DNA from: a virus
Lineage: Duplodnaviria > Heunggongvirae > Uroviricota > Caudoviricetes
Length of the DNA stretch: 64,000 bases
Direction: 5' to 3' (one strand)
IMG/VR virus record: IMGVR_UViG_3300042363_000209
Shown piece after piece: positions 1 through 64,000 of the stretch. Positions within the stretch are counted from its first letter, which is position 1; every line of letters starts with the position of its first letter. Both the position numbers and the translations under genes were made by a program. Below the pieces are notes generated by a model. It saw only the letters and a list, made by a program, of their open reading frames with translations. It ran no database searches and had not been told where the DNA came from.

Positions 1-3000
1 TCAGGAACTAGTGGGTCTTCAGGCTCATCTGGAACATCAGCAATAGATGGCACATCTGGAACTAGTGGAACTAGTGGAACCAGTGGTGCTGATGGTAGTA
101 ATGGTACATCTGGTTCATCAGGTACTTCTGGAGAAACAGGTGACCAATTTGCAACAACTTCTACTACATCGTTTACATTAGGTAGTAATGGAGCCATTGT
201 TGTAGGAACACAACTTGCATATACAGTAGCTCAATCTATTGTAATAGCTTATGATATAAACAACTTCCAAGAATGTGAAGTGGTATCTTATAACCCAGCT
301 ACTGGTGGATTAATTTTTGGCACTCCAACTAGAACAGTTGGTAGTGGTACATATACAAGCTGGATAGTTAACTTAGACGGTGCTTCTGGAGGAGATGGTT
401 CTTCTGGAACATCTGGCACTACTGGAACTTCAGGATCTTCTGGGACTAGTGGTTCTTCTGGAACTGCTGGAACAACAGGAACCAGTGGTACAAGTGGCAC
501 GACTGGAACAAGTGGTTCTAGTGGTACATCTGCAATTGATGGAACTAGCGGTACAAGTGGCACAACTGGAACTAGTGGAACAGCTGGTACAAGTGGAACA
601 TCAGCTATTGATGGAACATCTGGTACAACTGGAACCTCAGGAACTAGTGGCACAACAGGTACAAGCGGTACATCTGGTTCAAGTGGAACATCTGCTACCA
701 ATGGTACAGGTGGTACTAGTGGATCAAGTGGAACAAGTGGCACATCAGGAATTGATGGTACAAGTGGATCTAGTGGAACTACAGGAACAAGTGGAACCTC
801 AGGTTCTTCTGCAACTAGTGGAACATCTGGTTCAACAGGTACATCTGGAACTAGTGGAACAAGCGGCTCTTCAGGAACTGCTGGTACTACTGGTACCTCA
901 GGAACTTCTGCAATAGATGGAACAAGTGGAACATCTGGTACCACTGGTACGTCAGGTAGTGGTGGTACTTCAGGTACCTCAGGTACAACTGGTATAGATG
1001 GTACTAACGGAACTTCTGGCACAACTGGTACTAGTGGTACTAGTGGGTCAACAGGTACGTCTGGCACAAGTGGAACATCTGGTGTAGACGGAACAAGTGG
1101 TACCTCAGGTACAAGTGGAACTTCTGGTACAAGTGCTATTGATGGCACAAGTGGTACTAGTGGAACAACTGGTACAAGTGGTACTAGTGGAACTAGCGGT
1201 ACTAATGGTACTGGTGGAACTAGTGGAACTAGTGGATCTACAGGTACTTCAGGCTCTAGTGGAACTACTGGTACAAGTGGATCATCTGGTACAAGTGGTA
1301 GTTCTGGATCTAGTGGAACTAATGGAACTGGTGGCACTTCAGGTACAACAGGAACAAGTGGTTCTAGTGGAACTAATGGAACTGGTGGAACTAGTGGTAC
1401 ATCAGGATCTAGCGGTACAACTGGAACTTCAGGAAGCTCAGGTACAAGTGGAACAACTGGTACAAGTGGTTCTACAGGAACTAGTGGTACGTCTGGTACA
1501 ACAGGAACTAGTGGATCTAGCGGAACAAGTGGAACAAGTGGTACTTCAGGTACGGCTGGTACATCAGGTATAAATGGTATATCTGGAGGACTTGTATACT
1601 ATCTAAATCAATCATTAAATACAAATACGGCTTTTGGTACTCCTACTTATAAACAATTTTCATCAACTGCTACAGGTGGTGCAGAACAAACTGTAGTTAC
1701 AAATATAGCGGCAGACACAAGAACATTAATTGCAACTTTTGCAACTGATAGTGGTGTACCAAATATAACAAATATACCTTCAGGTCTTTGGGCTTTCGTA
1801 ACACACCTTTCAATTGATACAAATAGAAATGTTGCAGTAGATGTAGAATTATACAAGTATACAACTGGTGGTGTTTCTACTCTTTTAGGAACTACAAACA
1901 TTGATACAGAATCAATGAGCAATGGTGTTATTAAAGAATTTTTTACAGATTTATTTTTGCCACAAACCACATTAAATGCAACAGATAGACTTTATTGTCA
2001 AATTTATGTTGAATTTACTGGTGGTGGTGCTAATCATAATATAACTTTTTATACAGAGGGTACGAGTAACTACTCATACGCTCAAACAACATTCAATGCT
2101 CCTTCAGGAACATCAGGTACCACTGGAACAAGTGGAACTGATGGATCTTCAGGAACTTCTGGTACATCAGGAACAAGCGGTACCACTGGTACTTCAGGTT
2201 CAACTGGTACAAGTGGAAGCTCTGGTACAACAGGTACATCTGGCTCTTCTGGTACATCTGGTTCATCTGCAACTTCTGGTACCACTGGTACATCAGGAAG
2301 TTCAGGAACTAATGGAACTGGAGGTACCTCTGGTACAAGTGGAACTTCAGGTTCTAGTGGTACTAATGGAACTGGTGGTACAAGTGGAACAAGTGGCACA
2401 ACTGGAACCAGTGGTACAACAGGTACTAGTGGAACTAGTGCAACAAGTGGTACATCAGGTACCACAGGAACATCAGGATCTTCTGGTGTTAGTGGTAGTA
2501 ATGGAACTAGTGGTACGTCAGCAACTTCAGGAACTTCAGCTACTAATGGAACTGGCGGTACTTCAGGTACTACTGGAACATCAGGCTCTTCAGGCTCTTC
2601 AGGTACTAATGGTACAGGTGGTACATCTGGAACTAATGGTACAGGAGGAACTTCTGGAACAACTGGAACCTCAGGCACATCTGGTATAAACGGTACATCT
2701 GGCACAACAGGAACAAGTGGAACTAGTGGAATAAACGGTACATCAGGTACAACTGGTACCTCTGGCACTTCTGGTGTTAATGGATCAAATGGTACTTCTG
2801 GAACTACAGGAACTAGCGGTTCTTCTGGCACTGCTGGTACATCAGGTATTAATGGTACATCAGGTACCACTGGCACAAGCGGTACTACTGGTACCTCTGG
2901 AACAAGTGGATCAAGTGGTATTAATGGTACATCTGGAACTGCTGGTACAACTGGTACTAGTGGTACATCAGGAGCTGCAGGATCTCCAGGAGCTCCTGGA

Positions 3001-5868
3001 ACTAATGGTACATCTGGATCTTCTGGATCTAGTGGTGTGAATGTTGGTTCTAGTGCTGTTATTATTGCTGGTACAGGGACTGCTTCATCTGTTAGATGTG
3101 GTGCTTCAAACACTGCTTCAGGAAATTGTAGTTCTGTATTAGGTGGTGCTGGTAACACAGGTGATTTTGCATATTCATTTATTGGTGGTGGTTGTCAAAA
3201 CCATGCTTCAGGTAACTTCCATGGAACTATTGTTAATGGACAAGGTAACTGTACTAATGCAAATTATAATTTTATAGGTAATGGATTAAATAACGTAGCC
3301 TCAGGTACACAATATAATACAGTTGTAAATGGAGCATCTAACACTGCAAGTGGAGATTATGCTTTTATAGGAAATGGTTTTGGTAATAGTGCTGCTGGAC
3401 AATGTTCATTTGTTGGAAGTGGAACTTTTAATGGAGCTAATGGAACATCTGGTGTGGTAGTTGGTGGTCAAAATAACTCTGCTAATGGATCATTTTCAGC
3501 AGTATTAGGAGGTTGTGGTAATACTGCAATGGGAGCATATTCTGGTGTATTTGGATGTGGTTTATCAAACAGTTTATCATGTTCATTCATGGCTAACTGC
3601 TTTGTACAACCTAATTTAAGTAATGCAATGATAGGTGGATGTGCTGTATGTGCAGGACCTTTGGGTGAGCTTATTGCTTACACTGCTTCAAGTGGAGGTG
3701 GTGTAATGGTTGCTGGTAGTGCTCCTGGTTCAATTCAAGGTAATGGATTTTCTAACACAGCAAGTGGATATTGTTCTAGTGCTTTAAGTGGTACTACCAA
3801 TGCTAGTTCTAGCAACGGATCAGTTATTACTGGTGGTGGATTCAACAGTAACTCTGGAATGTATTCATTCATTGGAGGAGGTTTCTTTAACAATGTAATT
3901 TCTGCAAGCTGTTCAGTTATTAGTGGTGGTAATAACAACTGTGTTTGTTCATCTAGTTCAACAATATCTGGTGGTGTATTTAACAAAATATTATCAAGTA
4001 CAAACTGTTCTACAATTAGTGGTGGTGCATGTAATATTATTTGTACTAATTCTGCTGGTAATTTAATTGCTGGTGGTAAGTCTAACACTGTTAGTAGTTA
4101 TGCCAGCTGTAATGTAATTGGAGGCGGTGATATCAACATGATTGGAACAGGTTCAACACATGGTGTAATTGCTGGTGGTACTTTTCATAATATTGGTAAT
4201 TACTCAGGTAACAATGTTATATCTGGAGGATTTATGAATAACATTGGCAGTAATGGTACTAGTGGTACTATATCTGGAGGAAGCATGAATACTATTAGTG
4301 GATATGTAACTGGTGCAACTATAACTGGAGGACAGGGTAATTTTGCTACTGCAAACTATTCAACTGTATCTGGATGTGGTTTAATGAATTCATTAGCATG
4401 TACACACATGGTTAATGATTTAGCAATCACTTCATTTGCTCCATACGTTGGAATGGGTTGTAGTATAAGCTTTGATGGCTTTGGTAAATTATGTTTAACT
4501 GCTGGTGGTGGTGGTGGATCAAGCATTATGGTACTAGGAATGGGAGCTGGTTCTACAGAAAGATGTGGTAACTTTAACACGACAGGAGGTACTAACTCTG
4601 GAGCGTTAAGTGGTTTCTTTAACAATGCAGGTGGAAGTTCGTCAGTAATTGCTGGTGGTGAAGCAAATAACAATAGTGCAGCTTGTTCATTTATTGGAGG
4701 TGGATTTAATAATTTTACGGCTAGTAGTTATCCTTTTAATAATATTGGGATGACAATTGGTGGTGGTGTTAATAATAAAGTGTGCGTTAGTTATGGAACA
4801 ATAGGTGGAGGATGTTGTAATACTATTGGAGCTTCAGGAAGTTCAGGGTTTTCTACTATTGGTGGTGGAAAGCTTAATAATGCAAATGGAGATTATTCAA
4901 CAGTTAGTGGTGGATATTCTAACAGTGCTTCAGCTTACTTTACCTTTATTGGTGGTGGACGATCCAATGGAGCATTTGCTGAAGGTGCTGCAGTTGCTAG
5001 TGGTTTTTATAATAACGCTATGAGCTGCCGTTCTTTTGTTGGTGGTGGTGAAATGAATATGGCTAGTGCATGTAGTTCTGCTATTATAGGAGGTACTATG
5101 AATAATGCAGGTGGTAATTGTTCAGTTATTGTAGGAGGTTCTGGTAACACGACTAGCAGTGCATATTATGCTAGCTTCCCTAGTTATGGTTTCATTGGAG
5201 GTGGACAAACCAATTGTAATTATGGTGGTTGGGGTTTCATTGGAGGTGGTAGTAACAATACTATAGCTGGAGGTAATATGTTTAGTAGTAGTATGAAGTC
5301 AGGTATTCTTGCTGGATATCAAAACTATGTAAGTTCAGAAATGAGTGGTATTCTTGCTGGACAATCTAACAACGCAATGGCTGCAGCTTCTGCTGTTACT
5401 GGTGGTTGTTTCAACATGAGTATGGGAATAGGAAGTGTTGTAAGTGGATGTCAGATAATGTCAACAGACTCATTTGTAAATCATGCTAGTTGTTTCAAGG
5501 CTGCTAATTTAAATCCAGGAGGTGCAATTTGTGCAAATGCTACTGGAATGATTGTTTTAAATACATCTGATGCTAGATTAAAGTGTTGCATTCAACCTGT
5601 TGGATATCAGCTTTGTGATGTTAGCAAATTAGTTCCTTCATTCTATGAATTCAATAGTGCTAATAAAGCTAATGGAGAAGGAAAACAAGTAGGATTCATT
5701 GCTCAACAAGTTAAAGACGTAGTACCTGAATCAGTAAAAATGACCTTTAGTGGATACTACTCATTTGATTCATCAAAACTAATACCTATTTTAACCAAGG
5801 GTGTGCAAATTTTGATATCTTGTGTAGATTCATTAACTTTACAGTTAGAAGAATTAAGAAATAAATAA
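1..5868 (+). CDS. Collagen-like tail fiber/receptor-binding protein, 5'-partial. Frame 1 is open from base 1 with no stop before the GTG at 280. It has two Gly-X-Y tracts (mostly G-T-S/G-T-T triplets) around a ~170-aa globular insert, a long Cys-rich glycine beta-roll repeat region, and a C-terminal intramolecular chaperone/auto-processing (S74-like) domain.
   Basis: Translation from nt 1 gives SGTSGSSGSSGTSAIDG..., so the ORF extends upstream of the window. There are hundreds of uninterrupted GXY triplets. Residues ~926-1740 carry repeats of the form GGxxNxASGxxSxIGGG (YadA-head/beta-roll-like). The C-terminus ...KQVGFIAQQVKDVVPESVK... matches the conserved motif of endosialidase/T5 L-shaped-fiber C-terminal chaperone domains. 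Confidence 0.8.
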   Translation, partial: SGTSGSSGSSGTSAIDGTSGTSGTSGTSGADGSNGTSGSSGTSGETGDQFATTSTTSFTLGSNGAIVVGTQLAYTVAQSIVIAYDINNFQECEVVSYNPATGGLIFGTPTRTVGSGTYTSWIVNLDGASGGDGSSGTSGTTGTSGSSGTSGSSGTAGTTGTSGTSGTTGTSGSSGTSAIDGTSGTSGTTGTSGTAGTSGTSAIDGTSGTTGTSGTSGTTGTSGTSGSSGTSATNGTGGTSGSSGTSGTSGIDGTSGSSGTTGTSGTSGSSATSGTSGSTGTSGTSGTSGSSGTAGTTGTSGTSAIDGTSGTSGTTGTSGSGGTSGTSGTTGIDGTNGTSGTTGTSGTSGSTGTSGTSGTSGVDGTSGTSGTSGTSGTSAIDGTSGTSGTTGTSGTSGTSGTNGTGGTSGTSGSTGTSGSSGTTGTSGSSGTSGSSGSSGTNGTGGTSGTTGTSGSSGTNGTGGTSGTSGSSGTTGTSGSSGTSGTTGTSGSTGTSGTSGTTGTSGSSGTSGTSGTSGTAGTSGINGISGGLVYYLNQSLNTNTAFGTPTYKQFSSTATGGAEQTVVTNIAADTRTLIATFATDSGVPNITNIPSGLWAFVTHLSIDTNRNVAVDVELYKYTTGGVSTLLGTTNIDTESMSNGVIKEFFTDLFLPQTTLNATDRLYCQIYVEFTGGGANHNITFYTEGTSNYSYAQTTFNAPSGTSGTTGTSGTDGSSGTSGTSGTSGTTGTSGSTGTSGSSGTTGTSGSSGTSGSSATSGTTGTSGSSGTNGTGGTSGTSGTSGSSGTNGTGGTSGTSGTTGTSGTTGTSGTSATSGTSGTTGTSGSSGVSGSNGTSGTSATSGTSATNGTGGTSGTTGTSGSSGSSGTNGTGGTSGTNGTGGTSGTTGTSGTSGINGTSGTTGTSGTSGINGTSGTTGTSGTSGVNGSNGTSGTTGTSGSSGTAGTSGINGTSGTTGTSGTTGTSGTSGSSGINGTSGTAGTTGTSGTSGAAGSPGAPGTNGTSGSSGSSGVNVGSSAVIIAGTGTASSVRCGASNTASGNCSSVLGGAGNTGDFAYSFIGGGCQNHASGNFHGTIVNGQGNCTNANYNFIGNGLNNVASGTQYNTVVNGASNTASGDYAFIGNGFGNSAAGQCSFVGSGTFNGANGTSGVVVGGQNNSANGSFSAVLGGCGNTAMGAYSGVFGCGLSNSLSCSFMANCFVQPNLSNAMIGGCAVCAGPLGELIAYTASSGGGVMVAGSAPGSIQGNGFSNTASGYCSSALSGTTNASSSNGSVITGGGFNSNSGMYSFIGGGFFNNVISASCSVISGGNNNCVCSSSSTISGGVFNKILSSTNCSTISGGACNIICTNSAGNLIAGGKSNTVSSYASCNVIGGGDINMIGTGSTHGVIAGGTFHNIGNYSGNNVISGGFMNNIGSNGTSGTISGGSMNTISGYVTGATITGGQGNFATANYSTVSGCGLMNSLACTHMVNDLAITSFAPYVGMGCSISFDGFGKLCLTAGGGGGSSIMVLGMGAGSTERCGNFNTTGGTNSGALSGFFNNAGGSSSVIAGGEANNNSAACSFIGGGFNNFTASSYPFNNIGMTIGGGVNNKVCVSYGTIGGGCCNTIGASGSSGFSTIGGGKLNNANGDYSTVSGGYSNSASAYFTFIGGGRSNGAFAEGAAVASGFYNNAMSCRSFVGGGEMNMASACSSAIIGGTMNNAGGNCSVIVGGSGNTTSSAYYASFPSYGFIGGGQTNCNYGGWGFIGGGSNNTIAGGNMFSSSMKSGILAGYQNYVSSEMSGILAGQSNNAMAAASAVTGGCFNMSMGIGSVVSGCQIMSTDSFVNHASCFKAANLNPGGAICANATGMIVLNTSDARLKCCIQPVGYQLCDVSKLVPSFYEFNSANKANGEGKQVGFIAQQVKDVVPESVKMTFSGYYSFDSSKLIPILTKGVQILISCVDSLTLQLEELRNK

Positions 5869-5897
5869 TTTAAAAAACAAAAATAAAAAATAAAGTT

Positions 5898-6242
5898 ATG
5901 TTAGTAGCTAAAATTAGTCCAAGTGCATCTTTCTCTGAAAAAGATGAGAACCCATTCAGTTCTGCAACAGTTGCATCATTTGATCACTTAGGAGTGATTG
6001 GTGTAAACTATATTCCAGGAAATGAAAAACATGAGTTTGTAGTTGTTTATGGCAACATCAAAAATGTAAATGATGTAGATTATTTACAGAGAGCTCCTCA
6101 ACGTACACAACTTGTGTTAACTGCTGCAGAAGTAGCTAACTGGGGTACAAACGATGAAGAGTTGTTTCAAATTGTTGCAGCTAAATTAGGAACATCTGTA
6201 GTGGAGTTCAAAGAAGTTAGCAATAACCTTAATGTATTGTAA
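5898..6242 (+). CDS. Hypothetical protein (114 aa), immediately downstream of the fiber gene
   Basis: Complete ORF with the same upstream context AAAATAAAGTTATG as the gene at 18928. No recognisable motif. Confidence 0.5.
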   Translation: MLVAKISPSASFSEKDENPFSSATVASFDHLGVIGVNYIPGNEKHEFVVVYGNIKNVNDVDYLQRAPQRTQLVLTAAEVANWGTNDEELFQIVAAKLGTSVVEFKEVSNNLNVL

Positions 6243-6269
6243 TATTAATTTAAGGTGAAGTAATAAAAA

Positions 6270-6297
6270 AAGCCCAGTTAATTCTGGGCTTTTTTGT
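6270..6297. terminator. Bidirectional rho-independent terminator between converging fiber (+) and decoration (-) operons
   Basis: Hairpin AGCCCAG-TTAATT-CTGGGCT preceded by an A-run and followed by TTTTTTG. Confidence 0.7.
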
Positions 6298-6301
6298 TTT
6301 A

Positions 6302-7123
6302 TTATTTACTATATCTAAATGTGTCATAGAACCATTTGTAATTGGTATAGATCCAATCTGTTACGTCCTTACCTAATAACTCTTTGGCTTTACTTCTTAC
6401 AGGTTCAAGTTTTGTACGAATAACGTGATCACCAAATGCACCGTACACTTCATCATCTTCTTTAGTTACTTGCTCAATGTGATCAAAGTCATGTTGATAA
6501 TATGTTAATCCTAGATATTCATATATCTTAATCATTGTAGTATCTGGATATAAACATAAGTCTTCAAACTTTACAAATAACATTTTGTTATTAATTCCTG
6601 TTCTAAATATCTCACTAAGTCTTTCAAGAGCAAGTCCTACAGGAGGTTGTGATGCCCATATGTCTATACGCTTAGGTACAGTGGTTCCTTGTCCTTTAGC
6701 CCAATCTAAAATATCAGATTGCTTCTCTGGATGTTTTCTAAAGTTACCTTCCATAGATGCAAATACATCACGTAAGTCTCTCACCATACAAATGATTTTT
6801 GGTTCTTCATTGTGTACAAACTGTAAGAAATCATAGTGTATGCCCCAACCTCTGCTTTTATCTATAACATATTTCTTATCTGTAATAGCATTGTAGAAAG
6901 CATCCATACCAGATTTAGCAAATGCTTGCCATCCTTTTTTCATAAGTTCAGCATCTTGAGCTTTAAACTCAGTAGAGTTAGTGTAATTAGCACGTGCTCC
7001 AAATATTAATTCAAGTACACCAGACGTAGGTGTAGCATATATATCAGGGTTCTGTGCAAGAATGTTTTGTAACAATGTAGATCCTGACCTAGGTAAAGAA
7101 CTTTGATAGAATATTTTTTCCAT
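6302..7123 (-). CDS. Sulfotransferase-family protein (PAPS-dependent)
   Basis: N-terminal 5'-PSB-like P-loop (SSLPRSGSTLLQNIL), size 273 aa, and an adjacent APS-kinase-like gene. Confidence 0.6.
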   Translation of the reverse strand: MEKIFYQSSLPRSGSTLLQNILAQNPDIYATPTSGVLELIFGARANYTNSTEFKAQDAELMKKGWQAFAKSGMDAFYNAITDKKYVIDKSRGWGIHYDFLQFVHNEEPKIICMVRDLRDVFASMEGNFRKHPEKQSDILDWAKGQGTTVPKRIDIWASQPPVGLALERLSEIFRTGINNKMLFVKFEDLCLYPDTTMIKIYEYLGLTYYQHDFDHIEQVTKEDDEVYGAFGDHVIRTKLEPVRSKAKELLGKDVTDWIYTNYKWFYDTFRYSK

Positions 7124-7989
7124 TATTTTAAAGATTTAATTACATTGTTTATATTAAACATTTCAGACTCATTATTGTAAGGAAACTCTATAAGCTCACC
7201 TGATATATTATATTTGTTCAAATAAGAGTTTCTTAGTTCAGAGGAACTTGTTTCTGGATTAGCTGTAATGTTTGTATGAATATCATATCCAAATACATTA
7301 GGAACATTTACAACCCATAGTACAGTGGATGGTTTATTCAAAGCAGCTGCAGCATGTTGACCAAAGCTATCCATCATTAATCTTTTATCACTTATACTTA
7401 TAAGTACAAGAAGTGCTCTGAATGTATCAGTTACAGGAAATGTACCTTCATAATTTATTTGATCTTCTCTTCTTATGTGAACAATATTATACTGTTCTTT
7501 AAATTCATGTATAACATTCTCCACCACATAACTAGGAATATCTCTAGCCCATGAGTATTTAACATCAGATTCAGTCCCACCATTTGTTTGTAGTAGCAAA
7601 ATAGGTTTATCAGATATGAACTTCTTACTAAAGAAATCTATTTCTCTTTTTGTAAGAAATAATTCTCCAACAGTTTTAGTTACAGGTAAGTCATATAGCT
7701 TACACCAAGTTTCAATAAGATGTTCTTCTTGTTTGATGTGCTTTGTTTCTAGATAAGGATCATGTGCAAACAATATAATCTCTTGATTCTCAATGTACTC
7801 CTTATAGAAATAAGCTTGTTGACCAAAGCCATAAGCTCTATCCACATTAGGATTACCTAAAAATACATCTGGATAACCAGAGACAACAATCAGTTTACAA
7901 TCAGGGTACTTAGTTTTTATTGAAGCACACACAGCTGTGGAGGCAATCACCTTGCCTATACCACCATTAATTTGAAATATTATATTCAT
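7123..7989 (-). CDS. GT9-like glycosyltransferase (heptosyltransferase family)
   Basis: N-terminus NIIFQINGGIGKVIASTAVCASIKTKYPDCKLIVV resembles the GT9 'ILIIRxxxIGDVIxxTP' signature. The start overlaps the upstream gene (ATGA-type coupling). Confidence 0.5.
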   Translation of the reverse strand: MNIIFQINGGIGKVIASTAVCASIKTKYPDCKLIVVSGYPDVFLGNPNVDRAYGFGQQAYFYKEYIENQEIILFAHDPYLETKHIKQEEHLIETWCKLYDLPVTKTVGELFLTKREIDFFSKKFISDKPILLLQTNGGTESDVKYSWARDIPSYVVENVIHEFKEQYNIVHIRREDQINYEGTFPVTDTFRALLVLISISDKRLMMDSFGQHAAAALNKPSTVLWVVNVPNVFGYDIHTNITANPETSSSELRNSYLNKYNISGELIEFPYNNESEMFNINNVIKSLK

Positions 7990-8372
7990 AGTTTACCTTC
8001 TTTTTTCATTTGTTCTCTAATTTGTGTAGCAGATATATCATGTATCTCTTGTGGTGGTACATGTTCAACGACATCATAACCCACCCCTCTTCCAAAGTTT
8101 ATAGACTCAATATCAGGGATAATTATAAGTCTCACCTTACCTTCTTCAATTAAATCATTTAATGCTTCTGCTAAGTTCATCATGATTTGATACGCAGACC
8201 ATGGATTCTTTTCATCCTCTTTAACATCTCTTACACATAGCAACACCTTCTTTCCCTGGTTCAATTGTTGATCAATTAACCATCTGTGACCAGCGTGCCA
8301 TGGTTGCCATCTTCCTATGAACATTGCATACCCATCCGTCTTACGGTTTCCCTCAGCTAAAATATTCTGCAT
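7986..8372 (-). CDS. Small HxGH nucleotidyltransferase (cytidylyl/adenylyl-transferase-like, TagD/HldE-domain-II class), 128 aa
   Basis: Motif FIGRWQPWHAGH equals the (F/G)xFDxxHxGH signature. The C-terminal ISATQIREQM resembles TagD ISTTKIKEEI. Length equals a minimal CTP_transf_like domain. Confidence 0.6.
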   Translation of the reverse strand: MQNILAEGNRKTDGYAMFIGRWQPWHAGHRWLIDQQLNQGKKVLLCVRDVKEDEKNPWSAYQIMMNLAEALNDLIEEGKVRLIIIPDIESINFGRGVGYDVVEHVPPQEIHDISATQIREQMKKEGKL

Positions 8373-8794
8373 ATACGCTTGATTTTATCTAAACTGTCTT
8401 CAATAGAAGTGTTAGAAGTGTTAATAATTAAATCTACATTATCCATGTGAGGAACTTCAAAGTCTTTCACTTTAAAGTCATCTCTACCTCTATCTTCTTC
8501 ATAGATGAGATATATCCATTTGACATCTCTAGTTAGTTTATTAAGATGTTCTCTAGCTTCTTCATAAGGATACACTAGTGATAACACTATGTTATAGTTT
8601 TTAGCTTTATTTAAATAGTGTGCTATATCACTGGCTCTGTTTAAGTTCTTAATCCTACCTTCTCTACTGTAGTCTTTATTCTTAAACATATCTCTTAATT
8701 CATCACCATCTATGTGATGAAATCCCTCTGCTATAAATTTTTTAGCAAGGGTTGTTTTACCTGATGCAGGTTGACCAAATAATACTATTATCAT
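8357..8794 (-). CDS. Adenylylsulfate (APS) kinase-like P-loop kinase
   Basis: Walker A VLFGQPASGKTTLAKK, followed by IDGDELRDMF...SREGRIKNLNRASDIAHYL. This parallels CysC LDGDNVRHGL...EDRAENIRRVGEVAKLF. Confidence 0.6.
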   Translation of the reverse strand: MIIVLFGQPASGKTTLAKKFIAEGFHHIDGDELRDMFKNKDYSREGRIKNLNRASDIAHYLNKAKNYNIVLSLVYPYEEAREHLNKLTRDVKWIYLIYEEDRGRDDFKVKDFEVPHMDNVDLIINTSNTSIEDSLDKIKRICRIF

Positions 8795-11700
8795 AGTAAG
8801 TGTTTTATTTTATTAATTACTGTTTCTGCAGATATACCTTTATGACATTCAAATTGTCTGTCAGTTCCTTTATGTACAGGACACCAATCCCAATCACCTT
8901 TGTCAAACTTAAAGTTAGGATTGTTCCAACAACCATGACATAAGTTTGTATCTGTAATTCTTAAACAATTAGATTGAAACTCATGATCTGCTTCTGTAAA
9001 GTTACTAATCATTACAGTTTGCTTACCCATCATCCAAGCTAACCAGCTCAGTCCTGAGCTTAATCCTATAAAGAACTTACTATTCCAGATCATATTGATA
9101 GTGTTATCCATAGAAGTATCTTCTATCTGTGTACAGTTATCAAATGGATTTTTTTCTTTAGATACATTGTACACCTTGTATCCATGATCAACTAGATAGT
9201 TAATCAAAGCCTGCCAACCTTGCTTGGTCCAGAACTTACATCCTGATGTACTGTTTGTAGCAATAGTTACAAATGTATCTTTACCACTAAATTTAACTGG
9301 TTCATAAGCAAATCTAGGTCTAATCTCTTTCCATTCTAATCCTAGTATGTTAGTAGCTGCTTTCTGTAAAGGAATAGTGTTACACAACACAGGTTCTTTA
9401 TCTTTACCGTATCTCCAGCCAACAATGTACTGACCATGAATATTACCCACTACACTTCCTGGAGTGATAAACTCAAGCTCTGGATACGCTTTCTCAAACA
9501 AGAAATTCTTATATGTGCTCACTACAACATGACAGTTGTGTTTCTTTCTGAATTCATTGCAATACGGTATCCAGGCAATAGTATCACCTAATGATTGACT
9601 ATCTATACAGATGTATACACGCTTACCTTCATAGTTTAACGTTTCTTCAAAGATGAGTTCTCCATCTTCCCATACCATAGCTGTCCACTTGGTAAACCAT
9701 TGTCTATTTAACTTAACCCAACGGTTGCTAGTAATTGTATTTTCATAATGGCAAACCCCTTTCTCATCAAAGAATTTGATTAAGAAGTTACTATCACTGT
9801 TTCCTGTAATTTCTAAGGTGGGACTCTCTACAAATAACAAAGATATATTCACCTTTGTTTTCTTCTTTTTTCTAGGAACAATGGGTATATCAAGTGTTTT
9901 GTTATACAAGTGTAAATGATTTTGTGCAAATCTGTTATCTGGTATGTCATGAAAAACAACACCAACAGGATATTTTTCATTCACTTCATCTAAATCACTA
10001 TCTATAGGTAGGATGTATCTAGTAAACATATCTTCATACTGAGGAAGATTTCTAGCTACTACAGGAAGTGCATAGCTGATCGCTTCTCTAAGTACAAGAG
10101 GATTACATTCCCATGTGCTGTTAAACATGAATATGTCTGCAGCTTTTAAGAATATATCTACATCATTTCTCTCTCCCCATATCTTTACATTCTTTGGTAA
10201 GTTTTCCATCAACGGTTCCCAGTAGTCTTTAAAGTTGGGGGCTTGATTACCTACAAAATGGAAGTCCATACTAGGATATTTTCTAGCTATCTCTATTCCT
10301 TCTTTCTGATTCTTTCCTGGAGTCCACAGTCCTACGTTTACAACATTAGGTCTGTTCAGATTAAATCCTAACTCATCTTTAGCATCCACTTTATGTACAA
10401 TACTTGGTCTCTTATCTTCTATAGGGAATTCAATTACATCTTTATAAGCCTTCATGTTAGCAAATGTCTTATAATGATATGGTGTACAGAAAGCATAAGC
10501 TTCTGGTTCATACTTCTTAAGTTCGTCAGGATTAAACCAAACGTTATGACATGTCTCAACTATTCTCCAGGTTCTATCAGGAGCATACAATGCATCTAAT
10601 AACTGAGGGCTTATTTGATTAAAACTCTCAAACCCTTCTAACATTTCTTCTACATGTACAACATCAATGCTATTCTTTTTGATGATGTCAATGAGCTCCA
10701 TCTTGTTTTCTCCTAGTGTAAACATCCTGTTTTCAGGCAATAGCTTTTTGATTTCATTCTTCTGTACAACATACACAGGACTGAAGTCAGAGTACTCCAC
10801 TACATAAATTCGTACGAAATGTTGTAGTTCTTGCACTCTTTTTAGGAGGAAACCAGGCATACCACCTGTAGATAAGTGAGGAGCTAAGAACAATACACTT
10901 AGTTGTTTCTCTGCACTCTCTAGAGTTTGTATCATCTTATTCATCACCTTTGGATCTTTCTCTCCATGTAAGAATAATAACTTATGTTTATTATCTGGTA
11001 ATCTTGACCAGCTTCCGTGGTGCTTCCCCCACTCAAGCTTATCGTAGATGTCTTCTATTCTATCTAGGCTAGCATTGGTGTAGATGTAAGGTAGGCCATC
11101 TAACACTCCCCACTTCCACAATAACACGTTAGCTATTGTTTCTTCATGGTATGGAGCATACCACTCATGGTTAGCCATCACTTTAGGATGAGTACACATC
11201 CAGTACCACTCATCTAAGAAATCAAAGCAGTAATGGTTGGCTACAAAATAACCTGTTTGTCTATATCTCTGTCTAACATATTGATTGACACCAAACAATT
11301 CACATGCTGGTGCTTCTAATGTTGTAGACATATCTTCTCTAGTATCAGCCCCACCTCTACCATTGATGTGTAGATAGTCATAAATACCCTCTACAAAATA
11401 GGGATAGTTCATTTTAGGATACATATCAAAGATGCTATCAACATATTCTGTGGCTACACTATCAGAGTCTATATAAGCTACTGTATGAGCACAGTTTAAT
11501 AGAGCATCTTTAACAATCATTGGACGTTCTATCAACAGTCTATAAACATTCTTATCACTTCTATCAATGTATTTGTTGATAGAAAGCTTTGGTAGATTAG
11601 ACTTCCACATAATTGTTGTAGCACCAGGAATATCTGCAATAGTATCTAATAAATATACGTAGATGGGAAGCTCGCTATATCTTCTTATAGAAGCTACACA

Positions 11701-12288
11701 AGCTTTAACGGTAGGAACATAAGATGCATTTGCATATAAAACGTACGCTTTTTCAGCTTTTATATGCTTATTCGTATAATACCCATACAAATGATTACTG
11801 TAAAGTTCAACTAGCTGGGGGTATCTAGTCTTCATTACCCTGTGAGTTAGGTCTTCCTGGAGATGGGTTTCGTATGTATTACCATACTCTTCACCATCTT
11901 GAGCCATCATATATGGTACAGCCACTAAACATTCTTTGCCTGCATCTGTTATATCTGTAATAAGCTTCTGACCTTCTTCAGCTGTAAGATGTTCTAGTAT
12001 ATCTCCTAGGATGATGTAGTCATATTCTGACCAGTCAAACTCACGGATGTCTGCATTGTGTACTGTTCCGTACCAATCTTTCAGTTTGAATTCTTCAATG
12101 TAAGGGGCCCAAGCTTCAACAGCATCTATATCATAACCAATATCTTCTAAAAGCTTAGCATAAGTACCCTGTCCAGGACCAACATCTAATATCTTTTTAT
12201 GTGTAGGAACATGATGTTCAAAGTATTTCTTAATCTCAGGTTTGTAAAAAGTATAACTATTTGGCATAATGCTGGTTATTTTGAACAA
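8791..12288 (-). CDS. Giant multidomain decoration enzyme (1165 aa). N-terminal class-I SAM methyltransferase, followed by GT-A (GT8-like DxD), GT-B (GT4-like) and a C-terminal GT9-like domain.
   Basis: Four domain signatures in order: SAM motif I ILDVGPGQGTYAKLL; a DxD motif, AYIDSDSV; a GT-B region, FMFNSTWECNPLVLREAISYALPVVARN; and a C-terminal CHGCWNNP... segment with GT9-like layout. Confidence 0.55.
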   Translation of the reverse strand: MFKITSIMPNSYTFYKPEIKKYFEHHVPTHKKILDVGPGQGTYAKLLEDIGYDIDAVEAWAPYIEEFKLKDWYGTVHNADIREFDWSEYDYIILGDILEHLTAEEGQKLITDITDAGKECLVAVPYMMAQDGEEYGNTYETHLQEDLTHRVMKTRYPQLVELYSNHLYGYYTNKHIKAEKAYVLYANASYVPTVKACVASIRRYSELPIYVYLLDTIADIPGATTIMWKSNLPKLSINKYIDRSDKNVYRLLIERPMIVKDALLNCAHTVAYIDSDSVATEYVDSIFDMYPKMNYPYFVEGIYDYLHINGRGGADTREDMSTTLEAPACELFGVNQYVRQRYRQTGYFVANHYCFDFLDEWYWMCTHPKVMANHEWYAPYHEETIANVLLWKWGVLDGLPYIYTNASLDRIEDIYDKLEWGKHHGSWSRLPDNKHKLLFLHGEKDPKVMNKMIQTLESAEKQLSVLFLAPHLSTGGMPGFLLKRVQELQHFVRIYVVEYSDFSPVYVVQKNEIKKLLPENRMFTLGENKMELIDIIKKNSIDVVHVEEMLEGFESFNQISPQLLDALYAPDRTWRIVETCHNVWFNPDELKKYEPEAYAFCTPYHYKTFANMKAYKDVIEFPIEDKRPSIVHKVDAKDELGFNLNRPNVVNVGLWTPGKNQKEGIEIARKYPSMDFHFVGNQAPNFKDYWEPLMENLPKNVKIWGERNDVDIFLKAADIFMFNSTWECNPLVLREAISYALPVVARNLPQYEDMFTRYILPIDSDLDEVNEKYPVGVVFHDIPDNRFAQNHLHLYNKTLDIPIVPRKKKKTKVNISLLFVESPTLEITGNSDSNFLIKFFDEKGVCHYENTITSNRWVKLNRQWFTKWTAMVWEDGELIFEETLNYEGKRVYICIDSQSLGDTIAWIPYCNEFRKKHNCHVVVSTYKNFLFEKAYPELEFITPGSVVGNIHGQYIVGWRYGKDKEPVLCNTIPLQKAATNILGLEWKEIRPRFAYEPVKFSGKDTFVTIATNSTSGCKFWTKQGWQALINYLVDHGYKVYNVSKEKNPFDNCTQIEDTSMDNTINMIWNSKFFIGLSSGLSWLAWMMGKQTVMISNFTEADHEFQSNCLRITDTNLCHGCWNNPNFKFDKGDWDWCPVHKGTDRQFECHKGISAETVINKIKHLL

Positions 12289-12326
12289 AATTAGTATATT
12301 TGTTGTAAATAAACAACAAAATTTTT

Positions 12327-12695
12327 ATGCAAATAGAAGTAAGTATTGGGGAAGTTGTGGACAAATGGACCATCCTTTCCATCAAGGCTTTGAACATTAC
12401 AGACAAAGACAAACTTAAGAACGTTTTTGTTGAGAAAAACTACTTAAATACAGTGATTGACCCTGAAATTCTACACGATCCACTAGTAGATGATCTACTT
12501 AAGACAAACAAAGCTCTTTGGGATGTGGAAGACTTGCTCAGAGACTTTGAAAGAGCTGGTAGTTTTGGCCCAGAATTTGTTGATCTGGCTAGGTCAGTGT
12601 ACAAATTGAATGATAAAAGAGCACATATTAAAAAAGAAATTAATATCAAGTACTTCTCTGAGTTTGTAGAGGAGAAATCATACAACCCTTACTAA
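12327..12695 (+). CDS. Hypothetical protein (122 aa); first gene of the rightward block after a divergent AT-rich promoter gap
   Basis: Complete ORF with no motif. Confidence 0.45.
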   Translation: MQIEVSIGEVVDKWTILSIKALNITDKDKLKNVFVEKNYLNTVIDPEILHDPLVDDLLKTNKALWDVEDLLRDFERAGSFGPEFVDLARSVYKLNDKRAHIKKEINIKYFSEFVEEKSYNPY

Positions 12696-12731
12696 AAAAA
12701 GATTTGGTTATATCAAATCTTTTACATAGTT

Positions 12732-12950
12732 TTGCTCATACATATGCCATTGGTAAAGAGACACATAGCTAAGACTATTAGCTATAGAATAATCAGCACC
12801 GTAATAGGTTTCCTAATAATGTGGTGGATCAGTGATTCTATCAAGGTGGGGGCTGCCTTTGGGGTAGCTGAGCTTATCTACAAGCCTGTTCAATACTATC
12901 TTCACGAACGTTTCTGGTACAAGTGGATTAAGTACGGATTGAAGAAATAA
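12732..12950 (+). CDS. Small membrane protein (one TM)
   Basis: Hydrophobic stretch IISTVIGFLIMWWI. Confidence 0.4.
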   Translation: MLIHMPLVKRHIAKTISYRIISTVIGFLIMWWISDSIKVGAAFGVAELIYKPVQYYLHERFWYKWIKYGLKK

Positions 12951-13026
12951 AATTTTATTTATAAACTACATAGAATGATCTTCTCCCAAATAGGGGGACA
13001 GGCATTCTATTTTCTATTTTTAAAAA

Positions 13027-13332
13027 ATGACAACAAAACAAGAAAATTCTTCTATTGCAACATTTAAAGTTTGGATATTTCCAAGCTTAGTATCAATAGT
13101 TAGTCTTCTAATCTGGAATGATGTTAATGAAATCAAGTCTGATGTAAAGATGTTGATGGCTCAATCTAATGTAGACAAGACACGTATTGATAATTTAGAA
13201 AGAGTAGTTTATAATAAAACAGCATCTCTTCCCTTTGATTTACCTAGTACAGACTTAGAAATGGAAAGCTATGCTATTCTACCTAACAAAAAAACAATTA
13301 AAAATAAAAAATATGAAGAAATTCTTTTCTGA
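13027..13332 (+). CDS. Hypothetical protein with N-terminal TM
   Basis: ORF with hydrophobic segment WIFPSLVSIVSLLIW. Confidence 0.4.
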   Translation: MTTKQENSSIATFKVWIFPSLVSIVSLLIWNDVNEIKSDVKMLMAQSNVDKTRIDNLERVVYNKTASLPFDLPSTDLEMESYAILPNKKTIKNKKYEEILF

Positions 13333-13564
13333 TTTATTTGATGACAGCAACTCAATCAATGAGAAGGCTGTAATTGGCTTTGCTTCTTTTGTAATCATGA
13401 TAATATTTGCTTTGACAGATATTGTTACAGGGGCTATGAATAAACCGTTGTTAGTTAATGAGTTCATATATGACTCATTTAAAATCTTGACTATAGCTTG
13501 TTTTGGTATTGCTTCTATAGATAAATTTATTAATAAGAGAAACCAAACTGAAGATAATGAATAA
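13313..13564 (+). CDS. Hypothetical membrane protein (start moved to internal ATG MKKFF..)
   Basis: Using the upstream ATG at 13271 would overlap the previous gene by 62 nt. The ATG at 13313 leaves a 20-nt overlap. Carries a TM segment. Confidence 0.35.
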   Translation: MKKFFSDLFDDSNSINEKAVIGFASFVIMIIFALTDIVTGAMNKPLLVNEFIYDSFKILTIACFGIASIDKFINKRNQTEDNE

Positions 13565-14156
13565 ACTACTTAGTGTTGTAATTGTTGTTTTACTAGCATT
13601 TATATTTTTTCAAAATGATGGGTGCACTTACATAGACAAAAAGTCTGAAATAGTAACTGTACATGACACTACTTGGCAGGTTCATGACTCATTGATTGTT
13701 AAGAAGATAAAGATCAAAGAGACAATACATGACACTATTGCCACTCCTCCAGAATATATAGCAGACACAAACTATTTAACTCTTAAGCTTCAGTATGAAG
13801 CGTTAGTATCAGATTTTTTAGCTAAGAATGTTTATGCTGACACAGTGAAGTTGGATACATTAGGTTATGTAGCTGTAGCTGATACAGTGTATAAAAATGA
13901 ATTACTAAATAGATCTTATAAATACAACTATAAGGTTCCTACAGTCACTGTAACAACCACCATTACTAAGTATGCTCCTAATAAAGGTGCTCTATTTATA
14001 GGGGGGGGTATTGCAAGTGATAGGAATAGTTTGAATATTTTACAAGGAGGGCTATTGTATAAATCTAAAAAAGATAAAATATTTGGATTAAATATTGGAA
14101 TCAACAATAATAGTCAAGTTATATATGGTTTTCAATCATATTGGAAAATTAAATAA
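13557..14156 (+). CDS. Secreted/exported hypothetical protein (signal peptide)
   Basis: N-terminal hydrophobic leader LLSVVIVVLLAFIFF. Confidence 0.45.
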   Translation: MNKLLSVVIVVLLAFIFFQNDGCTYIDKKSEIVTVHDTTWQVHDSLIVKKIKIKETIHDTIATPPEYIADTNYLTLKLQYEALVSDFLAKNVYADTVKLDTLGYVAVADTVYKNELLNRSYKYNYKVPTVTVTTTITKYAPNKGALFIGGGIASDRNSLNILQGGLLYKSKKDKIFGLNIGINNNSQVIYGFQSYWKIK

Positions 14157-14161
14157 AACAC

Positions 14162-14323
14162 ATGAAAAAAATTATTGAACTTGTCAAAAGCCTTTTTGGT
14201 GAAGGCTCTTTTGCTAAAAAACTATTAACTATCAAAAGCTTAGAGAAAGAAGTTAAAGCTGTAGTTAATGGTTCTGAAGAGAAAATAGAAAAAGTTAACT
14301 ATAAAAAGAAAAAGAAAAAATGA
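14162..14323 (+). CDS. Small Lys-rich ORF (53 aa) below the ORF-track threshold
   Basis: An ATG..TGA ORF found by hand-translating the gap. Its stop overlaps the endolysin start (ATGA). Confidence 0.3.
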   Translation: MKKIIELVKSLFGEGSFAKKLLTIKSLEKEVKAVVNGSEEKIEKVNYKKKKKK

Positions 14324-14925
14324 ATTTAGATAAATTAAAAGGACACATTCCTGACACAGTGATTGCTCAAATCCCTGCTGTACAAGAGAAGTTTGAGATC
14401 AATACTCCTTTACGTTTAGCTCATTTCTTGGCTCAATGTGGACATGAATCTGGTGGCTTTAAAGCTGTTTCAGAGAACTTAAACTACGGTGCTGCTGGTT
14501 TACAGAGCATCTTTAAAAAATACTTTACTCCTGTGAGTGCTAAGGAATATGAACGCAAGCCTGAAAAGATTGCTAACATTGTTTACGCTAACCGTATGGG
14601 TAATGGTCCTCAAGCTAGTGGAGAAGGATACAAGTTTAGAGGACGTGGTTACATACAGTTAACTGGTAAAGATAACTACACAGCTTTTGATAAGGTGGTA
14701 GAAGATGATATATTAGTTAGTCCAGATCTTGTAGCTACAAAGTACCCACTTTTATCTGCAGCTTGGTTCTTCCATAAGAATGGATTACATAAGATTGCTG
14801 ATGAGGGGGCTACAGATGCTGTGGTTACTAAGGTGACTAAACGTGTTAATGGTGGAACAATTGGTCTACCAGATCGTATAAAACATTTCAACGAATACAA
14901 TAACCTATTAAACGGAAGTATATAA
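14320..14925 (+). CDS. Endolysin, glycoside hydrolase family 19-like (lysozyme/chitinase-type)
   Basis: LAHFLAQCGHESGGF matches the GH19 catalytic signature (AFLAQxSHETG). Confidence 0.65.
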   Translation: MNLDKLKGHIPDTVIAQIPAVQEKFEINTPLRLAHFLAQCGHESGGFKAVSENLNYGAAGLQSIFKKYFTPVSAKEYERKPEKIANIVYANRMGNGPQASGEGYKFRGRGYIQLTGKDNYTAFDKVVEDDILVSPDLVATKYPLLSAAWFFHKNGLHKIADEGATDAVVTKVTKRVNGGTIGLPDRIKHFNEYNNLLNGSI

Positions 14926-15317
14926 TGACACAAGAAGAAAGGAATGAAAAGATATCTGAGCAACTGGCAGCTGATAAAAGTAAGTCAGGGTTGGTAGAGA
15001 AGTTAGTTTTCACACTTTTACCTATTTGTGTATCAGCTATTGGATGGTTATTGACTCAAGTGAGTACCTTAAACAACCAGATAACTGTTTTAAATAATAA
15101 GATAGCAGTGGTAGTAACTACTGAAAATAAAGCTATTCCTCCACAGGGAACTACTATTGAGATGGAGGCTATTAGAGCGGCAGCAGCACAAAGCAGAGCT
15201 GATATGAAGATGGAAATCATACAAAAAATGACTGATATTAAAGAATCTGCAGCAACTGAAAGAGCAGAGATCAAACAGCGTTTAGCTGTATTAGAATACA
15301 AAAACAAATTAAGATAA
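14925..15317 (+). CDS. Single-TM coiled-coil protein, holin or i-spanin candidate
   Basis: One TM (LVFTLLPICVSAIGWLL) followed by a coiled-coil periplasmic part. Directly follows the endolysin with an ATGA overlap. Confidence 0.4.
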   Translation: MTQEERNEKISEQLAADKSKSGLVEKLVFTLLPICVSAIGWLLTQVSTLNNQITVLNNKIAVVVTTENKAIPPQGTTIEMEAIRAAAAQSRADMKMEIIQKMTDIKESAATERAEIKQRLAVLEYKNKLR

Positions 15318-15619
15318 TGGCAGCGAAAAAAGACTTAAATGTATCAGCAAATCCTTTACCTATAAGTTTTAAGGAGTTTGCTAAAAACCCAATAGTGGGC
15401 ACCCTTTTCTTGGTGCTCATTGCTATTTCATATCTATACATAGATGTTCGTACAACATTCAAAGAGCAGGCAACTTCTCAGAATGTACGTATTGAAAAGG
15501 TGGAAGGTAGATTAGATAAGGTGCAGGAAGCATTAAGAGTTAGTGACAGTACTAAAGCTGTGACTACCACTCAATTACAAACTCTACAACAATTAGGTGC
15601 AATCAAAAAACTTAAATAA
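15317..15619 (+). CDS. Single-TM coiled-coil protein, holin/spanin candidate
   Basis: TM IVGTLFLVLIAISYLYI plus coiled coil. Translationally coupled to its neighbour. Confidence 0.4.
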   Translation: MAAKKDLNVSANPLPISFKEFAKNPIVGTLFLVLIAISYLYIDVRTTFKEQATSQNVRIEKVEGRLDKVQEALRVSDSTKAVTTTQLQTLQQLGAIKKLK

Positions 15620-15620
15620 T

Positions 15621-15950
15621 ATGAAAAATATATTATATATATTAGTATTATTTGCATATGGATGTCAAATTGGTACAGCTCAGCAAGTTGATGGAACAGC
15701 TAAGGAAGATAAGGAATTTGAACTTCTACTTAACAAAGTTTCAGAAAACAATAAGGCTGGTGCAGCTGTACAAGAAGGTGCTACCAAAGCACAAACAAAA
15801 ATAGTAAACCAAGCAGTTAACCAAATAGTATCGTTAAAAGCAGAGGTTAGTTCATTAAAATCTGAATTAAATGATGTTAAAAGTAAACTTGATAGTAATC
15901 TTAGTGACACTGGTGTCAAATTTAGGTTATTGCCAGTATCCAATCGTTAA
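15621..15950 (+). CDS. Lipoprotein-like protein with coiled-coil, o-spanin candidate
   Basis: Signal peptide MKNILYILVLFAYGC with a Cys after the hydrophobic core. Starting at the ATG at 15621 avoids overlap with the previous gene. Confidence 0.4.
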   Translation: MKNILYILVLFAYGCQIGTAQQVDGTAKEDKEFELLLNKVSENNKAGAAVQEGATKAQTKIVNQAVNQIVSLKAEVSSLKSELNDVKSKLDSNLSDTGVKFRLLPVSNR

Positions 15951-16260
15951 GAAAATAGGAAATGATTCTGTTGTAGTTATGACCTTGAAACAGGCAAACA
16001 CTATAAATGATAAGTTTCAATCTAATCAAACTACAATTGATTCGTTGAAGACGTATGTTTATATAAAAGATAGCATTATAAGCAAAGACAAAATAACATA
16101 CGATAGCTTGCATGCAGTTACAAATCAGTACAGAGCAAGATATGATGAAAGATTAAATATGCGTATCCCTATTGCTAAAGATAATAGCGGATGGGAGTTT
16201 GCTCAAAAAATGGTATTGGTTGGTGTTATAGTATTACAATTCTTCACTATAAAAAGATAA
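15871..16260 (+). CDS. Membrane protein with N-terminal signal/TM and C-terminal TM; overlaps the previous gene by 80 nt in another frame
   Basis: MMLKVNLIVILVTLVSNLGYC leader and a C-terminal LVGVIVLQFF. The overlap is typical of lysis cassettes but the start is uncertain. Confidence 0.35.
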   Translation: MMLKVNLIVILVTLVSNLGYCQYPIVKKIGNDSVVVMTLKQANTINDKFQSNQTTIDSLKTYVYIKDSIISKDKITYDSLHAVTNQYRARYDERLNMRIPIAKDNSGWEFAQKMVLVGVIVLQFFTIKR

Positions 16261-16268
16261 AAATCAAC

Positions 16269-16397
16269 ATGGCAAAGGCTAAAGGAGGATCATCCTCACA
16301 AAAAGTAAATTTTGGAAAACGTAAAGGTGGCAAAGCTGCTAAATCACAAGGTCCAAAAGACAAACCAGTAAAGAAATATAAAGGTCAAGGTAAGTAG
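16269..16397 (+). CDS. Very basic small protein MAKAKGGSSSQKVNFGKRKGGKAAKSQGPKDKPVKKYKGQGK
   Basis: Uses the internal ATG of track ORF 16191..16397. Composition resembles the MATVKK array proteins. Confidence 0.35.
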   Translation: MAKAKGGSSSQKVNFGKRKGGKAAKSQGPKDKPVKKYKGQGK

Positions 16398-16545
16398 TAA
16401 TACTACCAATATACAAACATTTCTAAACTAAAATCTATAACTAACTTGATTAGAGTTGAGTTAATTAATTTGGTTATACCAATTTTATAAACCTCATTGA
16501 TTATAGTAAAAAACAACATATCTTTGAAAATTAATTTTTTATAAC

Positions 16546-16701
16546 ATGGCAATACCAGCAAGGCCCATAGGGCAAGATCCAGTTTCACAACAATTGTGGA
16601 ACATCTCAAAACAAATGGAACAGTTGATTGGACAAGTTGGAGCTGTAGTTAAAAACACTGCAGGCTTAACTACCACAACTACCACTACAACAACCCCTTA
16701 A
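16546..16701 (+). CDS. Small ORF (51 aa) ending in a poly-Thr tail (TTTTTTTTTP)
   Basis: Hand-translated: MAIPARPIGQDPVSQQLWNISKQMEQLIGQVGAVVKNTAGLTTTTTTTTTP. Confidence 0.3.
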   Translation: MAIPARPIGQDPVSQQLWNISKQMEQLIGQVGAVVKNTAGLTTTTTTTTTP

Positions 16702-16712
16702 ATAAAATAAAA

Positions 16713-16910
16713 ATGGCAAATTTACAAGCGTTACAAGCAGAATTAGAAGCAACAGATAAAGCAATTCAAGAAGCAAGAAAGGCTCAGATTGATGCACTTA
16801 TTGCAGCAAAAGCAGCTGAAGAAGCAGCAAAAACTCCAGCAGATTATGAAGCTGAATTACAAGCTCAACTTGATGTTAAGAAAGCTTTATTAGCTGGTCT
16901 TCAAGCATAA
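16713..16910 (+). CDS. Ala/Glu-rich coiled-coil small protein
   Basis: ORF. Heptad-like Ala/Lys/Glu composition. Confidence 0.4.
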   Translation: MANLQALQAELEATDKAIQEARKAQIDALIAAKAAEEAAKTPADYEAELQAQLDVKKALLAGLQA

Positions 16911-16939
16911 GTATTTATCTAAACCAACAATAACTACAT

Positions 16940-17956
16940 ATGAAGGATTTAAAGTTTATCTGTGCTCAGCCAGATGATACTTACTATACTTGGCAAGTAC
17001 ATGCCTGGTTAGAAAGTTTAAAAGAAATTGGGCACTTGGACAAAGCAATTGTGTTAATATACACTCCTAGCTTTAGAGAAAAAAGTGATAAATGGCAAAA
17101 GATAGTTGATCTGTATCCAGAAGCAGAGTTTGCTTTCTATAAAGACACAGGAGATGTAAGTAAATACTTAGGAGTTTATATTCCTGTTTTACGTCCATAT
17201 GTCTTGATGAGATACTTTCAGGAACACCCTGAGATGATAAGCAAAGCAGTGTTCTACTGTGACTGTGATATTCTGTTTACAGATAAATTTGATGTAGAGA
17301 AGTATAGAGACGATGAAGTCTGCTACTTGTCTGACACAAACAGCTACATAAATGCTTCATATTTTGATAGTAAAATAAAAGATGTTCTTCCTGCTAAGCT
17401 AGAAGAATACAAAACTAGAGATGTCCTAGCTGAGCTTACAAGCTTAATAGGAATCAATAGAGAAATAGCTGAAGCTAACAACGAACATTCAGGAGGAGCT
17501 CAATACTTCTTAAAGAATGTGGATGCTACCTTCTGGAAGAAGGTGATGAATGACTGTATTGTTATTCGTAGCTATCTTCAACATATAAACAAAGAGTTCT
17601 TTGGTAGTGAAGATAAAGGATTTCAAAGCTGGTGTGCAGATATGTGGGCCGTGTTATGGAACCTTTGGTTAAGAGACCAAGAAACTAAAAACATCCCTGA
17701 GATGGATTTCTCTTGGGCAACAGACCCAATTGAAAAGGTGGAGAAACTAGGACTCTTTCATAATGCAGGAGTGACAGCTAAAACAATGTATGGCTACCCT
17801 GCGTTCTATAAAGGAACATACCACACAGGTAAAGATCCTTTCAGTGATAGTCACATGTATGTAGTGCATACTAGTGATGAGTCTAAAAAACATGGTACAT
17901 ATTACTATGTTAAAAAACTATTAGAATTAAAAAACAAATATAACCTTAACTATTAA
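16940..17956 (+). CDS. Hypothetical protein (338 aa), possible GT-A-type glycosyltransferase
   Basis: Possible DxD-like FYCDCDILFTDKFD. Otherwise unassigned. Confidence 0.3.
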   Translation: MKDLKFICAQPDDTYYTWQVHAWLESLKEIGHLDKAIVLIYTPSFREKSDKWQKIVDLYPEAEFAFYKDTGDVSKYLGVYIPVLRPYVLMRYFQEHPEMISKAVFYCDCDILFTDKFDVEKYRDDEVCYLSDTNSYINASYFDSKIKDVLPAKLEEYKTRDVLAELTSLIGINREIAEANNEHSGGAQYFLKNVDATFWKKVMNDCIVIRSYLQHINKEFFGSEDKGFQSWCADMWAVLWNLWLRDQETKNIPEMDFSWATDPIEKVEKLGLFHNAGVTAKTMYGYPAFYKGTYHTGKDPFSDSHMYVVHTSDESKKHGTYYYVKKLLELKNKYNLNY

Positions 17957-17975
17957 CCTAATTAAAAACAAAATT

Positions 17976-18176
17976 ATGGGAAGCAATCAAAATTTAAAAG
18001 CTTACGTCCGCTATGATGGTAGTGGTAGAGTAGTTGCAGGTAGTCTTATCTTTAGAAGAAAGAAACCTACAGTTGGAAGATGGCATGAAATCGCTATAAC
18101 AGAATGTTGTGAGTATGTGCCTACAACTAGTACAACTAGTACAACTAGTACTACAACTACAGCTATTCCAGAATAG
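17976..18176 (+). CDS. Small protein with C-terminal (TST)n tail
   Basis: Ends ...VPTTSTTSTTSTTTTAIPE, encoded by the ACAACTAGT tandem repeat at 18121..18160. Confidence 0.35.
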   Translation: MGSNQNLKAYVRYDGSGRVVAGSLIFRRKKPTVGRWHEIAITECCEYVPTTSTTSTTSTTTTAIPE

Positions 18177-18191
18177 TAAAAACCAAACAAC

Positions 18192-18596
18192 ATGGCAAAA
18201 TCATTGTTCCCTGATGAGATGATGAAATCAGGAGAATTAAACTTGGAAACAATAGCTGGGAAGCTTACGTATTTTCATGAGCAATTGCACTTAACTCATT
18301 GGCAAACAAAGAGTTATGCTGAGCACCAAGCTTTAGGAGGATTGTATGATTATGTACATGATTTCAAAGATGGTGTAATAGAGAAACTTATGGGCTATAC
18401 AGGCAAACGTCCTGCTCCATACAAGATAGAACCTCTTACAAATTGTACAGGAAACGAGTGTGTTTCAAATCTTTTATCTTTTGCATCTTCATTAAAAAGT
18501 TATGCTGAAGCAAACAGCTATCACGATATAGCTAATTTAGCTGATGCATTAAGCGGTGAAGCAGCTAAAACGAAATATCTATTAACTCTGTCTTAA
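18192..18596 (+). CDS. Hypothetical protein (134 aa)
   Basis: ORF. Stop overlaps the next start (TAATG). Confidence 0.45.
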   Translation: MAKSLFPDEMMKSGELNLETIAGKLTYFHEQLHLTHWQTKSYAEHQALGGLYDYVHDFKDGVIEKLMGYTGKRPAPYKIEPLTNCTGNECVSNLLSFASSLKSYAEANSYHDIANLADALSGEAAKTKYLLTLS

Positions 18597-18886
18597 TGCA
18601 GATAAACAAAAAATACTTCCCTAAGGTGATGCAAGATAATGAAATGATTTATTTTGCTCACCTAGAGGGAATAATTGACTCAATAGATGAACTATCTACT
18701 TTGGAGATAGTTAAAAATCCTCGCTCCTATCATTTTAGATTGGCTCCTAGTGTACCAAAATACACTGAGTCTCTTTTGCAGGAGCTATTGAAGTTTCATA
18801 ATATGTTTAAAATCAGACTAGAGTTATCTAAAAGTATTAAAAATTCATCTACTATTACGTTTGAAATAAATTTGGAAGATTCGTAA
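18596..18886 (+). CDS. Hypothetical protein (96 aa)
   Basis: ORF, coupled to the upstream gene. Confidence 0.4.
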   Translation: MQINKKYFPKVMQDNEMIYFAHLEGIIDSIDELSTLEIVKNPRSYHFRLAPSVPKYTESLLQELLKFHNMFKIRLELSKSIKNSSTITFEINLEDS

Positions 18887-18927
18887 CAAATATATATCTT
18901 CGCTATTAAACCAAAAAAAATAAAGTT

Positions 18928-19197
18928 ATGTCAGAAGAAATTCAAGAAGTTGGACAAGAAGCTCCAAAATTTGATCCTAATAAGAAATATACATGGGCTG
19001 GTGATGTTAGCATTGTAGTTTCTGGTGCAGAGTTTGGTGCAATTTTAAATGCTTTACGTGGTGTTACATCAACTCAAGAAGCACAAGCATTGTTCTTAGC
19101 TGCAGAAACTGCAGATAAAGTAGAAGCTATTTTAGCAAGAAATGTTGAAATTGGCATTATTGTAGAAGCTCCAGAAGTTCCTAAAGCAAGTTTATAA
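18928..19197 (+). CDS. Hypothetical protein (89 aa)
   Basis: ORF preceded by AAAATAAAGTTATG, the same leader as the gene at 5898. Confidence 0.45.
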   Translation: MSEEIQEVGQEAPKFDPNKKYTWAGDVSIVVSGAEFGAILNALRGVTSTQEAQALFLAAETADKVEAILARNVEIGIIVEAPEVPKASL

Positions 19198-19207
19198 ATA
19201 ATATATC

Positions 19208-19354
19208 ATGGCCACTGCTAAGAAAAATTGGATACAAGATGCTGTTAACCCTAAACATAAGGGTTATTGCACTCCAATGACTAAAGCTACATGCACTCCT
19301 AAAAGAAAAGCATTAGCTAAGACTTTCAAAGCGATGGCTAAGAAACGTAAATAA
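19208..19354 (+). CDS. MATAKK-family small basic protein, member 1 (48 aa)
   Basis: MATAKKNWIQDAVNPKHKGY...AMAKKRK. Stop overlaps the next ATG (TAATG). Below the track length cutoff. Confidence 0.45.
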   Translation: MATAKKNWIQDAVNPKHKGYCTPMTKATCTPKRKALAKTFKAMAKKRK

Positions 19355-19548
19355 TGGCAACTGTAAAAAAACCTACTCCTGTTCCAAATGGTCATCTAAT
19401 TAAAAAAGATGGTACATCATTAAAGAAAGGTGGCAAGATAGATGCTTTTAGTAAAGTTAAAAGAGCTATGAAGCCTAAGAAAGAAAAGATGTGGATGGAT
19501 AAGGTTAAGAAAGATATATTTAAAGTTAAACCTGTTAAAAAGAAATAA
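19354..19548 (+). CDS. MATVKK-family small basic protein, member 2
   Basis: MATVKKPTPV.... Lys-rich (about 30% K). Confidence 0.5.
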   Translation: MATVKKPTPVPNGHLIKKDGTSLKKGGKIDAFSKVKRAMKPKKEKMWMDKVKKDIFKVKPVKKK

Positions 19549-19850
19549 TGGCAACAGTTAAAAAGGTTATGAAATCTGGTGGGAGCACACCTGCTTGGAC
19601 TCGTTCTGAAGGGAAAGATCCAAAGGGTGGTCTTAATAGAAAAGGTGTAGCAAGCTATAGAGCTGCTAATCCAGGTTCTAAATTAAAGATGGCTGTCACA
19701 ACTAAACCTTCTAAACTTAAAGCTGGTTCTAAGGCTGCAGGTAGACGTAAATCTTTTTGTGCAAGAATGTCAGGAGTTAAAGGACCTGCAAAAAAACCTA
19801 ATGGTGAACCAACAAGGAAAACATTAGCATTAAGAAAATGGAATTGTTAA
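19548..19850 (+). CDS. MATVKK-family small basic protein, member 3
   Basis: MATVKKVMKSGGSTPAWTRSEGKDPKGG... Confidence 0.5.
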   Translation: MATVKKVMKSGGSTPAWTRSEGKDPKGGLNRKGVASYRAANPGSKLKMAVTTKPSKLKAGSKAAGRRKSFCARMSGVKGPAKKPNGEPTRKTLALRKWNC

Positions 19851-19862
19851 AACAATAATATT

Positions 19863-20246
19863 ATGGCAACAGCAAAGAAAGTAGCAAAAGCTCAAAGCGG
19901 TAAAGATGTCCCTAAAGGATATGTCCGTGGTGAAATGACTAATAGACTATACAAGAAAGAAGCAATGGATAAACATCAATCTGATATGGCTGATGCTTTA
20001 GACAGACAAGCTGGTCTTGGTAAATATGCTCCTAAGAAAAATCCTGCTATTAAAAACAATCCTCTTAAAGAAAAAGCTGTTCCTAAAAAGAAAATGAAAG
20101 CAGGTGGTATGTTAAAACGTGCTGATGGTTCTTATTCTCAAAGAGGACTTTGGGATAACATCAGAGCTGCTAAAGGATCTGGAAAGAAACCTACAGCACA
20201 AATGTTAAAACAAGAGAAAAAAATTAAAGCTAAATCTAAAAAATAA
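19863..20246 (+). CDS. MATAKK-family small basic protein, member 4
   Basis: MATAKKVAKAQSGKDVPKGY... C-terminal KMKAGGMLKR motif. Confidence 0.5.
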   Translation: MATAKKVAKAQSGKDVPKGYVRGEMTNRLYKKEAMDKHQSDMADALDRQAGLGKYAPKKNPAIKNNPLKEKAVPKKKMKAGGMLKRADGSYSQRGLWDNIRAAKGSGKKPTAQMLKQEKKIKAKSKK

Positions 20247-20251
20247 TTAAA

Positions 20252-20614
20252 ATGGCAACAGTTAAAAAGATGAAAAAAGCTCAAGATGGTATGGCTTTTA
20301 AAATGAAAAAAGATGCAAGAGAAGGTAAGGAAATGGTATCAAAAATAAAAGAAGCTAACAAAAAATCAGATTCAACTAATCGTAAAACAGGTATGAATTT
20401 TGACAAGAAAAGTTTTGATTCATTACCTAAATTACCAATGAAAAAATCTAAAGATGGTTCTTCTTTTGGTATGTTATCAGTAAAAGCTGGTGTTGACAAA
20501 AACCCTAATGCTACATTTGCAGATAAGATTGCAGGTGCTAAGAAAAAAGCTATGTCTGGTACATCTATGATGAAAAAAGGTGGTATGATTAAAAAATCTA
20601 TTAAAAAGAAATAA
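20252..20614 (+). CDS. MATVKK-family small basic protein, member 5
   Basis: MATVKKMKKAQDGMAF... C-terminal MMKKGGMIKK. Confidence 0.5.
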   Translation: MATVKKMKKAQDGMAFKMKKDAREGKEMVSKIKEANKKSDSTNRKTGMNFDKKSFDSLPKLPMKKSKDGSSFGMLSVKAGVDKNPNATFADKIAGAKKKAMSGTSMMKKGGMIKKSIKKK

Positions 20615-20615
20615 A

Positions 20616-21113
20616 ATGGCAACTGTTAAAAAAGCAAAAAAATATCAAGGCGGTGGTGATGTTCCTTCATGGGCTTCTAAAGTTAATAAACAGACAGAAG
20701 ATGAAAGAAAAAATCCTGCTTTAGGTGATGAAAGACGTAGAAAAGCAGATAGTACAGCAATGGCTAATTGGAAAAAAGCAGCTAACTTTGAACGTGCTTA
20801 CCATAAAAAAGAAGGAAACAAAATTGAAGATAGAAAAAGTGGTTCTACTGCATACACTGTTTTAGCTAAGAAAAAAGAAATGAAAACTGGTGGTGCTGTT
20901 AAAAAGTACAAATCTGGCGGTAGTCTATCTGGATTAAAAGCTTCTAACAAGCGTGTTGGTCCTGTAGATCCTAAAGGTGCTTACACCACAGTGCAAAAAA
21001 GAACACTAGCAGGTGCTAAAGGTAAAGCTGTTTTAAAGAAAGATAAACAATTAGGTGCTACTAAGATGAAAATGGGTGGTGCTATGAAAAAATGTAAGTA
21101 TGGCTGCAAGTAA
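20616..21113 (+). CDS. MATVKK-family small basic protein, member 6
   Basis: MATVKKAKKYQGGGDVPSW.... KMKMGGAMKKCKYG and KTGGAVKKYKSGG motifs. Confidence 0.5.
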   Translation: MATVKKAKKYQGGGDVPSWASKVNKQTEDERKNPALGDERRRKADSTAMANWKKAANFERAYHKKEGNKIEDRKSGSTAYTVLAKKKEMKTGGAVKKYKSGGSLSGLKASNKRVGPVDPKGAYTTVQKRTLAGAKGKAVLKKDKQLGATKMKMGGAMKKCKYGCK

Positions 21114-21273
21114 TATGACTGCTGGTAAAGCTAAGAAATCAGGTGCACCTCGTAAAGCACCAAAGGTACCAGCTCCTAAACCAATCAATGGTAATTATAT
21201 GAAGGAGTCTGATACAAAGTTACAAAGAAAGAGTCCTATGCTTCCTATGAAGCAGAAGAGACTTTCAAAATAA
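21100..21273 (+). CDS. MA..-start small basic protein, member 7 (57 aa, frame-shifted overlap with member 6)
   Basis: MAASNMTAGKAKKSGAPRKAPKVPAPKP... Could alternatively start at the ATG at 21115. Confidence 0.35.
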   Translation: MAASNMTAGKAKKSGAPRKAPKVPAPKPINGNYMKESDTKLQRKSPMLPMKQKRLSK

Positions 21274-21412
21274 AGAGTACTTCTCCTGCATCCCATAAGA
21301 ACTGCACGCTCAGGTTGTGGTAACCCATTCTAGACAGGGCCCCTTAAAGAAGTCATAAATTCCCCCCTTATAGTCTCAGTATTATAAGTCTGCTCCTTAT
21401 GGGAGTAAAAGA

Positions 21413-21437
21413 AAAGCCCCTATTTGGGGCTTTTTTC
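21413..21437. terminator. Bidirectional terminator at the convergence of the + block and the long - block
   Basis: AAAAGCCCCTATTTGGGGCTTTTTTC. GC hairpin flanked by A-run and T-run. Confidence 0.7.
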
Positions 21438-22151
21438 ATTTAGAAGAGTATGTAAATATCTCATAAAGCTTTTATGTCTTATATAATGATGTGTTACATG
21501 TTTATGTAAAAATGTAACATCTTCTTCTGTAAGGTCAGCTAGCATCTTAGGTACATAACTATCTCCTTCTTTCCAAAGGTCATTGAAATATCTTTGAAAT
21601 GGAAACCAGCCATTTAGATATAGTCTATGTAAAACATTTGAATCTAAAAACTTATCATAGATTTTTATCTGGTTCTCTTTTAACCATGTGCCTATACAAA
21701 CATCTTCATATCCATAACCTTTTACAGTCATAGGTTGACAATTTTTAATCAGTTGTGGAGATATAAAATAACCACATCCCCCTGATGGATAATCTAGTTC
21801 AGGTTCTTTTGTATAAGACCCTTTCATACTATATCCGTATACAGCAGTTTTACTAAAGAATGTAATCACTTCTTCAAATAAAGGAATGTTAAGTATTGCA
21901 TCATCATCAATGAAGACTAACCAATCATATGCATCAAGTTGGTCAGTAGTCCTAACCAGGTTAATGAAGTTGACTGTCTTCTCTTCATTGCTTTGATAAT
22001 CATCTTTGTCAGAACAAGATATCTCATTAGGTCTCCCTGTAAGTTTATCTGTAAGACATACATAATCAAGAGCAGATAACCACGTTTCAAGGCAGTTATC
22101 TACTCTGTCAGTATGTTTATGACTAGTTTTTAATACAATTTTGTATTTCAT
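21420..22151 (-). CDS. GT31/Fringe-like glycosyltransferase (beta-1,3-glycosyltransferase fold)
   Basis: DWLVFIDDDAIL (DDD motif) and YPSGGCGYFISPQLI (the GT31 'SGGAGYVLS' motif). Confidence 0.5.
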   Translation of the reverse strand: MKYKIVLKTSHKHTDRVDNCLETWLSALDYVCLTDKLTGRPNEISCSDKDDYQSNEEKTVNFINLVRTTDQLDAYDWLVFIDDDAILNIPLFEEVITFFSKTAVYGYSMKGSYTKEPELDYPSGGCGYFISPQLIKNCQPMTVKGYGYEDVCIGTWLKENQIKIYDKFLDSNVLHRLYLNGWFPFQRYFNDLWKEGDSYVPKMLADLTEEDVTFLHKHVTHHYIRHKSFMRYLHTLLNEKSPK

Positions 22152-22438
22152 TACCAGATTTGAATTATGTCAAATGGTGATACCAAGATTGCACGGTCAT
22201 CATCTTCATTGATTGGGACTAATGTAGCTTTGTTTAAAGCTGCTGGATCTACTAATACATAGTCTCCTGCTTTGATTTCTGTAACAATAGTGCCCACTTG
22301 TAACACTTTTAACTTAGACATTTTGTTAAGCAATTCTCTTTGTAATGCTTCTTTAGTATTGTCATCCACAATTAACTTACTATTGTCATCTTGTGGAGGC
22401 ATCTCTAATAAAATTCTATTTCCTAATAACTTTGGCAT
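22151..22438 (-). CDS. GroES/gp31-like co-chaperonin
   Basis: 95 aa. N-terminal NRILLEM (compare GroES RVIVKR). Mobile-loop-like region. C-terminal ILVSPFDIIQIW (compare GroES ...SESDILAIV). Confidence 0.45.
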   Translation of the reverse strand: MPKLLGNRILLEMPPQDDNSKLIVDDNTKEALQRELLNKMSKLKVLQVGTIVTEIKAGDYVLVDPAALNKATLVPINEDDDRAILVSPFDIIQIW

Positions 22439-22440
22439 GA

Positions 22441-22725
22441 TTAATTATTTAAACTGTTAAATCTTGCAACATCTTCATCAACTAAACTAATCTCTGTTGA
22501 ATAAGTGTTACGTTGTCTTTTAATTCCTCTTTGTTTTCCTGTCTTAGGATCAATATCTGGAACATCTTCTGAACGGTCATGTGCATCATCTAATAAGACT
22601 AACACTTTGTTCTCATCCATTTGTACTGATCTAATAACCTTATTTAGGTTAAAGCTGTCTGTGAAGACTTTACCGTCTTCTGTCTTTCTTGTGTAAAAGA
22701 ATAAATTGCTCATTTTAATTTTCAA
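22441..22725 (-). CDS. Hypothetical protein (94 aa)
   Basis: ORF. Confidence 0.4.
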   Translation of the reverse strand: MKIKMSNLFFYTRKTEDGKVFTDSFNLNKVIRSVQMDENKVLVLLDDAHDRSEDVPDIDPKTGKQRGIKRQRNTYSTEISLVDEDVARFNSLNN

Positions 22726-22981
22726 TTTTATCTGGGTTATTTAAATCTGTCATTCTTTGAACTAATATGTTTTCATAATTTTGCATAGTAGTCAATTGAT
22801 TATCTAGCAAACGTTTATGAAAGTAATTTACACTTTTAAAATCAGGACTCATTGTCATAAAAGTTTTTAACTTTTCAATCTTACCTGATAATTCAATTCT
22901 TTCAATGTGAAGTTTAGACTGTAAAGGTAAATCTACTTCTTGTTTTTCTTCTGGAACATTGTCCCATTCTGATGCGATCAT
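22715..22981 (-). CDS. Hypothetical protein (88 aa)
   Basis: ORF. Confidence 0.4.
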   Translation of the reverse strand: MIASEWDNVPEEKQEVDLPLQSKLHIERIELSGKIEKLKTFMTMSPDFKSVNYFHKRLLDNQLTTMQNYENILVQRMTDLNNPDKIEN

Positions 22982-23415
22982 TTCGTTATATTTATTTGGT
23001 TATCTAATTGCTTTGATAGGTATTGTAATTGATATGCATAAATTTCTTCTGTAGTATCATTTAAGGGAACACCTGCCCATTCCATTATATTCACTGCAGC
23101 ATGAAACAGTTCATGATTGATGATATCTACATGACTTCCATAAGGCATCCAAATTATAATAGGATTACCATTTTGTGTAGGAAATGTAGCAGCTCTACAA
23201 TCAAAGTTTTCAGCTGTAACAGAACTGTCTAGATTAGCTCTTACATAATTAGCAGCAAAAGTTGTATCGTCTGTAATAAGAACTTGTACATCCAGGTCAA
23301 ACATGCTTCCAGGTAATGTAACTAATTCATATTTAACTGTTAAATCCTCAGCACTTTTACATGATGAGTATAATATTGCTATTATAACAATAGATAATAA
23401 GATTTTAGATTTCAT
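22978..23415 (-). CDS. Secreted/lipoprotein-like minimal zincin (HExxH) protein
   Basis: Signal peptide with Cys (ILYSSC). INHELFHAAVNIMEW carries the HExxH motif. Confidence 0.4.
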   Translation of the reverse strand: MKSKILLSIVIIAILYSSCKSAEDLTVKYELVTLPGSMFDLDVQVLITDDTTFAANYVRANLDSSVTAENFDCRAATFPTQNGNPIIIWMPYGSHVDIINHELFHAAVNIMEWAGVPLNDTTEEIYAYQLQYLSKQLDNQINITK

Positions 23416-23797
23416 ATTTATTTTTTAATTGTTCACGTTTAATATTAACTTCTTCATACTTATACATATCATTCTCAACATTAGAGTGTTCATCTAATGT
23501 CAAAAGTATGATATTTTCTTCATCCAAAGAAGCATCAGGATATTTTTCTTTTGGTAGTATGTGGTGAAAATATACTGAGAGAGGCTCCCCAACCAAGGGA
23601 AGCCCACTAATCTCAGATAAATGTTGTCTTTTCTTCCAGATTTGTAAGAAGAACTCTCTCATTACGTCAATCTTCCGTATTACTTCATTTTTTTTGACAC
23701 TTTTTGTCAAATTTTGTGCAGCAATTCGTTTTCTAGGTTTATGTTGAAAGCAATATTCTCCATCACATCTCTTACCACAGGTTTTACAGGTAGGCAT
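23405..23797 (-). CDS. Cys-rich zinc-finger protein, possible HNH-like nuclease
   Basis: N-terminal CKTCGKRCDGEYCFQH. HHILPKEKYP...LTLDEHSNVEN could be an H-N-H arrangement. Confidence 0.3.
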   Translation of the reverse strand: MPTCKTCGKRCDGEYCFQHKPRKRIAAQNLTKSVKKNEVIRKIDVMREFFLQIWKKRQHLSEISGLPLVGEPLSVYFHHILPKEKYPDASLDEENIILLTLDEHSNVENDMYKYEEVNIKREQLKNKYEI

Positions 23798-24237
23798 TAT
23801 TGCACACCAGTTGAACCAAATCCACCTTCTCCTCTTTCAGACTCTTCAAGTTCAGGTACTTGGGTAAGGTCTGCAATCATAACTGGTTCAAAATAGATCT
23901 GAGCAACTCTTTCACCTACACCATAAGGAAACTGATTTTCTGTTATAGTTCCTTTTAATGATGTAAATACAGCTTTCCATTCACCACGGTAGTCTGCATC
24001 AATTATACCAAAAGAATTGTTTAAAACCCAATCATATTTAGTTAGATTACTTCTAGGTACAATAATTCCTTTATATCCTACAGGAATTTCTGTTTTAAAA
24101 CCTAAACCCACTATAATCTTGTTAGTAGCATTAGATGTAATATCATGTGCATATACATCAAAACATGCTGCATACTTAGAGCCTTTTACAGGCATTTTTA
24201 CGTCATCGCTGACTTTCTTAAATTTCACTTGTATCAT
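23797..24237 (-). CDS. dut: dUTP diphosphatase (dUTPase)
   Basis: Canonical motifs PRSNL, GIIDADYRGE and C-terminal RGEGGFGSTG. Confidence 0.9.
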   Translation of the reverse strand: MIQVKFKKVSDDVKMPVKGSKYAACFDVYAHDITSNATNKIIVGLGFKTEIPVGYKGIIVPRSNLTKYDWVLNNSFGIIDADYRGEWKAVFTSLKGTITENQFPYGVGERVAQIYFEPVMIADLTQVPELEESERGEGGFGSTGVQ

Positions 24238-25255
24238 CTTCTTCTGTTTTAGTTTCTGTTTGATTAATTTTAGTTATAATTTCTTTTTTGATTTCATCAT
24301 AGAATTCTTGATTATCAGTAAGCATACTCTTAAATTGTTCAAGATCATACTTATGTTCACCAATAGTCATTGTTTTACCATACTTTCTACCAATACCAAA
24401 ATCATTGATAAGAGTCATGATTTCATCAAGCTTATCAATACCTAAACCATATACAATCTCAAATTGAGCTAGTTTATATGGAGGACACATCTTATTCTTA
24501 ATAGCTTTCACCTTGGTAATATTACCATAGTTTACATCACCATCTTTGGCTAAGCTTTTGCTCACCTCAATTCTACAATCTGTGTAAAACTTAAGAGCAT
24601 GTCCACCTTGTGTAGTTGTTGGATTACCAAACATCACACCAATCTTCTCTCTATATTGAGAGATGACAATGAGACATACATTATGTTCTGATAGAGCAGA
24701 TTTAAGTTTTGGATAGGCATTACTATTTAGTCTAGATTTATAACCAATAGTACTATCACCCACCTCACCATCTAATTGTTTCTTAGGAATCAATGATGAA
24801 TCTGAGTCAATAATGATGAGACCTACCTCACCAGTGTTAATCATTTCCATAGCAATGTTAAAACCTTCCTCACCACATGATGGTTGAGCAATCAATAACT
24901 CACTAGTGTTAACACCAATAGCTTCAAAGTAATTCTTATCAACAGCATGTTCGCCATCAATATAAACCACCTTGTTACCTTTCTTCTGAGCTTCAGCTAC
25001 AACGTGTCCACAAATAGTAGACTTACCTGTACCTTCCCAGCCCATTAGTTCATACATTTTACCTTTAACAAATCCACCAACACCTAATGTAATGTAATCA
25101 AATCCAATAGAACCTGTTGAGATGACATCATAGTCACCACTGTCTTTTGAATCAAGTGTAAGTACTGTACCTACACCATAAGTCTTGTTTAATTTATCAA
25201 GAGCTTCTTGGAATTTAGAGACACCGCTGTCTACTGTTTTTGCTGCTTTAGCCAT
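24218..25255 (-). CDS. recA: RecA/UvsX-family recombinase
   Basis: Walker A GWEGTGKSTI. Second segment VVYIDGEHAVD, then QPSCGEEGFNIAMEMINTGEVGLIIIDSDSSL. This parallels RecA FIDAEHALD...QPDTGEQALEI...VDVIVVDSVAAL. Confidence 0.85.
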   Translation of the reverse strand: MAKAAKTVDSGVSKFQEALDKLNKTYGVGTVLTLDSKDSGDYDVISTGSIGFDYITLGVGGFVKGKMYELMGWEGTGKSTICGHVVAEAQKKGNKVVYIDGEHAVDKNYFEAIGVNTSELLIAQPSCGEEGFNIAMEMINTGEVGLIIIDSDSSLIPKKQLDGEVGDSTIGYKSRLNSNAYPKLKSALSEHNVCLIVISQYREKIGVMFGNPTTTQGGHALKFYTDCRIEVSKSLAKDGDVNYGNITKVKAIKNKMCPPYKLAQFEIVYGLGIDKLDEIMTLINDFGIGRKYGKTMTIGEHKYDLEQFKSMLTDNQEFYDEIKKEIITKINQTETKTEEDDTSEI

Positions 25256-25392
25256 TATTTAACTGTTTTTGTTTGAGAGCAAATTTACTGAAATTGTATG
25301 ATATTTCCATAACTTTTTTGGATAATTGGAACAAAAAACCCCCACCATAAAAATGGCAGGGGTTATATAAGACACACATTAAACAAAAACAG

Positions 25393-25435
25393 TTACGCAA
25401 TATTACGCATATTTATGCACACTTACGTAATATTA
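25393..25435. promoter_or_regulatory. Direct repeats TTACG(C/T)AATATTACGCATAT / TTACGTAATATTA upstream of recA (putative operator)
   Basis: Three copies of TTACG[CT]A(A)TAT within 43 nt in the recA 5' region. Confidence 0.3.
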
Positions 25436-25645
25436 TCATTTATTTTCTTTTTCTAACTTTTTGTTACCTTTTTTAACAGGTTTAGTGTATGGACAATGCC
25501 TACAGTTGTTACCACAGCAAAATCCCCTTTCTTTCAAGTATTCTTCTGTAAAGACCACCTTGTCTTTGTCCAGATAATACAGATTAGGCGATTTCACAAG
25601 CACCTCCTGCACAGGCTGCAACTTGACCAAAATCAACGTTGTCAT
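25436..25645 (-). CDS. Small Cys-rich zinc-ribbon protein
   Basis: CCGNNCRHCPY. Its 5' end overlaps the 3' end of the RNR gene. Confidence 0.35.
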   Translation of the reverse strand: MTTLILVKLQPVQEVLVKSPNLYYLDKDKVVFTEEYLKERGFCCGNNCRHCPYTKPVKKGNKKLEKENK

Positions 25646-27506
25646 CCATCTCTATCACCTTTGTTAAATCTATTTCTTGTACAGAAGCAATACGTTTGTT
25701 GTATTCTTCTTCTGTGATATCTTCAAATGGAGCTTGTTGATATGAGCCACCAAAGAATGGTAGTACAGACAAGCCATTATACGTCTCTCTGTTATCCCAC
25801 ATCCAGGCACCCACTTCTTTCCACTCATCAGCAATAGAAACAGTAGCACTTACATTGTGTGTATTAGCCCCATTGATATGACCTGGTTTAACCCATTCTG
25901 TAGAGAACTTCTTAACACGCTCTAATGTATCTATTGGAGACTCTGTACGGAAAATAGATCCTTCTGGTGCTTTAACAGGAATACGTACACAAACTGTATC
26001 TGTAGGACGTAACACATCATCTTCGCACAATTCAGGATGGTTAATCATTAAGTATAATGCAATAGCTTCATTCTTGTTAAATCTCATTGTACGTAAGTAG
26101 TATGGAGCATGCCAAGCATGAATACCACTAGCTGTACCTAAGACCAAACTAGTTGTTCCTGAAGGTTTAATACATGTAATACGAGCTGCTTCGTTGGTGC
26201 CAATAAATCCAGAGATATCTCTATTTACTGTCTTAGCTGTATTAGCTACTAGTTCTAGGTCATATTTAAGGATTTCTCCACTTCCTATACCTGTCATACC
26301 AATTCCTAATAAAGCGTCTTTTTGGGTTGTTTTAGACCAAATAGGACGTAGGTAATGAAAGTCATAAAACCCTGCTTGTAATGTACCAAAGAATGCAGCT
26401 ACTGCTACACGGTTGTTAAGATCTTCTTGATTCTCAACATCGCTTACATTCACTTCACATAGATTACAGAACTGGAAAGGACGTAATCCAATCTCACAAC
26501 AAGGATTAGTTCCCCAATCTAGGTCGTTAGACCAATAGATACCTGGTTCACCACTTCCTGATGCTTCAATTCTTTTCCATAAAGCCATAAATTCAGCTTC
26601 ATCTACTTCACCTCTCTTTAACACTGCAGAGTTATTACTTCTACCACGTTGTTCGTTTAGTTCCCACCAGTTGCCATACTTACATGTAATCATTTCCTCA
26701 TCATCATGGCTGAATAGACTAATCATAGCACTTCTTCTAATACCACCTGCTAGCACTGAGTTAGCAATATGACACATAATATCATGAGCTTCTAAAGGAG
26801 ATAGTTTACTACCATCTTCTTTTCTTTCCATGATAGCATCAATATGAGCTAATGCAATCTTTAATGGTTCTGGACCTGGGGCTTTACCACCAGCTGTTAC
26901 TAGTCTAGCTCCTTTATGTCTAATAGCTCTAAAGTCAAACTTAGGCTTTTGACCACCTTCAAAGTAAAACTTCATTAACATCTTTACTGAGTCAGCCCAG
27001 CCCATAATAGAATCTTCTATAAGATAGTTACGATGCTTGTAAGTTTCTTGTTTCTTAATAGCTGGTAACTGCTCTACATGATGCTTTTGTACAGAAAAAC
27101 CTACACCTGAACCTCCTAGTAATAAAAACATAGTCTCACTGAAACTATATAAGCTATCTACAGGTAAGTAAGCACAGTTGTAACCTCTTGCGTTGTTCAC
27201 TTCCATTGCTGGACCTGCAAACTGCAAAGCTCTCATAGATGGCAAAATCTTCTTTTCTCTGATAAACTTAGCACTTTCTACAATTGCTAATTCTAATTTA
27301 GGATACTTCTTGATCATCATTACTTGATATCTATCCACTATTTCATCCCAAGTTTCTCTTCTTTGTAGCTGGGGATTGTGCTTAGCGTACTTGCTAAACA
27401 CAGTAATCTTTCCTAAGGCATCTAATCCTAAATCCATGTTTGTTTGTTTTAATATATGTAAAAAAATGAGGGTTGCAAATGTACAACCCTCATTTTTATA
27501 AACCAA
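25584..27506 (-). CDS. nrdJ: Ribonucleotide reductase, class-II-like (adenosylcobalamin type) catalytic protein
   Basis: Active-site NPCCEIGL (class II NPCGE-type, versus class I SNLCxEI), GGSGVGFS, and a C-terminal Cys cluster CAGGACEIA. No separate small subunit nearby. Confidence 0.6.
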   Translation of the reverse strand: MVYKNEGCTFATLIFLHILKQTNMDLGLDALGKITVFSKYAKHNPQLQRRETWDEIVDRYQVMMIKKYPKLELAIVESAKFIREKKILPSMRALQFAGPAMEVNNARGYNCAYLPVDSLYSFSETMFLLLGGSGVGFSVQKHHVEQLPAIKKQETYKHRNYLIEDSIMGWADSVKMLMKFYFEGGQKPKFDFRAIRHKGARLVTAGGKAPGPEPLKIALAHIDAIMERKEDGSKLSPLEAHDIMCHIANSVLAGGIRRSAMISLFSHDDEEMITCKYGNWWELNEQRGRSNNSAVLKRGEVDEAEFMALWKRIEASGSGEPGIYWSNDLDWGTNPCCEIGLRPFQFCNLCEVNVSDVENQEDLNNRVAVAAFFGTLQAGFYDFHYLRPIWSKTTQKDALLGIGMTGIGSGEILKYDLELVANTAKTVNRDISGFIGTNEAARITCIKPSGTTSLVLGTASGIHAWHAPYYLRTMRFNKNEAIALYLMINHPELCEDDVLRPTDTVCVRIPVKAPEGSIFRTESPIDTLERVKKFSTEWVKPGHINGANTHNVSATVSIADEWKEVGAWMWDNRETYNGLSVLPFFGGSYQQAPFEDITEEEYNKRIASVQEIDLTKVIEMDDNVDFGQVAACAGGACEIA

Positions 27507-27521
27507 GAAAATTAGAAAATT

Positions 27522-27773
27522 CTATCTAATCAATTCTCTTATTTTATGTCCTAATTCTGCATCATTTGAATGATTCTTAACCAACTTAGTTATTTCCTTA
27601 TTTTGGTCCATAATCTTCTGCAAATACAGTGTTGCGTCCATCAATTCTTCCTGGAGATGCTTGAGATAGTTATCCTTATTGTTAGCTTCTAGAGTGGTAC
27701 CGTATTTGGTTTGTCCTATTCCACTACGCTGAGCATACTTCTCAATCACTTCCAATACTATTTGATCACTCAT
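27522..27773 (-). CDS. Hypothetical protein (83 aa)
   Basis: ORF. Confidence 0.4.
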   Translation of the reverse strand: MSDQIVLEVIEKYAQRSGIGQTKYGTTLEANNKDNYLKHLQEELMDATLYLQKIMDQNKEITKLVKNHSNDAELGHKIRELIR

Positions 27774-28138
27774 AACTTCTCATTTAAGATTTCAAATGCT
27801 GCTTCAATTGCTCTAGTTTCTGCTGCTATTCTTGTAAGAAAGTCATTACTTTCTACTTGTCCTCCATCAAATGAATATCTGAAACAATTATTCTCAAGAT
27901 CTACAGTGATTTGAATATAAATCTCATGAGCATCAAATGCATCAAACAATGCTCTAGGCATTGCATCTATCATTTTAGCCACGGTATCATTGTCTATACC
28001 CTGCTCTTTAGCAAAATCTTTAAAGTTTTCTGGAAGGTTTTCTGAATCTTCTATAGAATCTAGGAATTTACCTAAATAAAAATCTTTAACGACACTGGCT
28101 GCTTTGCCATAATTTTCTAATAATTCTTGACTATTCAT
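27770..28138 (-). CDS. Hypothetical protein (122 aa)
   Basis: ORF, coupled. Confidence 0.4.
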   Translation of the reverse strand: MNSQELLENYGKAASVVKDFYLGKFLDSIEDSENLPENFKDFAKEQGIDNDTVAKMIDAMPRALFDAFDAHEIYIQITVDLENNCFRYSFDGGQVESNDFLTRIAAETRAIEAAFEILNEKL

Positions 28139-28355
28139 AATTTGTTTTTAAGTTACGTGATTCTAATTTCTTACCATTTTCTTTCCACCAGTCTCTTTCA
28201 TAAGACCATTCGTTTGGTTCTGGATAGTGTTGTTTGTTTTCTTCTACACTATCAAAAAGCATACCATTCTTTACACTCTCCATTTTACAGAAGAGGACAG
28301 TAGCTTCTTCACCAAACTGGTTAACAAGCTCTTCTAATACTTCATGATTATACAT
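28131..28355 (-). CDS. Hypothetical protein (74 aa)
   Basis: ORF. Confidence 0.35.
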   Translation of the reverse strand: MYNHEVLEELVNQFGEEATVLFCKMESVKNGMLFDSVEENKQHYPEPNEWSYERDWWKENGKKLESRNLKTNYE

Positions 28356-28896
28356 TTTCTTTAAATTTATCTAAATTAAGAGTTTCGTTTTCTTCAAAGA
28401 ATCCATCCCAAACTTCCATATCATCATCTAGTTCCATATCAAGCTTTTCTTCCCAAAATTTCTTTAAATCTTGAGTTTTATTAAAGATACGGAATTGAAG
28501 ACTTATTTTAGTAGAATAGTTTTCATCTGGACTTGTAAATGATTTTGGGAATATACCCTGGAATTTAACAGATGTTTTAGAATATTTACCTTGTTTAATT
28601 AACTCAAAGTCAGACTTTAATCTTTCATTAAGTACATAAACTACTACCACATAACCATCTTCATAGTCATAATCATCTATAATAGATTTGGTACGCTCAT
28701 ATTCTTCATCTAAAAATTCTTTAAATTTATCAATGTTTTCAGGTTTAAAGAGGAGATATACAGCATTTTCATACTGTACATCTCTTCTACCATCTTTGAT
28801 ATAACCATTGATAAATATATTATCTCGCAATTTATCTCTACTAATACTTAATGTAGGAACAATAAATATTGTTGTAACAGTTTTATCAAATTTCAT
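28348..28896 (-). CDS. Hypothetical protein (182 aa)
   Basis: ORF. Confidence 0.4.
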   Translation of the reverse strand: MKFDKTVTTIFIVPTLSISRDKLRDNIFINGYIKDGRRDVQYENAVYLLFKPENIDKFKEFLDEEYERTKSIIDDYDYEDGYVVVVYVLNERLKSDFELIKQGKYSKTSVKFQGIFPKSFTSPDENYSTKISLQFRIFNKTQDLKKFWEEKLDMELDDDMEVWDGFFEENETLNLDKFKENV

Positions 28897-29975
28897 TAAC
28901 CTAATTTTACTACACCATTATTTAAATAGTTTTCTCTAGAAATATTCCATTTATCATTCTCAATAGCCCATTGAAGGTCTTCTATTAAAGAAGCAACACC
29001 TGGATACTCTCTTCCTTTGTGCTCAAATCCAGCACGAGCATCCACCATATTTATATCAGACATTTTATAAATTAATGGAGAGCTATAATTTGTACTGTCA
29101 CAAACAATAAACTTAGGATAAAGTATTTTGTAATCTCCATAGCCCATTTCACTAGCCCAAAACTCTGCAGCTTTATGATATAGAAATCCTTGGAGGTAGG
29201 CTCTTCTGTACAAGTAATACTCATCATAGAAGTTCTCTACAGACCAAGTACATTTCAAATCATACACCTGAACTGTCTTTGCTTCATGATCTACAATCAT
29301 TTTGTCCATCATAGACTTAAAGAAATGACCAAACACTTCATATCCCTCAACTTGTAATTGGTTATATACAGAATATCTAGCACTATTAACTAAGTTTACA
29401 ATAGATGCTATGAAATCATTAGTCTTTAACTCTTCTACAATCTTAGTAGCATTATCTACTTCCTGCATTGTAACAACAGTTAATCCTCTACGTCTCACTT
29501 CAACCATCTCTTTGAAATACACCTCAGCATCAGTTCCTAAGAACTTACCAAGTACAGCATCTAATTTGATCTTGAATCCTGAATCAACATGTGCATCTCT
29601 AGTTAATTCTTCAAACGCTCTAGTTACTACACCGTCTTCATTTGTAGCTGCAAGTGTATGCTTACACAATGCTTCTACGAAATCTAACATCATTGCTGTT
29701 GGTGCACTGCTAACAACTGACATGTGGAAACGGTTGTCAAACTCTTCTGGTTCTAACAACAATGTTTCAACCACTCTACCTGTAACGGCAGCTTTACTGT
29801 CTTCATCTTCAACGTGTTCATTAAGAATGTACTTTTTGTGATACTTCTTACGATTTGTTGAGAATTCTTTTAAGCTTGAACTACTGTCCATCTTAACTGC
29901 TCTGTACTGAGCTTCTGTTTTTGTTTGTCCGCTAATCATGTTTGTTTTGTTTAAAATCATTAATAATTGTTTCAC
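28896..29975 (-). CDS. Hypothetical protein (359 aa), possible PD-(D/E)XK nuclease
   Basis: QVYDLKCT resembles an (D/E)xK element. Weak evidence. Confidence 0.3.
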   Translation of the reverse strand: MKQLLMILNKTNMISGQTKTEAQYRAVKMDSSSSLKEFSTNRKKYHKKYILNEHVEDEDSKAAVTGRVVETLLLEPEEFDNRFHMSVVSSAPTAMMLDFVEALCKHTLAATNEDGVVTRAFEELTRDAHVDSGFKIKLDAVLGKFLGTDAEVYFKEMVEVRRRGLTVVTMQEVDNATKIVEELKTNDFIASIVNLVNSARYSVYNQLQVEGYEVFGHFFKSMMDKMIVDHEAKTVQVYDLKCTWSVENFYDEYYLYRRAYLQGFLYHKAAEFWASEMGYGDYKILYPKFIVCDSTNYSSPLIYKMSDINMVDARAGFEHKGREYPGVASLIEDLQWAIENDKWNISRENYLNNGVVKLG

Positions 29976-30174
29976 TCATTCTTCTAATCTCCATGGGTAC
30001 TTGTTTAAACCACCATCTCACTTCCATTTCATACTCACGTCCATTTTCATCAAACCCTCTTGGATTGATAAGCCAGAACATGTATGTTTTGTCATTAAAT
30101 TCAACAGATCCTTCATGCCATATTTCAGTGAAAGAAGGTTTTTTGTTGATGCTTACAGTTATTGCATTTTCCAT
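29932..30174 (-). CDS. Hypothetical protein (80 aa)
   Basis: ORF. Confidence 0.35.
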   Translation of the reverse strand: MENAITVSINKKPSFTEIWHEGSVEFNDKTYMFWLINPRGFDENGREYEMEVRWWFKQVPMEIRRMSETIINDFKQNKHD

Positions 30175-30175
30175 A

Positions 30176-30490
30176 TTAATAATCTATTTCTTCAGGTTCC
30201 CACTTATATCCATATAAGAAATAATCTGGCCCCCCTATTTTACTTTTATACTTATCTTTTGATGTATAAGTACGTTTACTAACTAACTCATCTGGTGTCA
30301 ACACCATAAAGTCAATTCCATATTTAATTTTGACTGATTCGTTATCATCAATAGACTTCTGTACTTCAAAGTCACGTAGGTGAACTCTTCCTCCAAAGTC
30401 TGATTTTACTTTAATCTCTTTCATCTTTATCTTTTTTTGTTTTAATGTTATGGCATGCTTCACATAGCACTTGTAAGTTTTCTTGTTCAC
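30176..30490 (-). CDS. Hypothetical protein (104 aa)
   Basis: ORF. Confidence 0.35.
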   Translation of the reverse strand: MNKKTYKCYVKHAITLKQKKIKMKEIKVKSDFGGRVHLRDFEVQKSIDDNESVKIKYGIDFMVLTPDELVSKRTYTSKDKYKSKIGGPDYFLYGYKWEPEEIDY

Positions 30491-30827
30491 AGAACAATCT
30501 TTCTACAAATCCTGGTAAGTCTTGAGCACAGTTTAATGAACCTGCAGGGGTGATATGATCTACATTTACCAGTTTCTCTGGGAACCAATCTCCACAACAA
30601 GCACATTTGTATTCAAACTTTTGTCTTTTACTAGGACCTTTGTAAGCTCTACGAGCTTTTAATTTACATTCACTAATAGGTTTCCACCATCTAGATTTCT
30701 GTCTCAATCCACTTCTAATGAAACTCCAGAACCCTGACTCTGTCATAGTACCAGCATTCCTAGTTTTAGGAACTCTTGGTTTTCTAGGAGCAGCAGGCTT
30801 TCTTTTGTTTGCTTTTTTCTTTATCAT
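30411..30827 (-). CDS. HNH endonuclease
   Basis: CACCGDWFPEKLVNVDHITPAG....CEACHNIKTK gives a CxxC...H...N...CxxCH arrangement. Basic N-terminus. Confidence 0.6.
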   Translation of the reverse strand: MIKKKANKRKPAAPRKPRVPKTRNAGTMTESGFWSFIRSGLRQKSRWWKPISECKLKARRAYKGPSKRQKFEYKCACCGDWFPEKLVNVDHITPAGSLNCAQDLPGFVERLFCEQENLQVLCEACHNIKTKKDKDERD

Positions 30828-30872
30828 ATATTATATTTAATAGCCCAGGGATTTCTCCCTGGGACTACAAAT

Positions 30873-32438
30873 TTAATCAATTGTAACGATTCTTCCTGAA
30901 ATTTCTTCTTTAATTTCATCAAGACTCCTAACAATTGTATACACTTCTACAGCAGATAGAGCAGGTAAGTTGAAATCATACTTCTTAGCTTCTGCAGTGA
31001 ATCCTTCTTTAGCTTTCTCAGCCAAGTTTTGCAATTCGCGAATCGCATAAGACTCATCTAACTGTAATGTATCAAAATCTAAATCATGTAAGATTTCTGT
31101 TGCTTCTTCACGTGGCACAGTCATAATTGGTAAATACTCATAGCATCTACCCTTACTCTCACCAATACCTACAACCTTCATTGGATTGATAAGTACAAGT
31201 ACAGATGTGTCACCACAACCTACATAATGAATCTCATCAGATGTAAAGTGTAAACCTTCAGCACCACAGTCATCAGTATTCCATCTGCACTTTTCCATAG
31301 GCATACTTACTGGTCTACCAATTCTGATGTCAAATGTTCTTGTATGAGCATCTGTGAATCTATTCTCTGCTCTATTAGGCAAATCAAGATATAGCTCAGT
31401 TAAGTTACCAAGGTTTTCACCTTCAATTGCAAGAACAAGATCTTCATATTCGCCTGTACCATTACACTCTGGACACTCTTCACTATCTTCCCATTCATCA
31501 CACTCAGGAATAGTTCCTGTACCATCACAATAAGAACATGTACATGTTTCTTTTTTATACATAGCATCTTCATGAACCATTTTATATTCACCATCTTTTA
31601 AGAAGATAGTATAATCATCTGGTTTCTTCTTCCATACAGCTTTCACCTTATTATAAGCATTACTTACAAAGTGCACAAGCTCAGTAGAACCATGAAGTGT
31701 AACAACATTACGTAATGCTACAAAGAATCCTTGTTTAGTGATGCTGAAGCTATTCTTCTTCAAGAAGCCATATAACTTATCTGCCACTTCAGCTCTTGGA
31801 TTCAAGCAACACCACATGAAGAAACGCTTAAGTGCTTGATACTCTTCATCTTCTATTACAAGAGCATTCATTTCATCTATATCAGCCATTCCATTATAAG
31901 AATAACTACCAATGATTTCTAAGAACTCTTCCACCATCAAAGGTGGGATACTTCTGTTGATACCCTTAAGATATAAACTACCGTGTTTCATCTCAAAATC
32001 ATCAAACTTAGCTAGGAACTCAGCACCTTTCTGAACAGCTTTAGCTTTCTCATACTCAGCTTCAGCTTGTCTTCTTTGGTCTTTAACCTCTTGTGTACTA
32101 ACAAGATCTAGTAAACATGCTTCTGATTTACATAGCTTAGCTGCAGTAAAATCATCTGCTGTAGCTGGAGTTTTGGTAATGATATTGCCATCATTCAATA
32201 CAATAGTCAATGTATCATTAACCATTTTGATGTTTATATAGGGCTTTGTGTAACTAGTTGGCCCTGTCCATGTACTGCTTGAATTCCAATTAGCATTGGG
32301 ATTGAAAGCAGAATTAAAAGAAGGAGCCTGAGCCCCTTCTTCTTTATCCAATTCATTGAACGCTTGTTCAATTTTGTTTTCTACTACTTTTTCAATTGTG
32401 CGTTCAATAGCACTTTTAAACCATTTTAAACTTAGCAT
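30873..32438 (-). CDS. Hypothetical protein (521 aa) with DnaJ-type CxxCxGxG zinc-finger pair
   Basis: CTCSYCDGTGTIPECDEW....CPECNGTGEY. Confidence 0.4.
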   Translation of the reverse strand: MLSLKWFKSAIERTIEKVVENKIEQAFNELDKEEGAQAPSFNSAFNPNANWNSSSTWTGPTSYTKPYINIKMVNDTLTIVLNDGNIITKTPATADDFTAAKLCKSEACLLDLVSTQEVKDQRRQAEAEYEKAKAVQKGAEFLAKFDDFEMKHGSLYLKGINRSIPPLMVEEFLEIIGSYSYNGMADIDEMNALVIEDEEYQALKRFFMWCCLNPRAEVADKLYGFLKKNSFSITKQGFFVALRNVVTLHGSTELVHFVSNAYNKVKAVWKKKPDDYTIFLKDGEYKMVHEDAMYKKETCTCSYCDGTGTIPECDEWEDSEECPECNGTGEYEDLVLAIEGENLGNLTELYLDLPNRAENRFTDAHTRTFDIRIGRPVSMPMEKCRWNTDDCGAEGLHFTSDEIHYVGCGDTSVLVLINPMKVVGIGESKGRCYEYLPIMTVPREEATEILHDLDFDTLQLDESYAIRELQNLAEKAKEGFTAEAKKYDFNLPALSAVEVYTIVRSLDEIKEEISGRIVTID

Positions 32439-32449
32439 GTTTTTGTTTT

Positions 32450-34810
32450 TTAAATTGTTTGTAATTCTTCAATTGTGTCTTCTGTTAATACTTCTTCCAA
32501 GGATGCATCTTCATTGAGCTTTATAGTGTAGTGCTCAAGGTTCACCTTGTGTTTATTATATTTAAATAGATCAACATAAGCTTTTAATAAATCTTTATCA
32601 ACTCCACCATAATAAGAATTAATTTGTCCCATTAGTGGATTTAAGAATGTAAGTTTGTTAAATACTTCTTCTACCTGCTTGTACACAACTAGTATTTCCT
32701 GGTCAAATAAGTTTTGTTCTAAAGCTAGCTCTAACACTATATCTTTAGTCTTATTGTCACAATAGTTTTTAGAATACTTGTTATCGTACTGTCTTATCAC
32801 TTCTAACTTATCATAAAGATCTGTAGAGATTTGCTTAACAACCTCAGTTCTTTTAAAAGTGTTAGTATACTTGTTTGTCATTCTCTCAACAAGAAACTGT
32901 GTAGCCATTGTTCTAAATGGTCTGTTTTTTCCTTCCATAAATTTTTCTAATGTTATCCAGTTATGTAAATCTGCTTTCTGTAAATTATCTATTGTAGCTT
33001 GAGCAACAATAACAAAGTTTGCATGATCGTTAAATAAAGACCAGAGCTTATCTAACTTCTCTCTTTGCTCTTCTTTAGCATACACATGCAGTTTATTAAC
33101 TTTATGAACATCTTCTAACTTAAATGTTGTAGGAACAAACTTAGAATGTCTATCAGAATATGTAATCTCTGTTTTGGTAGCAACCTTACCAGAGAATTCA
33201 CCTTTCATTCTAACCTTCTTAACACCATTCACTGTTACAGGATTAGATAACACCTTCATTCTCTTAGCTTTCTGAGTATCTATCCATGTTTGTGGAATAT
33301 CAATAGCATCTACATCAATGAAATCTTTAGAATATAAACTAATTACATACTGGAATTCTGTGATGAGTTGTCTCCATTGACTCTTTGGATAGTTCTTAAG
33401 ACCTAAAATAGAATGATAATACTTATTGTAATCAATAGATTCACCCTTCATTAATTGAAAAGGCTTTTCTTTCTTTACAAACAAGTGACATTTGCTGCTA
33501 TCACCAAGTAAGCTTCTCATGTAATCTTGCTTATTCTTAGCAAGTCTGTCAGAGAATAGATAAATGTTACCAGCATTGTAAGAACTAATGTCTTGAATTC
33601 TTAGGTTACCACCCCAATAATTCTTTGCATTATTGAATCTGTTTCCTTGGTATCTAAACTTTATTTGATACTCAGCTAACATATACTCCTTGTTCTGCTC
33701 AGCCATTCTCTTAAGATCTAACAAATCTACACCTTCAAGTTTAGGTTGTTTCAAAGGAATAGTTGCATACTTAAGAAGTTCATCAATCTCAATTCTATCT
33801 TCTTCTTTTCTATAAAAGCTTGGTAAGTATTTACGTCTTTCTCCATAAAAGCTCATGATAGAATCAATATTAGCTTTATCAGAAATTGATTCATTGAACT
33901 TCTCCATGAATACATCTGCCACCTGAGCTAGCTTATTAAGAATAACTTGCTTAGCTTCCTGTGTATATCTGATAGCTTCTCTATTTGGTGTAGGGAACAA
34001 TCCATCACTAAGACTAAAACGTAAAGCTATCTTGATATTAATCCTTTCAATACCAAGCTTCTCCCAGTCAATTGGATAACTAACATTGTCCAAACATAAA
34101 TGCATGTAATTGTTAGTAGCTATACTAGAGAATTGGAAATGTTCAGCTCTGTGAATTGTAAAATCATTAGTAACAGCATAACTAATACTATTATCTACAT
34201 CAAAATACACATTCTCAAAATAAGCTAATTGCTCTCTAATCTTACTAGTGAAACTGTGTCTATCATAATAGTTCACAGGTACAATCACCTTTACACCATT
34301 TGGTTCTTCTGTAGCTTTTTCATACAGAAGATCAATACTATTTGTTTCTTCTCCTTCGTACATCATGTACTTGCGTTCCATACCATCTTTTCTAGCTACA
34401 AAATAGAAGCTAGAACTGTAAGCTAGTGGGGCTTTGAAACCTAAGCCCATCATACCTAACTCTGTATTGCTGTTACGCTTGGTTGATTTACCATATTTGC
34501 TGATAATGTTAACTACATCATCTGCATCTAAACCAATACCAAAATCTTCAACAGCAAATTCATATGTATCTGCCTGATTGTTTCTCTTAAATGAGACAAT
34601 AATAGGTCTGTCACTCCCAGCTCTTCTGTGACTATCTAGTGCATTGGATGCACATTCTCTGATAGTAGAGCCTATTGAATCTGAATATAGATTCTTACTT
34701 AACATCTGCATCAATACTTGTGCAGAATCTAAGTCTAATGACATTTTCACAGTTTCCTGTGATTCTCCTTCTTGGAGGATGTGTGCTTCTGTTTGTTTTT
34801 CTAAGATCAT
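32450..34810 (-). CDS. GHKL (Bergerat-fold) ATPase, Hsp90/HtpG-like N-terminal domain, 786 aa
   Basis: IRECASNALDS (compare Hsp90 ELISNASDALDK). VEDFGIGL. GMMGLGFKAPLAYS (compare GQFGVGFYSAF). Confidence 0.5.
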   Translation of the reverse strand: MILEKQTEAHILQEGESQETVKMSLDLDSAQVLMQMLSKNLYSDSIGSTIRECASNALDSHRRAGSDRPIIVSFKRNNQADTYEFAVEDFGIGLDADDVVNIISKYGKSTKRNSNTELGMMGLGFKAPLAYSSSFYFVARKDGMERKYMMYEGEETNSIDLLYEKATEEPNGVKVIVPVNYYDRHSFTSKIREQLAYFENVYFDVDNSISYAVTNDFTIHRAEHFQFSSIATNNYMHLCLDNVSYPIDWEKLGIERINIKIALRFSLSDGLFPTPNREAIRYTQEAKQVILNKLAQVADVFMEKFNESISDKANIDSIMSFYGERRKYLPSFYRKEEDRIEIDELLKYATIPLKQPKLEGVDLLDLKRMAEQNKEYMLAEYQIKFRYQGNRFNNAKNYWGGNLRIQDISSYNAGNIYLFSDRLAKNKQDYMRSLLGDSSKCHLFVKKEKPFQLMKGESIDYNKYYHSILGLKNYPKSQWRQLITEFQYVISLYSKDFIDVDAIDIPQTWIDTQKAKRMKVLSNPVTVNGVKKVRMKGEFSGKVATKTEITYSDRHSKFVPTTFKLEDVHKVNKLHVYAKEEQREKLDKLWSLFNDHANFVIVAQATIDNLQKADLHNWITLEKFMEGKNRPFRTMATQFLVERMTNKYTNTFKRTEVVKQISTDLYDKLEVIRQYDNKYSKNYCDNKTKDIVLELALEQNLFDQEILVVYKQVEEVFNKLTFLNPLMGQINSYYGGVDKDLLKAYVDLFKYNKHKVNLEHYTIKLNEDASLEEVLTEDTIEELQTI

Positions 34811-34812
34811 AA

Positions 34813-35175
34813 TTAAAAGTTTACTTCTATGTTAAATTCTTTAAGGATTTCTTTTGCTTCAATAATGTTTTCTATGTCTTGTTGTTCTGTAATATTATCT
34901 CTATTTAATTTGAGAATTCTTGTGTCTCTTGGTGTATTTACATAACTCTTCCAGATTCTGGTAAGTTTCCAAGGTTTATTATGATCAGCATATGCTGAGT
35001 CTTTGTTTGCTTTTTCCCACCAAATTTTAGAGCTTACAACTCCTGATGGTGTAAAATACTGAAATGTACCACCTCTACCTTGACCATAATAAATACCAAG
35101 ACTAAAATCATTACCATTAGATATGGCAACTAAATCACCTTTGTGGATATCTCCACCAACTTTTACTTTATACAT
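34813..35175 (-). CDS. Hypothetical protein (120 aa)
   Basis: ORF. Confidence 0.4.
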   Translation of the reverse strand: MYKVKVGGDIHKGDLVAISNGNDFSLGIYYGQGRGGTFQYFTPSGVVSSKIWWEKANKDSAYADHNKPWKLTRIWKSYVNTPRDTRILKLNRDNITEQQDIENIIEAKEILKEFNIEVNF

Positions 35176-35187
35176 AATTGTTTTTGT

Positions 35188-35907
35188 TTAAAATGGTGTA
35201 CCGTCTAACCATTCAATTTGAAAATTATTATTGTCTTTTATCACCTTGTTAACCATTCTGAATACATCTCCAGATTCCCATTCTGTATTCCTATAGCTAG
35301 CTGATGCAGGATGTGTAGTTGTGAAACTCCATACAAATGGATTTGCATACCTAGCATACTGTGCAGCATCTTTGCCTAAGAATATATAAGGAACTTGTTG
35401 AGGATTTAAAATCTCCTCTATGACATACTTTGTGAACGGTTCCCACAGTTTGATATGACTACCTGCTTTGTTAATCTCAGTGGTGAGAGATGCATTAAAC
35501 ATTAATACACCCTGATGAGCTAGATAGCTTACATCTGGATTAGTCTTGTCACAATAAGCACATAGTCCATTATACACTTCTCTTTCAATTGCTCCATAGA
35601 ACTGTTCTAATGAAGGCTGTAATACACCAGTGGTGGAACAGCCCATCAATAAACCATCTGCTACAGGACTTCCTTGTTTAAGTGTGTGATATGGAGCCAT
35701 ACCCATCATTACAATCTTAAGCTCATCTAGTGGGGTCTCCATAAAACATCTATAGACATTAGAAGACAGAGGAGCAATCTTCTTGCCCCTCTGACTCTCT
35801 GACTTAAGAAATTTATAGATTTCATCACAAGCTTCGCTCTCAATAAATGGTCTCATCTTTAAGTGCCAACTCTCATGAAACTGATCTTTAAATTTTTCCC
35901 AATTCAT
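35188..35907 (-). CDS. ung: Uracil-DNA glycosylase (family 1-like)
   Basis: IVMMGMAPYH (compare VVILGQDPYH). HQGVLMFNASLTTE...AGSH...LWEPFT (compare GVLLLNTVLTV..HSH..GWE.FT). Confidence 0.65.
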   Translation of the reverse strand: MNWEKFKDQFHESWHLKMRPFIESEACDEIYKFLKSESQRGKKIAPLSSNVYRCFMETPLDELKIVMMGMAPYHTLKQGSPVADGLLMGCSTTGVLQPSLEQFYGAIEREVYNGLCAYCDKTNPDVSYLAHQGVLMFNASLTTEINKAGSHIKLWEPFTKYVIEEILNPQQVPYIFLGKDAAQYARYANPFVWSFTTTHPASASYRNTEWESGDVFRMVNKVIKDNNNFQIEWLDGTPF

Positions 35908-35908
35908 A

Positions 35909-36673
35909 TTAAAATATTGATAATTGATTAAGCATTATTTCTCCTTGCTCATAATCCATTGGTGTAGCATCATATGCATAATCATTAAAGAACTTATGTG
36001 CTTGGATATGATTCTCCATCCAAAGACTAGGATGTACTTCTTTCATAGCAAAGGTGGTATAGTTATACAACTCCCATAAGCTATCAGGTGCACCATAATC
36101 ATGTGTAGGATTCGTCATCTCTCTGCTAATAATGTTCATCTGTGTAGACTGGATGAACTGTTCTTCAATCATCATTCTACCAATCAACTCAGCTTTTATA
36201 CGTCTAGTGATTTCAATCTGCTTCATATTCTCTCTTTGAGTTTGCATCAACTTGAATGAGTCTGCAGCTGTCTTGATATAATCTCCAATAGCCTGTGGTG
36301 TGAAAGATTGAATCTCACCAACATGCTTCTTCTTGAATGCACCGTAGTCACCAGACACACAACCATTAGAACAAATTAATATACGTGTACCAATAGCAAA
36401 CTTTAATGTAAGTTGCTTGTTGTAGCTATTCTGCCAACCAACTTGTAATTGCATCTCACTATCTGCAACATTACTGATAGAGAATCTACCATTAGCAATC
36501 TGACCATTAGCAGCTGCTGAGTATGTTTGCTTGTCTAAAATGAAACCAGCTTTGCTAATACCATCTAATGTAAGGTCTATTAATTGACCATGTGAAACAG
36601 GCTTATATGTTCTTGTCTGTGCAGGAACTGGTGTGTTGAGAATTAACTCTTTTGTTGTGTTATAAATTTCCAT
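35909..36673 (-). CDS. Hypothetical protein (254 aa)
   Basis: ORF. Confidence 0.45.
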   Translation of the reverse strand: MEIYNTTKELILNTPVPAQTRTYKPVSHGQLIDLTLDGISKAGFILDKQTYSAAANGQIANGRFSISNVADSEMQLQVGWQNSYNKQLTLKFAIGTRILICSNGCVSGDYGAFKKKHVGEIQSFTPQAIGDYIKTAADSFKLMQTQRENMKQIEITRRIKAELIGRMMIEEQFIQSTQMNIISREMTNPTHDYGAPDSLWELYNYTTFAMKEVHPSLWMENHIQAHKFFNDYAYDATPMDYEQGEIMLNQLSIF

Positions 36674-36817
36674 CTTGTGTTAATTTAATTTCTGTGTTAA
36701 AATATTTTGATAATATACCTTCTAGGTTTTCTATTCCTATACATTCTACTTCATCTCCTTCAGAGGTTTCTAACCATTCTACATTATTTTGAATGATTTC
36801 TTTTAAGTTTTGTATCG

Positions 36818-37822
36818 TCATAAAATGTTTTTGTTAATTAAATACTTTTCTATTGTTTCTAATCCGTGGACTTTTGCAAGATCTGCCCAATCTTTAATCC
36901 CTTCAGCTAAATACTTACGTGGGACGTTAGCATAACCAAAATCAAACAATTTAGTAATTTGTTGTGAGTTAGTTACACCTGTGACATCACTGTCAAAACT
37001 TAATATCTGGCTATCAGAATTGGCTTTTAGGTATTCTACATTGTCTTCTGAGAAACAACCTATGCCCTCATTCTGTACAGCACAGCTACATGGGAATATC
37101 TTCTTCATCACCATATAGTCTTTCTTACTCTTATTGATAAATGCTACGCTGCAGTTAACTATATCTTCTTTACCGTCCATTACGGTGATTGGAACATTAT
37201 TAGGAATCCATTTGTGTTTCTTGTCTTCAAATGGCCTATATATCTTCCAATATTGTCCTTCATATAGATAACCAAATGTCATTTCTTCATCTTTAAGTGC
37301 AAACTTGCTCTTATTAAGAAATACATTCTTTATAGCATATACATTATTATCTCTAAGGTCTTGAAGATCTATGTGATATTGATTCCAATACTTAAGTTCT
37401 CTACTAGTGAACTTTCTGGTACTCACCTGGATGATAGAGTATCTCTTCTCAATCTGAGGCTGTTTGTATTCAGAGACTATCTTTTTATACTCTTCTGTTG
37501 ATTTACCATTACTGATACCTAACCCAAAGTCTTTATCTATAAGCTTTAGTGTGTCTATCATATTTGGTAGCATGAACAGCTTTTGTACAAAGTTAAAACA
37601 GTCACCTCTCAAACTTGTATCAGCAAAGTCTATAAATGATATATAACCAAGTTTGTTACCAATAACAAATGATGGATTATTCTCTTTCCTAAATGGAGAA
37701 TATGTAACCCTATTAAGTTTCCAATCATGATCTGGCATATAGAATCTAAATATATCATATTCAGATATCTTGCTGAGCACCGCTTCTATAGACAATTTTG
37801 TCTTCTTCACTCCTTTAATCAT
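36818..37822 (-). CDS. Hypothetical protein (334 aa), possible primase-like protein with degenerate zinc ribbon
   Basis: VTYSPFRKENNPSFVIG...GYISFIDFADTSLRGDCFNFVQ parallels DnaG CPFHDEKTPSF...YHCFGCGAHG..IDFV, with Cys replaced by Ser. Location within the replication block. Confidence 0.3.
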   Translation of the reverse strand: MIKGVKKTKLSIEAVLSKISEYDIFRFYMPDHDWKLNRVTYSPFRKENNPSFVIGNKLGYISFIDFADTSLRGDCFNFVQKLFMLPNMIDTLKLIDKDFGLGISNGKSTEEYKKIVSEYKQPQIEKRYSIIQVSTRKFTSRELKYWNQYHIDLQDLRDNNVYAIKNVFLNKSKFALKDEEMTFGYLYEGQYWKIYRPFEDKKHKWIPNNVPITVMDGKEDIVNCSVAFINKSKKDYMVMKKIFPCSCAVQNEGIGCFSEDNVEYLKANSDSQILSFDSDVTGVTNSQQITKLFDFGYANVPRKYLAEGIKDWADLAKVHGLETIEKYLINKNIL

Positions 37823-37882
37823 GATACATGTTTAATAAAAAAGCCCCACATTTCTGTGAGGCTTTTGTTGAGGATTTATATT

Positions 37883-38758
37883 TTAATAATCACCATCATC
37901 TTCAGCAATCACCTTGTCAGATGCTACCAGATTATCATCAGAGTTATAGTCTCTCAAGTCTTTTAGTGTATAAAAGTCTTTACAACCATACTCGCCTGTA
38001 ACGTTAATTACAAAACGCTCATGAGGTTTCAAATCTTTAGATTTCTTGGCACGTATTGCTTTCAAGTTATCAGATGCACTATAATCAAGTAATCTGAAGT
38101 TCTTTAAGGCATATGCAGGTAAGAATGCTTTGTTGTAGATAGTTTGATACTCCTTAGGACCATCTTCTTTCTCTACAGTTTTGATAGCTGCTAATGCAAT
38201 TACATTTGTAGCATATTCACCACCCACTTGACTCTTTAAGTCTTTAACATTACCTTTCATTAACTTAGACCACTCAATCTGTAATGTAGATTCAGCATCA
38301 CGTAAGTCAAGATTACCCATCCAAGTACGTAAGAAGTTGTATAAATCTTCTTCACCTACATAAGCTACACGATATTCTCTACCTGAGAACCATGTTGGTA
38401 AATTGTTTACATCATCAGCCCAAGAACACATACCTACAGCATTGATATACTGCTTCTTAGTAGCATCTTTGTTTTCTTTCTCTTTGTTTTCCAAGAAGAA
38501 AGTCACCTTGAACTTGTCTTTGTTCTTAACTTCTTCCAACCAAACATCTACACGCAAAATGGTGTTACCATCATTGTTCTTGCTTAGATACTCAGTTGCT
38601 TTACTGTCTTCTTTCAATTCCATTCCTAGAATGTCCTTGTACTCTTCTGTAGTTGGGTTAATTGTCACTACTTCAGCTTCAAATAAACCTACTTTCTTCG
38701 CAAACTCTTTGTTGTCAAACTGTTGCGATTCTCTTTTTTTGCCTCCAATGTTACTCAT
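37883..38758 (-). CDS. Putative single-stranded DNA-binding protein
   Basis: Acidic C-terminal tail ...SDKVIAEDDGDY, typical of phage SSBs. Replication-module location. No strong OB-fold motif seen by eye. Confidence 0.3.
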   Translation of the reverse strand: MSNIGGKKRESQQFDNKEFAKKVGLFEAEVVTINPTTEEYKDILGMELKEDSKATEYLSKNNDGNTILRVDVWLEEVKNKDKFKVTFFLENKEKENKDATKKQYINAVGMCSWADDVNNLPTWFSGREYRVAYVGEEDLYNFLRTWMGNLDLRDAESTLQIEWSKLMKGNVKDLKSQVGGEYATNVIALAAIKTVEKEDGPKEYQTIYNKAFLPAYALKNFRLLDYSASDNLKAIRAKKSKDLKPHERFVINVTGEYGCKDFYTLKDLRDYNSDDNLVASDKVIAEDDGDY

Positions 38759-38782
38759 TGTTTTCTCTGTTTTTGTTTATGA

Positions 38783-39454
38783 TTAATTATAATACTCGTC
38801 TATTGCATTTACAACTGATTGTAAATTGTTTGGAATCTTTACTTCTGTAAACATACCGTCTGGACTCTTAGCTGGATACTTTCTAAAACGATTAGTTAAG
38901 AAATTATAATTAGCTGAGCCATCTTTGTTGTCTTCAACATGTGTGTATAAGCACACAGTTAACAAACCTTCAAGAACAATCTGATTATCAATTAACTTAC
39001 CTGCTGTTTTAATCTTATATCCTATAATCTCACCACCATCTTCAATAGTTTCAGGGTGTGTAAAATAGAACACTTTGATATCATCACGTAAGCGTCTTGC
39101 TTCTCTGAATAGTTCCACCATATCTCTAGCCATTAGAGTGAATTTGGTAAAACCAACCTCTGTAGCTTTAGATACAATATTGAATCCCATAATGTAATTA
39201 GAGTCTTCAATAATGATGTTCTTGATGTGAGGAGCTTTTTCTGAAATCACTCGTAATAACTTTGTGATTTCAATTGCATCATCTACCTCTTTGTAGTTCT
39301 TGCTCTCCAAATTGTACAACTTCTCTGCTCCCTTAAAAGGTAATTCCTTTTTAGCAACGTTGATGATGTAAGTTTCCTTTGGATCTAAATGTTTGATTGA
39401 TGTGGATTTTCCTGTACCAGTGGCACCCACGATACCAATTAATTTGCTTGACAT
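38783..39454 (-). CDS. P-loop NTPase (223 aa)
   Basis: Walker A GIVGATGTGKSTS. Confidence 0.5.
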   Translation of the reverse strand: MSSKLIGIVGATGTGKSTSIKHLDPKETYIINVAKKELPFKGAEKLYNLESKNYKEVDDAIEITKLLRVISEKAPHIKNIIIEDSNYIMGFNIVSKATEVGFTKFTLMARDMVELFREARRLRDDIKVFYFTHPETIEDGGEIIGYKIKTAGKLIDNQIVLEGLLTVCLYTHVEDNKDGSANYNFLTNRFRKYPAKSPDGMFTEVKIPNNLQSVVNAIDEYYN

Positions 39455-39457
39455 ATT

Positions 39458-39670
39458 TTAACTGTTTTGTTCGTCCAAAGATACATTAATTTCATCAGTT
39501 TTCAAAATATTTATTTTAGGTTTTAATATTTCTGGATTAGCTATAACCTCTAAATAAAAGGCTTCTGCAGAAGTTTTTTGTGCAAACCATTTAATATTGG
39601 CACCATCAATTTTTACTAAAAACATAGTACCACTTCCTATGGAAGTCTCTTCAATTAATTCTATTTTCAT
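39458..39670 (-). CDS. Hypothetical protein (70 aa)
   Basis: ORF coupled to the helicase gene. Confidence 0.35.
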   Translation of the reverse strand: MKIELIEETSIGSGTMFLVKIDGANIKWFAQKTSAEAFYLEVIANPEILKPKINILKTDEINVSLDEQNS

Positions 39671-40767
39671 ATGTATTTTATTTTGTTTTTGTCAAAGAAC
39701 TCTAACGCTTTATTGAGCCATTTCTTTTCCACTTCTTCCGTGGAACACACTATGTATATGTGTGCTTTTTTGTCTGGTGTATTATACTCCATAGCCATGC
39801 ATCTATTAATCTTTTGTGCTAGATTTTCACCATTGCTATCAAAGTAATTGATAATCACACGGTTAAGTGGTTTATACGTAACACCAGTGTTTCCAATCTT
39901 TACAACAGCAAGGTGATTACCCTCACCATTAGCAAAGTCTTCAAACACTTCTTTATCTCCTGCTTTAGAATGATACACAGGAATGCCTAAACTATCAGCA
40001 ATACTAGTGACACCACAGAATACCAATACACGTTCATCTCTGTGCTTTTCTAACAGTTTTTGAGTTAAACAAAGCTTTGCTACACTGTTCTGTACAATTC
40101 TCATTCTGGCTAGACGTAAGAACATAGTTGCCTTACCTTGTCTTTCCATTTGATCTATTACCCATCCATATGCATCAAACTGTTTCTTCTCAGTTTTCCA
40201 CTTACCCTTATAGTTGTATTTAATTACATCATCTAAAGGAGTGGTTACCACTGTTATTTCATAGTCTACAATAACACCTTCTTCAATAGCTTGTTCTATT
40301 GGATATTCTGCCAATACATTCAGTCCAAGCTCTTCTCTAAGCGTTTTCTCTGTATAGCTAGATAGCGTACCAGTTAAACCAAGTACATTTATGCATTTTA
40401 GCTCCTTTACAGCCTCTATTTGTGCTTCTGAGAGTAAATGTATCTCATCAAGTACAACTAAGTCATAAACAGCTTCTGTGTGCTTTTTAATGGATAAATG
40501 AGTGGTATACGTTATATTAGGATTATTATACTTTCTAGCGTTGAAATCCTCTTCCCAAGATGTTTTAATCTTTAAATCAGGATAGGCTATTAGTATATTG
40601 ATATCCTTATCTAGTTTCTCTAGTATGTTAATGGTAGTATAAATCTTACCAAATCTAGGACATAGATTAAGAATACCAAACTTACCGTGCTCTAAGAATA
40701 TATTAGCAAATTCTTGCTGTCTATTATCCCTTAAAGTAGGCTTCTGGTTCTTCTGGAGGGTTGCCAT
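39667..40767 (-). CDS. SF2 (DEAH-type) helicase
   Basis: Motif I LCPRFGKIYT. Motif II LVVLDEIHLL. Motif III-like GLTGTLS. Confidence 0.6.
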   Translation of the reverse strand: MATLQKNQKPTLRDNRQQEFANIFLEHGKFGILNLCPRFGKIYTTINILEKLDKDINILIAYPDLKIKTSWEEDFNARKYNNPNITYTTHLSIKKHTEAVYDLVVLDEIHLLSEAQIEAVKELKCINVLGLTGTLSSYTEKTLREELGLNVLAEYPIEQAIEEGVIVDYEITVVTTPLDDVIKYNYKGKWKTEKKQFDAYGWVIDQMERQGKATMFLRLARMRIVQNSVAKLCLTQKLLEKHRDERVLVFCGVTSIADSLGIPVYHSKAGDKEVFEDFANGEGNHLAVVKIGNTGVTYKPLNRVIINYFDSNGENLAQKINRCMAMEYNTPDKKAHIYIVCSTEEVEKKWLNKALEFFDKNKIKYI

Positions 40768-40939
40768 GGTTTATAATTATTGTATGTGACCAAAATAACC
40801 ATTCTATATTAATTGCTACATACGGATCAAACTCCTGTATGTTGTTCATAATAGCTACAGTTGGTATCAGGACTACCTGCCACCAATGGCTATCTTTGCT
40901 TGGTAAAGTGTTGTACACTTTGCTTGTTATTCTCATGTT

Positions 40940-42007
40940 TTATTTGTTTAGGAAATACGTTTTATTTAATACAGAACTATAGTCATCTTCAGTCATGTCT
41001 CTTTGTCTTGGTAGCTCTTTGAACATACCAATTTGACCTAGGAATCCTAAGCCTATTCTTACATCATCCTCACCATAACTATTCTTAATTAGTCTTAGTG
41101 ATCTAAAATACTTAGCACCAAAATCATCTGTTAGTCTGTTAAGATCGTAACCAGATGGGTCTGCCACCTTATATCTCATAGGATCAAACAATGCTAATAC
41201 AACATCAGCATCATCCTGTGTAGAACTTGATTCTTTGAAATCTTCTAGTCTTGGCTCAACGTCACCATTCTTTAGTCTCATTTGATTAGAGATGTCACGG
41301 TTAAACTGACTAACAACCACTGGACTAAATCCATACATATCTCTAGAATATCTTAGCTCATCAGACATCTTGTCAATAGCTTGCTTTTTTGTAGGCTGGT
41401 CCTTAGTAATCTTCAATAGACCAATATGATCAACAATAACAAGTGTAACTGCATTCTCATCATTAGGAACGTATTTCTTGTTATATTTATCTATTTCTTC
41501 TATTGTACCATTAGCTAATGCATGTTCTTTTAGATGCTTAGCAATACCTATAGCGTTCTCTGGACCATCAATGATTGTCATCACTTCATTCATCTCTCCC
41601 ATGTAATCTTCATACATTAGAAATAGATCATGTTCGTCATGAGTCATCTTATCAGTCCAACCAAGCATTTTATTAACAGGAATGATTATCCCTTGGTCTA
41701 AGAATATTTTACGAGATACCCATTTAGCAAACTTGTATGTTCTACTACGCTCCATGGATCTGTATATAATCTTCAGTTTAATGTTTGTCTTGTTCTCTTT
41801 GCTTATGTACCAATCAAATGGATTAAGTACATATGCATCATCAATGAATGATGTTTTACCAGAACCAGTTAGTCCGCCCACAAGAGTATACATAGACTTT
41901 CTAATGCCTATATATCTGTTCAATCTGTTAAAGCCCATAGGAATACCATTGTTCCTACCGTCCATACCGTCTTGAACTGCTTTCTTTAAATCGTCAAAAC
42001 TACTCAT
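40940..42007 (-). CDS. DnaB-like (SF4) replicative helicase
   Basis: LVGGLTGSGKTSFIDD (Walker A), VIVDHIGLL, SPVVVSQFNRD (compare DnaB VIALSQLNR). Confidence 0.6.
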   Translation of the reverse strand: MSSFDDLKKAVQDGMDGRNNGIPMGFNRLNRYIGIRKSMYTLVGGLTGSGKTSFIDDAYVLNPFDWYISKENKTNIKLKIIYRSMERSRTYKFAKWVSRKIFLDQGIIIPVNKMLGWTDKMTHDEHDLFLMYEDYMGEMNEVMTIIDGPENAIGIAKHLKEHALANGTIEEIDKYNKKYVPNDENAVTLVIVDHIGLLKITKDQPTKKQAIDKMSDELRYSRDMYGFSPVVVSQFNRDISNQMRLKNGDVEPRLEDFKESSSTQDDADVVLALFDPMRYKVADPSGYDLNRLTDDFGAKYFRSLRLIKNSYGEDDVRIGLGFLGQIGMFKELPRQRDMTEDDYSSVLNKTYFLNK

Positions 42008-42195
42008 ATTTTACTTTTTTCAAATTCTTCTTGTGTTGTGAAATCAACGTGTTCTTCGCAGTCTTCACACCATCTATCTCCACTATCATCACTACAGTCA
42101 CTTGCAAACTCACCAGAGTTTACATATTGCCAAACTTTTAATTGGATAGAATCTGCTGATCCACATTTTTCACATACCAAAATTTCATTTTTCAT
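42004..42195 (-). CDS. Small zinc-ribbon protein
   Basis: CEKCGS...CEDCEEH. Confidence 0.35.
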   Translation of the reverse strand: MKNEILVCEKCGSADSIQLKVWQYVNSGEFASDCSDDSGDRWCEDCEEHVDFTTQEEFEKSKI

Positions 42196-42818
42196 ATATC
42201 TGTTCCTCCTCTTACTATTGGTTCTTCAACCACGGTTTTACCTTCTCTAATTAATTCAATGAAGGGCTCAAATGTTCTTTGATTTAAATACGTGAGACTA
42301 TTCTGCATAAACGTTAACCTATTGGTCTTTGTTTTTACAGAATTCTCTTTCTTCTGAAGCACTTCATATTCTAATGCTGCTATCATTTCCTTGATAGTAT
42401 ATTCACCTTCAGCTAGAATAGCGTAAAGCTTGACTTTACAGTCATCTTTCTTTACACGCATGCTTCTTGTACCTGTGAAAGGTTGTTTTTTGTGTGTGAA
42501 TGTGTCTGTACCTGGATAAGCTTTCCACCACTCATCAAAATCATTAGCATCTTTTTTCTGCTTAACGAACTTTGTTTCTGGTGTACCAGCTTCATCTAGA
42601 AATCCTAATACAGATTTACCAATGACAGTGAGCTTAAAAGATTCACTAATTAAACCTTTTCTTCTCACTGTCTGGCAAAGCATTTGTAGTTTTGGATCTG
42701 AACACATTTGTTCCACATCAACACCTTCTTCCACAAGTTTAAGGAAATAGATTATATCTAGCGTATAGCCAGCTTTAATAATCTCCTCAAAATGGTAGTG
42801 CGTTACTGTGATGTTCAT
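42192..42818 (-). CDS. Hypothetical protein (208 aa)
   Basis: ORF. Confidence 0.4.
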   Translation of the reverse strand: MNITVTHYHFEEIIKAGYTLDIIYFLKLVEEGVDVEQMCSDPKLQMLCQTVRRKGLISESFKLTVIGKSVLGFLDEAGTPETKFVKQKKDANDFDEWWKAYPGTDTFTHKKQPFTGTRSMRVKKDDCKVKLYAILAEGEYTIKEMIAALEYEVLQKKENSVKTKTNRLTFMQNSLTYLNQRTFEPFIELIREGKTVVEEPIVRGGTDI

Positions 42819-43005
42819 GTTGTTTGTCTAATATATTGTGTTTGTCAACAACTGTTATTATTGCTGGTTTTCTATGTAATTCTCTATGAATTTCATCAGA
42901 AATCAACTGTTTTTCTTCATGCAAATATATGAAATCTTTTAGAGCTTCACGCTCCCAATCCTCAGTTATTTGTAGGTTTTTTTTCATCTTTCTTATATTT
43001 TTCAT
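42787..43005 (-). CDS. Hypothetical protein (72 aa)
   Basis: ORF. Confidence 0.3.
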   Translation of the reverse strand: MKNIRKMKKNLQITEDWEREALKDFIYLHEEKQLISDEIHRELHRKPAIITVVDKHNILDKQHEHHSNALPF

Positions 43006-43195
43006 TGTTCCAAAAGTAACTACAAGATAATGTTACAACACCTAAATTAGCATTGTGTTCATCTAGCATCATGTTCACTTTATATGGAGGGTCTGAGAAA
43101 AATGATTGACCTAAATCATCAGCTGTTGCTGTATATCTGTGGCATGTAAGTCTTAGCATACAACTACCACCTTTGCACATTGAAATATCTGGCAT
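42962..43195 (-). CDS. Hypothetical protein (77 aa)
   Basis: ORF. Confidence 0.3.
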   Translation of the reverse strand: MPDISMCKGGSCMLRLTCHRYTATADDLGQSFFSDPPYKVNMMLDEHNANLGVVTLSCSYFWNNEKYKKDEKKPTNN

Positions 43196-43196
43196 A

Positions 43197-43472
43197 TTAT
43201 TTGGTTTTATGATTAATGTAAATACGTAATGTTTTTTGTGTATCTTCTAATAAAGCTATCACTTTAGAATTCTTATCCCAATTATAATACTTAACCACAC
43301 CATCTTCTACAACCTCAATTTGTGTAACTAGTGTAGTGTTTAATATATTTTTACTAGGTAGAGGTAGTTTGTTTAGGGATATGTCCCTTGTACTCATTGG
43401 TCTGTGATAAGGATATTTTCCTGACATATGTTTAGTTTTAATTATTCTGCTGCATAACCAAAGAATATCCAC
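43197..43472 (-). CDS. Hypothetical protein (91 aa)
   Basis: ORF. Confidence 0.35.
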   Translation of the reverse strand: MDILWLCSRIIKTKHMSGKYPYHRPMSTRDISLNKLPLPSKNILNTTLVTQIEVVEDGVVKYYNWDKNSKVIALLEDTQKTLRIYINHKTK

Positions 43473-44047
43473 TCTCCATCTCTTTCAGTAGTGGATTTCT
43501 TGTATGTTATCTTAGCTACTGTCTTATTAGCTTTATCAAGAACCTTCTCCATTGTTATATATGTAGATTCTATTGTCTTTTCTGTATGTGCTCTAGCTTT
43601 TGTAACAGCTTCGCCTTTAGTAAGATATGCACCAATAAAAGTATCATAACCAGAATATACAAAATACTTAAGTATCCACTTCTTGGTACCAGGTGTAACT
43701 ATGTGCTCCACTTGAGACTTAGTCTTATTTTTATTAGGAACAGGTTTTAGAACACATATAGCTGAACAATCACGTTTGTTCATAGTATGACTATCAAATC
43801 TGTCACGTATGTAAGTAGATACATCATTAAACTTACTTTTATTATATGCTTCTGTTTCATCTCTAAATCCATGAGTAGTACTAATTGTACCATTATATCC
43901 TTCTTGATGACCATATTCATCTTCAGCTATTTCACAAACTCTTTTATATGCTTCTTCTGCTGTTTTACCAGTACTTCTTTCTTTAAATTGACATGCTCCC
44001 ATAATTATCTGTTTAAAATTTGATCTAATTGTTGTTGTGCGTCCCAT
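43442..44047 (-). CDS. Hypothetical protein (201 aa)
   Basis: ORF. Confidence 0.4.
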   Translation of the reverse strand: MGRTTTIRSNFKQIIMGACQFKERSTGKTAEEAYKRVCEIAEDEYGHQEGYNGTISTTHGFRDETEAYNKSKFNDVSTYIRDRFDSHTMNKRDCSAICVLKPVPNKNKTKSQVEHIVTPGTKKWILKYFVYSGYDTFIGAYLTKGEAVTKARAHTEKTIESTYITMEKVLDKANKTVAKITYKKSTTERDGEWIFFGYAAE

Positions 44048-44184
44048 CTAGAATAGAATGGACCGCTGTGTTTCTTTTTTCTAGGTATCATAGTAAATAT
44101 CCACCAATTAATCATCCTTTTTCCAAGTGAAGATCTTTGCCCCACTTGAACAGGTCTTACTATATATTTTTGTTCAGGCATAAA

Positions 44185-44439
44185 TTAGTCTTTTATACGT
44201 AAACCAAATTCTAAATCAAACCAGTCAAAGTTTGCTTCCGCTCTTCCTTTGTTTATTTTAAATACTTTTTTCATTAATGGTATAGCGTATGCTTTAAACT
44301 CCTGATGTTGTTGTGAAGTCATAGTCCATTTACTGTACCATTCTTTTGTCATATATGCTTCTTGCATAGACTTACCAATCATGTTTAATTGATAATCAAC
44401 TAGATGATTACCTATATTTTCTCTATTTATCTTTGCCAT
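44185..44439 (-). CDS. Hypothetical protein (84 aa)
   Basis: ORF. Confidence 0.35.
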   Translation of the reverse strand: MAKINRENIGNHLVDYQLNMIGKSMQEAYMTKEWYSKWTMTSQQHQEFKAYAIPLMKKVFKINKGRAEANFDWFDLEFGLRIKD

Positions 44440-44627
44440 TAGAATGTATCTATTTGTTTAATTATTTCATCGTAGTCATAGATGTCTTCTTCTTGATCTG
44501 CTTTCATTAATAGTTTTGCAGCTACTTTAGCACATTTTTTAGCTACATCTATACCTGTATATGGATCTTGTCCTATAATTGGTAGGAATTCCATTACTAG
44601 TTCTGCTGCTTTATGTTTGTTGTCCAT
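44439..44627 (-). CDS. Hypothetical protein (62 aa)
   Basis: ORF. Confidence 0.3.
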   Translation of the reverse strand: MDNKHKAAELVMEFLPIIGQDPYTGIDVAKKCAKVAAKLLMKADQEEDIYDYDEIIKQIDTF

Positions 44628-44628
44628 G

Positions 44629-44979
44629 TTATTGTTGTTTAGCTACATCAATAAACCATTTGATAGCTGCAAGTTCTGCTGCTTCATATGAATCATTGTT
44701 TTGTAATAATTGTGTTGTTGGTCCATAGTGTATAACAGCTATATTTGTTTTACCTATAGAATAAGTGAACTCATACTTCTCTCTGAAGAATCTAAATGCT
44801 TGTTGATAAAGTGGTGCTTGTACACAATTATTAATATTAATAGAATCATTTCTATATATGAGCCATTTTAACTCTAAATATTCTTCTCCTTCTCCTAAAT
44901 AATGTGCAGCACACTTCTCATTAAATCCTAGTTCTTTAAGGTCTAATGATTCTTGATATGGTAAAAATTCTTTTTTCAT
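44629..44979 (-). CDS. Hypothetical protein (116 aa)
   Basis: ORF coupled to polB. Confidence 0.4.
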   Translation of the reverse strand: MKKEFLPYQESLDLKELGFNEKCAAHYLGEGEEYLELKWLIYRNDSININNCVQAPLYQQAFRFFREKYEFTYSIGKTNIAVIHYGPTTQLLQNNDSYEAAELAAIKWFIDVAKQQ

Positions 44980-46931
44980 TAGAATAAATTTAATTGATTT
45001 GGATTAACAATAATTTTTCTTTTCTTACCTTCAAGCTGTATCTTATATACAATACGCTCAGCACGCTCTATATAATATGCGTGGTTAATGTTATCTAGAG
45101 AATGGTCTTTGCTTAGTTTATTACAAACTGTCATTAGCCATTCACCTGCTTCCACTTGTGACACATCTGCAGCATTAGTTGTACAATCAGGATTCTTTAT
45201 CTTTAAGAGCTTTTCTCCTGTATTAGATACATAATAACGAATCAACTTATTGTACACTGTTCTTTTAGCACCAGCTACACCTTCATAATGAAAGTCTTTG
45301 CTAGCCTTTTGCCTTAACGCAAAATCATATATATTATTATGATTGGTGATAGTGTCAGCAATAGGTATATTGTGAACAAAATACTGTTCAAGAGCCAAAG
45401 GAATAACACGACCAGACTTATTTTTATGAAGCTCAAAATCTGTGAGGAAATCGCCTTTCTTTTTAATTTCTCCATTTGTTTTAATTGCTAAATAGTCATT
45501 TACTGTTGAGAATATAATCTTAGCATAATCTGTACGCTCTAGTTCATATGTAGTTAGTTCCATCCACCATTTGTTTAACTCATGCATTTTTTGCAATAGT
45601 TCCTTCTTTATCTGAACTGTAACACCATCTGTATTAGCTGATATAACATGTATACCATTTAATTCATAGGCTTCAATTAGCATAAGTAAACTAAGCTCAC
45701 CTGTAATAGTGGTGAACATGGTTAGTTGTCTATCATAGATCCAGTTTTGCATGTCAGAGCTTTTACCATACACAGAGTTAACTGCTAACTTCAACGCTCC
45801 AACAATACCTGCTATCTTCTTATCTTTCTTAGCTAATGGCTTGAGTTCTAGTCTCTTCTCAAACATCTGTTTGTATCCTCTAAGAAACTCTTTACCTAAA
45901 TGCTGTGGATAGCGACCATTGTTAATGATAATAGCTGGATAGTATGAACTAACATCCCAATCAATAATTTCTACATCTTCATCAGCTTCAAATATCTTGG
46001 GCTTGTTCTCTGTATGTAAACCACCCTTAGCAAACGTATATGTATTATCATAGAATACTAATGACTCTTTAAAATCATCAGTGAGCGTAAAGATTTGTTT
46101 CTTTATATGCTTTAAGAATCCTTGTAGTTCTGGTGTCTGGAATGTTACATAATCAGCTATACAGTTTCTAGCTTTAACTTCTTTACGAAAGTATCCTTTC
46201 TTTGGTAGTTCACTATATTGTATACCTTTCTCTTGACAATAATATTTCTTAATCATTTCATCACCTATCTTACTATCTGAATAGTTAAGACATGGTATGT
46301 TAAACTCTTCTTCAATATCTTGTCTGAGCTCTATCTGATTGTTATCCTTATATAATGGATGTTCAGTGACACCTGTTGTTACCAAATAGAATTCATAAGT
46401 GGCATATATATCATTACGACAGTAATCAATAGTTAGTTCTATTTCATCATCTGTCATGTTAGTCTTTGTATGATGAATGGGCATCTCTTCAATGTTCTCT
46501 AGATCCATCTCAAACTCTAATCTTTTCAATGATACACGTCTGTTCTTATTATCATAATGATTCACCCTAAACAAATCAATTTGCTTATTAGCTAGCCATT
46601 CTTCCCTATATTCTGGGAATACATCATAGTTTGCATCATGTATTATATCTGCAGCCTTCTGAGCTATCAATGCACATACATCTAGTGCACCTATTTCATG
46701 CCAGTTCTGATGATTGCGTATGATCCACTCAACCACTTGACTGTCAAAGCGTAGATTGTTATAACCTACCCAATAGAAGTCTTTGTAGTCTTCTGTCATT
46801 CTAACAAAGGCATCAATTTGGTTTGTATTTTTACTCACCTGGAATTCATGCCATTGCTGTGTTTCAGGATTATATATACAAACTAGAAACAGCTCCTGCA
46901 TGGTTTCTATATCATAGATGAGTACGTTCAT
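44979..46931 (-). CDS. Family B DNA polymerase (compact, 650 aa) with 3'-5' exonuclease domain
   Basis: Exo I IYDIET. Motif A DWDVSSYYPAII (DxxSLYPS). Motif B KLAVNSVYGKS (KxxxNSxYG). Motif C ISANTDGV (DTD). Confidence 0.8.
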   Translation of the reverse strand: MNVLIYDIETMQELFLVCIYNPETQQWHEFQVSKNTNQIDAFVRMTEDYKDFYWVGYNNLRFDSQVVEWIIRNHQNWHEIGALDVCALIAQKAADIIHDANYDVFPEYREEWLANKQIDLFRVNHYDNKNRRVSLKRLEFEMDLENIEEMPIHHTKTNMTDDEIELTIDYCRNDIYATYEFYLVTTGVTEHPLYKDNNQIELRQDIEEEFNIPCLNYSDSKIGDEMIKKYYCQEKGIQYSELPKKGYFRKEVKARNCIADYVTFQTPELQGFLKHIKKQIFTLTDDFKESLVFYDNTYTFAKGGLHTENKPKIFEADEDVEIIDWDVSSYYPAIIINNGRYPQHLGKEFLRGYKQMFEKRLELKPLAKKDKKIAGIVGALKLAVNSVYGKSSDMQNWIYDRQLTMFTTITGELSLLMLIEAYELNGIHVISANTDGVTVQIKKELLQKMHELNKWWMELTTYELERTDYAKIIFSTVNDYLAIKTNGEIKKKGDFLTDFELHKNKSGRVIPLALEQYFVHNIPIADTITNHNNIYDFALRQKASKDFHYEGVAGAKRTVYNKLIRYYVSNTGEKLLKIKNPDCTTNAADVSQVEAGEWLMTVCNKLSKDHSLDNINHAYYIERAERIVYKIQLEGKKRKIIVNPNQLNLF

Positions 46932-46933
46932 AA

Positions 46934-47149
46934 TTAAAAGCTTATTTGTGGTGTAACAAAACTGAATTTTATAGGCTCACCTAATTCATAAATTTCAAGT
47001 TTACCGTCAGCATCTAAATATGTATCAGGATTTTCATTGAAATCATCAATGATATCTTGTTTTGTACCTACTACCCATGCTTCTGTATTTTCATACATTA
47101 CAACATATTGTTTTTGTTTAGCTGGTTTAGCTATTGTTTTCTTTTTCAT
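46934..47149 (-). CDS. Hypothetical protein (71 aa)
   Basis: ORF. Confidence 0.35.
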   Translation of the reverse strand: MKKKTIAKPAKQKQYVVMYENTEAWVVGTKQDIIDDFNENPDTYLDADGKLEIYELGEPIKFSFVTPQISF

Positions 47150-47312
47150 AATTAGTTTCGTTTATTTCGTTTAGATTGATACACTGCTCTCACTTCATCT
47201 AATTTCTTTAAGAATTCTCTGTTCTCAGAGCGTTCATTGTCCCACAGTGTGGATACATTAAACTTGCGTGCCCAATCATTGAATGTAATTTGTTGTTCTA
47301 TTTTAATTGCCA

Positions 47313-47552
47313 TTATTCTGTTTCGTTAGTATGTATATTCTTAAATTTATCTGCAGCTATACTGTCTTGTTCTTCTAATAGCTCTAATGCTATTTCATAT
47401 CTAGTAAGGTTTACATTACTAATATATAGTTCATCATATATTGAATCTATTCTGTTTTGTAGGAGAGTATTTTCTCTCTTTAAACTTGCTGTTTCATAAC
47501 CAGCTGCAAATAACACAATTGCTGCTATTGCAAATAATATTGCTGTTTTCAT
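47313..47552 (-). CDS. Small secreted/membrane protein (79 aa)
   Basis: N-terminal hydrophobic leader AILFAIAAIVLFAAG. Confidence 0.35.
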   Translation of the reverse strand: MKTAILFAIAAIVLFAAGYETASLKRENTLLQNRIDSIYDELYISNVNLTRYEIALELLEEQDSIAADKFKNIHTNETE

Positions 47553-47706
47553 AGGTTATTTGTATGTTTTAATATATTCTTTAATACACCATTTAATCAT
47601 ATCCCATAGATAATATCTCTGTTTAGACTTGGTTAGTTTGTACAAACCTTCATAATAACTAAAATATTTGTTCATAATGTGTAATTTAATGCACTAAATT
47701 AGAAAT

Positions 47707-47973
47707 TTATTTCTTTTTTGCTGCTTTTGTTGGTGTTTTAGGCAACTTATTGCTCTTTTTAGAACTATATTTCTCTTTTCCTTCAAGAGCTGTTAGTAAT
47801 GCAGCACTGAATATTTTAAGCAATTCTTTATCTTCTTCCATTACGCTAGCTAATCCAGCACCAAGTCCTGCACCATTTGAATCATCATGATATATAATGT
47901 CTACATGATTACCACGTATACTCATAAAGAAATGAGCATTCATGTCTTCTACCTTTAATTTACTTTTTGCCAT
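47707..47973 (-). CDS. Hypothetical protein (88 aa) with Lys-rich tail
   Basis: ORF. Confidence 0.35.
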   Translation of the reverse strand: MAKSKLKVEDMNAHFFMSIRGNHVDIIYHDDSNGAGLGAGLASVMEEDKELLKIFSAALLTALEGKEKYSSKKSNKLPKTPTKAAKKK

Positions 47974-47999
47974 GTTGTGTTTTTTAATTGTTAATGTTG

Positions 48000-48410
48000 T
48001 GGAGGTGAGGGGAGTTGAACCCCTGTCCAGACAAGTGATAATAATACCATTCTTACATGCTTAGATCTGAAGCTGTTCATGTACATTTACTTAGAGCAAT
48101 TACAATGTATTACTACATAGTCCTAAGCACTTCTAATCAGTAGTTGGGATCGCAGGGTTTGCTATCTACCACCACTCTATTTTGACATAATAGAGAAAAC
48201 GCTTGTAACTTTCTGTTTCCAGGTTGTTACCACCCAGTTGACTAAGCAGCTAATGCTAACTCAGAAGCGAAAGCCATAGCAATAATGCTAGCACCTTCTT
48301 CAACACGCTCAGATTGACTCTTTACGGTTATTGTTTAGAACTTGTTTACCTGTTCCAAGGCTTGCATGTGATACTACCAGCCTCATGTCTGTCAAAGCCA
48401 GTACACCCCC
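48000..48410 (-). ncRNA. ssrA: tmRNA (ssrA), phage-encoded, about 410 nt
   Basis: The minus-strand RNA starts GGGGGUGUACUGGCUUUGACAG... (tmRNA 5' acceptor/D-analogue). It contains a tag reading frame ...GCU UUC GCU UCU GAG UUA GCA UUA GCU GCU UAG (…AFASELALAA-stop). It ends ...GGACAGGGGUUCAACUCCCCUCACCUCCA (T-arm plus acceptor 3' strand complementary to the 5' GGGGGUG). Confidence 0.85.
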
Positions 48411-48411
48411 A

Positions 48412-48609
48412 TTATGTATTTCTATCTAAAGATATATTCTTACAGAATCTGATTTCTTTATTACTCAATGTCCATATTTCACCATTATCCATGGCACAAG
48501 TAAATAGAAGATTATGCTCCTGGCTATAATCTATAACCAAGAAAGCATAACCTTCCATTCCATCAGAATATCTCATGATAGGTATCATTGGATTCAGTTG
48601 AAGAATCAT
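48412..48609 (-). CDS. Hypothetical protein (65 aa) abutting the tmRNA 5' end
   Basis: ORF. Confidence 0.3.
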   Translation of the reverse strand: MILQLNPMIPIMRYSDGMEGYAFLVIDYSQEHNLLFTCAMDNGEIWTLSNKEIRFCKNISLDRNT

Positions 48610-48720
48610 TCTTTTTCTTTTTAATTATGTTGCCATCTTTATCAATGAATGGAGCCCTATGAAATTCATAGGACATCCATACAATGACAGTTAGCATCAC
48701 AAAGATAACGATATATATCA

Positions 48721-48939
48721 TTATTTGTAGGATTTAAATCTGATAAATCTAGACTTTTCTTGTGTATACTCATTTGTAGGTGTATACATATATCTACCAT
48801 TCTTAATCTGTAATCTATTAGCAGCTGTTTTAGCTGAAGCATTACGATAGATGGATTCAATTAAGTTATCTGCACTAGGTACATAACTTAATACCTGAAT
48901 GTGTGCAAAGTCTTTACTTGATGCAATTAATGTTGCCAT
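48721..48939 (-). CDS. Hypothetical protein (72 aa)
   Basis: ORF. The alternative overlapping ORF 48666..48860 was judged less likely. Confidence 0.3.
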   Translation of the reverse strand: MATLIASSKDFAHIQVLSYVPSADNLIESIYRNASAKTAANRLQIKNGRYMYTPTNEYTQEKSRFIRFKSYK

Positions 48940-48944
48940 GGTTG

Positions 48945-49673
48945 TTATTTTAATTTTGTGAATAATTCTACTAGTTTACCATCTTCTTGTGTAGCCAGTA
49001 TAAACTCTTTTTTGTTCTTTTTAAGATTTTCTAAGAATTTAGGATGATTGTATTTACTTGTGTTTCTTACAAACTTAACATACTCTCTACATAAGTATTT
49101 GTTTTCCATTCTATTCATTCTAGGAACAACTTTTAATACATCTGTTAGATTGTTTAATATATTAACATTCTTTGCTTCGTCAATTATTTTAAACTCTCCA
49201 CATTTGATTTTTCTAGTTACATTGCCACCATCTGATATATAATTACATAATACAGAAGATAATATACCCATGTCAAAATCATACACTTGATAGTAATGAT
49301 TAAGCTTTACATAATCAGGAACTAATGAACTCCATGCTGTAATATAATCAGTTAGAGCCCAGTTTTTAGATGATGCATTTAATAATGCTATCTTCTCTAC
49401 TAGTTCCACCTTGTCTTTAACAGTGATTGTTACATATGGAATATCCATATTGTTCCTAATCAATGCATTGAACAAATGCTGACCATCAATGATGTACATT
49501 TTCTTTTTACCATCAACAAATGATATCTCAGCTGCTACAACAGGTCTAATAATACCCATTTTGTTCACTGAGTTTGCTAATTTAGTCACCTGAGCTGGAT
49601 TAATAGCTCTGTTAATACCTGCTAGGTAATAAAATGACTGTTTACTGTCTTTTTTCAATGTTAAGATTTTCAT
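48945..49673 (-). CDS. ParB/Srx-fold N-terminal-domain protein
   Basis: GINRAINPAQV, then IIDGQHLFNAL (compare ParB IIAGERRWRAA / DGHHR). Confidence 0.45.
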   Translation of the reverse strand: MKILTLKKDSKQSFYYLAGINRAINPAQVTKLANSVNKMGIIRPVVAAEISFVDGKKKMYIIDGQHLFNALIRNNMDIPYVTITVKDKVELVEKIALLNASSKNWALTDYITAWSSLVPDYVKLNHYYQVYDFDMGILSSVLCNYISDGGNVTRKIKCGEFKIIDEAKNVNILNNLTDVLKVVPRMNRMENKYLCREYVKFVRNTSKYNHPKFLENLKKNKKEFILATQEDGKLVELFTKLK

Positions 49674-49894
49674 GTTTTCTGTGTTTTATTTTTAGATTTT
49701 TTATAATGTTTACTAGCTTGTTGTTGTCTAAGTACTTGCTTAGGTATGTCATCTATTATTGGTTGTATTACCTGAAACCGTGGTTTAAGTGGTAATGGTA
49801 TATTAAGAAAGCTCATTGCTCCCTTATCTACATCATCTTTATATCTACCATCTATAAACTTACGTTCACCTGGTTTAGCATCTATCCTTCTCAT
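49670..49894 (-). CDS. Hypothetical protein (74 aa)
   Basis: ORF. Confidence 0.35.
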   Translation of the reverse strand: MRRIDAKPGERKFIDGRYKDDVDKGAMSFLNIPLPLKPRFQVIQPIIDDIPKQVLRQQQASKHYKKSKNKTQKT

Positions 49895-50082
49895 TATGCA
49901 AGAGTTAGTTGTTTTAGATATTTTACTTGTCTTTCTCTATCCCATAGATTCATCATGTCTTGAGCCTTATCTGTTAGTTTGGATCTGTTATATGCAATAC
50001 CAACTTTAAGTTCTCTAGCCCATTCAGTGAATGATAGTTGTTGTTCAGGAACAACTGTTGATTGTGTTTTAATGTTCTCCAT
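49894..50082 (-). CDS. Hypothetical protein (62 aa)
   Basis: ORF. Confidence 0.3.
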   Translation of the reverse strand: MENIKTQSTVVPEQQLSFTEWARELKVGIAYNRSKLTDKAQDMMNLWDRERQVKYLKQLTLA

Positions 50083-50109
50083 AATTAAATTGATTAATAA
50101 TTAAATAAA

Positions 50110-50652
50110 TTAGTCTTCTGGTTCATCATCTGGATTATCATCCATCTCATCCCAATATTCATCATCATCAGGATATTCATTGTCATCTTGATCATATAAA
50201 TAGTCATCCTCATCCCATAATAGTCTAAGTGTTACCTTATCCATGTATAGCACTGGAACAGCTAAGCCATCTTCAAAGGCTAAGTCTTCTATTTCTATCT
50301 CAAGCTCACCATTATAATCTGATAGTATAAGATTGATGTCTTTGAGCTCTATGTCTCTGAGTTCATCTGTACCTGGTCCATCATCCCACCAACCTACCTC
50401 ATCAGGTGCTGCTAATGCAACAGCCTTTTCATCAGGATTAGCTGTATATGATACAACAACAGGCATAATAGGACAACCATTTATTTGTATATAAGCCTCT
50501 TGATCTTCTGGTGTGTGACCTAATAGAAATACTCTATCATATGTATATCTTTTACCATATATGGTGTCTGTAATTGTTTGTTTAAACCACATGCCTGGTT
50601 TTAGTTTTTCAGGCATATATGAGTCAAATGTTAGTTTTGCTTTTATGTACAT
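50110..50652 (-). CDS. Hypothetical protein with strongly acidic C-terminal tail (180 aa)
   Basis: C-terminus ...DQDDNEYPDDDEYWDEMDDNPDDEPED. Confidence 0.4.
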   Translation of the reverse strand: MYIKAKLTFDSYMPEKLKPGMWFKQTITDTIYGKRYTYDRVFLLGHTPEDQEAYIQINGCPIMPVVVSYTANPDEKAVALAAPDEVGWWDDGPGTDELRDIELKDINLILSDYNGELEIEIEDLAFEDGLAVPVLYMDKVTLRLLWDEDDYLYDQDDNEYPDDDEYWDEMDDNPDDEPED

Positions 50653-50672
50653 TTTTGTTTGTTTTTAATGTA

Positions 50673-51083
50673 TTATCTATATCTGTTATGATAGTCATAA
50701 CAAGAATAACATACTTTAGCTATATAATCTCCTTTTGCAGATGTATGTAGATAAAGTTCTGCTCTTCTGTCACCAAAGCTACCATCTAATGAATCACCAC
50801 ATTCTTCACAAATGTATTTCTCTTTAGAACCAAATGTAATAGTGTCATATGAAGACATATCTATCTCATCATGATTATCAAGAATTGGTTCTTGCCCTTC
50901 AGCAACTATGTCTGCTGGTAGATAACCAATACCATCTAATATATCCTGTAATGTTACAGTGAATACACCTTTGTCTGTTAATGACTCAAGTATGTCATGT
51001 CTGTTAAAGAACTCTTTGCATATATCATGGTCAAAATACCAATCAATAAATGATTGTTTATCAATCAATAAGGTTTTAGTCAT
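50673..51083 (-). CDS. Cys-rich zinc-finger protein (136 aa)
   Basis: CEECGD...CYSCYDYH. Confidence 0.4.
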   Translation of the reverse strand: MTKTLLIDKQSFIDWYFDHDICKEFFNRHDILESLTDKGVFTVTLQDILDGIGYLPADIVAEGQEPILDNHDEIDMSSYDTITFGSKEKYICEECGDSLDGSFGDRRAELYLHTSAKGDYIAKVCYSCYDYHNRYR

Positions 51084-51314
51084 ATAATTGTTTGTTTAAT
51101 GATGAAATAAATAAGGACCCAGCTAGGGGAAGCTGAGCCCTATATCTACCAACACACACATCTAAAATCCTAATAGTTCTAAATCTTGTGCGTTAGCCTC
51201 AATTGAGACTATTGTGTGTTTAATACTTTCTATTCTATATTTAAAGTTTGCTATCATTTTAAATATATAAAACTCTTGAGGTGTTAACTGTATTGTTTTC
51301 ATCTTATTGCTATA

Positions 51315-51584
51315 TTAATGTGAGTTTTTAGATAGGTTAAATCTAACCTTTGTGTCTTTAATTTGATCTAAACATTCGTCATAACCCTTAAAATAGTAAT
51401 ATGTTTCCACTCTACATATATAACTATCAATAAGTAAATAACCTCCAAAATATCCAATAACGGACATTAAAGAGATGAGTGCAAGCTTCTCATTACTGTA
51501 TTCAACAGCTAATGGAAAGAGTATGATTAACACTGTTGTAATCATAATCATAGCAATACCAAGGTACAATTCAAATTTTTTCAT
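51315..51584 (-). CDS. Small membrane protein (two TM)
   Basis: Hydrophobic segments IAMIMITTVLIILFPL and LISLMSVIGYFGGYLL. Confidence 0.35.
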   Translation of the reverse strand: MKKFELYLGIAMIMITTVLIILFPLAVEYSNEKLALISLMSVIGYFGGYLLIDSYICRVETYYYFKGYDECLDQIKDTKVRFNLSKNSH

Positions 51585-51846
51585 AAATAATGTGTGTTAA
51601 AAGATTGTGTAATAATGTGTTGTAAAGAATATAGATTTTGTGCCTCAATCTACAAAGCCTCTATTCAATGAAGTAGAACAGATAAACTCCTATATTATCT
51701 TTGCCATAGGTTAACTTTACCTACTACGCAACGCATTTGTTTTGGTGCATGATATTGTCTTTGTACACTGCATGATGATAGTAACATAACTATAACCATT
51801 GTAGCAAAGAACCATGCTAACATTGTTGGTACTTCTTTTTTCATAA

Positions 51847-52074
51847 CTAATTGATTTTAAATAGTTTAATAGAATCAAAGTCTTTTTCATCACCTGTCAT
51901 ATACAATATAGACATCATAATGAAATAGAATGCATAACATATAATGTATGGTGTAGAAGAAATAGCATCTTGGTATACAAATGCAAATCCAGATACTAAT
52001 AAGAAGAATAGGACAATTACATATGGTACTGTCCATAGAGCTAATAAGTTAGCAATGTGTTTGATTAAGTTCAT
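51847..52074 (-). CDS. Small membrane protein (two TM)
   Basis: Hydrophobic segments. Confidence 0.3.
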   Translation of the reverse strand: MNLIKHIANLLALWTVPYVIVLFFLLVSGFAFVYQDAISSTPYIICYAFYFIMMSILYMTGDEKDFDSIKLFKIN

Positions 52075-52168
52075 GTGTTGTTTATTAAATGATTGATTAA
52101 TAATGTGTTATATAATATATATCGCCTTTGGTACGCTAAAGGCTAATGACAGAGATATATATTATGTG

Positions 52169-52786
52169 TTATATTACAACTGTGTCTGATGTATTGATCT
52201 TTCTAAATAGATTATGAATGTTCATATCACTGTCAACAGTTCGTACATATATGTATTTGTGCTCATCAGTGTTTAATAGAACAACAGCAGCAAATGCATC
52301 TTCCCAATACTCCTGACCATATCTTAATGCAATAGAGTTTAAACCACCATAACTAGTGATTTCTCCATCTGAATTGGCACAAAATACCATTGTCTCTTGC
52401 ATCATTAGATTTGTAGAGGCAACAACATACTCTGGATGAAGTTCTTGTTCATAATCACGTTCATCAGTGATAACATCTGTGTGCTCCTCATAATCATAAT
52501 CAGGATAATCTATATCATCAGGATAGTCTATATCCTTTGGATCATCAGCATGATATGATAAGAAGGAAGCATTATAGTCTTTCCACTCCCAACAATCATT
52601 CTCCATATAAGGAGTTTTAATTGTATTAGAATAAAGACTAACAACAATGATGTCTTCACCATTGGTTAATTGTTCATTAACATCAGGCCAATTTCCATGA
52701 TGTACTTTTGTTTCGTTGGTTGTTCTGTTGATGATGTAATACATGTTTTTTCTATTTAATGCTATATATATTGTATTGAATAGCAT
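52169..52786 (-). CDS. Hypothetical protein (205 aa)
   Basis: ORF. Confidence 0.4.
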   Translation of the reverse strand: MLFNTIYIALNRKNMYYIINRTTNETKVHHGNWPDVNEQLTNGEDIIVVSLYSNTIKTPYMENDCWEWKDYNASFLSYHADDPKDIDYPDDIDYPDYDYEEHTDVITDERDYEQELHPEYVVASTNLMMQETMVFCANSDGEITSYGGLNSIALRYGQEYWEDAFAAVVLLNTDEHKYIYVRTVDSDMNIHNLFRKINTSDTVVI

Positions 52787-52944
52787 GATTAGTTAATAGT
52801 GATTTGGTATATGATTATCCTGTGAGGGTTACACACCTTCTCTTGTGTTCACAGATAAGTTATTGATTATTAGCAGTTTATTATGCTTGCTGTGCCTATT
52901 TCCCACAACCCCTAACCCCTACACCCACTTGTATATGTAATAAT

Positions 52945-52976
52945 GAAAGAGAGCACAATTTAATGCACTCTCTTTC
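52945..52976 (-). terminator. Hairpin immediately 3' of the 52987..53493 gene
   Basis: GAAAGAGAGCACA-atttaa-TGCACTCTCTTTC, a 12-13-bp stem. Confidence 0.35.
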
Positions 52977-52986
52977 ATATTAGTGA

Positions 52987-53493
52987 CTACCAAACATCAG
53001 ATACTGATGCAACATTACTCTTCGCAGGAGCAACAGGCATCTTAACCTTAACGCGAGAACCACCTTCTGGATTACTAATGATATACTTAACGACTTGTTC
53101 GCCTGTTTCATCACTAATCAAAGGTATTGTATTATCAATATCTTGGAAGATTGGTTGCTCTTGAATTGGATAGTTCAACATATCAGCAAGCTTGATAGAC
53201 TTGTTACGAAGCTTTGCACTCAATGGACGACTGAACCACAATAAACCGTAGTCAGATGTACCTTCATAATTAATTTTAAGAGTGACAGCTTGGTCAGTCT
53301 TAACATTCATTACAGGATAGTTAACATTATCACTCAATGATAATTCTTCGCTATCTACAAGATAGTCTTGTAATGTGCCTGCCAACACACGCTCTGTGGT
53401 GCCGTTAGTTTCAGGTGCATTTCTTCTGATGTTAAAAATTGCAGGCTTTTTAGCTACTGCTGTCTTTGCTGTTTTTGTTTGTGGCTGTGCCAT
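52987..53493 (-). CDS. Hypothetical protein (168 aa); first gene of the leftward block next to the control region
   Basis: ORF. Confidence 0.45.
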   Translation of the reverse strand: MAQPQTKTAKTAVAKKPAIFNIRRNAPETNGTTERVLAGTLQDYLVDSEELSLSDNVNYPVMNVKTDQAVTLKINYEGTSDYGLLWFSRPLSAKLRNKSIKLADMLNYPIQEQPIFQDIDNTIPLISDETGEQVVKYIISNPEGGSRVKVKMPVAPAKSNVASVSDVW

Positions 53494-54449
53494 AATGTGT
53501 TTTTGTTCAGATTGTGTTCTGTTCCCAATGTTTAATTGTGTCTTTGAGACCCCTGGGGGCTACCCCAATCGCTCAAATCACAGGAGGGGTCACCATGTGG
53601 AGTAGCCTCTCCTCCCATGGATAAGGGGGTTGTAACATCTAGAAAAAAATTTTGTAAAATAGTTCCACATGGAACCTTGGGTATAATCATCTGAGGACCA
53701 ATGGCTTAAGTGGCCCCTGTGTTAAATGTTCCATGGCCCCATGTTAAATGTTTGCATGAATTTTTCCAAATGTTTCATGCACCCATTTTTATACTTACAG
53801 TATAAATTGCACCCATAAATTAAACTTTGCCCCCATTTTTCGTAACAAATAACTATATAAATATGTTACAAGAGTGTCACAGTTTTTCAAATATTTGTGA
53901 CACACTTCCAGGTTTGGCTGTGTTTCACTTCCTGATTTGGCAAGTTATAACAAGTCTATATTCTGCCAAAAGTCAAGCTATGGCTTTACCCATCTTACGT
54001 TTTGTCAAGCTATAGCTTTACATATTGTTCACATTTTCCTTCTGTTCACGTATTCGTGAACAAGCTTTGTTTGTGAACATAATGTGTCTTATAAGGGATA
54101 TGCTCAGCTTAACAATGTTGCTTTTATAACACATTATGGTATGTTATGGTGTATAGTGATGGAATGTTCCACCAAAATTATAAACTCCTGTTGTATCAAA
54201 ACTATAATATTTTGCAAGTTTTGATAATAGGTGAAAATAAATTTGGTAGTTTCAAAATAGTCTTCGTAACTTTGGGGGGGATTTAGGGGGGGCCCTAAGT
54301 ACATCTAATCAGCTAATACACTATCTACAATTTATTGGTAGAATATAATGGATTATAAAAATAGTGCATAATATAGCATTCCTATTCCAGATAACTAAAA
54401 TAGTTATTTGACAATCAAAGGAATATACATACCTTTGCTTTAACTAATT
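53494..54449. promoter_or_regulatory. ~950-bp non-coding divergent control region (candidate promoters, operators, possible origin)
   Basis: No ORF of 60 aa or more. Contains, in order: GC-rich blocks at 53551..53640; TATAAT at 53682..53687; direct repeats GTTAAATGTT x2 and GCACCCAT-like x3 at 53717..53835; inverted repeat GTGTCACA-N14-TGTGACAC at 53874..53903; nested TGTTCAC/GTGAACA palindromic array at 54026..54079; and two G7 runs at 54274..54292. Confidence 0.6.
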
Positions 54450-54812
54450 ATGGAACCAACAAACAACAAGAAGCTAATTGTTCAGAAAATGAAGAGACCA
54501 GTGGGGGATTCCTACGCTGTGGCTGAGAAGTATTACAATATACTGTCAGCTGTGAATGGTCTTGGATTGACAGAACGTGAGGTGCAATTGATTGCTTTCA
54601 CAGCCATCAAAGGTAACATCTCCTATGCCAATGTTCGTCAAGAGTTCTGTGAGAAGTACAAAAGCTCGCCCCCAACCATCAACAACATCATCTCCAAACT
54701 TAAACGTATTGGTGTATTTGTCAAGGACGGTACCAAGGTGAAGGTCAACCCAGTCATCATCCTAGACTTTGAGAAAGACATTGTCTTACAAATAACTGTA
54801 AGTCATGGATAA
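54450..54812 (+). CDS. Hypothetical early protein, possible HTH regulator (120 aa)
   Basis: First ORF of the rightward block. LTEREVQLIAF resembles an HTH segment. Weak. Confidence 0.35.
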   Translation: MEPTNNKKLIVQKMKRPVGDSYAVAEKYYNILSAVNGLGLTEREVQLIAFTAIKGNISYANVRQEFCEKYKSSPPTINNIISKLKRIGVFVKDGTKVKVNPVIILDFEKDIVLQITVSHG

Positions 54813-55158
54813 GCCAATCTCAATGTCAGTGAAGGATTATCTAGTCAGGACACTAGCTGTTAAGATGATGGTTTCAGAGAAGACAATTGAGACAGTGGTC
54901 AATCATCAGTTCCAATCAGCCAATGAGGCAATGGACTTAAATGACAGCATAGAAATTTCTGGATTTGGAAAGCTCTTCTTTAACAGGAAGAAGGCAGGAA
55001 AGAAGGTGGAGAAGCTAAATGCTAAAAAGCTAGCTATGGAACGTATTATTAATGATGTTAATACGTCTGAGCAAAAGAGAAAGTCTTCTATTGTCACATT
55101 AGAAAAGACAATAGTGCAGATAAACCAACTTAAACCAAGAACTACATATGAAGATTAA
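54805..55158 (+). CDS. Hypothetical protein (117 aa)
   Basis: ORF coupled. Confidence 0.4.
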   Translation: MDKPISMSVKDYLVRTLAVKMMVSEKTIETVVNHQFQSANEAMDLNDSIEISGFGKLFFNRKKAGKKVEKLNAKKLAMERIINDVNTSEQKRKSSIVTLEKTIVQINQLKPRTTYED

Positions 55159-55447
55159 CTTCTCCCAGATATATGAGGGTTGGAAAAATAACCTTTTCCC
55201 AGCTGAGAATATGAGAACTTACATTAAACAAGTGAGTGATGAAAGAATGGCTATATGTGAGGAGTGTGATCTCATATCAACAAAACATAAAACTGTCAGA
55301 CCTGATGTACATTGCACAAATTGTGGATGTATGTTAATTGCTAAAACAAAATGTTTATCATGTGACTGTCCTCTTAAGAAATGGGAAGCTGTTATAGCCA
55401 ATGTAGAAGAGGAGGAAGCATTAAAAAAAGAAGTTCATGGACAATAA
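55148..55447 (+). CDS. Cys-rich zinc-finger protein (99 aa)
   Basis: CEECD...CTNCGC...CLSCDC. Confidence 0.4.
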   Translation: MKINFSQIYEGWKNNLFPAENMRTYIKQVSDERMAICEECDLISTKHKTVRPDVHCTNCGCMLIAKTKCLSCDCPLKKWEAVIANVEEEEALKKEVHGQ

Positions 55448-55715
55448 GGTAATGCATATTAAGAAGATTCACCTAGATAATTTTATAGAAATCTTAGTAG
55501 ATCTCTATAATAAAGGTGTGGACTATATTGATATTACAGGTGCTCCAGATGATAATCAAGAGAGTGATCAAGATAGGATGGCTGTATCATTTACAAAAGA
55601 CTATATGATGGAAGGAGCTGAAGAAAACTTTAAAAATGTTCCTATACAAGGAATGGATATAAGTGAGCTTCTGAATCAAAAACTGTCTGATAAAGACTTG
55701 AATGATTTAATATGA
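55437..55715 (+). CDS. Hypothetical protein (92 aa)
   Basis: ORF. Confidence 0.35.
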   Translation: MDNKVMHIKKIHLDNFIEILVDLYNKGVDYIDITGAPDDNQESDQDRMAVSFTKDYMMEGAEENFKNVPIQGMDISELLNQKLSDKDLNDLI

Positions 55716-55993
55716 GTAAAAAGAACAACTACGAAAAAGCTCTTTATATACTACAAGAACTACATAAAGACTTTCCTACATACAATTTAGGAAGGCATCT
55801 TGCTACAGCTCTTAGTGATTATGGAGATATATGGGGGATGACAGACAAAGAATTAGTCTTTGCTTTGGAAAAATATAAGACAGAGATTGAAATGGACGTT
55901 CCACATACAGATGAGTCTGAGATTGATAAGATTATAAAAGAAGGTATGGACCTTGATAATATACTAAAAGAAGAAGAAGATGGCGACTATTAA
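55712..55993 (+). CDS. Hypothetical protein (93 aa)
   Basis: ORF. Confidence 0.35.
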   Translation: MSKKNNYEKALYILQELHKDFPTYNLGRHLATALSDYGDIWGMTDKELVFALEKYKTEIEMDVPHTDESEIDKIIKEGMDLDNILKEEEDGDY

Positions 55994-56312
55994 AAAAACT
56001 ACATATATAAACACAGAGCTTGAATGGGCAGAAGCACAGCTTGTTTCCTGGAAAGCTTATGTAAATGCAAACCCACTACATGAATTGAAAGATAGAATTG
56101 AGTGGAAGCCTACAGCTAAAGGAGGAATGTTACCTATGGTAATAGCTAGTATTGAAGCTCAGGGTAAGTTTGTACAGGAGACAATGAAGAACTACCTTGC
56201 TCTAGTAGAAGTGGTAGATAAGCTAAGAAACATGGAAGAAGCTAAGGTGGAAGTGAGAGGAAAGGGTGAGTTGTCAGGAGCTGCTGCTGAGTTTTTAGCA
56301 AATAGAAAATAA
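55980..56312 (+). CDS. Hypothetical protein; terminase small-subunit candidate by position
   Basis: 110-aa ORF immediately upstream of and coupled to the large terminase. No motif. Confidence 0.3.
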   Translation: MATIKKTTYINTELEWAEAQLVSWKAYVNANPLHELKDRIEWKPTAKGGMLPMVIASIEAQGKFVQETMKNYLALVEVVDKLRNMEEAKVEVRGKGELSGAAAEFLANRK

Positions 56313-58354
56313 TGATTGAACTACAAAACATAGATTACAAAGATTGGTTCATAAATCAGAAACGTATTCCTGATAAGGAATCTGCTGAATGTAAACCGTT
56401 CTTTGATTTCCATAGAGAATTATGTTTAAATGGTGCTATGATGGGGGGTGTGTATATCAACCCCTTTTTATATTGGCACCTAAATATATGGCACACTGAG
56501 GTGGATGTCATAGATGATAGAGGAAGAATTGCACAAAAATATGCTAATCCGTTTTTAAGAGATAATGAGTGGCTGGTAACAAACGAAATTGATAGAGCCC
56601 AACAGGAAAAAAAGGGCTTGGTTATTCTAGGTATTAGACGTTTTGCTAAATCCGTTCTTGAAGCATCCTATATTGCATGGGGTGCAACATTTGATGAGAA
56701 CTCCCAGAATATTATTGCTGGTTTGAATGCACCAGATATAAAACTTATTACGGATAAAATAGATAAAGGATTAAACTTTATCCCTGAGTATTGGAGATGG
56801 CAGAGAATTGAGGATAACTGGAAAAACCAGGTCACATTAGGTATTAAAACCAAATCTGGTGAACGTATCCCATTCTCTTCCATTCTGATACGTAACCTTG
56901 ATGAAGGTAATAATGAAGAAGCAATTGCAGGTACAAAACCACGTAAATTAATTATAGATGAGATTGGTAAAGGAAATTTTCTTAGAGGTTTACAGGCGGC
57001 TATACCAGGTTTCACTACACCCTATGGTTGGGGATGTTCTCCAATTCTCACAGGCACTGGTGGTGATATGAAGAAATTTCAGGATGCAAAATCCCTGATG
57101 TTTGACGTAGACAACTTTAATTTCCTTACATATAATAATGCAAAAGATGATAAGCGTATACATGGCTTATTCATCCCAGCTAAATATAGAATGGAAGCTA
57201 AAGAGAAATCTACATTAGGAGCTTTCTTAAATGAGCCTACTGGATCAGACTTATATAACGTTGAAATGTTAGTGGGTGATGAGGAAAGAGCTAAAGAGAT
57301 TACAGAGAAGAACCTAGAAAGACTTAAAAAGGCTGGAGATAGAATTGCTTATTTGAAGGAGAAGATGTACTACCCAATGGAGGTGGATGATATCTTCTTG
57401 AATGAGGATACAAACATCTTTGATATTGAATCAGCTAAGAGACAGAAAACCAGACTGTTACAACAAGAAAGAACAGGAACTCCTGTTACATTGTTCTCTG
57501 GAGAAAATGGTATTGAGCATGAGTTTACAGACAAGCTTCCTATATCTAACTTTCCATTAAAGAACAGTGATACAAAAGATGCTCCTATAGTTATATATGA
57601 ATTCCCTGTAGAAAACCCTCCTTATGGATTGTATGTAGCAGGAGTTGACCCTTATAGACAAGGTAAGTCTGTGTATTCAAGTTCACTTGGTTCTGTATTC
57701 ATATATAAAAGAATGCATGAAATTAGTGGTGAGAAGTATCAAGATATGTTCGTAGCTTCGTATTGTGCAAGACCTGATAAGAAAGAGATTTGGGAAGAAC
57801 AAGCTAGACTTCTTATTAAGTATTACAATGCAAGAACACTGTGTGAGAATGATGATATATCATTTATAGAATATATGAAGGCCAAAGGGGATGCTCACTA
57901 TTTAGAGAAACAACCTGAATGGCTTAAAGAAATTGTTCCAAACACAACAGTTAAAAGAGATTATGGAATTCATCGTTCAAGTGACAAAATAATTGAGTAT
58001 CTTCACACCTGCTTAAAGAAGTATATGGAGTCTGTGATATTCAAAGAAACAAATGAGGCTGGTGATACTATAAGAGAAGTTCTAGGGGTGAGTAAGATAT
58101 TTGATCCTGTATTGCTTGAAGAGATTATACAATACAATGATTCAGGTAACTTTGATAGAATCATTGCTGCAGAGTTAGCCATTGCACAAGCATTAAAGAT
58201 GGACCCTATTATGGGTAAGATTGGTGGAACATCTGATGATAGAGTGAAGGCAATGTTTAGTAAGAAGAAAGGAAACGTACTGTTTACAGAATCAAGAGGT
58301 GGGATGTTTGGAACCTCTCATAATAAATATAAAAGAAATAAATTGTTTACATAA
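56312..58354 (+). CDS. terL: Terminase large subunit
   Basis: ATPase Walker-A-like LVILGIRRFAKSVLE, Walker B KLIIDEIG, and C-terminal RNaseH-like nuclease segment LYVAGVDPYRQGKS. 680 aa. Followed by the portal gene. Confidence 0.7.
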   Translation: MIELQNIDYKDWFINQKRIPDKESAECKPFFDFHRELCLNGAMMGGVYINPFLYWHLNIWHTEVDVIDDRGRIAQKYANPFLRDNEWLVTNEIDRAQQEKKGLVILGIRRFAKSVLEASYIAWGATFDENSQNIIAGLNAPDIKLITDKIDKGLNFIPEYWRWQRIEDNWKNQVTLGIKTKSGERIPFSSILIRNLDEGNNEEAIAGTKPRKLIIDEIGKGNFLRGLQAAIPGFTTPYGWGCSPILTGTGGDMKKFQDAKSLMFDVDNFNFLTYNNAKDDKRIHGLFIPAKYRMEAKEKSTLGAFLNEPTGSDLYNVEMLVGDEERAKEITEKNLERLKKAGDRIAYLKEKMYYPMEVDDIFLNEDTNIFDIESAKRQKTRLLQQERTGTPVTLFSGENGIEHEFTDKLPISNFPLKNSDTKDAPIVIYEFPVENPPYGLYVAGVDPYRQGKSVYSSSLGSVFIYKRMHEISGEKYQDMFVASYCARPDKKEIWEEQARLLIKYYNARTLCENDDISFIEYMKAKGDAHYLEKQPEWLKEIVPNTTVKRDYGIHRSSDKIIEYLHTCLKKYMESVIFKETNEAGDTIREVLGVSKIFDPVLLEEIIQYNDSGNFDRIIAAELAIAQALKMDPIMGKIGGTSDDRVKAMFSKKKGNVLFTESRGGMFGTSHNKYKRNKLFT

Positions 58355-60936
58355 TGGCAATTATAAGATATACAAAAGACGCAACAATTAGGTATGCCTA
58401 TTTAAACATCTTCCCTGATCAGTTTAAAACTGAGAAGGAAAAGATGGATGAGAGTTGGATAAAGAATACAATGGACTACTTTGCAAACAAAGCTTACGCT
58501 GAGTATGTAAAGAACCGTGATACGTTTGTTAAGAACTACGATCTTGTTAAGGGTATTTTAAGACATGAGGATTTTTACCAAGAACCTGAGGTGAGAAGTT
58601 TTACAGATATGCTAACAGCTGATTTACAGCTTCCTGCATATGTAAAACATTATTCTATAATGACAACACCTATTAATGAATTAGTAGGTGAGATTTCTAA
58701 ACGTCCAGATGCTTTCCGTGTGAAGGCATTTGATGATGATAGTAAGTCTGAAGAGCTTGAATTTAAAACAAGTATATTACAAGATTATGTAATTAATCAA
58801 GCTCAGTCTAAAATACAAGAACAAGCTGATTTAAAAGGAGAAGAAATCTCTGACGAAGACTTGCAAAAAATGACAATGGAGGATGTAAAAGATCAACTTG
58901 ATTCTTATACATCTGTTGCAGAGAAGTGGGCTAATCATGTATTAACAGCTCAGAAAGCTGAGTTTATTTTAAAAGAAAAAAGTGAAGATGCGTTTAGAGA
59001 TTTATTAATTTCTTCTAGAGAGTTCTATCATGTATATGAAGATAACTCAAAAGTTGGATTTAATATTGAGGTGGCTAACCCTAAGAATACATTCTTCTTA
59101 ACTACACCAGATAGAAAATATATTTCAGATCCTTCAGGACGTGCACAAGGAGCATATGCTGCTGGTACAGTTATGGTGATGGAACTATCTGAGATTATTG
59201 AAACGTTCCCTGATATCACTAAAGAAGAGATTGATCACTTACGTAGTTCATTACAAGACTATGGTTTGATTAACGTACGTGAATCTAATCTAGGTAATCC
59301 TAATGCTATTCCAGGTATTGATTCAGTACAATATGATACATATGATCCATTAGTGTTACAAACAAGAATGGTAATTGAGTCTGAAATGAAAGAGAACAAT
59401 GATGGCTTACAAGACTTCTTAGGTCTTACATCTAATGTTAGTTCATTTGGTTACAAGTATGTTGTTGTACGTACATATTGGATTTCTAAAAAGAAGATTG
59501 GTAAATTAATTTACTTAGATGAGTTAGGTAATGAGCAATCTTTACTAGTAGATGAAAACTACAAATCTGGAACTATTCCTACACAACAATCGTTAGAGTG
59601 GGGATGGATTAATGAATGGTACCAAGGAGTTAAGATTGGTCCAGACATCTATCATATTAAACCATATAAATTACTTCCTTATTGTCCTATCATTGGATTA
59701 GTACATGAAGTTAAGAATACAGAAGCTAGAAGCTTGGTAGATATGATGAAACCTTTTCAGGTTCTTTATAACGTTTGTATGAATCAATTATACAAGCTGT
59801 TAGAAAAAGAAGTTGGTAAGGTGTATTTAACATCTATTAGACATATTCCTATTCCTAAAGATGGAGATGCTCAAGATGCTCTTGATGTATGGGAAATGGA
59901 AGCACGTAACCGTGGTGTAATGTTTATTGATGACTCTCCAGAAAATTTGAAGAGCCCATCATCATTTAACCAGTTCCGTGATATTGATCTTACACGTACG
60001 CAAGAGATCCAATCTAGATATACACTAGCTCAACAATTAAAGAATGAGTGTTGGGAATTGATAGGTATGTCTAGACAACGTATGGGATCTATTTCAGCTA
60101 GTGAATCAGCTACAGGTACTAACACTGCTATTACACAATCATATTCTCAAACTGAGCCTATATTTGTTGCACATGAATACGTATTAGGTCAGCTTTATCA
60201 AGCTATAATTGATGCATCACTATATGTAGAAGCTAAAAAACCTGAGTCAACTATTTCATATATTACTAACGAAGGAGAATCTGCATTTGTACAAGTGAAT
60301 GGTACAGATCTTAAGTTCCGTGATCTTAAAGTGTATTTAACTAATAGACCAGAAGATCAGAAAATGTTTAATGAAATTAGAGGCTTATCTCAAGCTGTTT
60401 TACAAAACGGTGGTTCATTACATGATATCATTGAGCTTTACAGCACTAACTCTGTACGTCAGATGAAGAAGGTGTTTAAGACACTTAAAGATCGTCAAGA
60501 TCAAATGCAAGATCAACAAATGCAACAAAAGCAACAAGAACTTGAGCAACAGCAACAGCAATCTATGGCAGCTATTGAAAGTGCTAAACAAATGCAAGCT
60601 GAAAAAATAGCTCATGATGATTATCAAAATGCATTAGACAGAATTAATAAGAAAGAAATTGCTATTATTTCTGCTGAATCTAAAGGGGGATTACCAGATA
60701 CAGACATAAATGGAGTTCCTGATGCTTTAGAAGTTGATAAATTAATGCGTGAACAAACAAAAGCTGCTAATGATTATCAATTAAAAATGAACGATATTCA
60801 ATCTAAAAATACATTAGCTTTACAAAAACTTGAAGTAGAAAAAGAAAAGTTAAAAGTATCTAGAGAGAATCAAGCAAATGATTTAGCTATTGCTAAAGAG
60901 AATGCTAAAGGTAGGGCGAACAAGAAAACTAAATAG
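58354..60936 (+). CDS. Putative portal protein (860 aa) with Gln-rich coiled-coil C-terminus
   Basis: Position immediately after terL with a TAATG overlap. Size. No diagnostic motif visible by eye. Confidence 0.45.
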   Translation: MAIIRYTKDATIRYAYLNIFPDQFKTEKEKMDESWIKNTMDYFANKAYAEYVKNRDTFVKNYDLVKGILRHEDFYQEPEVRSFTDMLTADLQLPAYVKHYSIMTTPINELVGEISKRPDAFRVKAFDDDSKSEELEFKTSILQDYVINQAQSKIQEQADLKGEEISDEDLQKMTMEDVKDQLDSYTSVAEKWANHVLTAQKAEFILKEKSEDAFRDLLISSREFYHVYEDNSKVGFNIEVANPKNTFFLTTPDRKYISDPSGRAQGAYAAGTVMVMELSEIIETFPDITKEEIDHLRSSLQDYGLINVRESNLGNPNAIPGIDSVQYDTYDPLVLQTRMVIESEMKENNDGLQDFLGLTSNVSSFGYKYVVVRTYWISKKKIGKLIYLDELGNEQSLLVDENYKSGTIPTQQSLEWGWINEWYQGVKIGPDIYHIKPYKLLPYCPIIGLVHEVKNTEARSLVDMMKPFQVLYNVCMNQLYKLLEKEVGKVYLTSIRHIPIPKDGDAQDALDVWEMEARNRGVMFIDDSPENLKSPSSFNQFRDIDLTRTQEIQSRYTLAQQLKNECWELIGMSRQRMGSISASESATGTNTAITQSYSQTEPIFVAHEYVLGQLYQAIIDASLYVEAKKPESTISYITNEGESAFVQVNGTDLKFRDLKVYLTNRPEDQKMFNEIRGLSQAVLQNGGSLHDIIELYSTNSVRQMKKVFKTLKDRQDQMQDQQMQQKQQELEQQQQQSMAAIESAKQMQAEKIAHDDYQNALDRINKKEIAIISAESKGGLPDTDINGVPDALEVDKLMREQTKAANDYQLKMNDIQSKNTLALQKLEVEKEKLKVSRENQANDLAIAKENAKGRANKKTK

Positions 60937-60938
60937 TT

Positions 60939-61469
60939 ATGTTTGATAAACTGATTGAGATTATATCTAATTGGTGGTTACAACTAACCCCAATAATTAT
61001 AATAAGAGATTACGAGAAAGCTGTATTACTTAGGTTTGGAAAATTTAAAAAAGTTCTTGAACCTGGAATACATTTGAAAATTCCAATGTTTGACGAGGTG
61101 ATTGACCAGCATGTTGTCACTACAACATTAAGTCTTGATGCACAATCTTTGTATACAGCAGATAAACAGAATATTGTTGTGAAAGGATTGATTAAATATA
61201 AGATAGCTGACGTTAAAATATTCTTATTAGAAGTTTGGGATGCTCAAGATGCTATATCAGATATGGCACAAGCTATCATTAAAAATGTCATTATGTCTAT
61301 GACATTAGATGAGTGTACAGATGCTGAAATTGATAACACTCTTACTAAGAAAGTGAGGGTGGAAGCTAAGAAGTGGGGGGTTGAAGTTCAACAAGTTACA
61401 CTCACTGACCTAGCTCCAATAAGAAGCATTAGACTTATAAATGACAACTTTATTAATAAATTAGATTAG
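60939..61469 (+). CDS. SPFH/band-7 (stomatin/prohibitin/HflK-C-like) domain protein
   Basis: IIIIRDYEKAVLLRFGKFKKVLEPGIHLKIPMFDEVIDQHVVTTTLSLD..QSLYTADKQNIVVKGLIKYKI matches the SPFH signature (V.EGERAVV.RFGK..RVL.PGLHF.IPFID.V..VD.R...LD...Q...TKDN..V.VDAVV.YRV). Confidence 0.55.
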   Translation: MFDKLIEIISNWWLQLTPIIIIRDYEKAVLLRFGKFKKVLEPGIHLKIPMFDEVIDQHVVTTTLSLDAQSLYTADKQNIVVKGLIKYKIADVKIFLLEVWDAQDAISDMAQAIIKNVIMSMTLDECTDAEIDNTLTKKVRVEAKKWGVEVQQVTLTDLAPIRSIRLINDNFINKLD

Positions 61470-61589
61470 AGTAAAAAATATTAATGCTATATTATCTTAA
61501 ATAATGATCTATATAGAGCTTCATCTCTTTGATATTAATTTACTATAGTATACTTTTACATTACAAAACCAATTAAAACTCAACTACAT

Positions 61590-62876
61590 ATGGCTGAAAA
61601 TCTAGATAATCCAGGTTTTGGGAACTTTAGTATCCAAGATACAATGGAAATGGGAATGGGCAACGCTGAATTGTTAAACGATTTAATGGGCCCTGATAGT
61701 GCTACATCTAATCCTGATGACATTAAGGATATTAATGACACTCCCCCTCCTGCTCCTGATAAAAAAACTACTTCTGCAAATTCAGGTAAAAAACCTGATG
61801 CAGACAATTCTAGTGATGACACTTCTGATAAAAAACCTGATGAAAAGAAATCTTTAACAGACTTCTTATTAGGTGGAGACGATGAAGAAGATGGTGATGA
61901 TTCAGAAGATACTGATAATCAACCAGTTGCAAAAACTAGTAAACAAGATAGTAAACAAGATGATGCTGATGAAGAGGAAGGAGATGATGCTCCTGAGTCA
62001 ACATTTTCATCTTTATCTAAAGACCTTTTCAAACTGGGTGTATTCACTCAAGGAGAAGATGAAGAAGAAGAACCAATTACAACTCCAGAACAATTCTTAG
62101 AGAAGTTTAATGCTGAGAAAAAGAAAGGAGCTATTGAAGTGGTTGATAACTTCATTGGTCAATTTGGAGAAGATTATCGTAATGCATTTGATGCCATATT
62201 TGTAAAAGGAGTTGATCCTAAAGATTACTTTGGTACATATAACCAAATTCAATCATTTGCTGAAATGGATCTTGCACAAGAAGCAAATCAGGTTTCTGTA
62301 ATTAAACAAGCTTTAGCTGATCAAGGATTTGATCCTGAAGATGTTACATCTGAAGTTGAAAGACTTAAGAACTACGGAGATCTTGAAAGTGTTGCTACAA
62401 AGCATCACAAGGTCTTAGTAAAGAAAGAAGCTGTAAAGCTTCAAAAAATGGAACAAGAGAAAGAAGTACAATTACAACAACAAGCTCAATATAAACAGCA
62501 ATATGCTAATAATGTAACCCAAGTGTTACAAGACAAGCTAAAAGCAAAAGAGTTTGATGGTATTCCTCTTAATCCAAAACTGGCTGGTGAACTACAAGAT
62601 TTCTTAGTAACAGATAAGTACAAGACAAATTCTGGTGAAACATTAACAGACTTTGATCGTACTATTCTAGAACTTAAACGTCCTGAGAATCATGAAAGAA
62701 AAGTGAAAGTTGCTCTTTTACTTAAGATCTTGGAAAAAGATCCTACACTTTCTACGATTCAAAAGAATGGTGTCACCAAAAAGTCAAATGAATTGTTTGG
62801 TGAGGTAGCCAGACAGGTTAGTAAAAGTGCTGTGAAATCTAAACAACCAGTCAAAGCTAACTCATGGTTTCAATAA
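61590..62876 (+). CDS. Acidic, coiled-coil protein; scaffolding protein candidate
   Basis: Asp/Glu-rich N-half and Lys/Glu-rich helical C-half. Lies between the portal/SPFH genes and the capsid gene. Confidence 0.4.
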   Translation: MAENLDNPGFGNFSIQDTMEMGMGNAELLNDLMGPDSATSNPDDIKDINDTPPPAPDKKTTSANSGKKPDADNSSDDTSDKKPDEKKSLTDFLLGGDDEEDGDDSEDTDNQPVAKTSKQDSKQDDADEEEGDDAPESTFSSLSKDLFKLGVFTQGEDEEEEPITTPEQFLEKFNAEKKKGAIEVVDNFIGQFGEDYRNAFDAIFVKGVDPKDYFGTYNQIQSFAEMDLAQEANQVSVIKQALADQGFDPEDVTSEVERLKNYGDLESVATKHHKVLVKKEAVKLQKMEQEKEVQLQQQAQYKQQYANNVTQVLQDKLKAKEFDGIPLNPKLAGELQDFLVTDKYKTNSGETLTDFDRTILELKRPENHERKVKVALLLKILEKDPTLSTIQKNGVTKKSNELFGEVARQVSKSAVKSKQPVKANSWFQ

Positions 62877-62913
62877 ACAATTTCAATAAACATTAATTAA
62901 AAAAATAAAAAAA

Positions 62914-64000
62914 TGGCAATTCAAACAATTCCAGGTTTAACTGGTTTTACTTACGCAAGAGTAGCTTCTATGGACAAGCGTGCTGTAGGTAAATTAACAG
63001 ATGCTAACCACTTGGAAAGCTTTCACTCTACAGAGCCAGCAGATTATGATAAGAAAATTATCAGTTTGTATACTCAAAGCTCTCTTTACAGTAATGACTT
63101 CTTGGACATGATTAACAAGAGCACTCCTTACTATATTGACAACAACAGTGATGCTTGGAAGTGGCAGGTACAAGTTCCATACAAGTTCCCTAAAATCATT
63201 GACATTCCAACAAGTACTTTAGAGCTGAGCAAGCCAGGTATTGATGGTCAAGAATTCCAATTAGTAATTGATACTAATGAGTTCTCTAAGAATGCAATTG
63301 TATCTGTAGGTACTCGTCAGTATGGTCCTCGTTTCTATGTAATCAAAGATCCAGTAAACTGGAACATGGGTTACTTATACACTTTCACTTTAGTTACAGA
63401 CAATCCAACTGTAGATTTCGTTAGTCCTAACTTCTTAAGAGTTGGTATTGAATTGGAATTAGTTGATGCTGCAATTGGTGAATTTGACCAAGACTTATTA
63501 GGTCTTCCTCGTTTAGGTGAGCAAATCACAATGTTTGAATCTTTAGGTTCTGCATATGGTTATGAGCACAAAATCACTGAGTGGGCTGATGATAAGATGA
63601 TGGTTGATGCTTCTGGTAAAGCTTTAGACATTTTAGTATATGCTCCTCAAAGACGTAACCAATTACCTTTAACTCGTAATGATGTTAAGTGGGAACCATT
63701 TATTGAGTTCTGGATGCGTAAGTCTATGTTAGAATTAAAAGTTAAGCGTATGATCTGGGCTCGTCCTGGAACTGTGAAGACTAATGGTTCTAAGCAAGAA
63801 TTAAAGCGTACTTCTGCTGGTGTATATCACAGAATGCGTAACAATGGTAACTTAGTACAATACAATCGTGGTGAGTTTACAGCTAACTTGATTCGTTCTG
63901 TATTTGGTGACTTATTCTACAGACGTGTGGATGTTAAAGACAGACGTGTTAAAATGTACACTAATGAAGCTGGCTTTGACGTATTCCAACAAGCTTTAAA
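62914..64000 (+). CDS. Probable major capsid protein, 3'-partial (open to the end of the window)
   Basis: ATG at 62914 (MAIQTIPGLTGFTYARVASMDKRAV...) stays open for 362 codons to the window edge. Position after the scaffold-like gene. Absent from the ORF track because there is no stop in the window. Confidence 0.45.

Follow-up and report, generated by a model that had tools for sequence, protein, structure and literature searches.

A phage-encoded one-piece tmRNA with a long hydrophobic-core tag in a crAss-related genome

The window, by which we mean the whole 64-kb stretch of viral DNA analysed here, carries on its minus strand a complete, standard one-piece tmRNA (ssrA) gene at 48000..48410, with G1 of the RNA at 48410 and the discriminator A411 at 48000 (RNA position = 48411 − window coordinate). 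A tmRNA at 47999..48410(−) is the sole gene that ARAGORN reports for the 64-kb window, and the Rfam model RF00023 matches 47997..48410(−) over model positions 1–374 of 374, with 88 bits for a gathering score of 47 (E = 8e-33), which is far beyond chance; covariation in 20 homologues (see below) supports the same assignment. A preliminary description had proposed a tmRNA on this strand and had named a search with RF00023 as the check, and the ARAGORN call together with the strong, full-length model match bears it out. The three sequence elements that it quoted are all present on the minus strand and in the places it gave: the 5′ end GGGGGUGUACUGGCUUUGACAG begins at 48410, the frame ...GCUAUGGCUUUCGCUUCUGAGUUAGCAUUAGCUGCU-UAG, whose end also reads ...GCUUCUGAGUUAGCAUUAGCUGCU-UAG, stops at 48242, and the 3′ end GGACAGGGGUUCAACUCCCCUCACCUCCA finishes at 48000. 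The 5′ and 3′ ends do pair into a tRNA-like domain, the G3·U pair included. A permissive Rfam scan of the 2.8 kb around the tmRNA returned nothing besides RF00023.

The two flanking genes lie on the same strand, and neither has an assigned function. The stop codon of the upstream neighbour (48412..48609, minus strand, 65 aa) ends 1 nt before G1, and the ATG of the conserved downstream neighbour (47707..47973, minus strand, 88 aa) follows A411 by 26 nt. Two open reading frames had previously been dismissed as spurious and lying wholly or partly over the tmRNA. This is correct for 48314..48529(+), which is antisense and starts with TTG, and mistaken for 48412..48609, which has no overlap with the tmRNA and is conserved at 65–96% identity in relatives with and without a tmRNA. 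In more than 10 relatives that lack the tmRNA, the two flanking genes are adjacent, 17–106 nt apart. It follows that the tmRNA is an insertion/deletion cassette with exact borders and that 48412..48609 is a genuine gene beside it. Among the informative relatives, defined as loci whose sequence upstream of the polymerase extends for 3.5 kb or more, the tmRNA is present in just 9 of 52, and the gene is therefore dispensable. Carriage varies with polymerase identity to the window, from 5/5 at ≥85% to 0/15 at 80–85% and 4/28 below 80%. The tmRNA is shown to be a cassette of accessory character, placed within the block of replication/early genes.

A search for a promoter of the tmRNA's own gave 39 sigma-70-like sites for 48 expected, using a tool that lacks Bacteroidota-type promoters, and the gene is flanked neither by a sigma-70-type promoter nor by a terminator. 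There is no room for either element, and the tmRNA would be part of a long minus-strand operon transcript. A U immediately precedes G1 in 8/8 homologues examined, and in other carriers the tmRNA lies 1–5 nt from tRNA genes, an arrangement that fits maturation by the tRNA pathway. The lack of a promoter and terminator, the U before G1 and the abutting tRNAs together point to co-transcription with the neighbours followed by such maturation. Examples of the tight packing are a tRNA-Thr 5 nt downstream of the tmRNA in L243/L251 and a tRNA-Phe 2 nt downstream in L246/L253, and L239:367-870 is similarly packed; the tmRNA of the window is packed against protein genes, and there are 0 tRNA genes in the 64 kb. 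Other homologues have local hairpins. In L063 (6670–7230), two similar terminator-like hairpins with U-runs, gccctagtgtttccacatttggggcttttt and ccccccgatgtttctacattggggtcttttttt, stand directly before and ~40 nt after the tmRNA, and in L042 and L013 a hairpin ends 5–7 nt before G1; such hairpins may act in termination or processing or may mark the border of the cassette. Farther along in the window, a 154-nt gap without ORFs (47553–47706, between 47313..47552 and 47707..47973) is unusually long for a packed operon; it has no Rfam match at E ≤ 1.

By its sequence, the window belongs to the genome of an uncultured, probably lytic phage with relatedness to the crAss-like phages. It encodes a large terminase (56312–58354), a portal protein (58354–60936) and a family B DNA polymerase (PolB; 44979–46931), together with ribonucleotide reductase, rIIA, rIIB, RecA/UvsX, a DnaB-like helicase, a primase, a dUTPase, endolysins, a crAss001_48-like protein and a collagen-repeat tail fibre. 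The tmRNA is virus-borne, as the preliminary description had it, lying inside a phage genome and not being a bacterial ssrA beside a prophage. The 89 window ORFs scanned lack domains of an integrase, SmpB, a CCA-adding enzyme, a release factor, a peptidyl-tRNA hydrolase or any other rescue factor; about 50 kb of the genome lie beyond the window. The terminase is closest to that of Leptolyngbya phage Lbo-JY46 (40%), followed by Cellulophaga phages phi17:2 and phi4:1 (33%) and crAss-like phages (25–29%). Lbo-JY46, the closest cultured relative by terminase, has about 20 tRNAs and no tmRNA. The polymerase has 435 relatives in IMG/VR, on contigs of up to about 117 kb. The 2.5-kb tmRNA region has no nucleotide match among GenBank phages, and the tmRNA alone matches just the universal 31–35 nt of the 3′ tRNA-like end there.

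Homologues were first collected upstream of the polymerase with ARAGORN, nhmmer and Rfam, which gave a tmRNA in 9 of 80 fetched relatives, and a family-specific helix-2 seed extended the set to 28 viral and 29 metagenome contigs, all together 22 distinct sequences. nhmmer and Rfam were needed because ARAGORN alone misses the divergent members L013, L063, L044 and L045, and the frame that it chooses in L224 is doubtful. Covariation was computed on 20 of the 22 distinct sequences. With the named structure, 94.8% of cells are paired, compared with 38–49% when partners are slid by 1–3 columns, and double (compensatory) changes occur at 28 of the 41 pairs. The covariation score of 0.427 compares with 0.06–0.09 for the slid versions and was reached by none of 500 shuffles. 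As judged from these alignments, the features of a tmRNA structure are shown to have been kept by compensatory evolution across divergent phage copies. The fold energy of the single sequence is not exceptional (z = −1.4), which is expected because the RNA is pseudoknotted; thermodynamic support was dropped as a criterion, since pseudoknots are outside the energy model, and the structural case therefore rests on covariation.

In the tRNA-like domain, the acceptor stem is formed by the 5′ strand GGGGGUG (48404..48410, minus strand; RNA 1–7, including G3 of the G3·U pair) and the 3′ strand CACCUCC (48001..48007, minus strand; RNA 404–410), with G3 pairing to U408. All seven pairs form in 20/20 homologues, in seven sequence versions; the G3·U pair is likewise kept in 20/20, and the discriminator is A in 19/20, the window among them. 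The T-arm AGGGG-UUCAACU-CCCCU (48008..48024, minus strand; RNA 387–403) has 5/5 stem pairs in all homologues and occurs in nine versions, with compensatory changes at four of the five pairs. Helix 2 (P2), delimited with RNAalifold and pair counts, joins a 5′ strand at 48364..48391 (minus strand; RNA 20–47) to a 3′ strand at 48028..48060 (minus strand; RNA 351–383) that holds the conserved CUAAGCAUGUAAGA segment. Helices 2 and 3 comprise 24 pairs, with double changes at 17 of them and 93–100% of cells paired. The gene ends in ...CACCUCC-A followed by CAA, so that CCA is not encoded in the window and must be added post-transcriptionally; only 8 of 21 homologues encode it. Many bacterial tRNA and tmRNA genes lack an encoded CCA, which is not needed for membership among the tmRNAs.

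Between helix 2 and the tag lies the H-type pseudoknot PK1 (48336..48361, minus strand; RNA 50–75), with the stems GCCU/AGGU and UGGAAC/GUUCUA and a loop 3 of AAACAA. A pseudoknot of this type occurs at the same place in 21/21 homologues tested, in more than 12 stem versions, and ends 8–12 nt upstream of the resume codon in these 21; its stem 1 (helix 4) covaries, and its score was reached by 0/100 shuffles for most homologues. The 10-nt leader AACAAUAACC (RNA 76–85) contains the frame-setting U81-A82 (48329..48330, minus strand) at positions −5/−4 from the resume codon, the junction in the window reading AAUAACC|GUA. The UAAnn|G spacing recurs in 20 of 21 homologues, and L211 has UAGac|G. In E. 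coli, U85/A86 at positions −5/−4 have been shown to set the tag frame (PMC2481249). Beyond the tag, the variable 3′ body (48066..48241, minus strand; RNA 170–345) is the expected place of PK2–PK4. It has many indels and aligns poorly, and folding predicts the stems CUGGGU/ACCUGG with GUAAC/GUUAC, plus CUCUAUU/AAUAGAG, which are plausibly compatible with further pseudoknots. PK2–PK4 are replaceable in E. coli tmRNA (PMC2481249).

The tag frame (48242..48325, minus strand; RNA 86–169) runs from the resume codon GUA (48325..48323) to the stop codon UAG (48244..48242; RNA 167–169). ARAGORN reads the tag as VKSQSERVEEGASIIAMAFASELALAA, 27 sense codons from GUA at RNA 86, and the consensus resume G falls on G86 in the Rfam alignment. 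Of the tag proposed earlier, AFASELALAA, the ALAA end holds and the extent does not, as these are the last ten codons only of a 27-codon frame that starts 17 codons earlier; the accompanying remark that the tag is unlike canonical ones was right and, at this length, even understated. In the homologues, the resume codon column reads GUA, GCA, GCU or GAC. The tag frame is open in all 21 homologues with a readable frame, and there are stops in the other two frames. Pooled pN/pS is 0.43–0.68, and third codon positions vary most in 4/4 alignable tag groups. On this evidence the tag frame behaves like translated sequence; the peptide itself is under no more than moderate selection, from which constraints on the RNA structure are hard to separate. 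Tags of the family are 22–27 codons long and consist of an N-terminal part that is polar, a core that is hydrophobic (IIAMAFA, ILASIFA, IIASLFA, IINMAFA, LMAFVG or SLFAEL) and an Ala-rich end, which is nearly always A(L/V)AA or xxAA and in the window is ...SELALAA-UAG.

Compared with bacterial tmRNA (RF00023, E. coli), the window RNA shares the tRNA-like domain with its G3·U pair, T-arm and discriminator A, a long helix 2 in place of an anticodon arm, PK1 some 10 nt upstream of the resume codon, the U-A at −5/−4, a resume codon starting with G, the ALAA tag end and a variable 3′ body. It differs in its tag, which has 27 codons compared with 10 in E. coli and 9 in Bacteroides, and in its resume codon, which is GUA (Val) and not GCA. 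Unlike its bacterial counterparts, the gene is viral, does not encode CCA, has no promoter or terminator of its own, lies between protein genes and has no smpB within the 64 kb of the window.

From these sequence features, we consider it likely that the gene specifies a functional phage-encoded standard one-piece tmRNA. The precursor would be cut at its 5′ end by RNase P, the U at −1 being invariant, and its 3′ end would be trimmed and then completed by the CCA-adding enzyme of the host. Host AlaRS would charge the RNA with alanine via the G3·U pair, and host SmpB and EF-Tu would deliver it to stalled ribosomes, compatibility being assumed both for AlaRS and for SmpB. Its targets would be broken or non-stop mRNAs, which are expected to be abundant once infection degrades host mRNA. 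Translation would resume at GUA and add Ala plus 27 residues ending in ALAA, after which the ribosome would be freed and the truncated protein marked for ClpXP-type, possibly also Lon-type, proteolysis. The likely gain is that ribosomes and amino acids are kept available for phage protein synthesis. The phage may, as the preliminary description suggested, manipulate ribosome rescue or tagging.

The unusual tag raises the question of which property is under selection. The selected trait could be the distinct long tag itself, giving tagged proteins a different fate, with extra rescue secondary; the tag might address a Lon-type protease or a protease or adaptor of the phage's choosing, or it might make turnover faster or slower than the host tag does. 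Every family member has a tag of 22–27 codons with the conserved hydrophobic core, on unrelated phage backbones, and the native Bacteroides tag is just nine residues long (GETNYALAA). There is also a precedent in the mollicutes, whose long tags switched recognition to Lon (PMC9382460). The tag of Mesoplasma florum (mf-SsrA) is, like the phage tag, long and equipped with a hydrophobic/aromatic element beyond the C-terminal residues; mollicute tags end in YAFA and the phage tag in ALAA, and the likeness is one without demonstrated sequence relationship. A swapped central tag segment in a close relative, in an RNA otherwise nearly identical to that of the window, points the same way. Yet the long tag could have been inherited from an unsampled host lineage, most members keep the C-terminal A(L/V)AA, a classic ClpX-type end, pN/pS is only moderately below 1, and no phage protease or adaptor was found in the 64-kb window. 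Selection for a different protein fate is accordingly held to be an unlikely, if tenable, explanation of the gene.

The swap was observed in L001 (8388–8799), whose polymerase is 96% identical to that of the window. Its tmRNA body is nearly identical too, and the central tag segment is different, reading GEAILASIFAT where the window has GASIIAMAFAS. The L001 segment resembles GEAILASLFS of the distant homologue L063 (6708–7154), suggesting that the tag alone underwent recombination or an exchange of alleles.

An RNA of this kind might also act without productive rescue, as a decoy or inhibitor that titrates host SmpB or competes with the host tmRNA. A molecule with the tRNA-like domain only inhibits tmRNA, perhaps via SmpB titration, and a gene of this sort is present in mycobacteriophage DS6A (PMC4131195); one relative, L045, lacks the mRNA-like domain and keeps the tRNA-like domain and helix 2. 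The window RNA, for its part, still has PK1 and the frame-setting U-A, a resume codon with an initial G, a coding-type open frame and a degron-like end. Because a pure decoy needs neither PK1 nor the U-A nor a tag frame, these features speak against such a role, which we regard as improbable for the window RNA; it would suit the deletion variant L045 and has DS6A as a precedent. The L045 gene (1645–1863) is the same tmRNA with one internal deletion, as seen by comparison with L044 7897–8254. The deletion takes out the 3′ strand of PK1, the resume codon, the entire tag frame and PK2, and the 219 nt that remain, made up of tRNA-like domain plus helix 2, are still matched by RF00023 at 60 bits. 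The shortened form resembles the ‘TLD only’ gene of DS6A, for which inhibition of trans-translation through SmpB titration has been proposed; it may also be an assembly artefact. Assignment of the window gene itself to the DS6A type was rejected on its complete mRNA-like domain, whereas L045 does fit that type.

The family extends beyond the relatives of the window genome. Around the tmRNA, many carriers encode no protein that is detectably shared with the window. The carriers include an 83-kb contig that encodes GroEL and a different polymerase, as well as the 274,208-bp metagenome contig TBL_comb47_HYPODRAFT_10000003, jumbo-phage sized and with a 10-tRNA array, on which there are a tmRNA with the tag ANKTANFDFANNVINMAFANAPVALAA (L258:3838-4336, minus strand) and a partial second copy comprising the 5′ half only (L259:74-283, minus strand). 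The tmRNA family is thus also present in unrelated freshwater phages. No bacterial carrier was found among the 28 viral and 29 metagenome contigs, the metagenome ones being short or phage-like, and the long-tag family appears so far to be phage-only. A donor/host scan of 596 Gb of genome contigs, made with the 14-mer TAGTATCACATGCA, gave 120 chance matches, with 0 inside a tmRNA, a seed of this length being too short for such a volume.

These distributions bear on whether the gene is a mere passenger, that is, a host ssrA captured recently, for example by imprecise excision of a prophage from an ssrA attachment site, and carried along as an attP remnant or with no function under selection. Prophages commonly integrate at ssrA and ssrA fragments occur in phages (PMC9004378), the tmRNA is absent from most relatives of the window, and one carrier (L225) has a tyrosine integrase 2 kb downstream of its tmRNA. 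Against this, the window gene is complete and not a 3′ fragment, and an integrase is absent from the window; among phages the family has become highly divergent with its pairings kept by compensatory changes and its tag frame open, and the 28 viral and 29 metagenome carriers examined all look phage-like, none of them bacterial. Recent capture is thus very improbable, and a functional phage tmRNA remains the preferred reading. In line with this, an attP/attL fragment of ssrA was rejected as an identity for the window gene, which is full length, no Phage_integrase domain being present in the 89 ORFs scanned.

The L225 integrase (6955–8067) combines Arm-DNA-bind_5 and Phage_int_SAM_5, an architecture that we take to be typical of Bacteroidota elements; its presence is a hint both of a temperate relative and of the phylum to which the host belongs. 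That L225 might be a prophage beside a bacterial ssrA was ruled out by phage-like ORFs on both sides of its tmRNA. Together with the terminase affinities, the type of this integrase leads us to suspect Bacteroidota as the host phylum.

A tmRNA in a phage is already known in itself. tmRNAs have been described in eight cluster C mycobacteriophages (Bxz1 and others) and Bacillus phage G (PMC4131195) and in huge phages (PMC7162821), and a survey found one in 402 of 18,146 phage genomes, or 2.3% (PMC9004378). Like the known phage one-piece tmRNAs, the window gene is a complete ssrA in a large-genome phage, here a probably lytic one, and is presumed to sustain translation in infection. These tmRNAs are often accompanied by tRNA genes, of which the window has none, and the present lineage is set apart by being crAss-related, of about 115 kb and probably freshwater, with a hydrophobic-core tag family of its own. 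The long, conserved hydrophobic-core tag is its distinctive trait. Permuted tmRNAs, found in the RefSeq crAss-like Burzaovirus phages cr7_1 and cr124_1 (RF04321), in pelagiphages and in phage Melnitz, are also phage-borne and belong to the wider crAss-related assemblage, and their 3′ tRNA-like half is 94% identical to that of the window over 35 nt. However, those of cr7_1 and cr124_1 are two-piece molecules with short tags such as DNVNNIVDYTNVA, whereas the window RNA is in standard order. A permuted two-piece identity for the window gene was rejected on this order and on its matching RF00023 only, cr7_1 matching RF04321. The Melnitz tmRNA has a riboswitch attached; no riboswitch like it was found near the window tmRNA at E ≤ 1.

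A wider reading would be that one tmRNA lineage has been kept and exchanged among freshwater phages and that its tag is a viral innovation which, unlike the host tag, steers rescued proteins to another proteolytic route or adaptor, and so reprograms trans-translation beyond simply strengthening it; we put this forward only tentatively. Just as tentative is the scope of such an exchange, which would span crAss-related phages of ~115 kb, an 83-kb GroEL-encoding phage and a 274-kb jumbo phage and involve no recent copy of a host gene. Annotation pipelines routinely record phage tmRNAs, and we know of no case in which their function has been directly tested. The locus offers a clean natural presence/absence polymorphism of tmRNA between phages that are syntenic in other respects, a comparative set of 22 or more distinct family sequences, and a tag about three times the typical bacterial length with a conserved hydrophobic core. 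It is a tractable system for asking what phage tmRNAs do, and its existence will not surprise a specialist. If the long tag is phage-specific, viruses would be adjusting not only how fast ribosomes are rescued but also what becomes of the rescued proteins, and the tags could be candidates for orthogonal degradation tags in synthetic biology. If the tag mirrors that of the host, the gene would count as an ordinary auxiliary gene for translation, useful as a marker when hosts are predicted.

Two other regions of the window are of interest in their own right. An apparent sulfation/glycosylation gene cassette occupies 6302–12288 on the minus strand and comprises a sulfotransferase (6302–7123), a cytidylyltransferase-like protein (7986–8372), an APS kinase (8357–8794) and a methyltransferase/group-1 glycosyltransferase fusion of 1165 aa (8791–12288), all on that strand; a Fringe-like glycosyltransferase is encoded at 21420–22151. 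The tail fibre ORF (280–5868, plus strand) encodes 1862 aa from a GTG, or 1317 aa from an ATG at 1915, and is rich in collagen triple-helix repeats, with an S74 intramolecular chaperone domain at its C terminus; local GC over this ORF is 0.42, compared with about 0.33 elsewhere in the window.

Follow-up and report, generated by a model that had tools for sequence, protein, structure and literature searches.

Lambda-type phages carry divergent operator/promoter arrangements in their immunity regions, and promoter/stem-loop cassettes are found in the hyperplastic regions of phage T4. The mitochondrial LSP-CSBII element, T4 ori(uvsY)/ori(34), and ColE1 RNA II represent R-loop-primed origins, with human CSBII consisting of a pair of G runs and a short spacer between them. 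In bacteria, parS sites (chromosomal parS reads TGTTNCACGTGAAACA) are usually located near origins. To our knowledge, crAss-related phages of the kind described here have as yet no mapped origin, early promoter, or regulatory circuit. The -7 box of Bacteroidota sigma-A promoters covers positions -12 to -5, and the transcription start lies 5 nt beyond the box (PMC9723704). The middle promoters of Cellulophaga phage phi14:2 show a tripartite motif and are used by the host RNA polymerase (bioRxiv 10.1101/2020.03.07.982082).

The region addressed here comprises 956 bases (53494-54449) of the window, i.e. the whole stretch of 64,000 nucleotides that was analysed, and lies between leftward replication genes and rightward packaging genes. 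The left flank encodes a DNA polymerase, a DnaB-like helicase, a primase, RNR, and a ParB-like protein, the right flank a winged-helix (wHTH) protein, an HU/IHF-like protein, TerL, and the portal. It is rather probable that the region is the divergent transcription-control region of an uncultured ~114-kb crAss-related phage, the host of which uses Bacteroidota-type promoters, with the palindromes as candidate operators; the comparison with relatives supports such a promoter/operator hub. The original prediction of a divergent control region between a replication and an early/morphogenesis block is borne out by the matching flanking genes and by the conservation of two rightward promoters, and every motif it named was found again in its place. 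As in lambda-type regions, the two transcription units are arranged back to back, several palindromic sites are present, and a gene for a small DNA-binding protein adjoins. Unlike in those regions, at least six palindrome types occur instead of one operator family, and the number and order of the modules vary; neither a repressor/Cro pair nor an integrase was seen. With the T4 cassettes the region shares conserved regulatory blocks that flank rapidly exchanged small genes. The phi14:2 middle promoters, compared by description, are likewise host-polymerase promoters with an extra upstream block in front of IHF-like/packaging genes of crAss-like phages; no sequence similarity to phi14:2 was found.

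The repeat density of the region is well above chance. Perfect inverted repeats (arms of at least 7 nt, loops of 3-30 nt) number 11 compared with 2.6 +/- 1.6 in 300 dinucleotide shuffles (shuffle maximum 9), which is the top count among all 956-nt tiles of the window, and seven direct 9-mer pairs at most 60 nt apart were counted where 0.54 are expected. No open reading frame (ORF) of at least 80 aa exists in any frame. The short ORFs inside the region sit in blocks conserved at the DNA level, in which an A-run and the adjacent spacer vary in length and no three-base periodicity is seen; for these two reasons, the 52-aa ORF at 53532-53690 (minus strand) was rejected as a small protein. The region had been described as the only long non-coding stretch in the window, which proved incorrect: a tmRNA gene (47997-48410) lies in a second stretch without ORFs that is just as long (47974-48944, 971 nt). 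A DNA search with the region against 50,697 phage records gave no match. Comparison was made with 80 related metagenomic loci (L001-L080), of which L001-L005 come from lake and sediment samples; by alignment with these loci, a conserved core can be told apart from a variable middle. The core consists of a GC-rich island (block A), the G runs, and the tandem promoters P_F and P_G; most features of the original prediction (GTTAAATGTT, GCACCCAT, the inverted repeat at 53874, and a nested TGTTCAC array) fall in the variable part.

Both P_F and P_G show the arrangement of Bacteroidota sigma-A promoters, i.e. a -7 TAnnTTTG box with a -33 TTTG/TTG element 19-21 nt upstream. P_F (54242-54274, plus strand) consists of a -33 TTTG (54242-54245), a 21-nt spacer, and the -7 box TAACTTTG (54267-54274), P_G (54407-54437, plus strand) of a -33 TTTG (54407-54410), a 19-nt spacer, and the -7 box TACCTTTG (54430-54437). 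From the consensus, transcription is predicted to start at ~54279 and ~54442, respectively, the latter leaving a leader of 8 nt ahead of the ATG at 54450. Both P_F boxes are conserved, with a variable spacer, in 52-60 of 64 relatives; the P_G -7 box lies at most 50 nt from the ATG in 56/56 distinct relatives, with a TTG upstream in 55. The invariant motif GCATAATATAGCAT (54366-54379, plus strand, ~70 nt upstream of the P_G start) occurs in 54/56 distinct relatives and, in its exact form, once in the window, and a palindrome (ATAACTA-N3-TAGTTAT) overlaps the P_G -33 element, palindrome and P_G together covering 54391-54437 (plus strand). An A7T4G tract (GAAAAAAATTTTG, 53642-53654, plus strand) is universal among the aligned relatives; in minimal ones (e.g. 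L080) it stands directly upstream of the P_F -33 element, in the position of an UP element. Across the window, TTTG-N17-23-TAnnTTTG is found 14 times (4.5 expected), three times inside the region, and other genes carry a TAnnTTTG-type box 10-40 nt upstream of their starts. A generic sigma-70 scan gave 7 sites compared with 5.2 expected, an absence of enrichment that a Bacteroidota host is expected to give and that lends no positive support. In common with Bacteroidota sigma-A promoters, P_F and P_G show both boxes at a spacing of 19-21 nt, an A/T-rich tract on the upstream side, and short leaders devoid of a Shine-Dalgarno sequence, and the motif also precedes other genes of the window. Unlike in these promoters, the -7 box of P_F runs straight into a 19-nt G-tract box that is outside the consensus. 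P_F also resembles a multi-copy promoter class of Leptolyngbya phage Lbo-JY46. The reading of P_F and P_G as tandem promoters of the host sigma-A type, which would face the wHTH/HU-like/TerL/portal operon, is supported.

The G box (G7-ATTTA-G7, followed by CCC; 54274-54292, plus, i.e. non-template, strand) extends from ~-5 to +14 of P_F, and the first of its G7 runs (54274-54280 and 54286-54292) begins at the last base of the -7 box. The twin G-run pattern occurs nowhere else in the window (0.01 expected), its G4Hunter score of +2.2 is the highest there, and it conforms to the motif of an intramolecular G-quadruplex (G4), defined by four tracts of at least three G with loops of 1-7 nt (GGG-G-GGG-ATTTA-GGG-G-GGG). 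Four G-tracts, as twin G7 or GGGTGGAGGGTGGGG-type, stand at this position in 38/38 distinct relatives, with a background rate of the four-tract motif of 0.07-0.3%. Canonical G3x4 motifs are present in 17 of these 38 sequences, and the others, all but one, hold four G2-4 tracts with short loops; the exception (L074/L076) is due to a misplaced anchor, the true -7 box lying further on and being followed by GCGGGTGGGTGGG. In 12-kb loci, G4Hunter windows scoring at least 1.5 number 84 on the plus and 18 on the minus strand at the junction compared with 6 elsewhere, and in both divergent units it is the sense strand that carries those at the junction. In the window, a canonical minus-strand G4 motif (GGGTGTAGGGGTTAGGGGTTGTGGG, 52902-52926, G4Hunter -2.08) comes after a TATA-like box and the first leftward gene's terminator-like hairpin, an arrangement also seen in L002/L003, L019, L028, and L057.

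The G box is absent after P_G and after eight Lbo-JY46 promoters, and was therefore not accepted as something that promoters of this class ordinarily have. The G-quadruplex proposed originally is strengthened at the motif level, as every relative keeps four G-tracts despite sequence change. Because the four-tract motif is preserved through complete sequence turnover, the geometry of the G-tracts, not a specific sequence, would appear to be under selection, for which this is unusually clean comparative evidence in a bacterial virus. The G box may act at the DNA level, since the RNA predicted to start at ~54279 would include the motif only in part. Upon firing of P_F, it might form a G-quadruplex on the non-template strand or favour an RNA:DNA hybrid and, in this way, modulate the output of the late operon.

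A transcription-primed replication origin, which we regard as rather unlikely, would make further use of the same elements: P_F firing would generate a G-quadruplex-stabilised R-loop and, with the AT-rich DNA at 54293-54450, a leading-strand primer. Either the G-rich non-template strand would fold or G-rich RNA would stay hybridised to the C-rich template, and for the other direction this role would fall to block A and the G4 motif on the minus strand (52902-52926). The corresponding layout is present, i.e. a promoter, a G-rich non-template segment, and the visibly AT-rich 54293-54450, and the promoter, the G clusters at -5 to +14, and the AT-rich downstream DNA are all universally conserved. 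LSP-CSBII, the T4 origins, and ColE1 show this succession of promoter, non-template G clusters, and AT-rich DNA as well; there, however, the G tracts lie at least 100 nt downstream, whereas here they straddle the start, P_F reads into ordinary genes, and the likeness is one of sequence layout. An origin would further be in line with the same promoter class doing without a G box elsewhere, with sense-strand G-rich boxes to the left and right of the divergence point, with the replication genes beginning here, with a parS-consensus site at this place in some relatives, and with the cumulative GC-skew minimum, which falls here (53-54 kb). This minimum is, however, explained by the direction of transcription: the GC-skew check recommended in the original prediction was run, and as the sign of the skew flips at all four gene-orientation changes, it follows gene orientation and gives no independent origin signal. 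In many relatives, moreover, P_F simply precedes a small membrane-protein gene, like an ordinary mRNA promoter. No DnaA boxes were found in the region, the only candidate by eye being the minus-strand string TTATCCATG in block A, where the relatives differ, and no Rep/initiator family was recognised among the flanking proteins. The iteron-type origin suggested originally is not supported. Iteron arrays comprise at least 3-4 direct repeats of ~17-22 bp of one family, and none was found in the region; its repeat families have 2-3 copies each, and the repeat-rich middle is missing from the minimal relatives. If the R-loop origin were true, it would constitute a bacterial-virus counterpart of mitochondrial LSP-CSBII priming in an abundant crAss-related clade; either as such an origin or as a G4 switch of the late operon, the G box would represent a new phage regulatory device and an engineering handle.

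On the leftward side, the core element is block A (53550-53629), a GC-rich element of ~80 bp with one copy in the window, within which lie the GC-rich islands CCCCTGGGGGCTACCCC (53550-53566), GGAGGGGTCACC (53583-53594), and CTCTCCTCCC (53607-53616). A profile (HMM) matched it at 53555-53629 (E 6e-18) and, without any change of orientation, in 73/80 loci; the 7 other loci have less than 430 nt of upstream sequence, and block A is present in 73/73 loci where enough of it exists. It contains a GGGGG-CTA-CCCC hairpin (53555-53566), AAC, GGAGGGGT, a GGAG-N6-CTCC hairpin, and the pyrimidine tract CCTCCCAT. Block A adjoins a hypervariable set of leftward genes: the distance to the start codon of the first of these is 56-58 nt in the window and 20-60 nt in most relatives, whichever gene that is. 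In the window, this gene (52987-53493, minus strand, 168 aa) belongs to a hypervariable cassette bounded by block A, and its product has no family match, no relatives in an IMG/VR search, and one relative among the 80 loci; at the same position, the relatives encode several apparently unrelated families of ~130-aa proteins with different N-terminal sequences. A canonical leftward promoter was not found in the region, as minus-strand TAnnTTTG boxes occur only at 54173-54180 and 54197-54204, neither with a properly spaced -33 element. Block A may hold the promoter/regulatory region of the leftward unit, which would be of a non-sigma-A type and possibly recognised in the form of DNA hairpins. In virion-RNA-polymerase promoters of the phage N4 type, early genes are closely preceded by a short G:C stem that carries a 3-nt loop; the GGGGG-CTA-CCCC hairpin is kept among relatives, with some variation of the loop, at 20-60 nt from the first gene of the leftward unit. 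No gene for a virion RNA polymerase was found within the window; the large ORF 280-5868, considered as a candidate, was rejected and encodes a collagen-like tail fibre. Block A was not detected in Lbo-JY46 or phi14:2. With 80 nt and E 6e-18, it is more strongly conserved than promoters typically are, which would fit an origin or a packaging signal as well.

One or more non-coding RNA genes, with block A and/or the palindromic middle transcribed as structured RNA in the manner of the abundant RNAs reported from phi14:2 intergenic regions, appear quite improbable. Nucleotide conservation is strong in the absence of coding potential, hairpin-forming segments reach MFE z-scores near -2.5 (block A: -2.5 on the plus, -2.0 on the minus strand), and the phi14:2 intergenic regions are highly transcribed. 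At least one of these phi14:2 RNAs is, however, a tmRNA gene, the counterpart of which lies outside the region (47997-48410), and this, together with the missing sequence similarity, weakens the parallel to the phi14:2 'long non-coding RNAs'. A search of the region against Rfam (gathering threshold and E <=10) yielded nothing better than E = 4, namely two chance-level snoRNA matches (E 4-5, 17 bits compared with 90-100 needed). Block A was rejected as a structured RNA after RNAalifold, per-sequence folding of both strands, and a mutual-information scan: the consensus reaches only -3.7 kcal/mol with 7 pairs, one of them compensatory, the MFE folds vary from homologue to homologue, the two strands fold comparably well, and no Watson-Crick covariation was detected among 63 unique sequences.

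The variable middle (~53655-54230, ~580 bp) differs among relatives in the presence, copy number, and order of its modules, and the smallest relatives (L078-L080) are devoid of any palindromic ones. A mobile or repeated element was rejected, as elsewhere in the window the modules find chance 12-13-mers only. The leftmost palindrome, Op (GTTCC-ACAT-GGAAC, 53662-53675), is a degenerate parS-like site that agrees with TGTTNCACGTGNAACA at 13/16 positions, which, taken alone, is chance-level in the window. At the Op position, some relatives have perfect or 15/16 matches (0-1 mismatch), and the parS matches with at most 2 mismatches in 834 kb of loci, 22 in number, are all located upstream of the gene for the 120-aa wHTH protein. 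The likeness to chromosomal parS extends to a phage ParB-like gene at 48945, 4 kb to the left, the product of which matches the ParB N-terminal domain below threshold; unlike chromosomal parS, the window copy is degenerate, and the ParB-like protein lacks a recognisable parS-binding HTH. Op is followed by the direct repeat CCCyrTGTTAAATGTT (family D7, two copies 22 nt apart, 53715-53752, plus strand, with GTTAAATGTT at 53721 and 53743), by the module B palindrome TGCATGAA-N13-TTCATGCA (53753-53781), conserved in ~19 loci, and by three TGCMCCCAT direct repeats (family D5, 53778-53840, plus strand) spaced 30 and 20 nt apart, with the variants GCACCCATTTTTA (53779), GCACCCATAAATT (53809), and GCCCCCATTTTT (53829). 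The palindromic modules C1 (GTAACA-N16-TGTTAC, 53842-53869) and C2 (GTGTCACA-N14-TGTGACAC, 53874-53903, inverted repeat I13) are swapped in order in L001-L004, L009, and L019. A tandem 23-nt repeat (TGTGACACACTTCCAGGTTTGGC / TGTGTTTCACTTCCTGATTTGGC, family D1) covers 53896-53941 on the plus strand.

Further to the right, two operator-like 18-bp near-palindromes, GTCAAG-N6-CTTTAC (D4; 53972-53989 and 54004-54021, 32 nt apart), keep their half-sites with a variable central 6 nt in 21 distinct loci. The nested array TGTTCAC-N10-TGTTCAC-GTATTC-GTGAACA-N10-GTGAACA with its four half-sites (54026-54079) is a lineage-specific 54-bp insertion between the D4 and E modules, found, among the sequences examined, only in the window, L001, and L057. 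Its inner 20 bp also score as terminator-like; a generic terminator scan of the region revealed no enrichment. Module E (54078-54138, I1) consists of palindromic sites of the GTCyTTATAArGGAC type that together form 18-nt inverted arms; the two copies repeat one palindromic site in direct orientation in L030, L071, L075, and L025. A long RNA hairpin was rejected for module E because an altered arm is not matched by compensating changes in its partner and because the sites are also present as direct copies, both of which also speak against a structured RNA gene. The operators put forward in the original prediction find support in conserved half-sites, variable spacers, and copies that are in part direct repeats rather than arms of one hairpin, and in these comparisons the palindromes behave like protein operators. 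The motif CATAATATAGCA was listed along with the D4 sites, the E sites, the P_G palindrome, and the Op site among the candidate protein targets.

A candidate binder of the palindromes is the 120-aa winged-helix protein encoded by the first rightward gene (54450-54812, plus strand), which, like the HU-like protein with its gene at 54805, is encoded immediately downstream of the region. The clade is abundant, with 2281 homologues of this protein in public metagenomes, some of them labelled MarR-type by their sources; a search against 50,697 phage records gave no match. An AlphaFold2 model (pLDDT 73) predicts four helices and a beta wing. Foldseek returned the N-terminal domain of T4 MotA as the best match (E 4e-3), followed by MarR/Fur/ArsR, with no match at E <=0.001; the fold match is weak. 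In the proposed control region, P_F and P_G would drive the operon of wHTH, HU-like, small, TerL, and portal genes, the palindromes would be operators for phage regulators, i.e. the adjacent winged-helix protein and the HU-like protein, and a ParB-type protein would act at the parS-like Op site. These operators would time the switch between leftward replication/early genes and rightward packaging genes. The parts list gained comprises two putative host-type promoters, candidate operators with neighbouring candidate binders, a universal GC-rich block, and a predicted start embedded in a G4 motif.

A packaging signal or genome terminus (pac/cos or a terminal-repeat boundary) upstream of the terminase operon, where lambda cos is also placed, is highly improbable: the region does lie directly upstream of the wHTH / HU-IHF-like / TerL order, and 34/80 loci break off in the 6 kb upstream of the wHTH gene (13 of them in the nearest 1 kb) compared with 4 in the 6 kb downstream, but the contig ends are scattered over many positions instead of one fixed end, most near-full-length contigs (104-118 kb) have the wHTH gene internal, the Lbo-JY46 record is merely linearised at its first ORF, and strain heterogeneity and sequencing trouble explain the breaks, given the hypervariable leftward genes and the G7 runs and palindromes of the region. 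An exact-pattern scan of IMG/VR for terminal repeats matched one contig only.

The 956-nt gap at 53494-54449 is a repeat-dense region, and every motif listed for it in the original prediction was found in its place. It holds 11 perfect inverted repeats (arm of at least 7, loop of 3-30), against 2.6 ± 1.6 in dinucleotide shuffles and the highest count among all equal-sized tiles of the window, as well as 7 nearby direct 9-mer pairs (0.54 expected) and the single occurrence of the twin G-run pattern in the window (0.01 expected). No ORF of at least 80 aa is present in any frame of the region. The claim of a long non-coding stretch holds, but calling it the only one was a slight overstatement, as 47974-48944 is equally ORF-free; this second stretch harbors a phage-encoded tmRNA gene (47997-48410, minus strand; Rfam RF00023, 88 bits; ARAGORN tag peptide ...ASELALAA). 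Leftward of the region, the minus strand carries genes for DNA polymerase, a DnaB-like helicase, a second helicase, primase, RNR, and rIIA/B, as well as a ParB-like gene. To the right follow the gene of a 120-aa winged-helix-like protein (54450-54812, plus strand), an HU/IHF-like protein, four small ORFs, TerL (56312-58354), and the portal gene (58354-60936). This gene content agrees with the proposed setting between a leftward replication block and a rightward block. TerL and portal match crAss-type PHROG families, and the nearest cultured relative of TerL is found in Leptolyngbya phage Lbo-JY46 (40% identity); Cellulophaga and gut crAss-like phages come next.

The 120-aa protein, which has 2281 homologues in a large protein collection, served as query to locate 154 related places in IMG/VR, 80 of which were fetched (L001-L080). 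In most of these loci the protein is only 62-78% identical, yet alignable parts of the non-coding DNA upstream of its gene reach 80-100%. The conserved order runs from block A (53555-53629) through an A7T4G tract, the palindrome Op, module B, the palindromes C1 and C2 (both arrangements occur), 23-nt repeats, two D4 palindromes, the TGTTCAC array, and module E to the predicted promoter P_F, a G-tract box (G box), an invariant CATAATATAGCA motif, the predicted promoter P_G, and the ATG. Between block A and the ATG lie 257 to 1221 nt, depending on the locus. Since the smallest relatives (L078-L080, 313-nt gap) retain just block A, the A/T tract, P_F, the G box, CATAATATAGCA, and P_G, the core consists of the two ends, with a variable, repeat-rich middle (about 53655-54230) between them. 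Only the window, L001, and L057 have the nested TGTTCAC array, an insertion of 54 bp. None of the region's modules recurs elsewhere within the window.

The window contains 14 copies of the Bacteroidota sigma-A pattern TTTG-N17-23-TAnnTTTG (4.5 expected), three of them within the region and all three directed rightward. The same box lies 10-40 nt upstream of other gene starts, including a back-to-back pair at 12286-12302; these TAnnTTTG boxes share a 39-nt gap between the divergent genes 8791-12267 (minus) and 12327-12695 (plus), a compact contrast to the 956-nt junction. The -7 box of P_G (54407-54437) is present in 56/56 distinct relatives and its upstream TTG in 55/56, the box usually ending 12 nt upstream of the ATG. 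P_F (54242-54274) has conserved boxes around a spacer that varies freely, as is classic for a promoter, and is alignable to a promoter present eight times in Lbo-JY46. As the Flavobacterium -7 box occupies -12 to -5 (PMC9723704), transcription is predicted to start at about 54279 (P_F) and about 54442 (P_G).

In many relatives, an ORF for a predicted membrane protein of 81-89 aa separates P_F and P_G; it lies between the G box and P_G (e.g. L043 5671-5916, L008 5652-5921), and the invariant GATGCATAATATAGCA motif overlaps its final codons and stop. In the window this ORF has been lost, leaving P_F and P_G in tandem, but GATGCATAATATAGCA is retained. As judged by eye, the -33/-7 spacer of P_F in L025, L036, L037, L043, L062, and L078 often contains an inverted repeat, whose arms vary between relatives yet stay complementary (GGTAAT/ATTACC, GGGTAT/ATACCC, AGCTATT/AATAGC, CATAT/ATATG); the window's spacer has no such repeat. 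Lbo-JY46 (PP438436, 1-8500) carries its eight perfect Bacteroidota-type promoters (TTTGGTAGTTT...TATCTTTG) in several cases before tRNA clusters, and its corresponding divergent junction holds ~990 nt of non-coding DNA. The phage was reported on a cyanobacterium, a host for which such promoters seem odd.

Both D4 sites keep GTCAAG and CTTTAC around six variable central bases (21 loci). Module E consists of GTCyTTATAArGGAC sites, arranged as direct repeats in some relatives, and changes in one arm occur without compensation in the other. These patterns would fit dimeric DNA-binding proteins, not RNA stems. Comparison among relatives supports the promoter/operator hub of the original prediction as a predicted function. 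The model of the 120-aa protein (pLDDT 73) has four helices and a beta wing, and its fold weakly matches the T4 MotA N-terminal domain and MarR/Fur/ArsR regulators; some source databases label homologues as MarR-type. The Op palindrome is parS-like, with 13/16 positions in the window, a chance-level score on its own, and 15-16/16 in several relatives. In 834 kb of loci, 22/22 near-consensus parS matches lie upstream of the 120-aa gene. The phage's ParB-like protein matches the ParB N-terminal domain sub-threshold only. The repeats of a collagen-repeat tail-fibre ORF (280-5868, plus strand, 1862 aa) yield many spurious matches to short palindromic patterns, e.g. parS.

Block A, searched with a profile from 36 homologues, has one match in the window (E 6e-18) and is present, in constant orientation, in 73/73 loci with enough upstream sequence. 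Within it are two short hairpins, the first a G:C stem closed by a loop of 3-4 nt, together with an invariant AAC, GGGGT, and a CCTCCCCTCCCAT tract. A recognisable structured RNA was rejected: Rfam returned nothing, RNAalifold gave -3.7 kcal/mol, and individual folds disagree. Both strands fold about equally well, and a mutual-information scan of 63 unique sequences detected no Watson-Crick covariation. In most relatives, 21-63 nt separate its left edge from the first leftward start codon. The first leftward gene belongs to several apparently unrelated ~130-aa families with differing N-terminal sequences, and the next 3 kb are a mosaic of small genes, each common to only 1-13 loci, which makes block A the boundary of a hypervariable cassette. 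This mosaic (window 50100-53493 and matching parts of L001-L080) resembles a hyperplastic region of early or anti-defence type. The best reading of block A is as a putative control region upstream of the leftward unit; the leftward strand near it has no sigma-A box. The virion polymerase of phage N4 recognises hairpins, and, as a lead only, a similar enzyme might act at block A. A crAss-like virion polymerase is active on denatured DNA (bioRxiv 10.1101/2020.03.07.982082); no gene for one lies within this 64-kb window.

The G-quadruplex remark of the original prediction concerns what is, at the motif level, the most robust and most unusual feature of the region. The G box (54274-54292, G7-ATTTA-G7-CCC) begins with the last G of the P_F -7 box and has the window's top G4Hunter score. 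Aligned at the -7 box, all relatives carry a G-tract box in this position, which takes the form of twin G7 runs with 4-7-nt A/T spacers or of GGGTGGAGGGTGGG(G), GGGTGTGTGGGTGGGG, GGGCGGTGGGTGGG, or GCTGGGTGGGTGGG; an apparent exception, L074/L076, reflects a misplaced anchor, the true -7 box lying further on and preceding GCGGGTGGGTGGG. The canonical four-by-G3 motif occurs in 17/38 distinct G-box sequences; every other one except that of L074/L076 shows four tracts of G2-4 joined by short loops. Among random 32-mers drawn from these loci, 0.07% and 0.3% satisfy these criteria. G4Hunter windows of at least 1.5 in the 12-kb loci are nearly confined to this junction (84 plus-strand windows lie in the 1 kb preceding the 120-aa gene, 18 minus-strand windows further left, and 6 elsewhere). 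Since the tracts are kept while loops and even overall design vary, what selection maintains appears to be the geometry of the G tracts, not a sequence recognised by a protein. P_G and the Lbo-JY46 promoters have no G box, which identifies it as a separate element and not a polymerase preference. RNA starting at about 54279 would contain only two G's of the first run plus the second run, which does not give enough tracts for a quadruplex made of RNA alone. Should a quadruplex be what is selected, it would reside on non-template DNA or in a DNA:RNA hybrid.

That P_F and the G box act as a transcription-primed origin is conceivable, though rather improbable. The GC-skew minimum, suggested as a check on an origin, does fall at 53-54 kb, but it is inseparable from gene orientation, as the skew is negative in every minus-strand block and positive in every plus-strand block. 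Transcription of the region as an RNA would follow phi14:2, a Cellulophaga phage with highly transcribed intergenic regions (bioRxiv 10.1101/2020.03.07.982082); the parallel is weaker than it first seems, as one of these regions encodes a tmRNA, whose counterpart in the window is 6 kb away from the region. ARAGORN places the phi14:2 tmRNA (L084, NC_021806) at 4031-4500 (plus strand), within a 1.7-kb non-coding stretch (g004-g006), and one abundant 'long non-coding RNA' of the 2020 preprint is probably this molecule. A fixed genome end would account for the clustering of contig ends within 6 kb upstream of the 120-aa gene (34/80, versus 4 downstream); however, these ends are scattered and the locus is interior in most full-length contigs, and assembly breaks at hypervariable genes, palindromes, and G7 runs explain them better. 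The L006 contig begins within the twin G7 runs, the stretch upstream of the 120-aa gene being an assembly-break hotspot. Searches gave neither an iteron array nor an initiator gene nor a conserved DnaA box, and the iteron-type origin originally proposed is not supported.

Outside the predicted promoter/operator hub, a second G4 motif, GGGTGTAGGGGTTAGGGGTTGTGGG (52902-52926), lies on the minus strand, sense for the leftward genes, with the canonical form G3-N4-G4-N3-G4-N4-G3. A terminator-like hairpin belonging to the first leftward gene (about 52932-52975) and a TATA-like box come before this motif, and the whole unit is also present in five relatives (L002, L003, L019, L028, L057). Among runs of at least five G in the window, 19/24 are on the sense strand. 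Further G6-G8 runs directly follow TATA/ATAA-like sequences on the local sense strand at 13990-14008 (plus), 21362-21367 (minus), and 30230-30235 (minus), and may represent a second type of start site or simply compositional bias.
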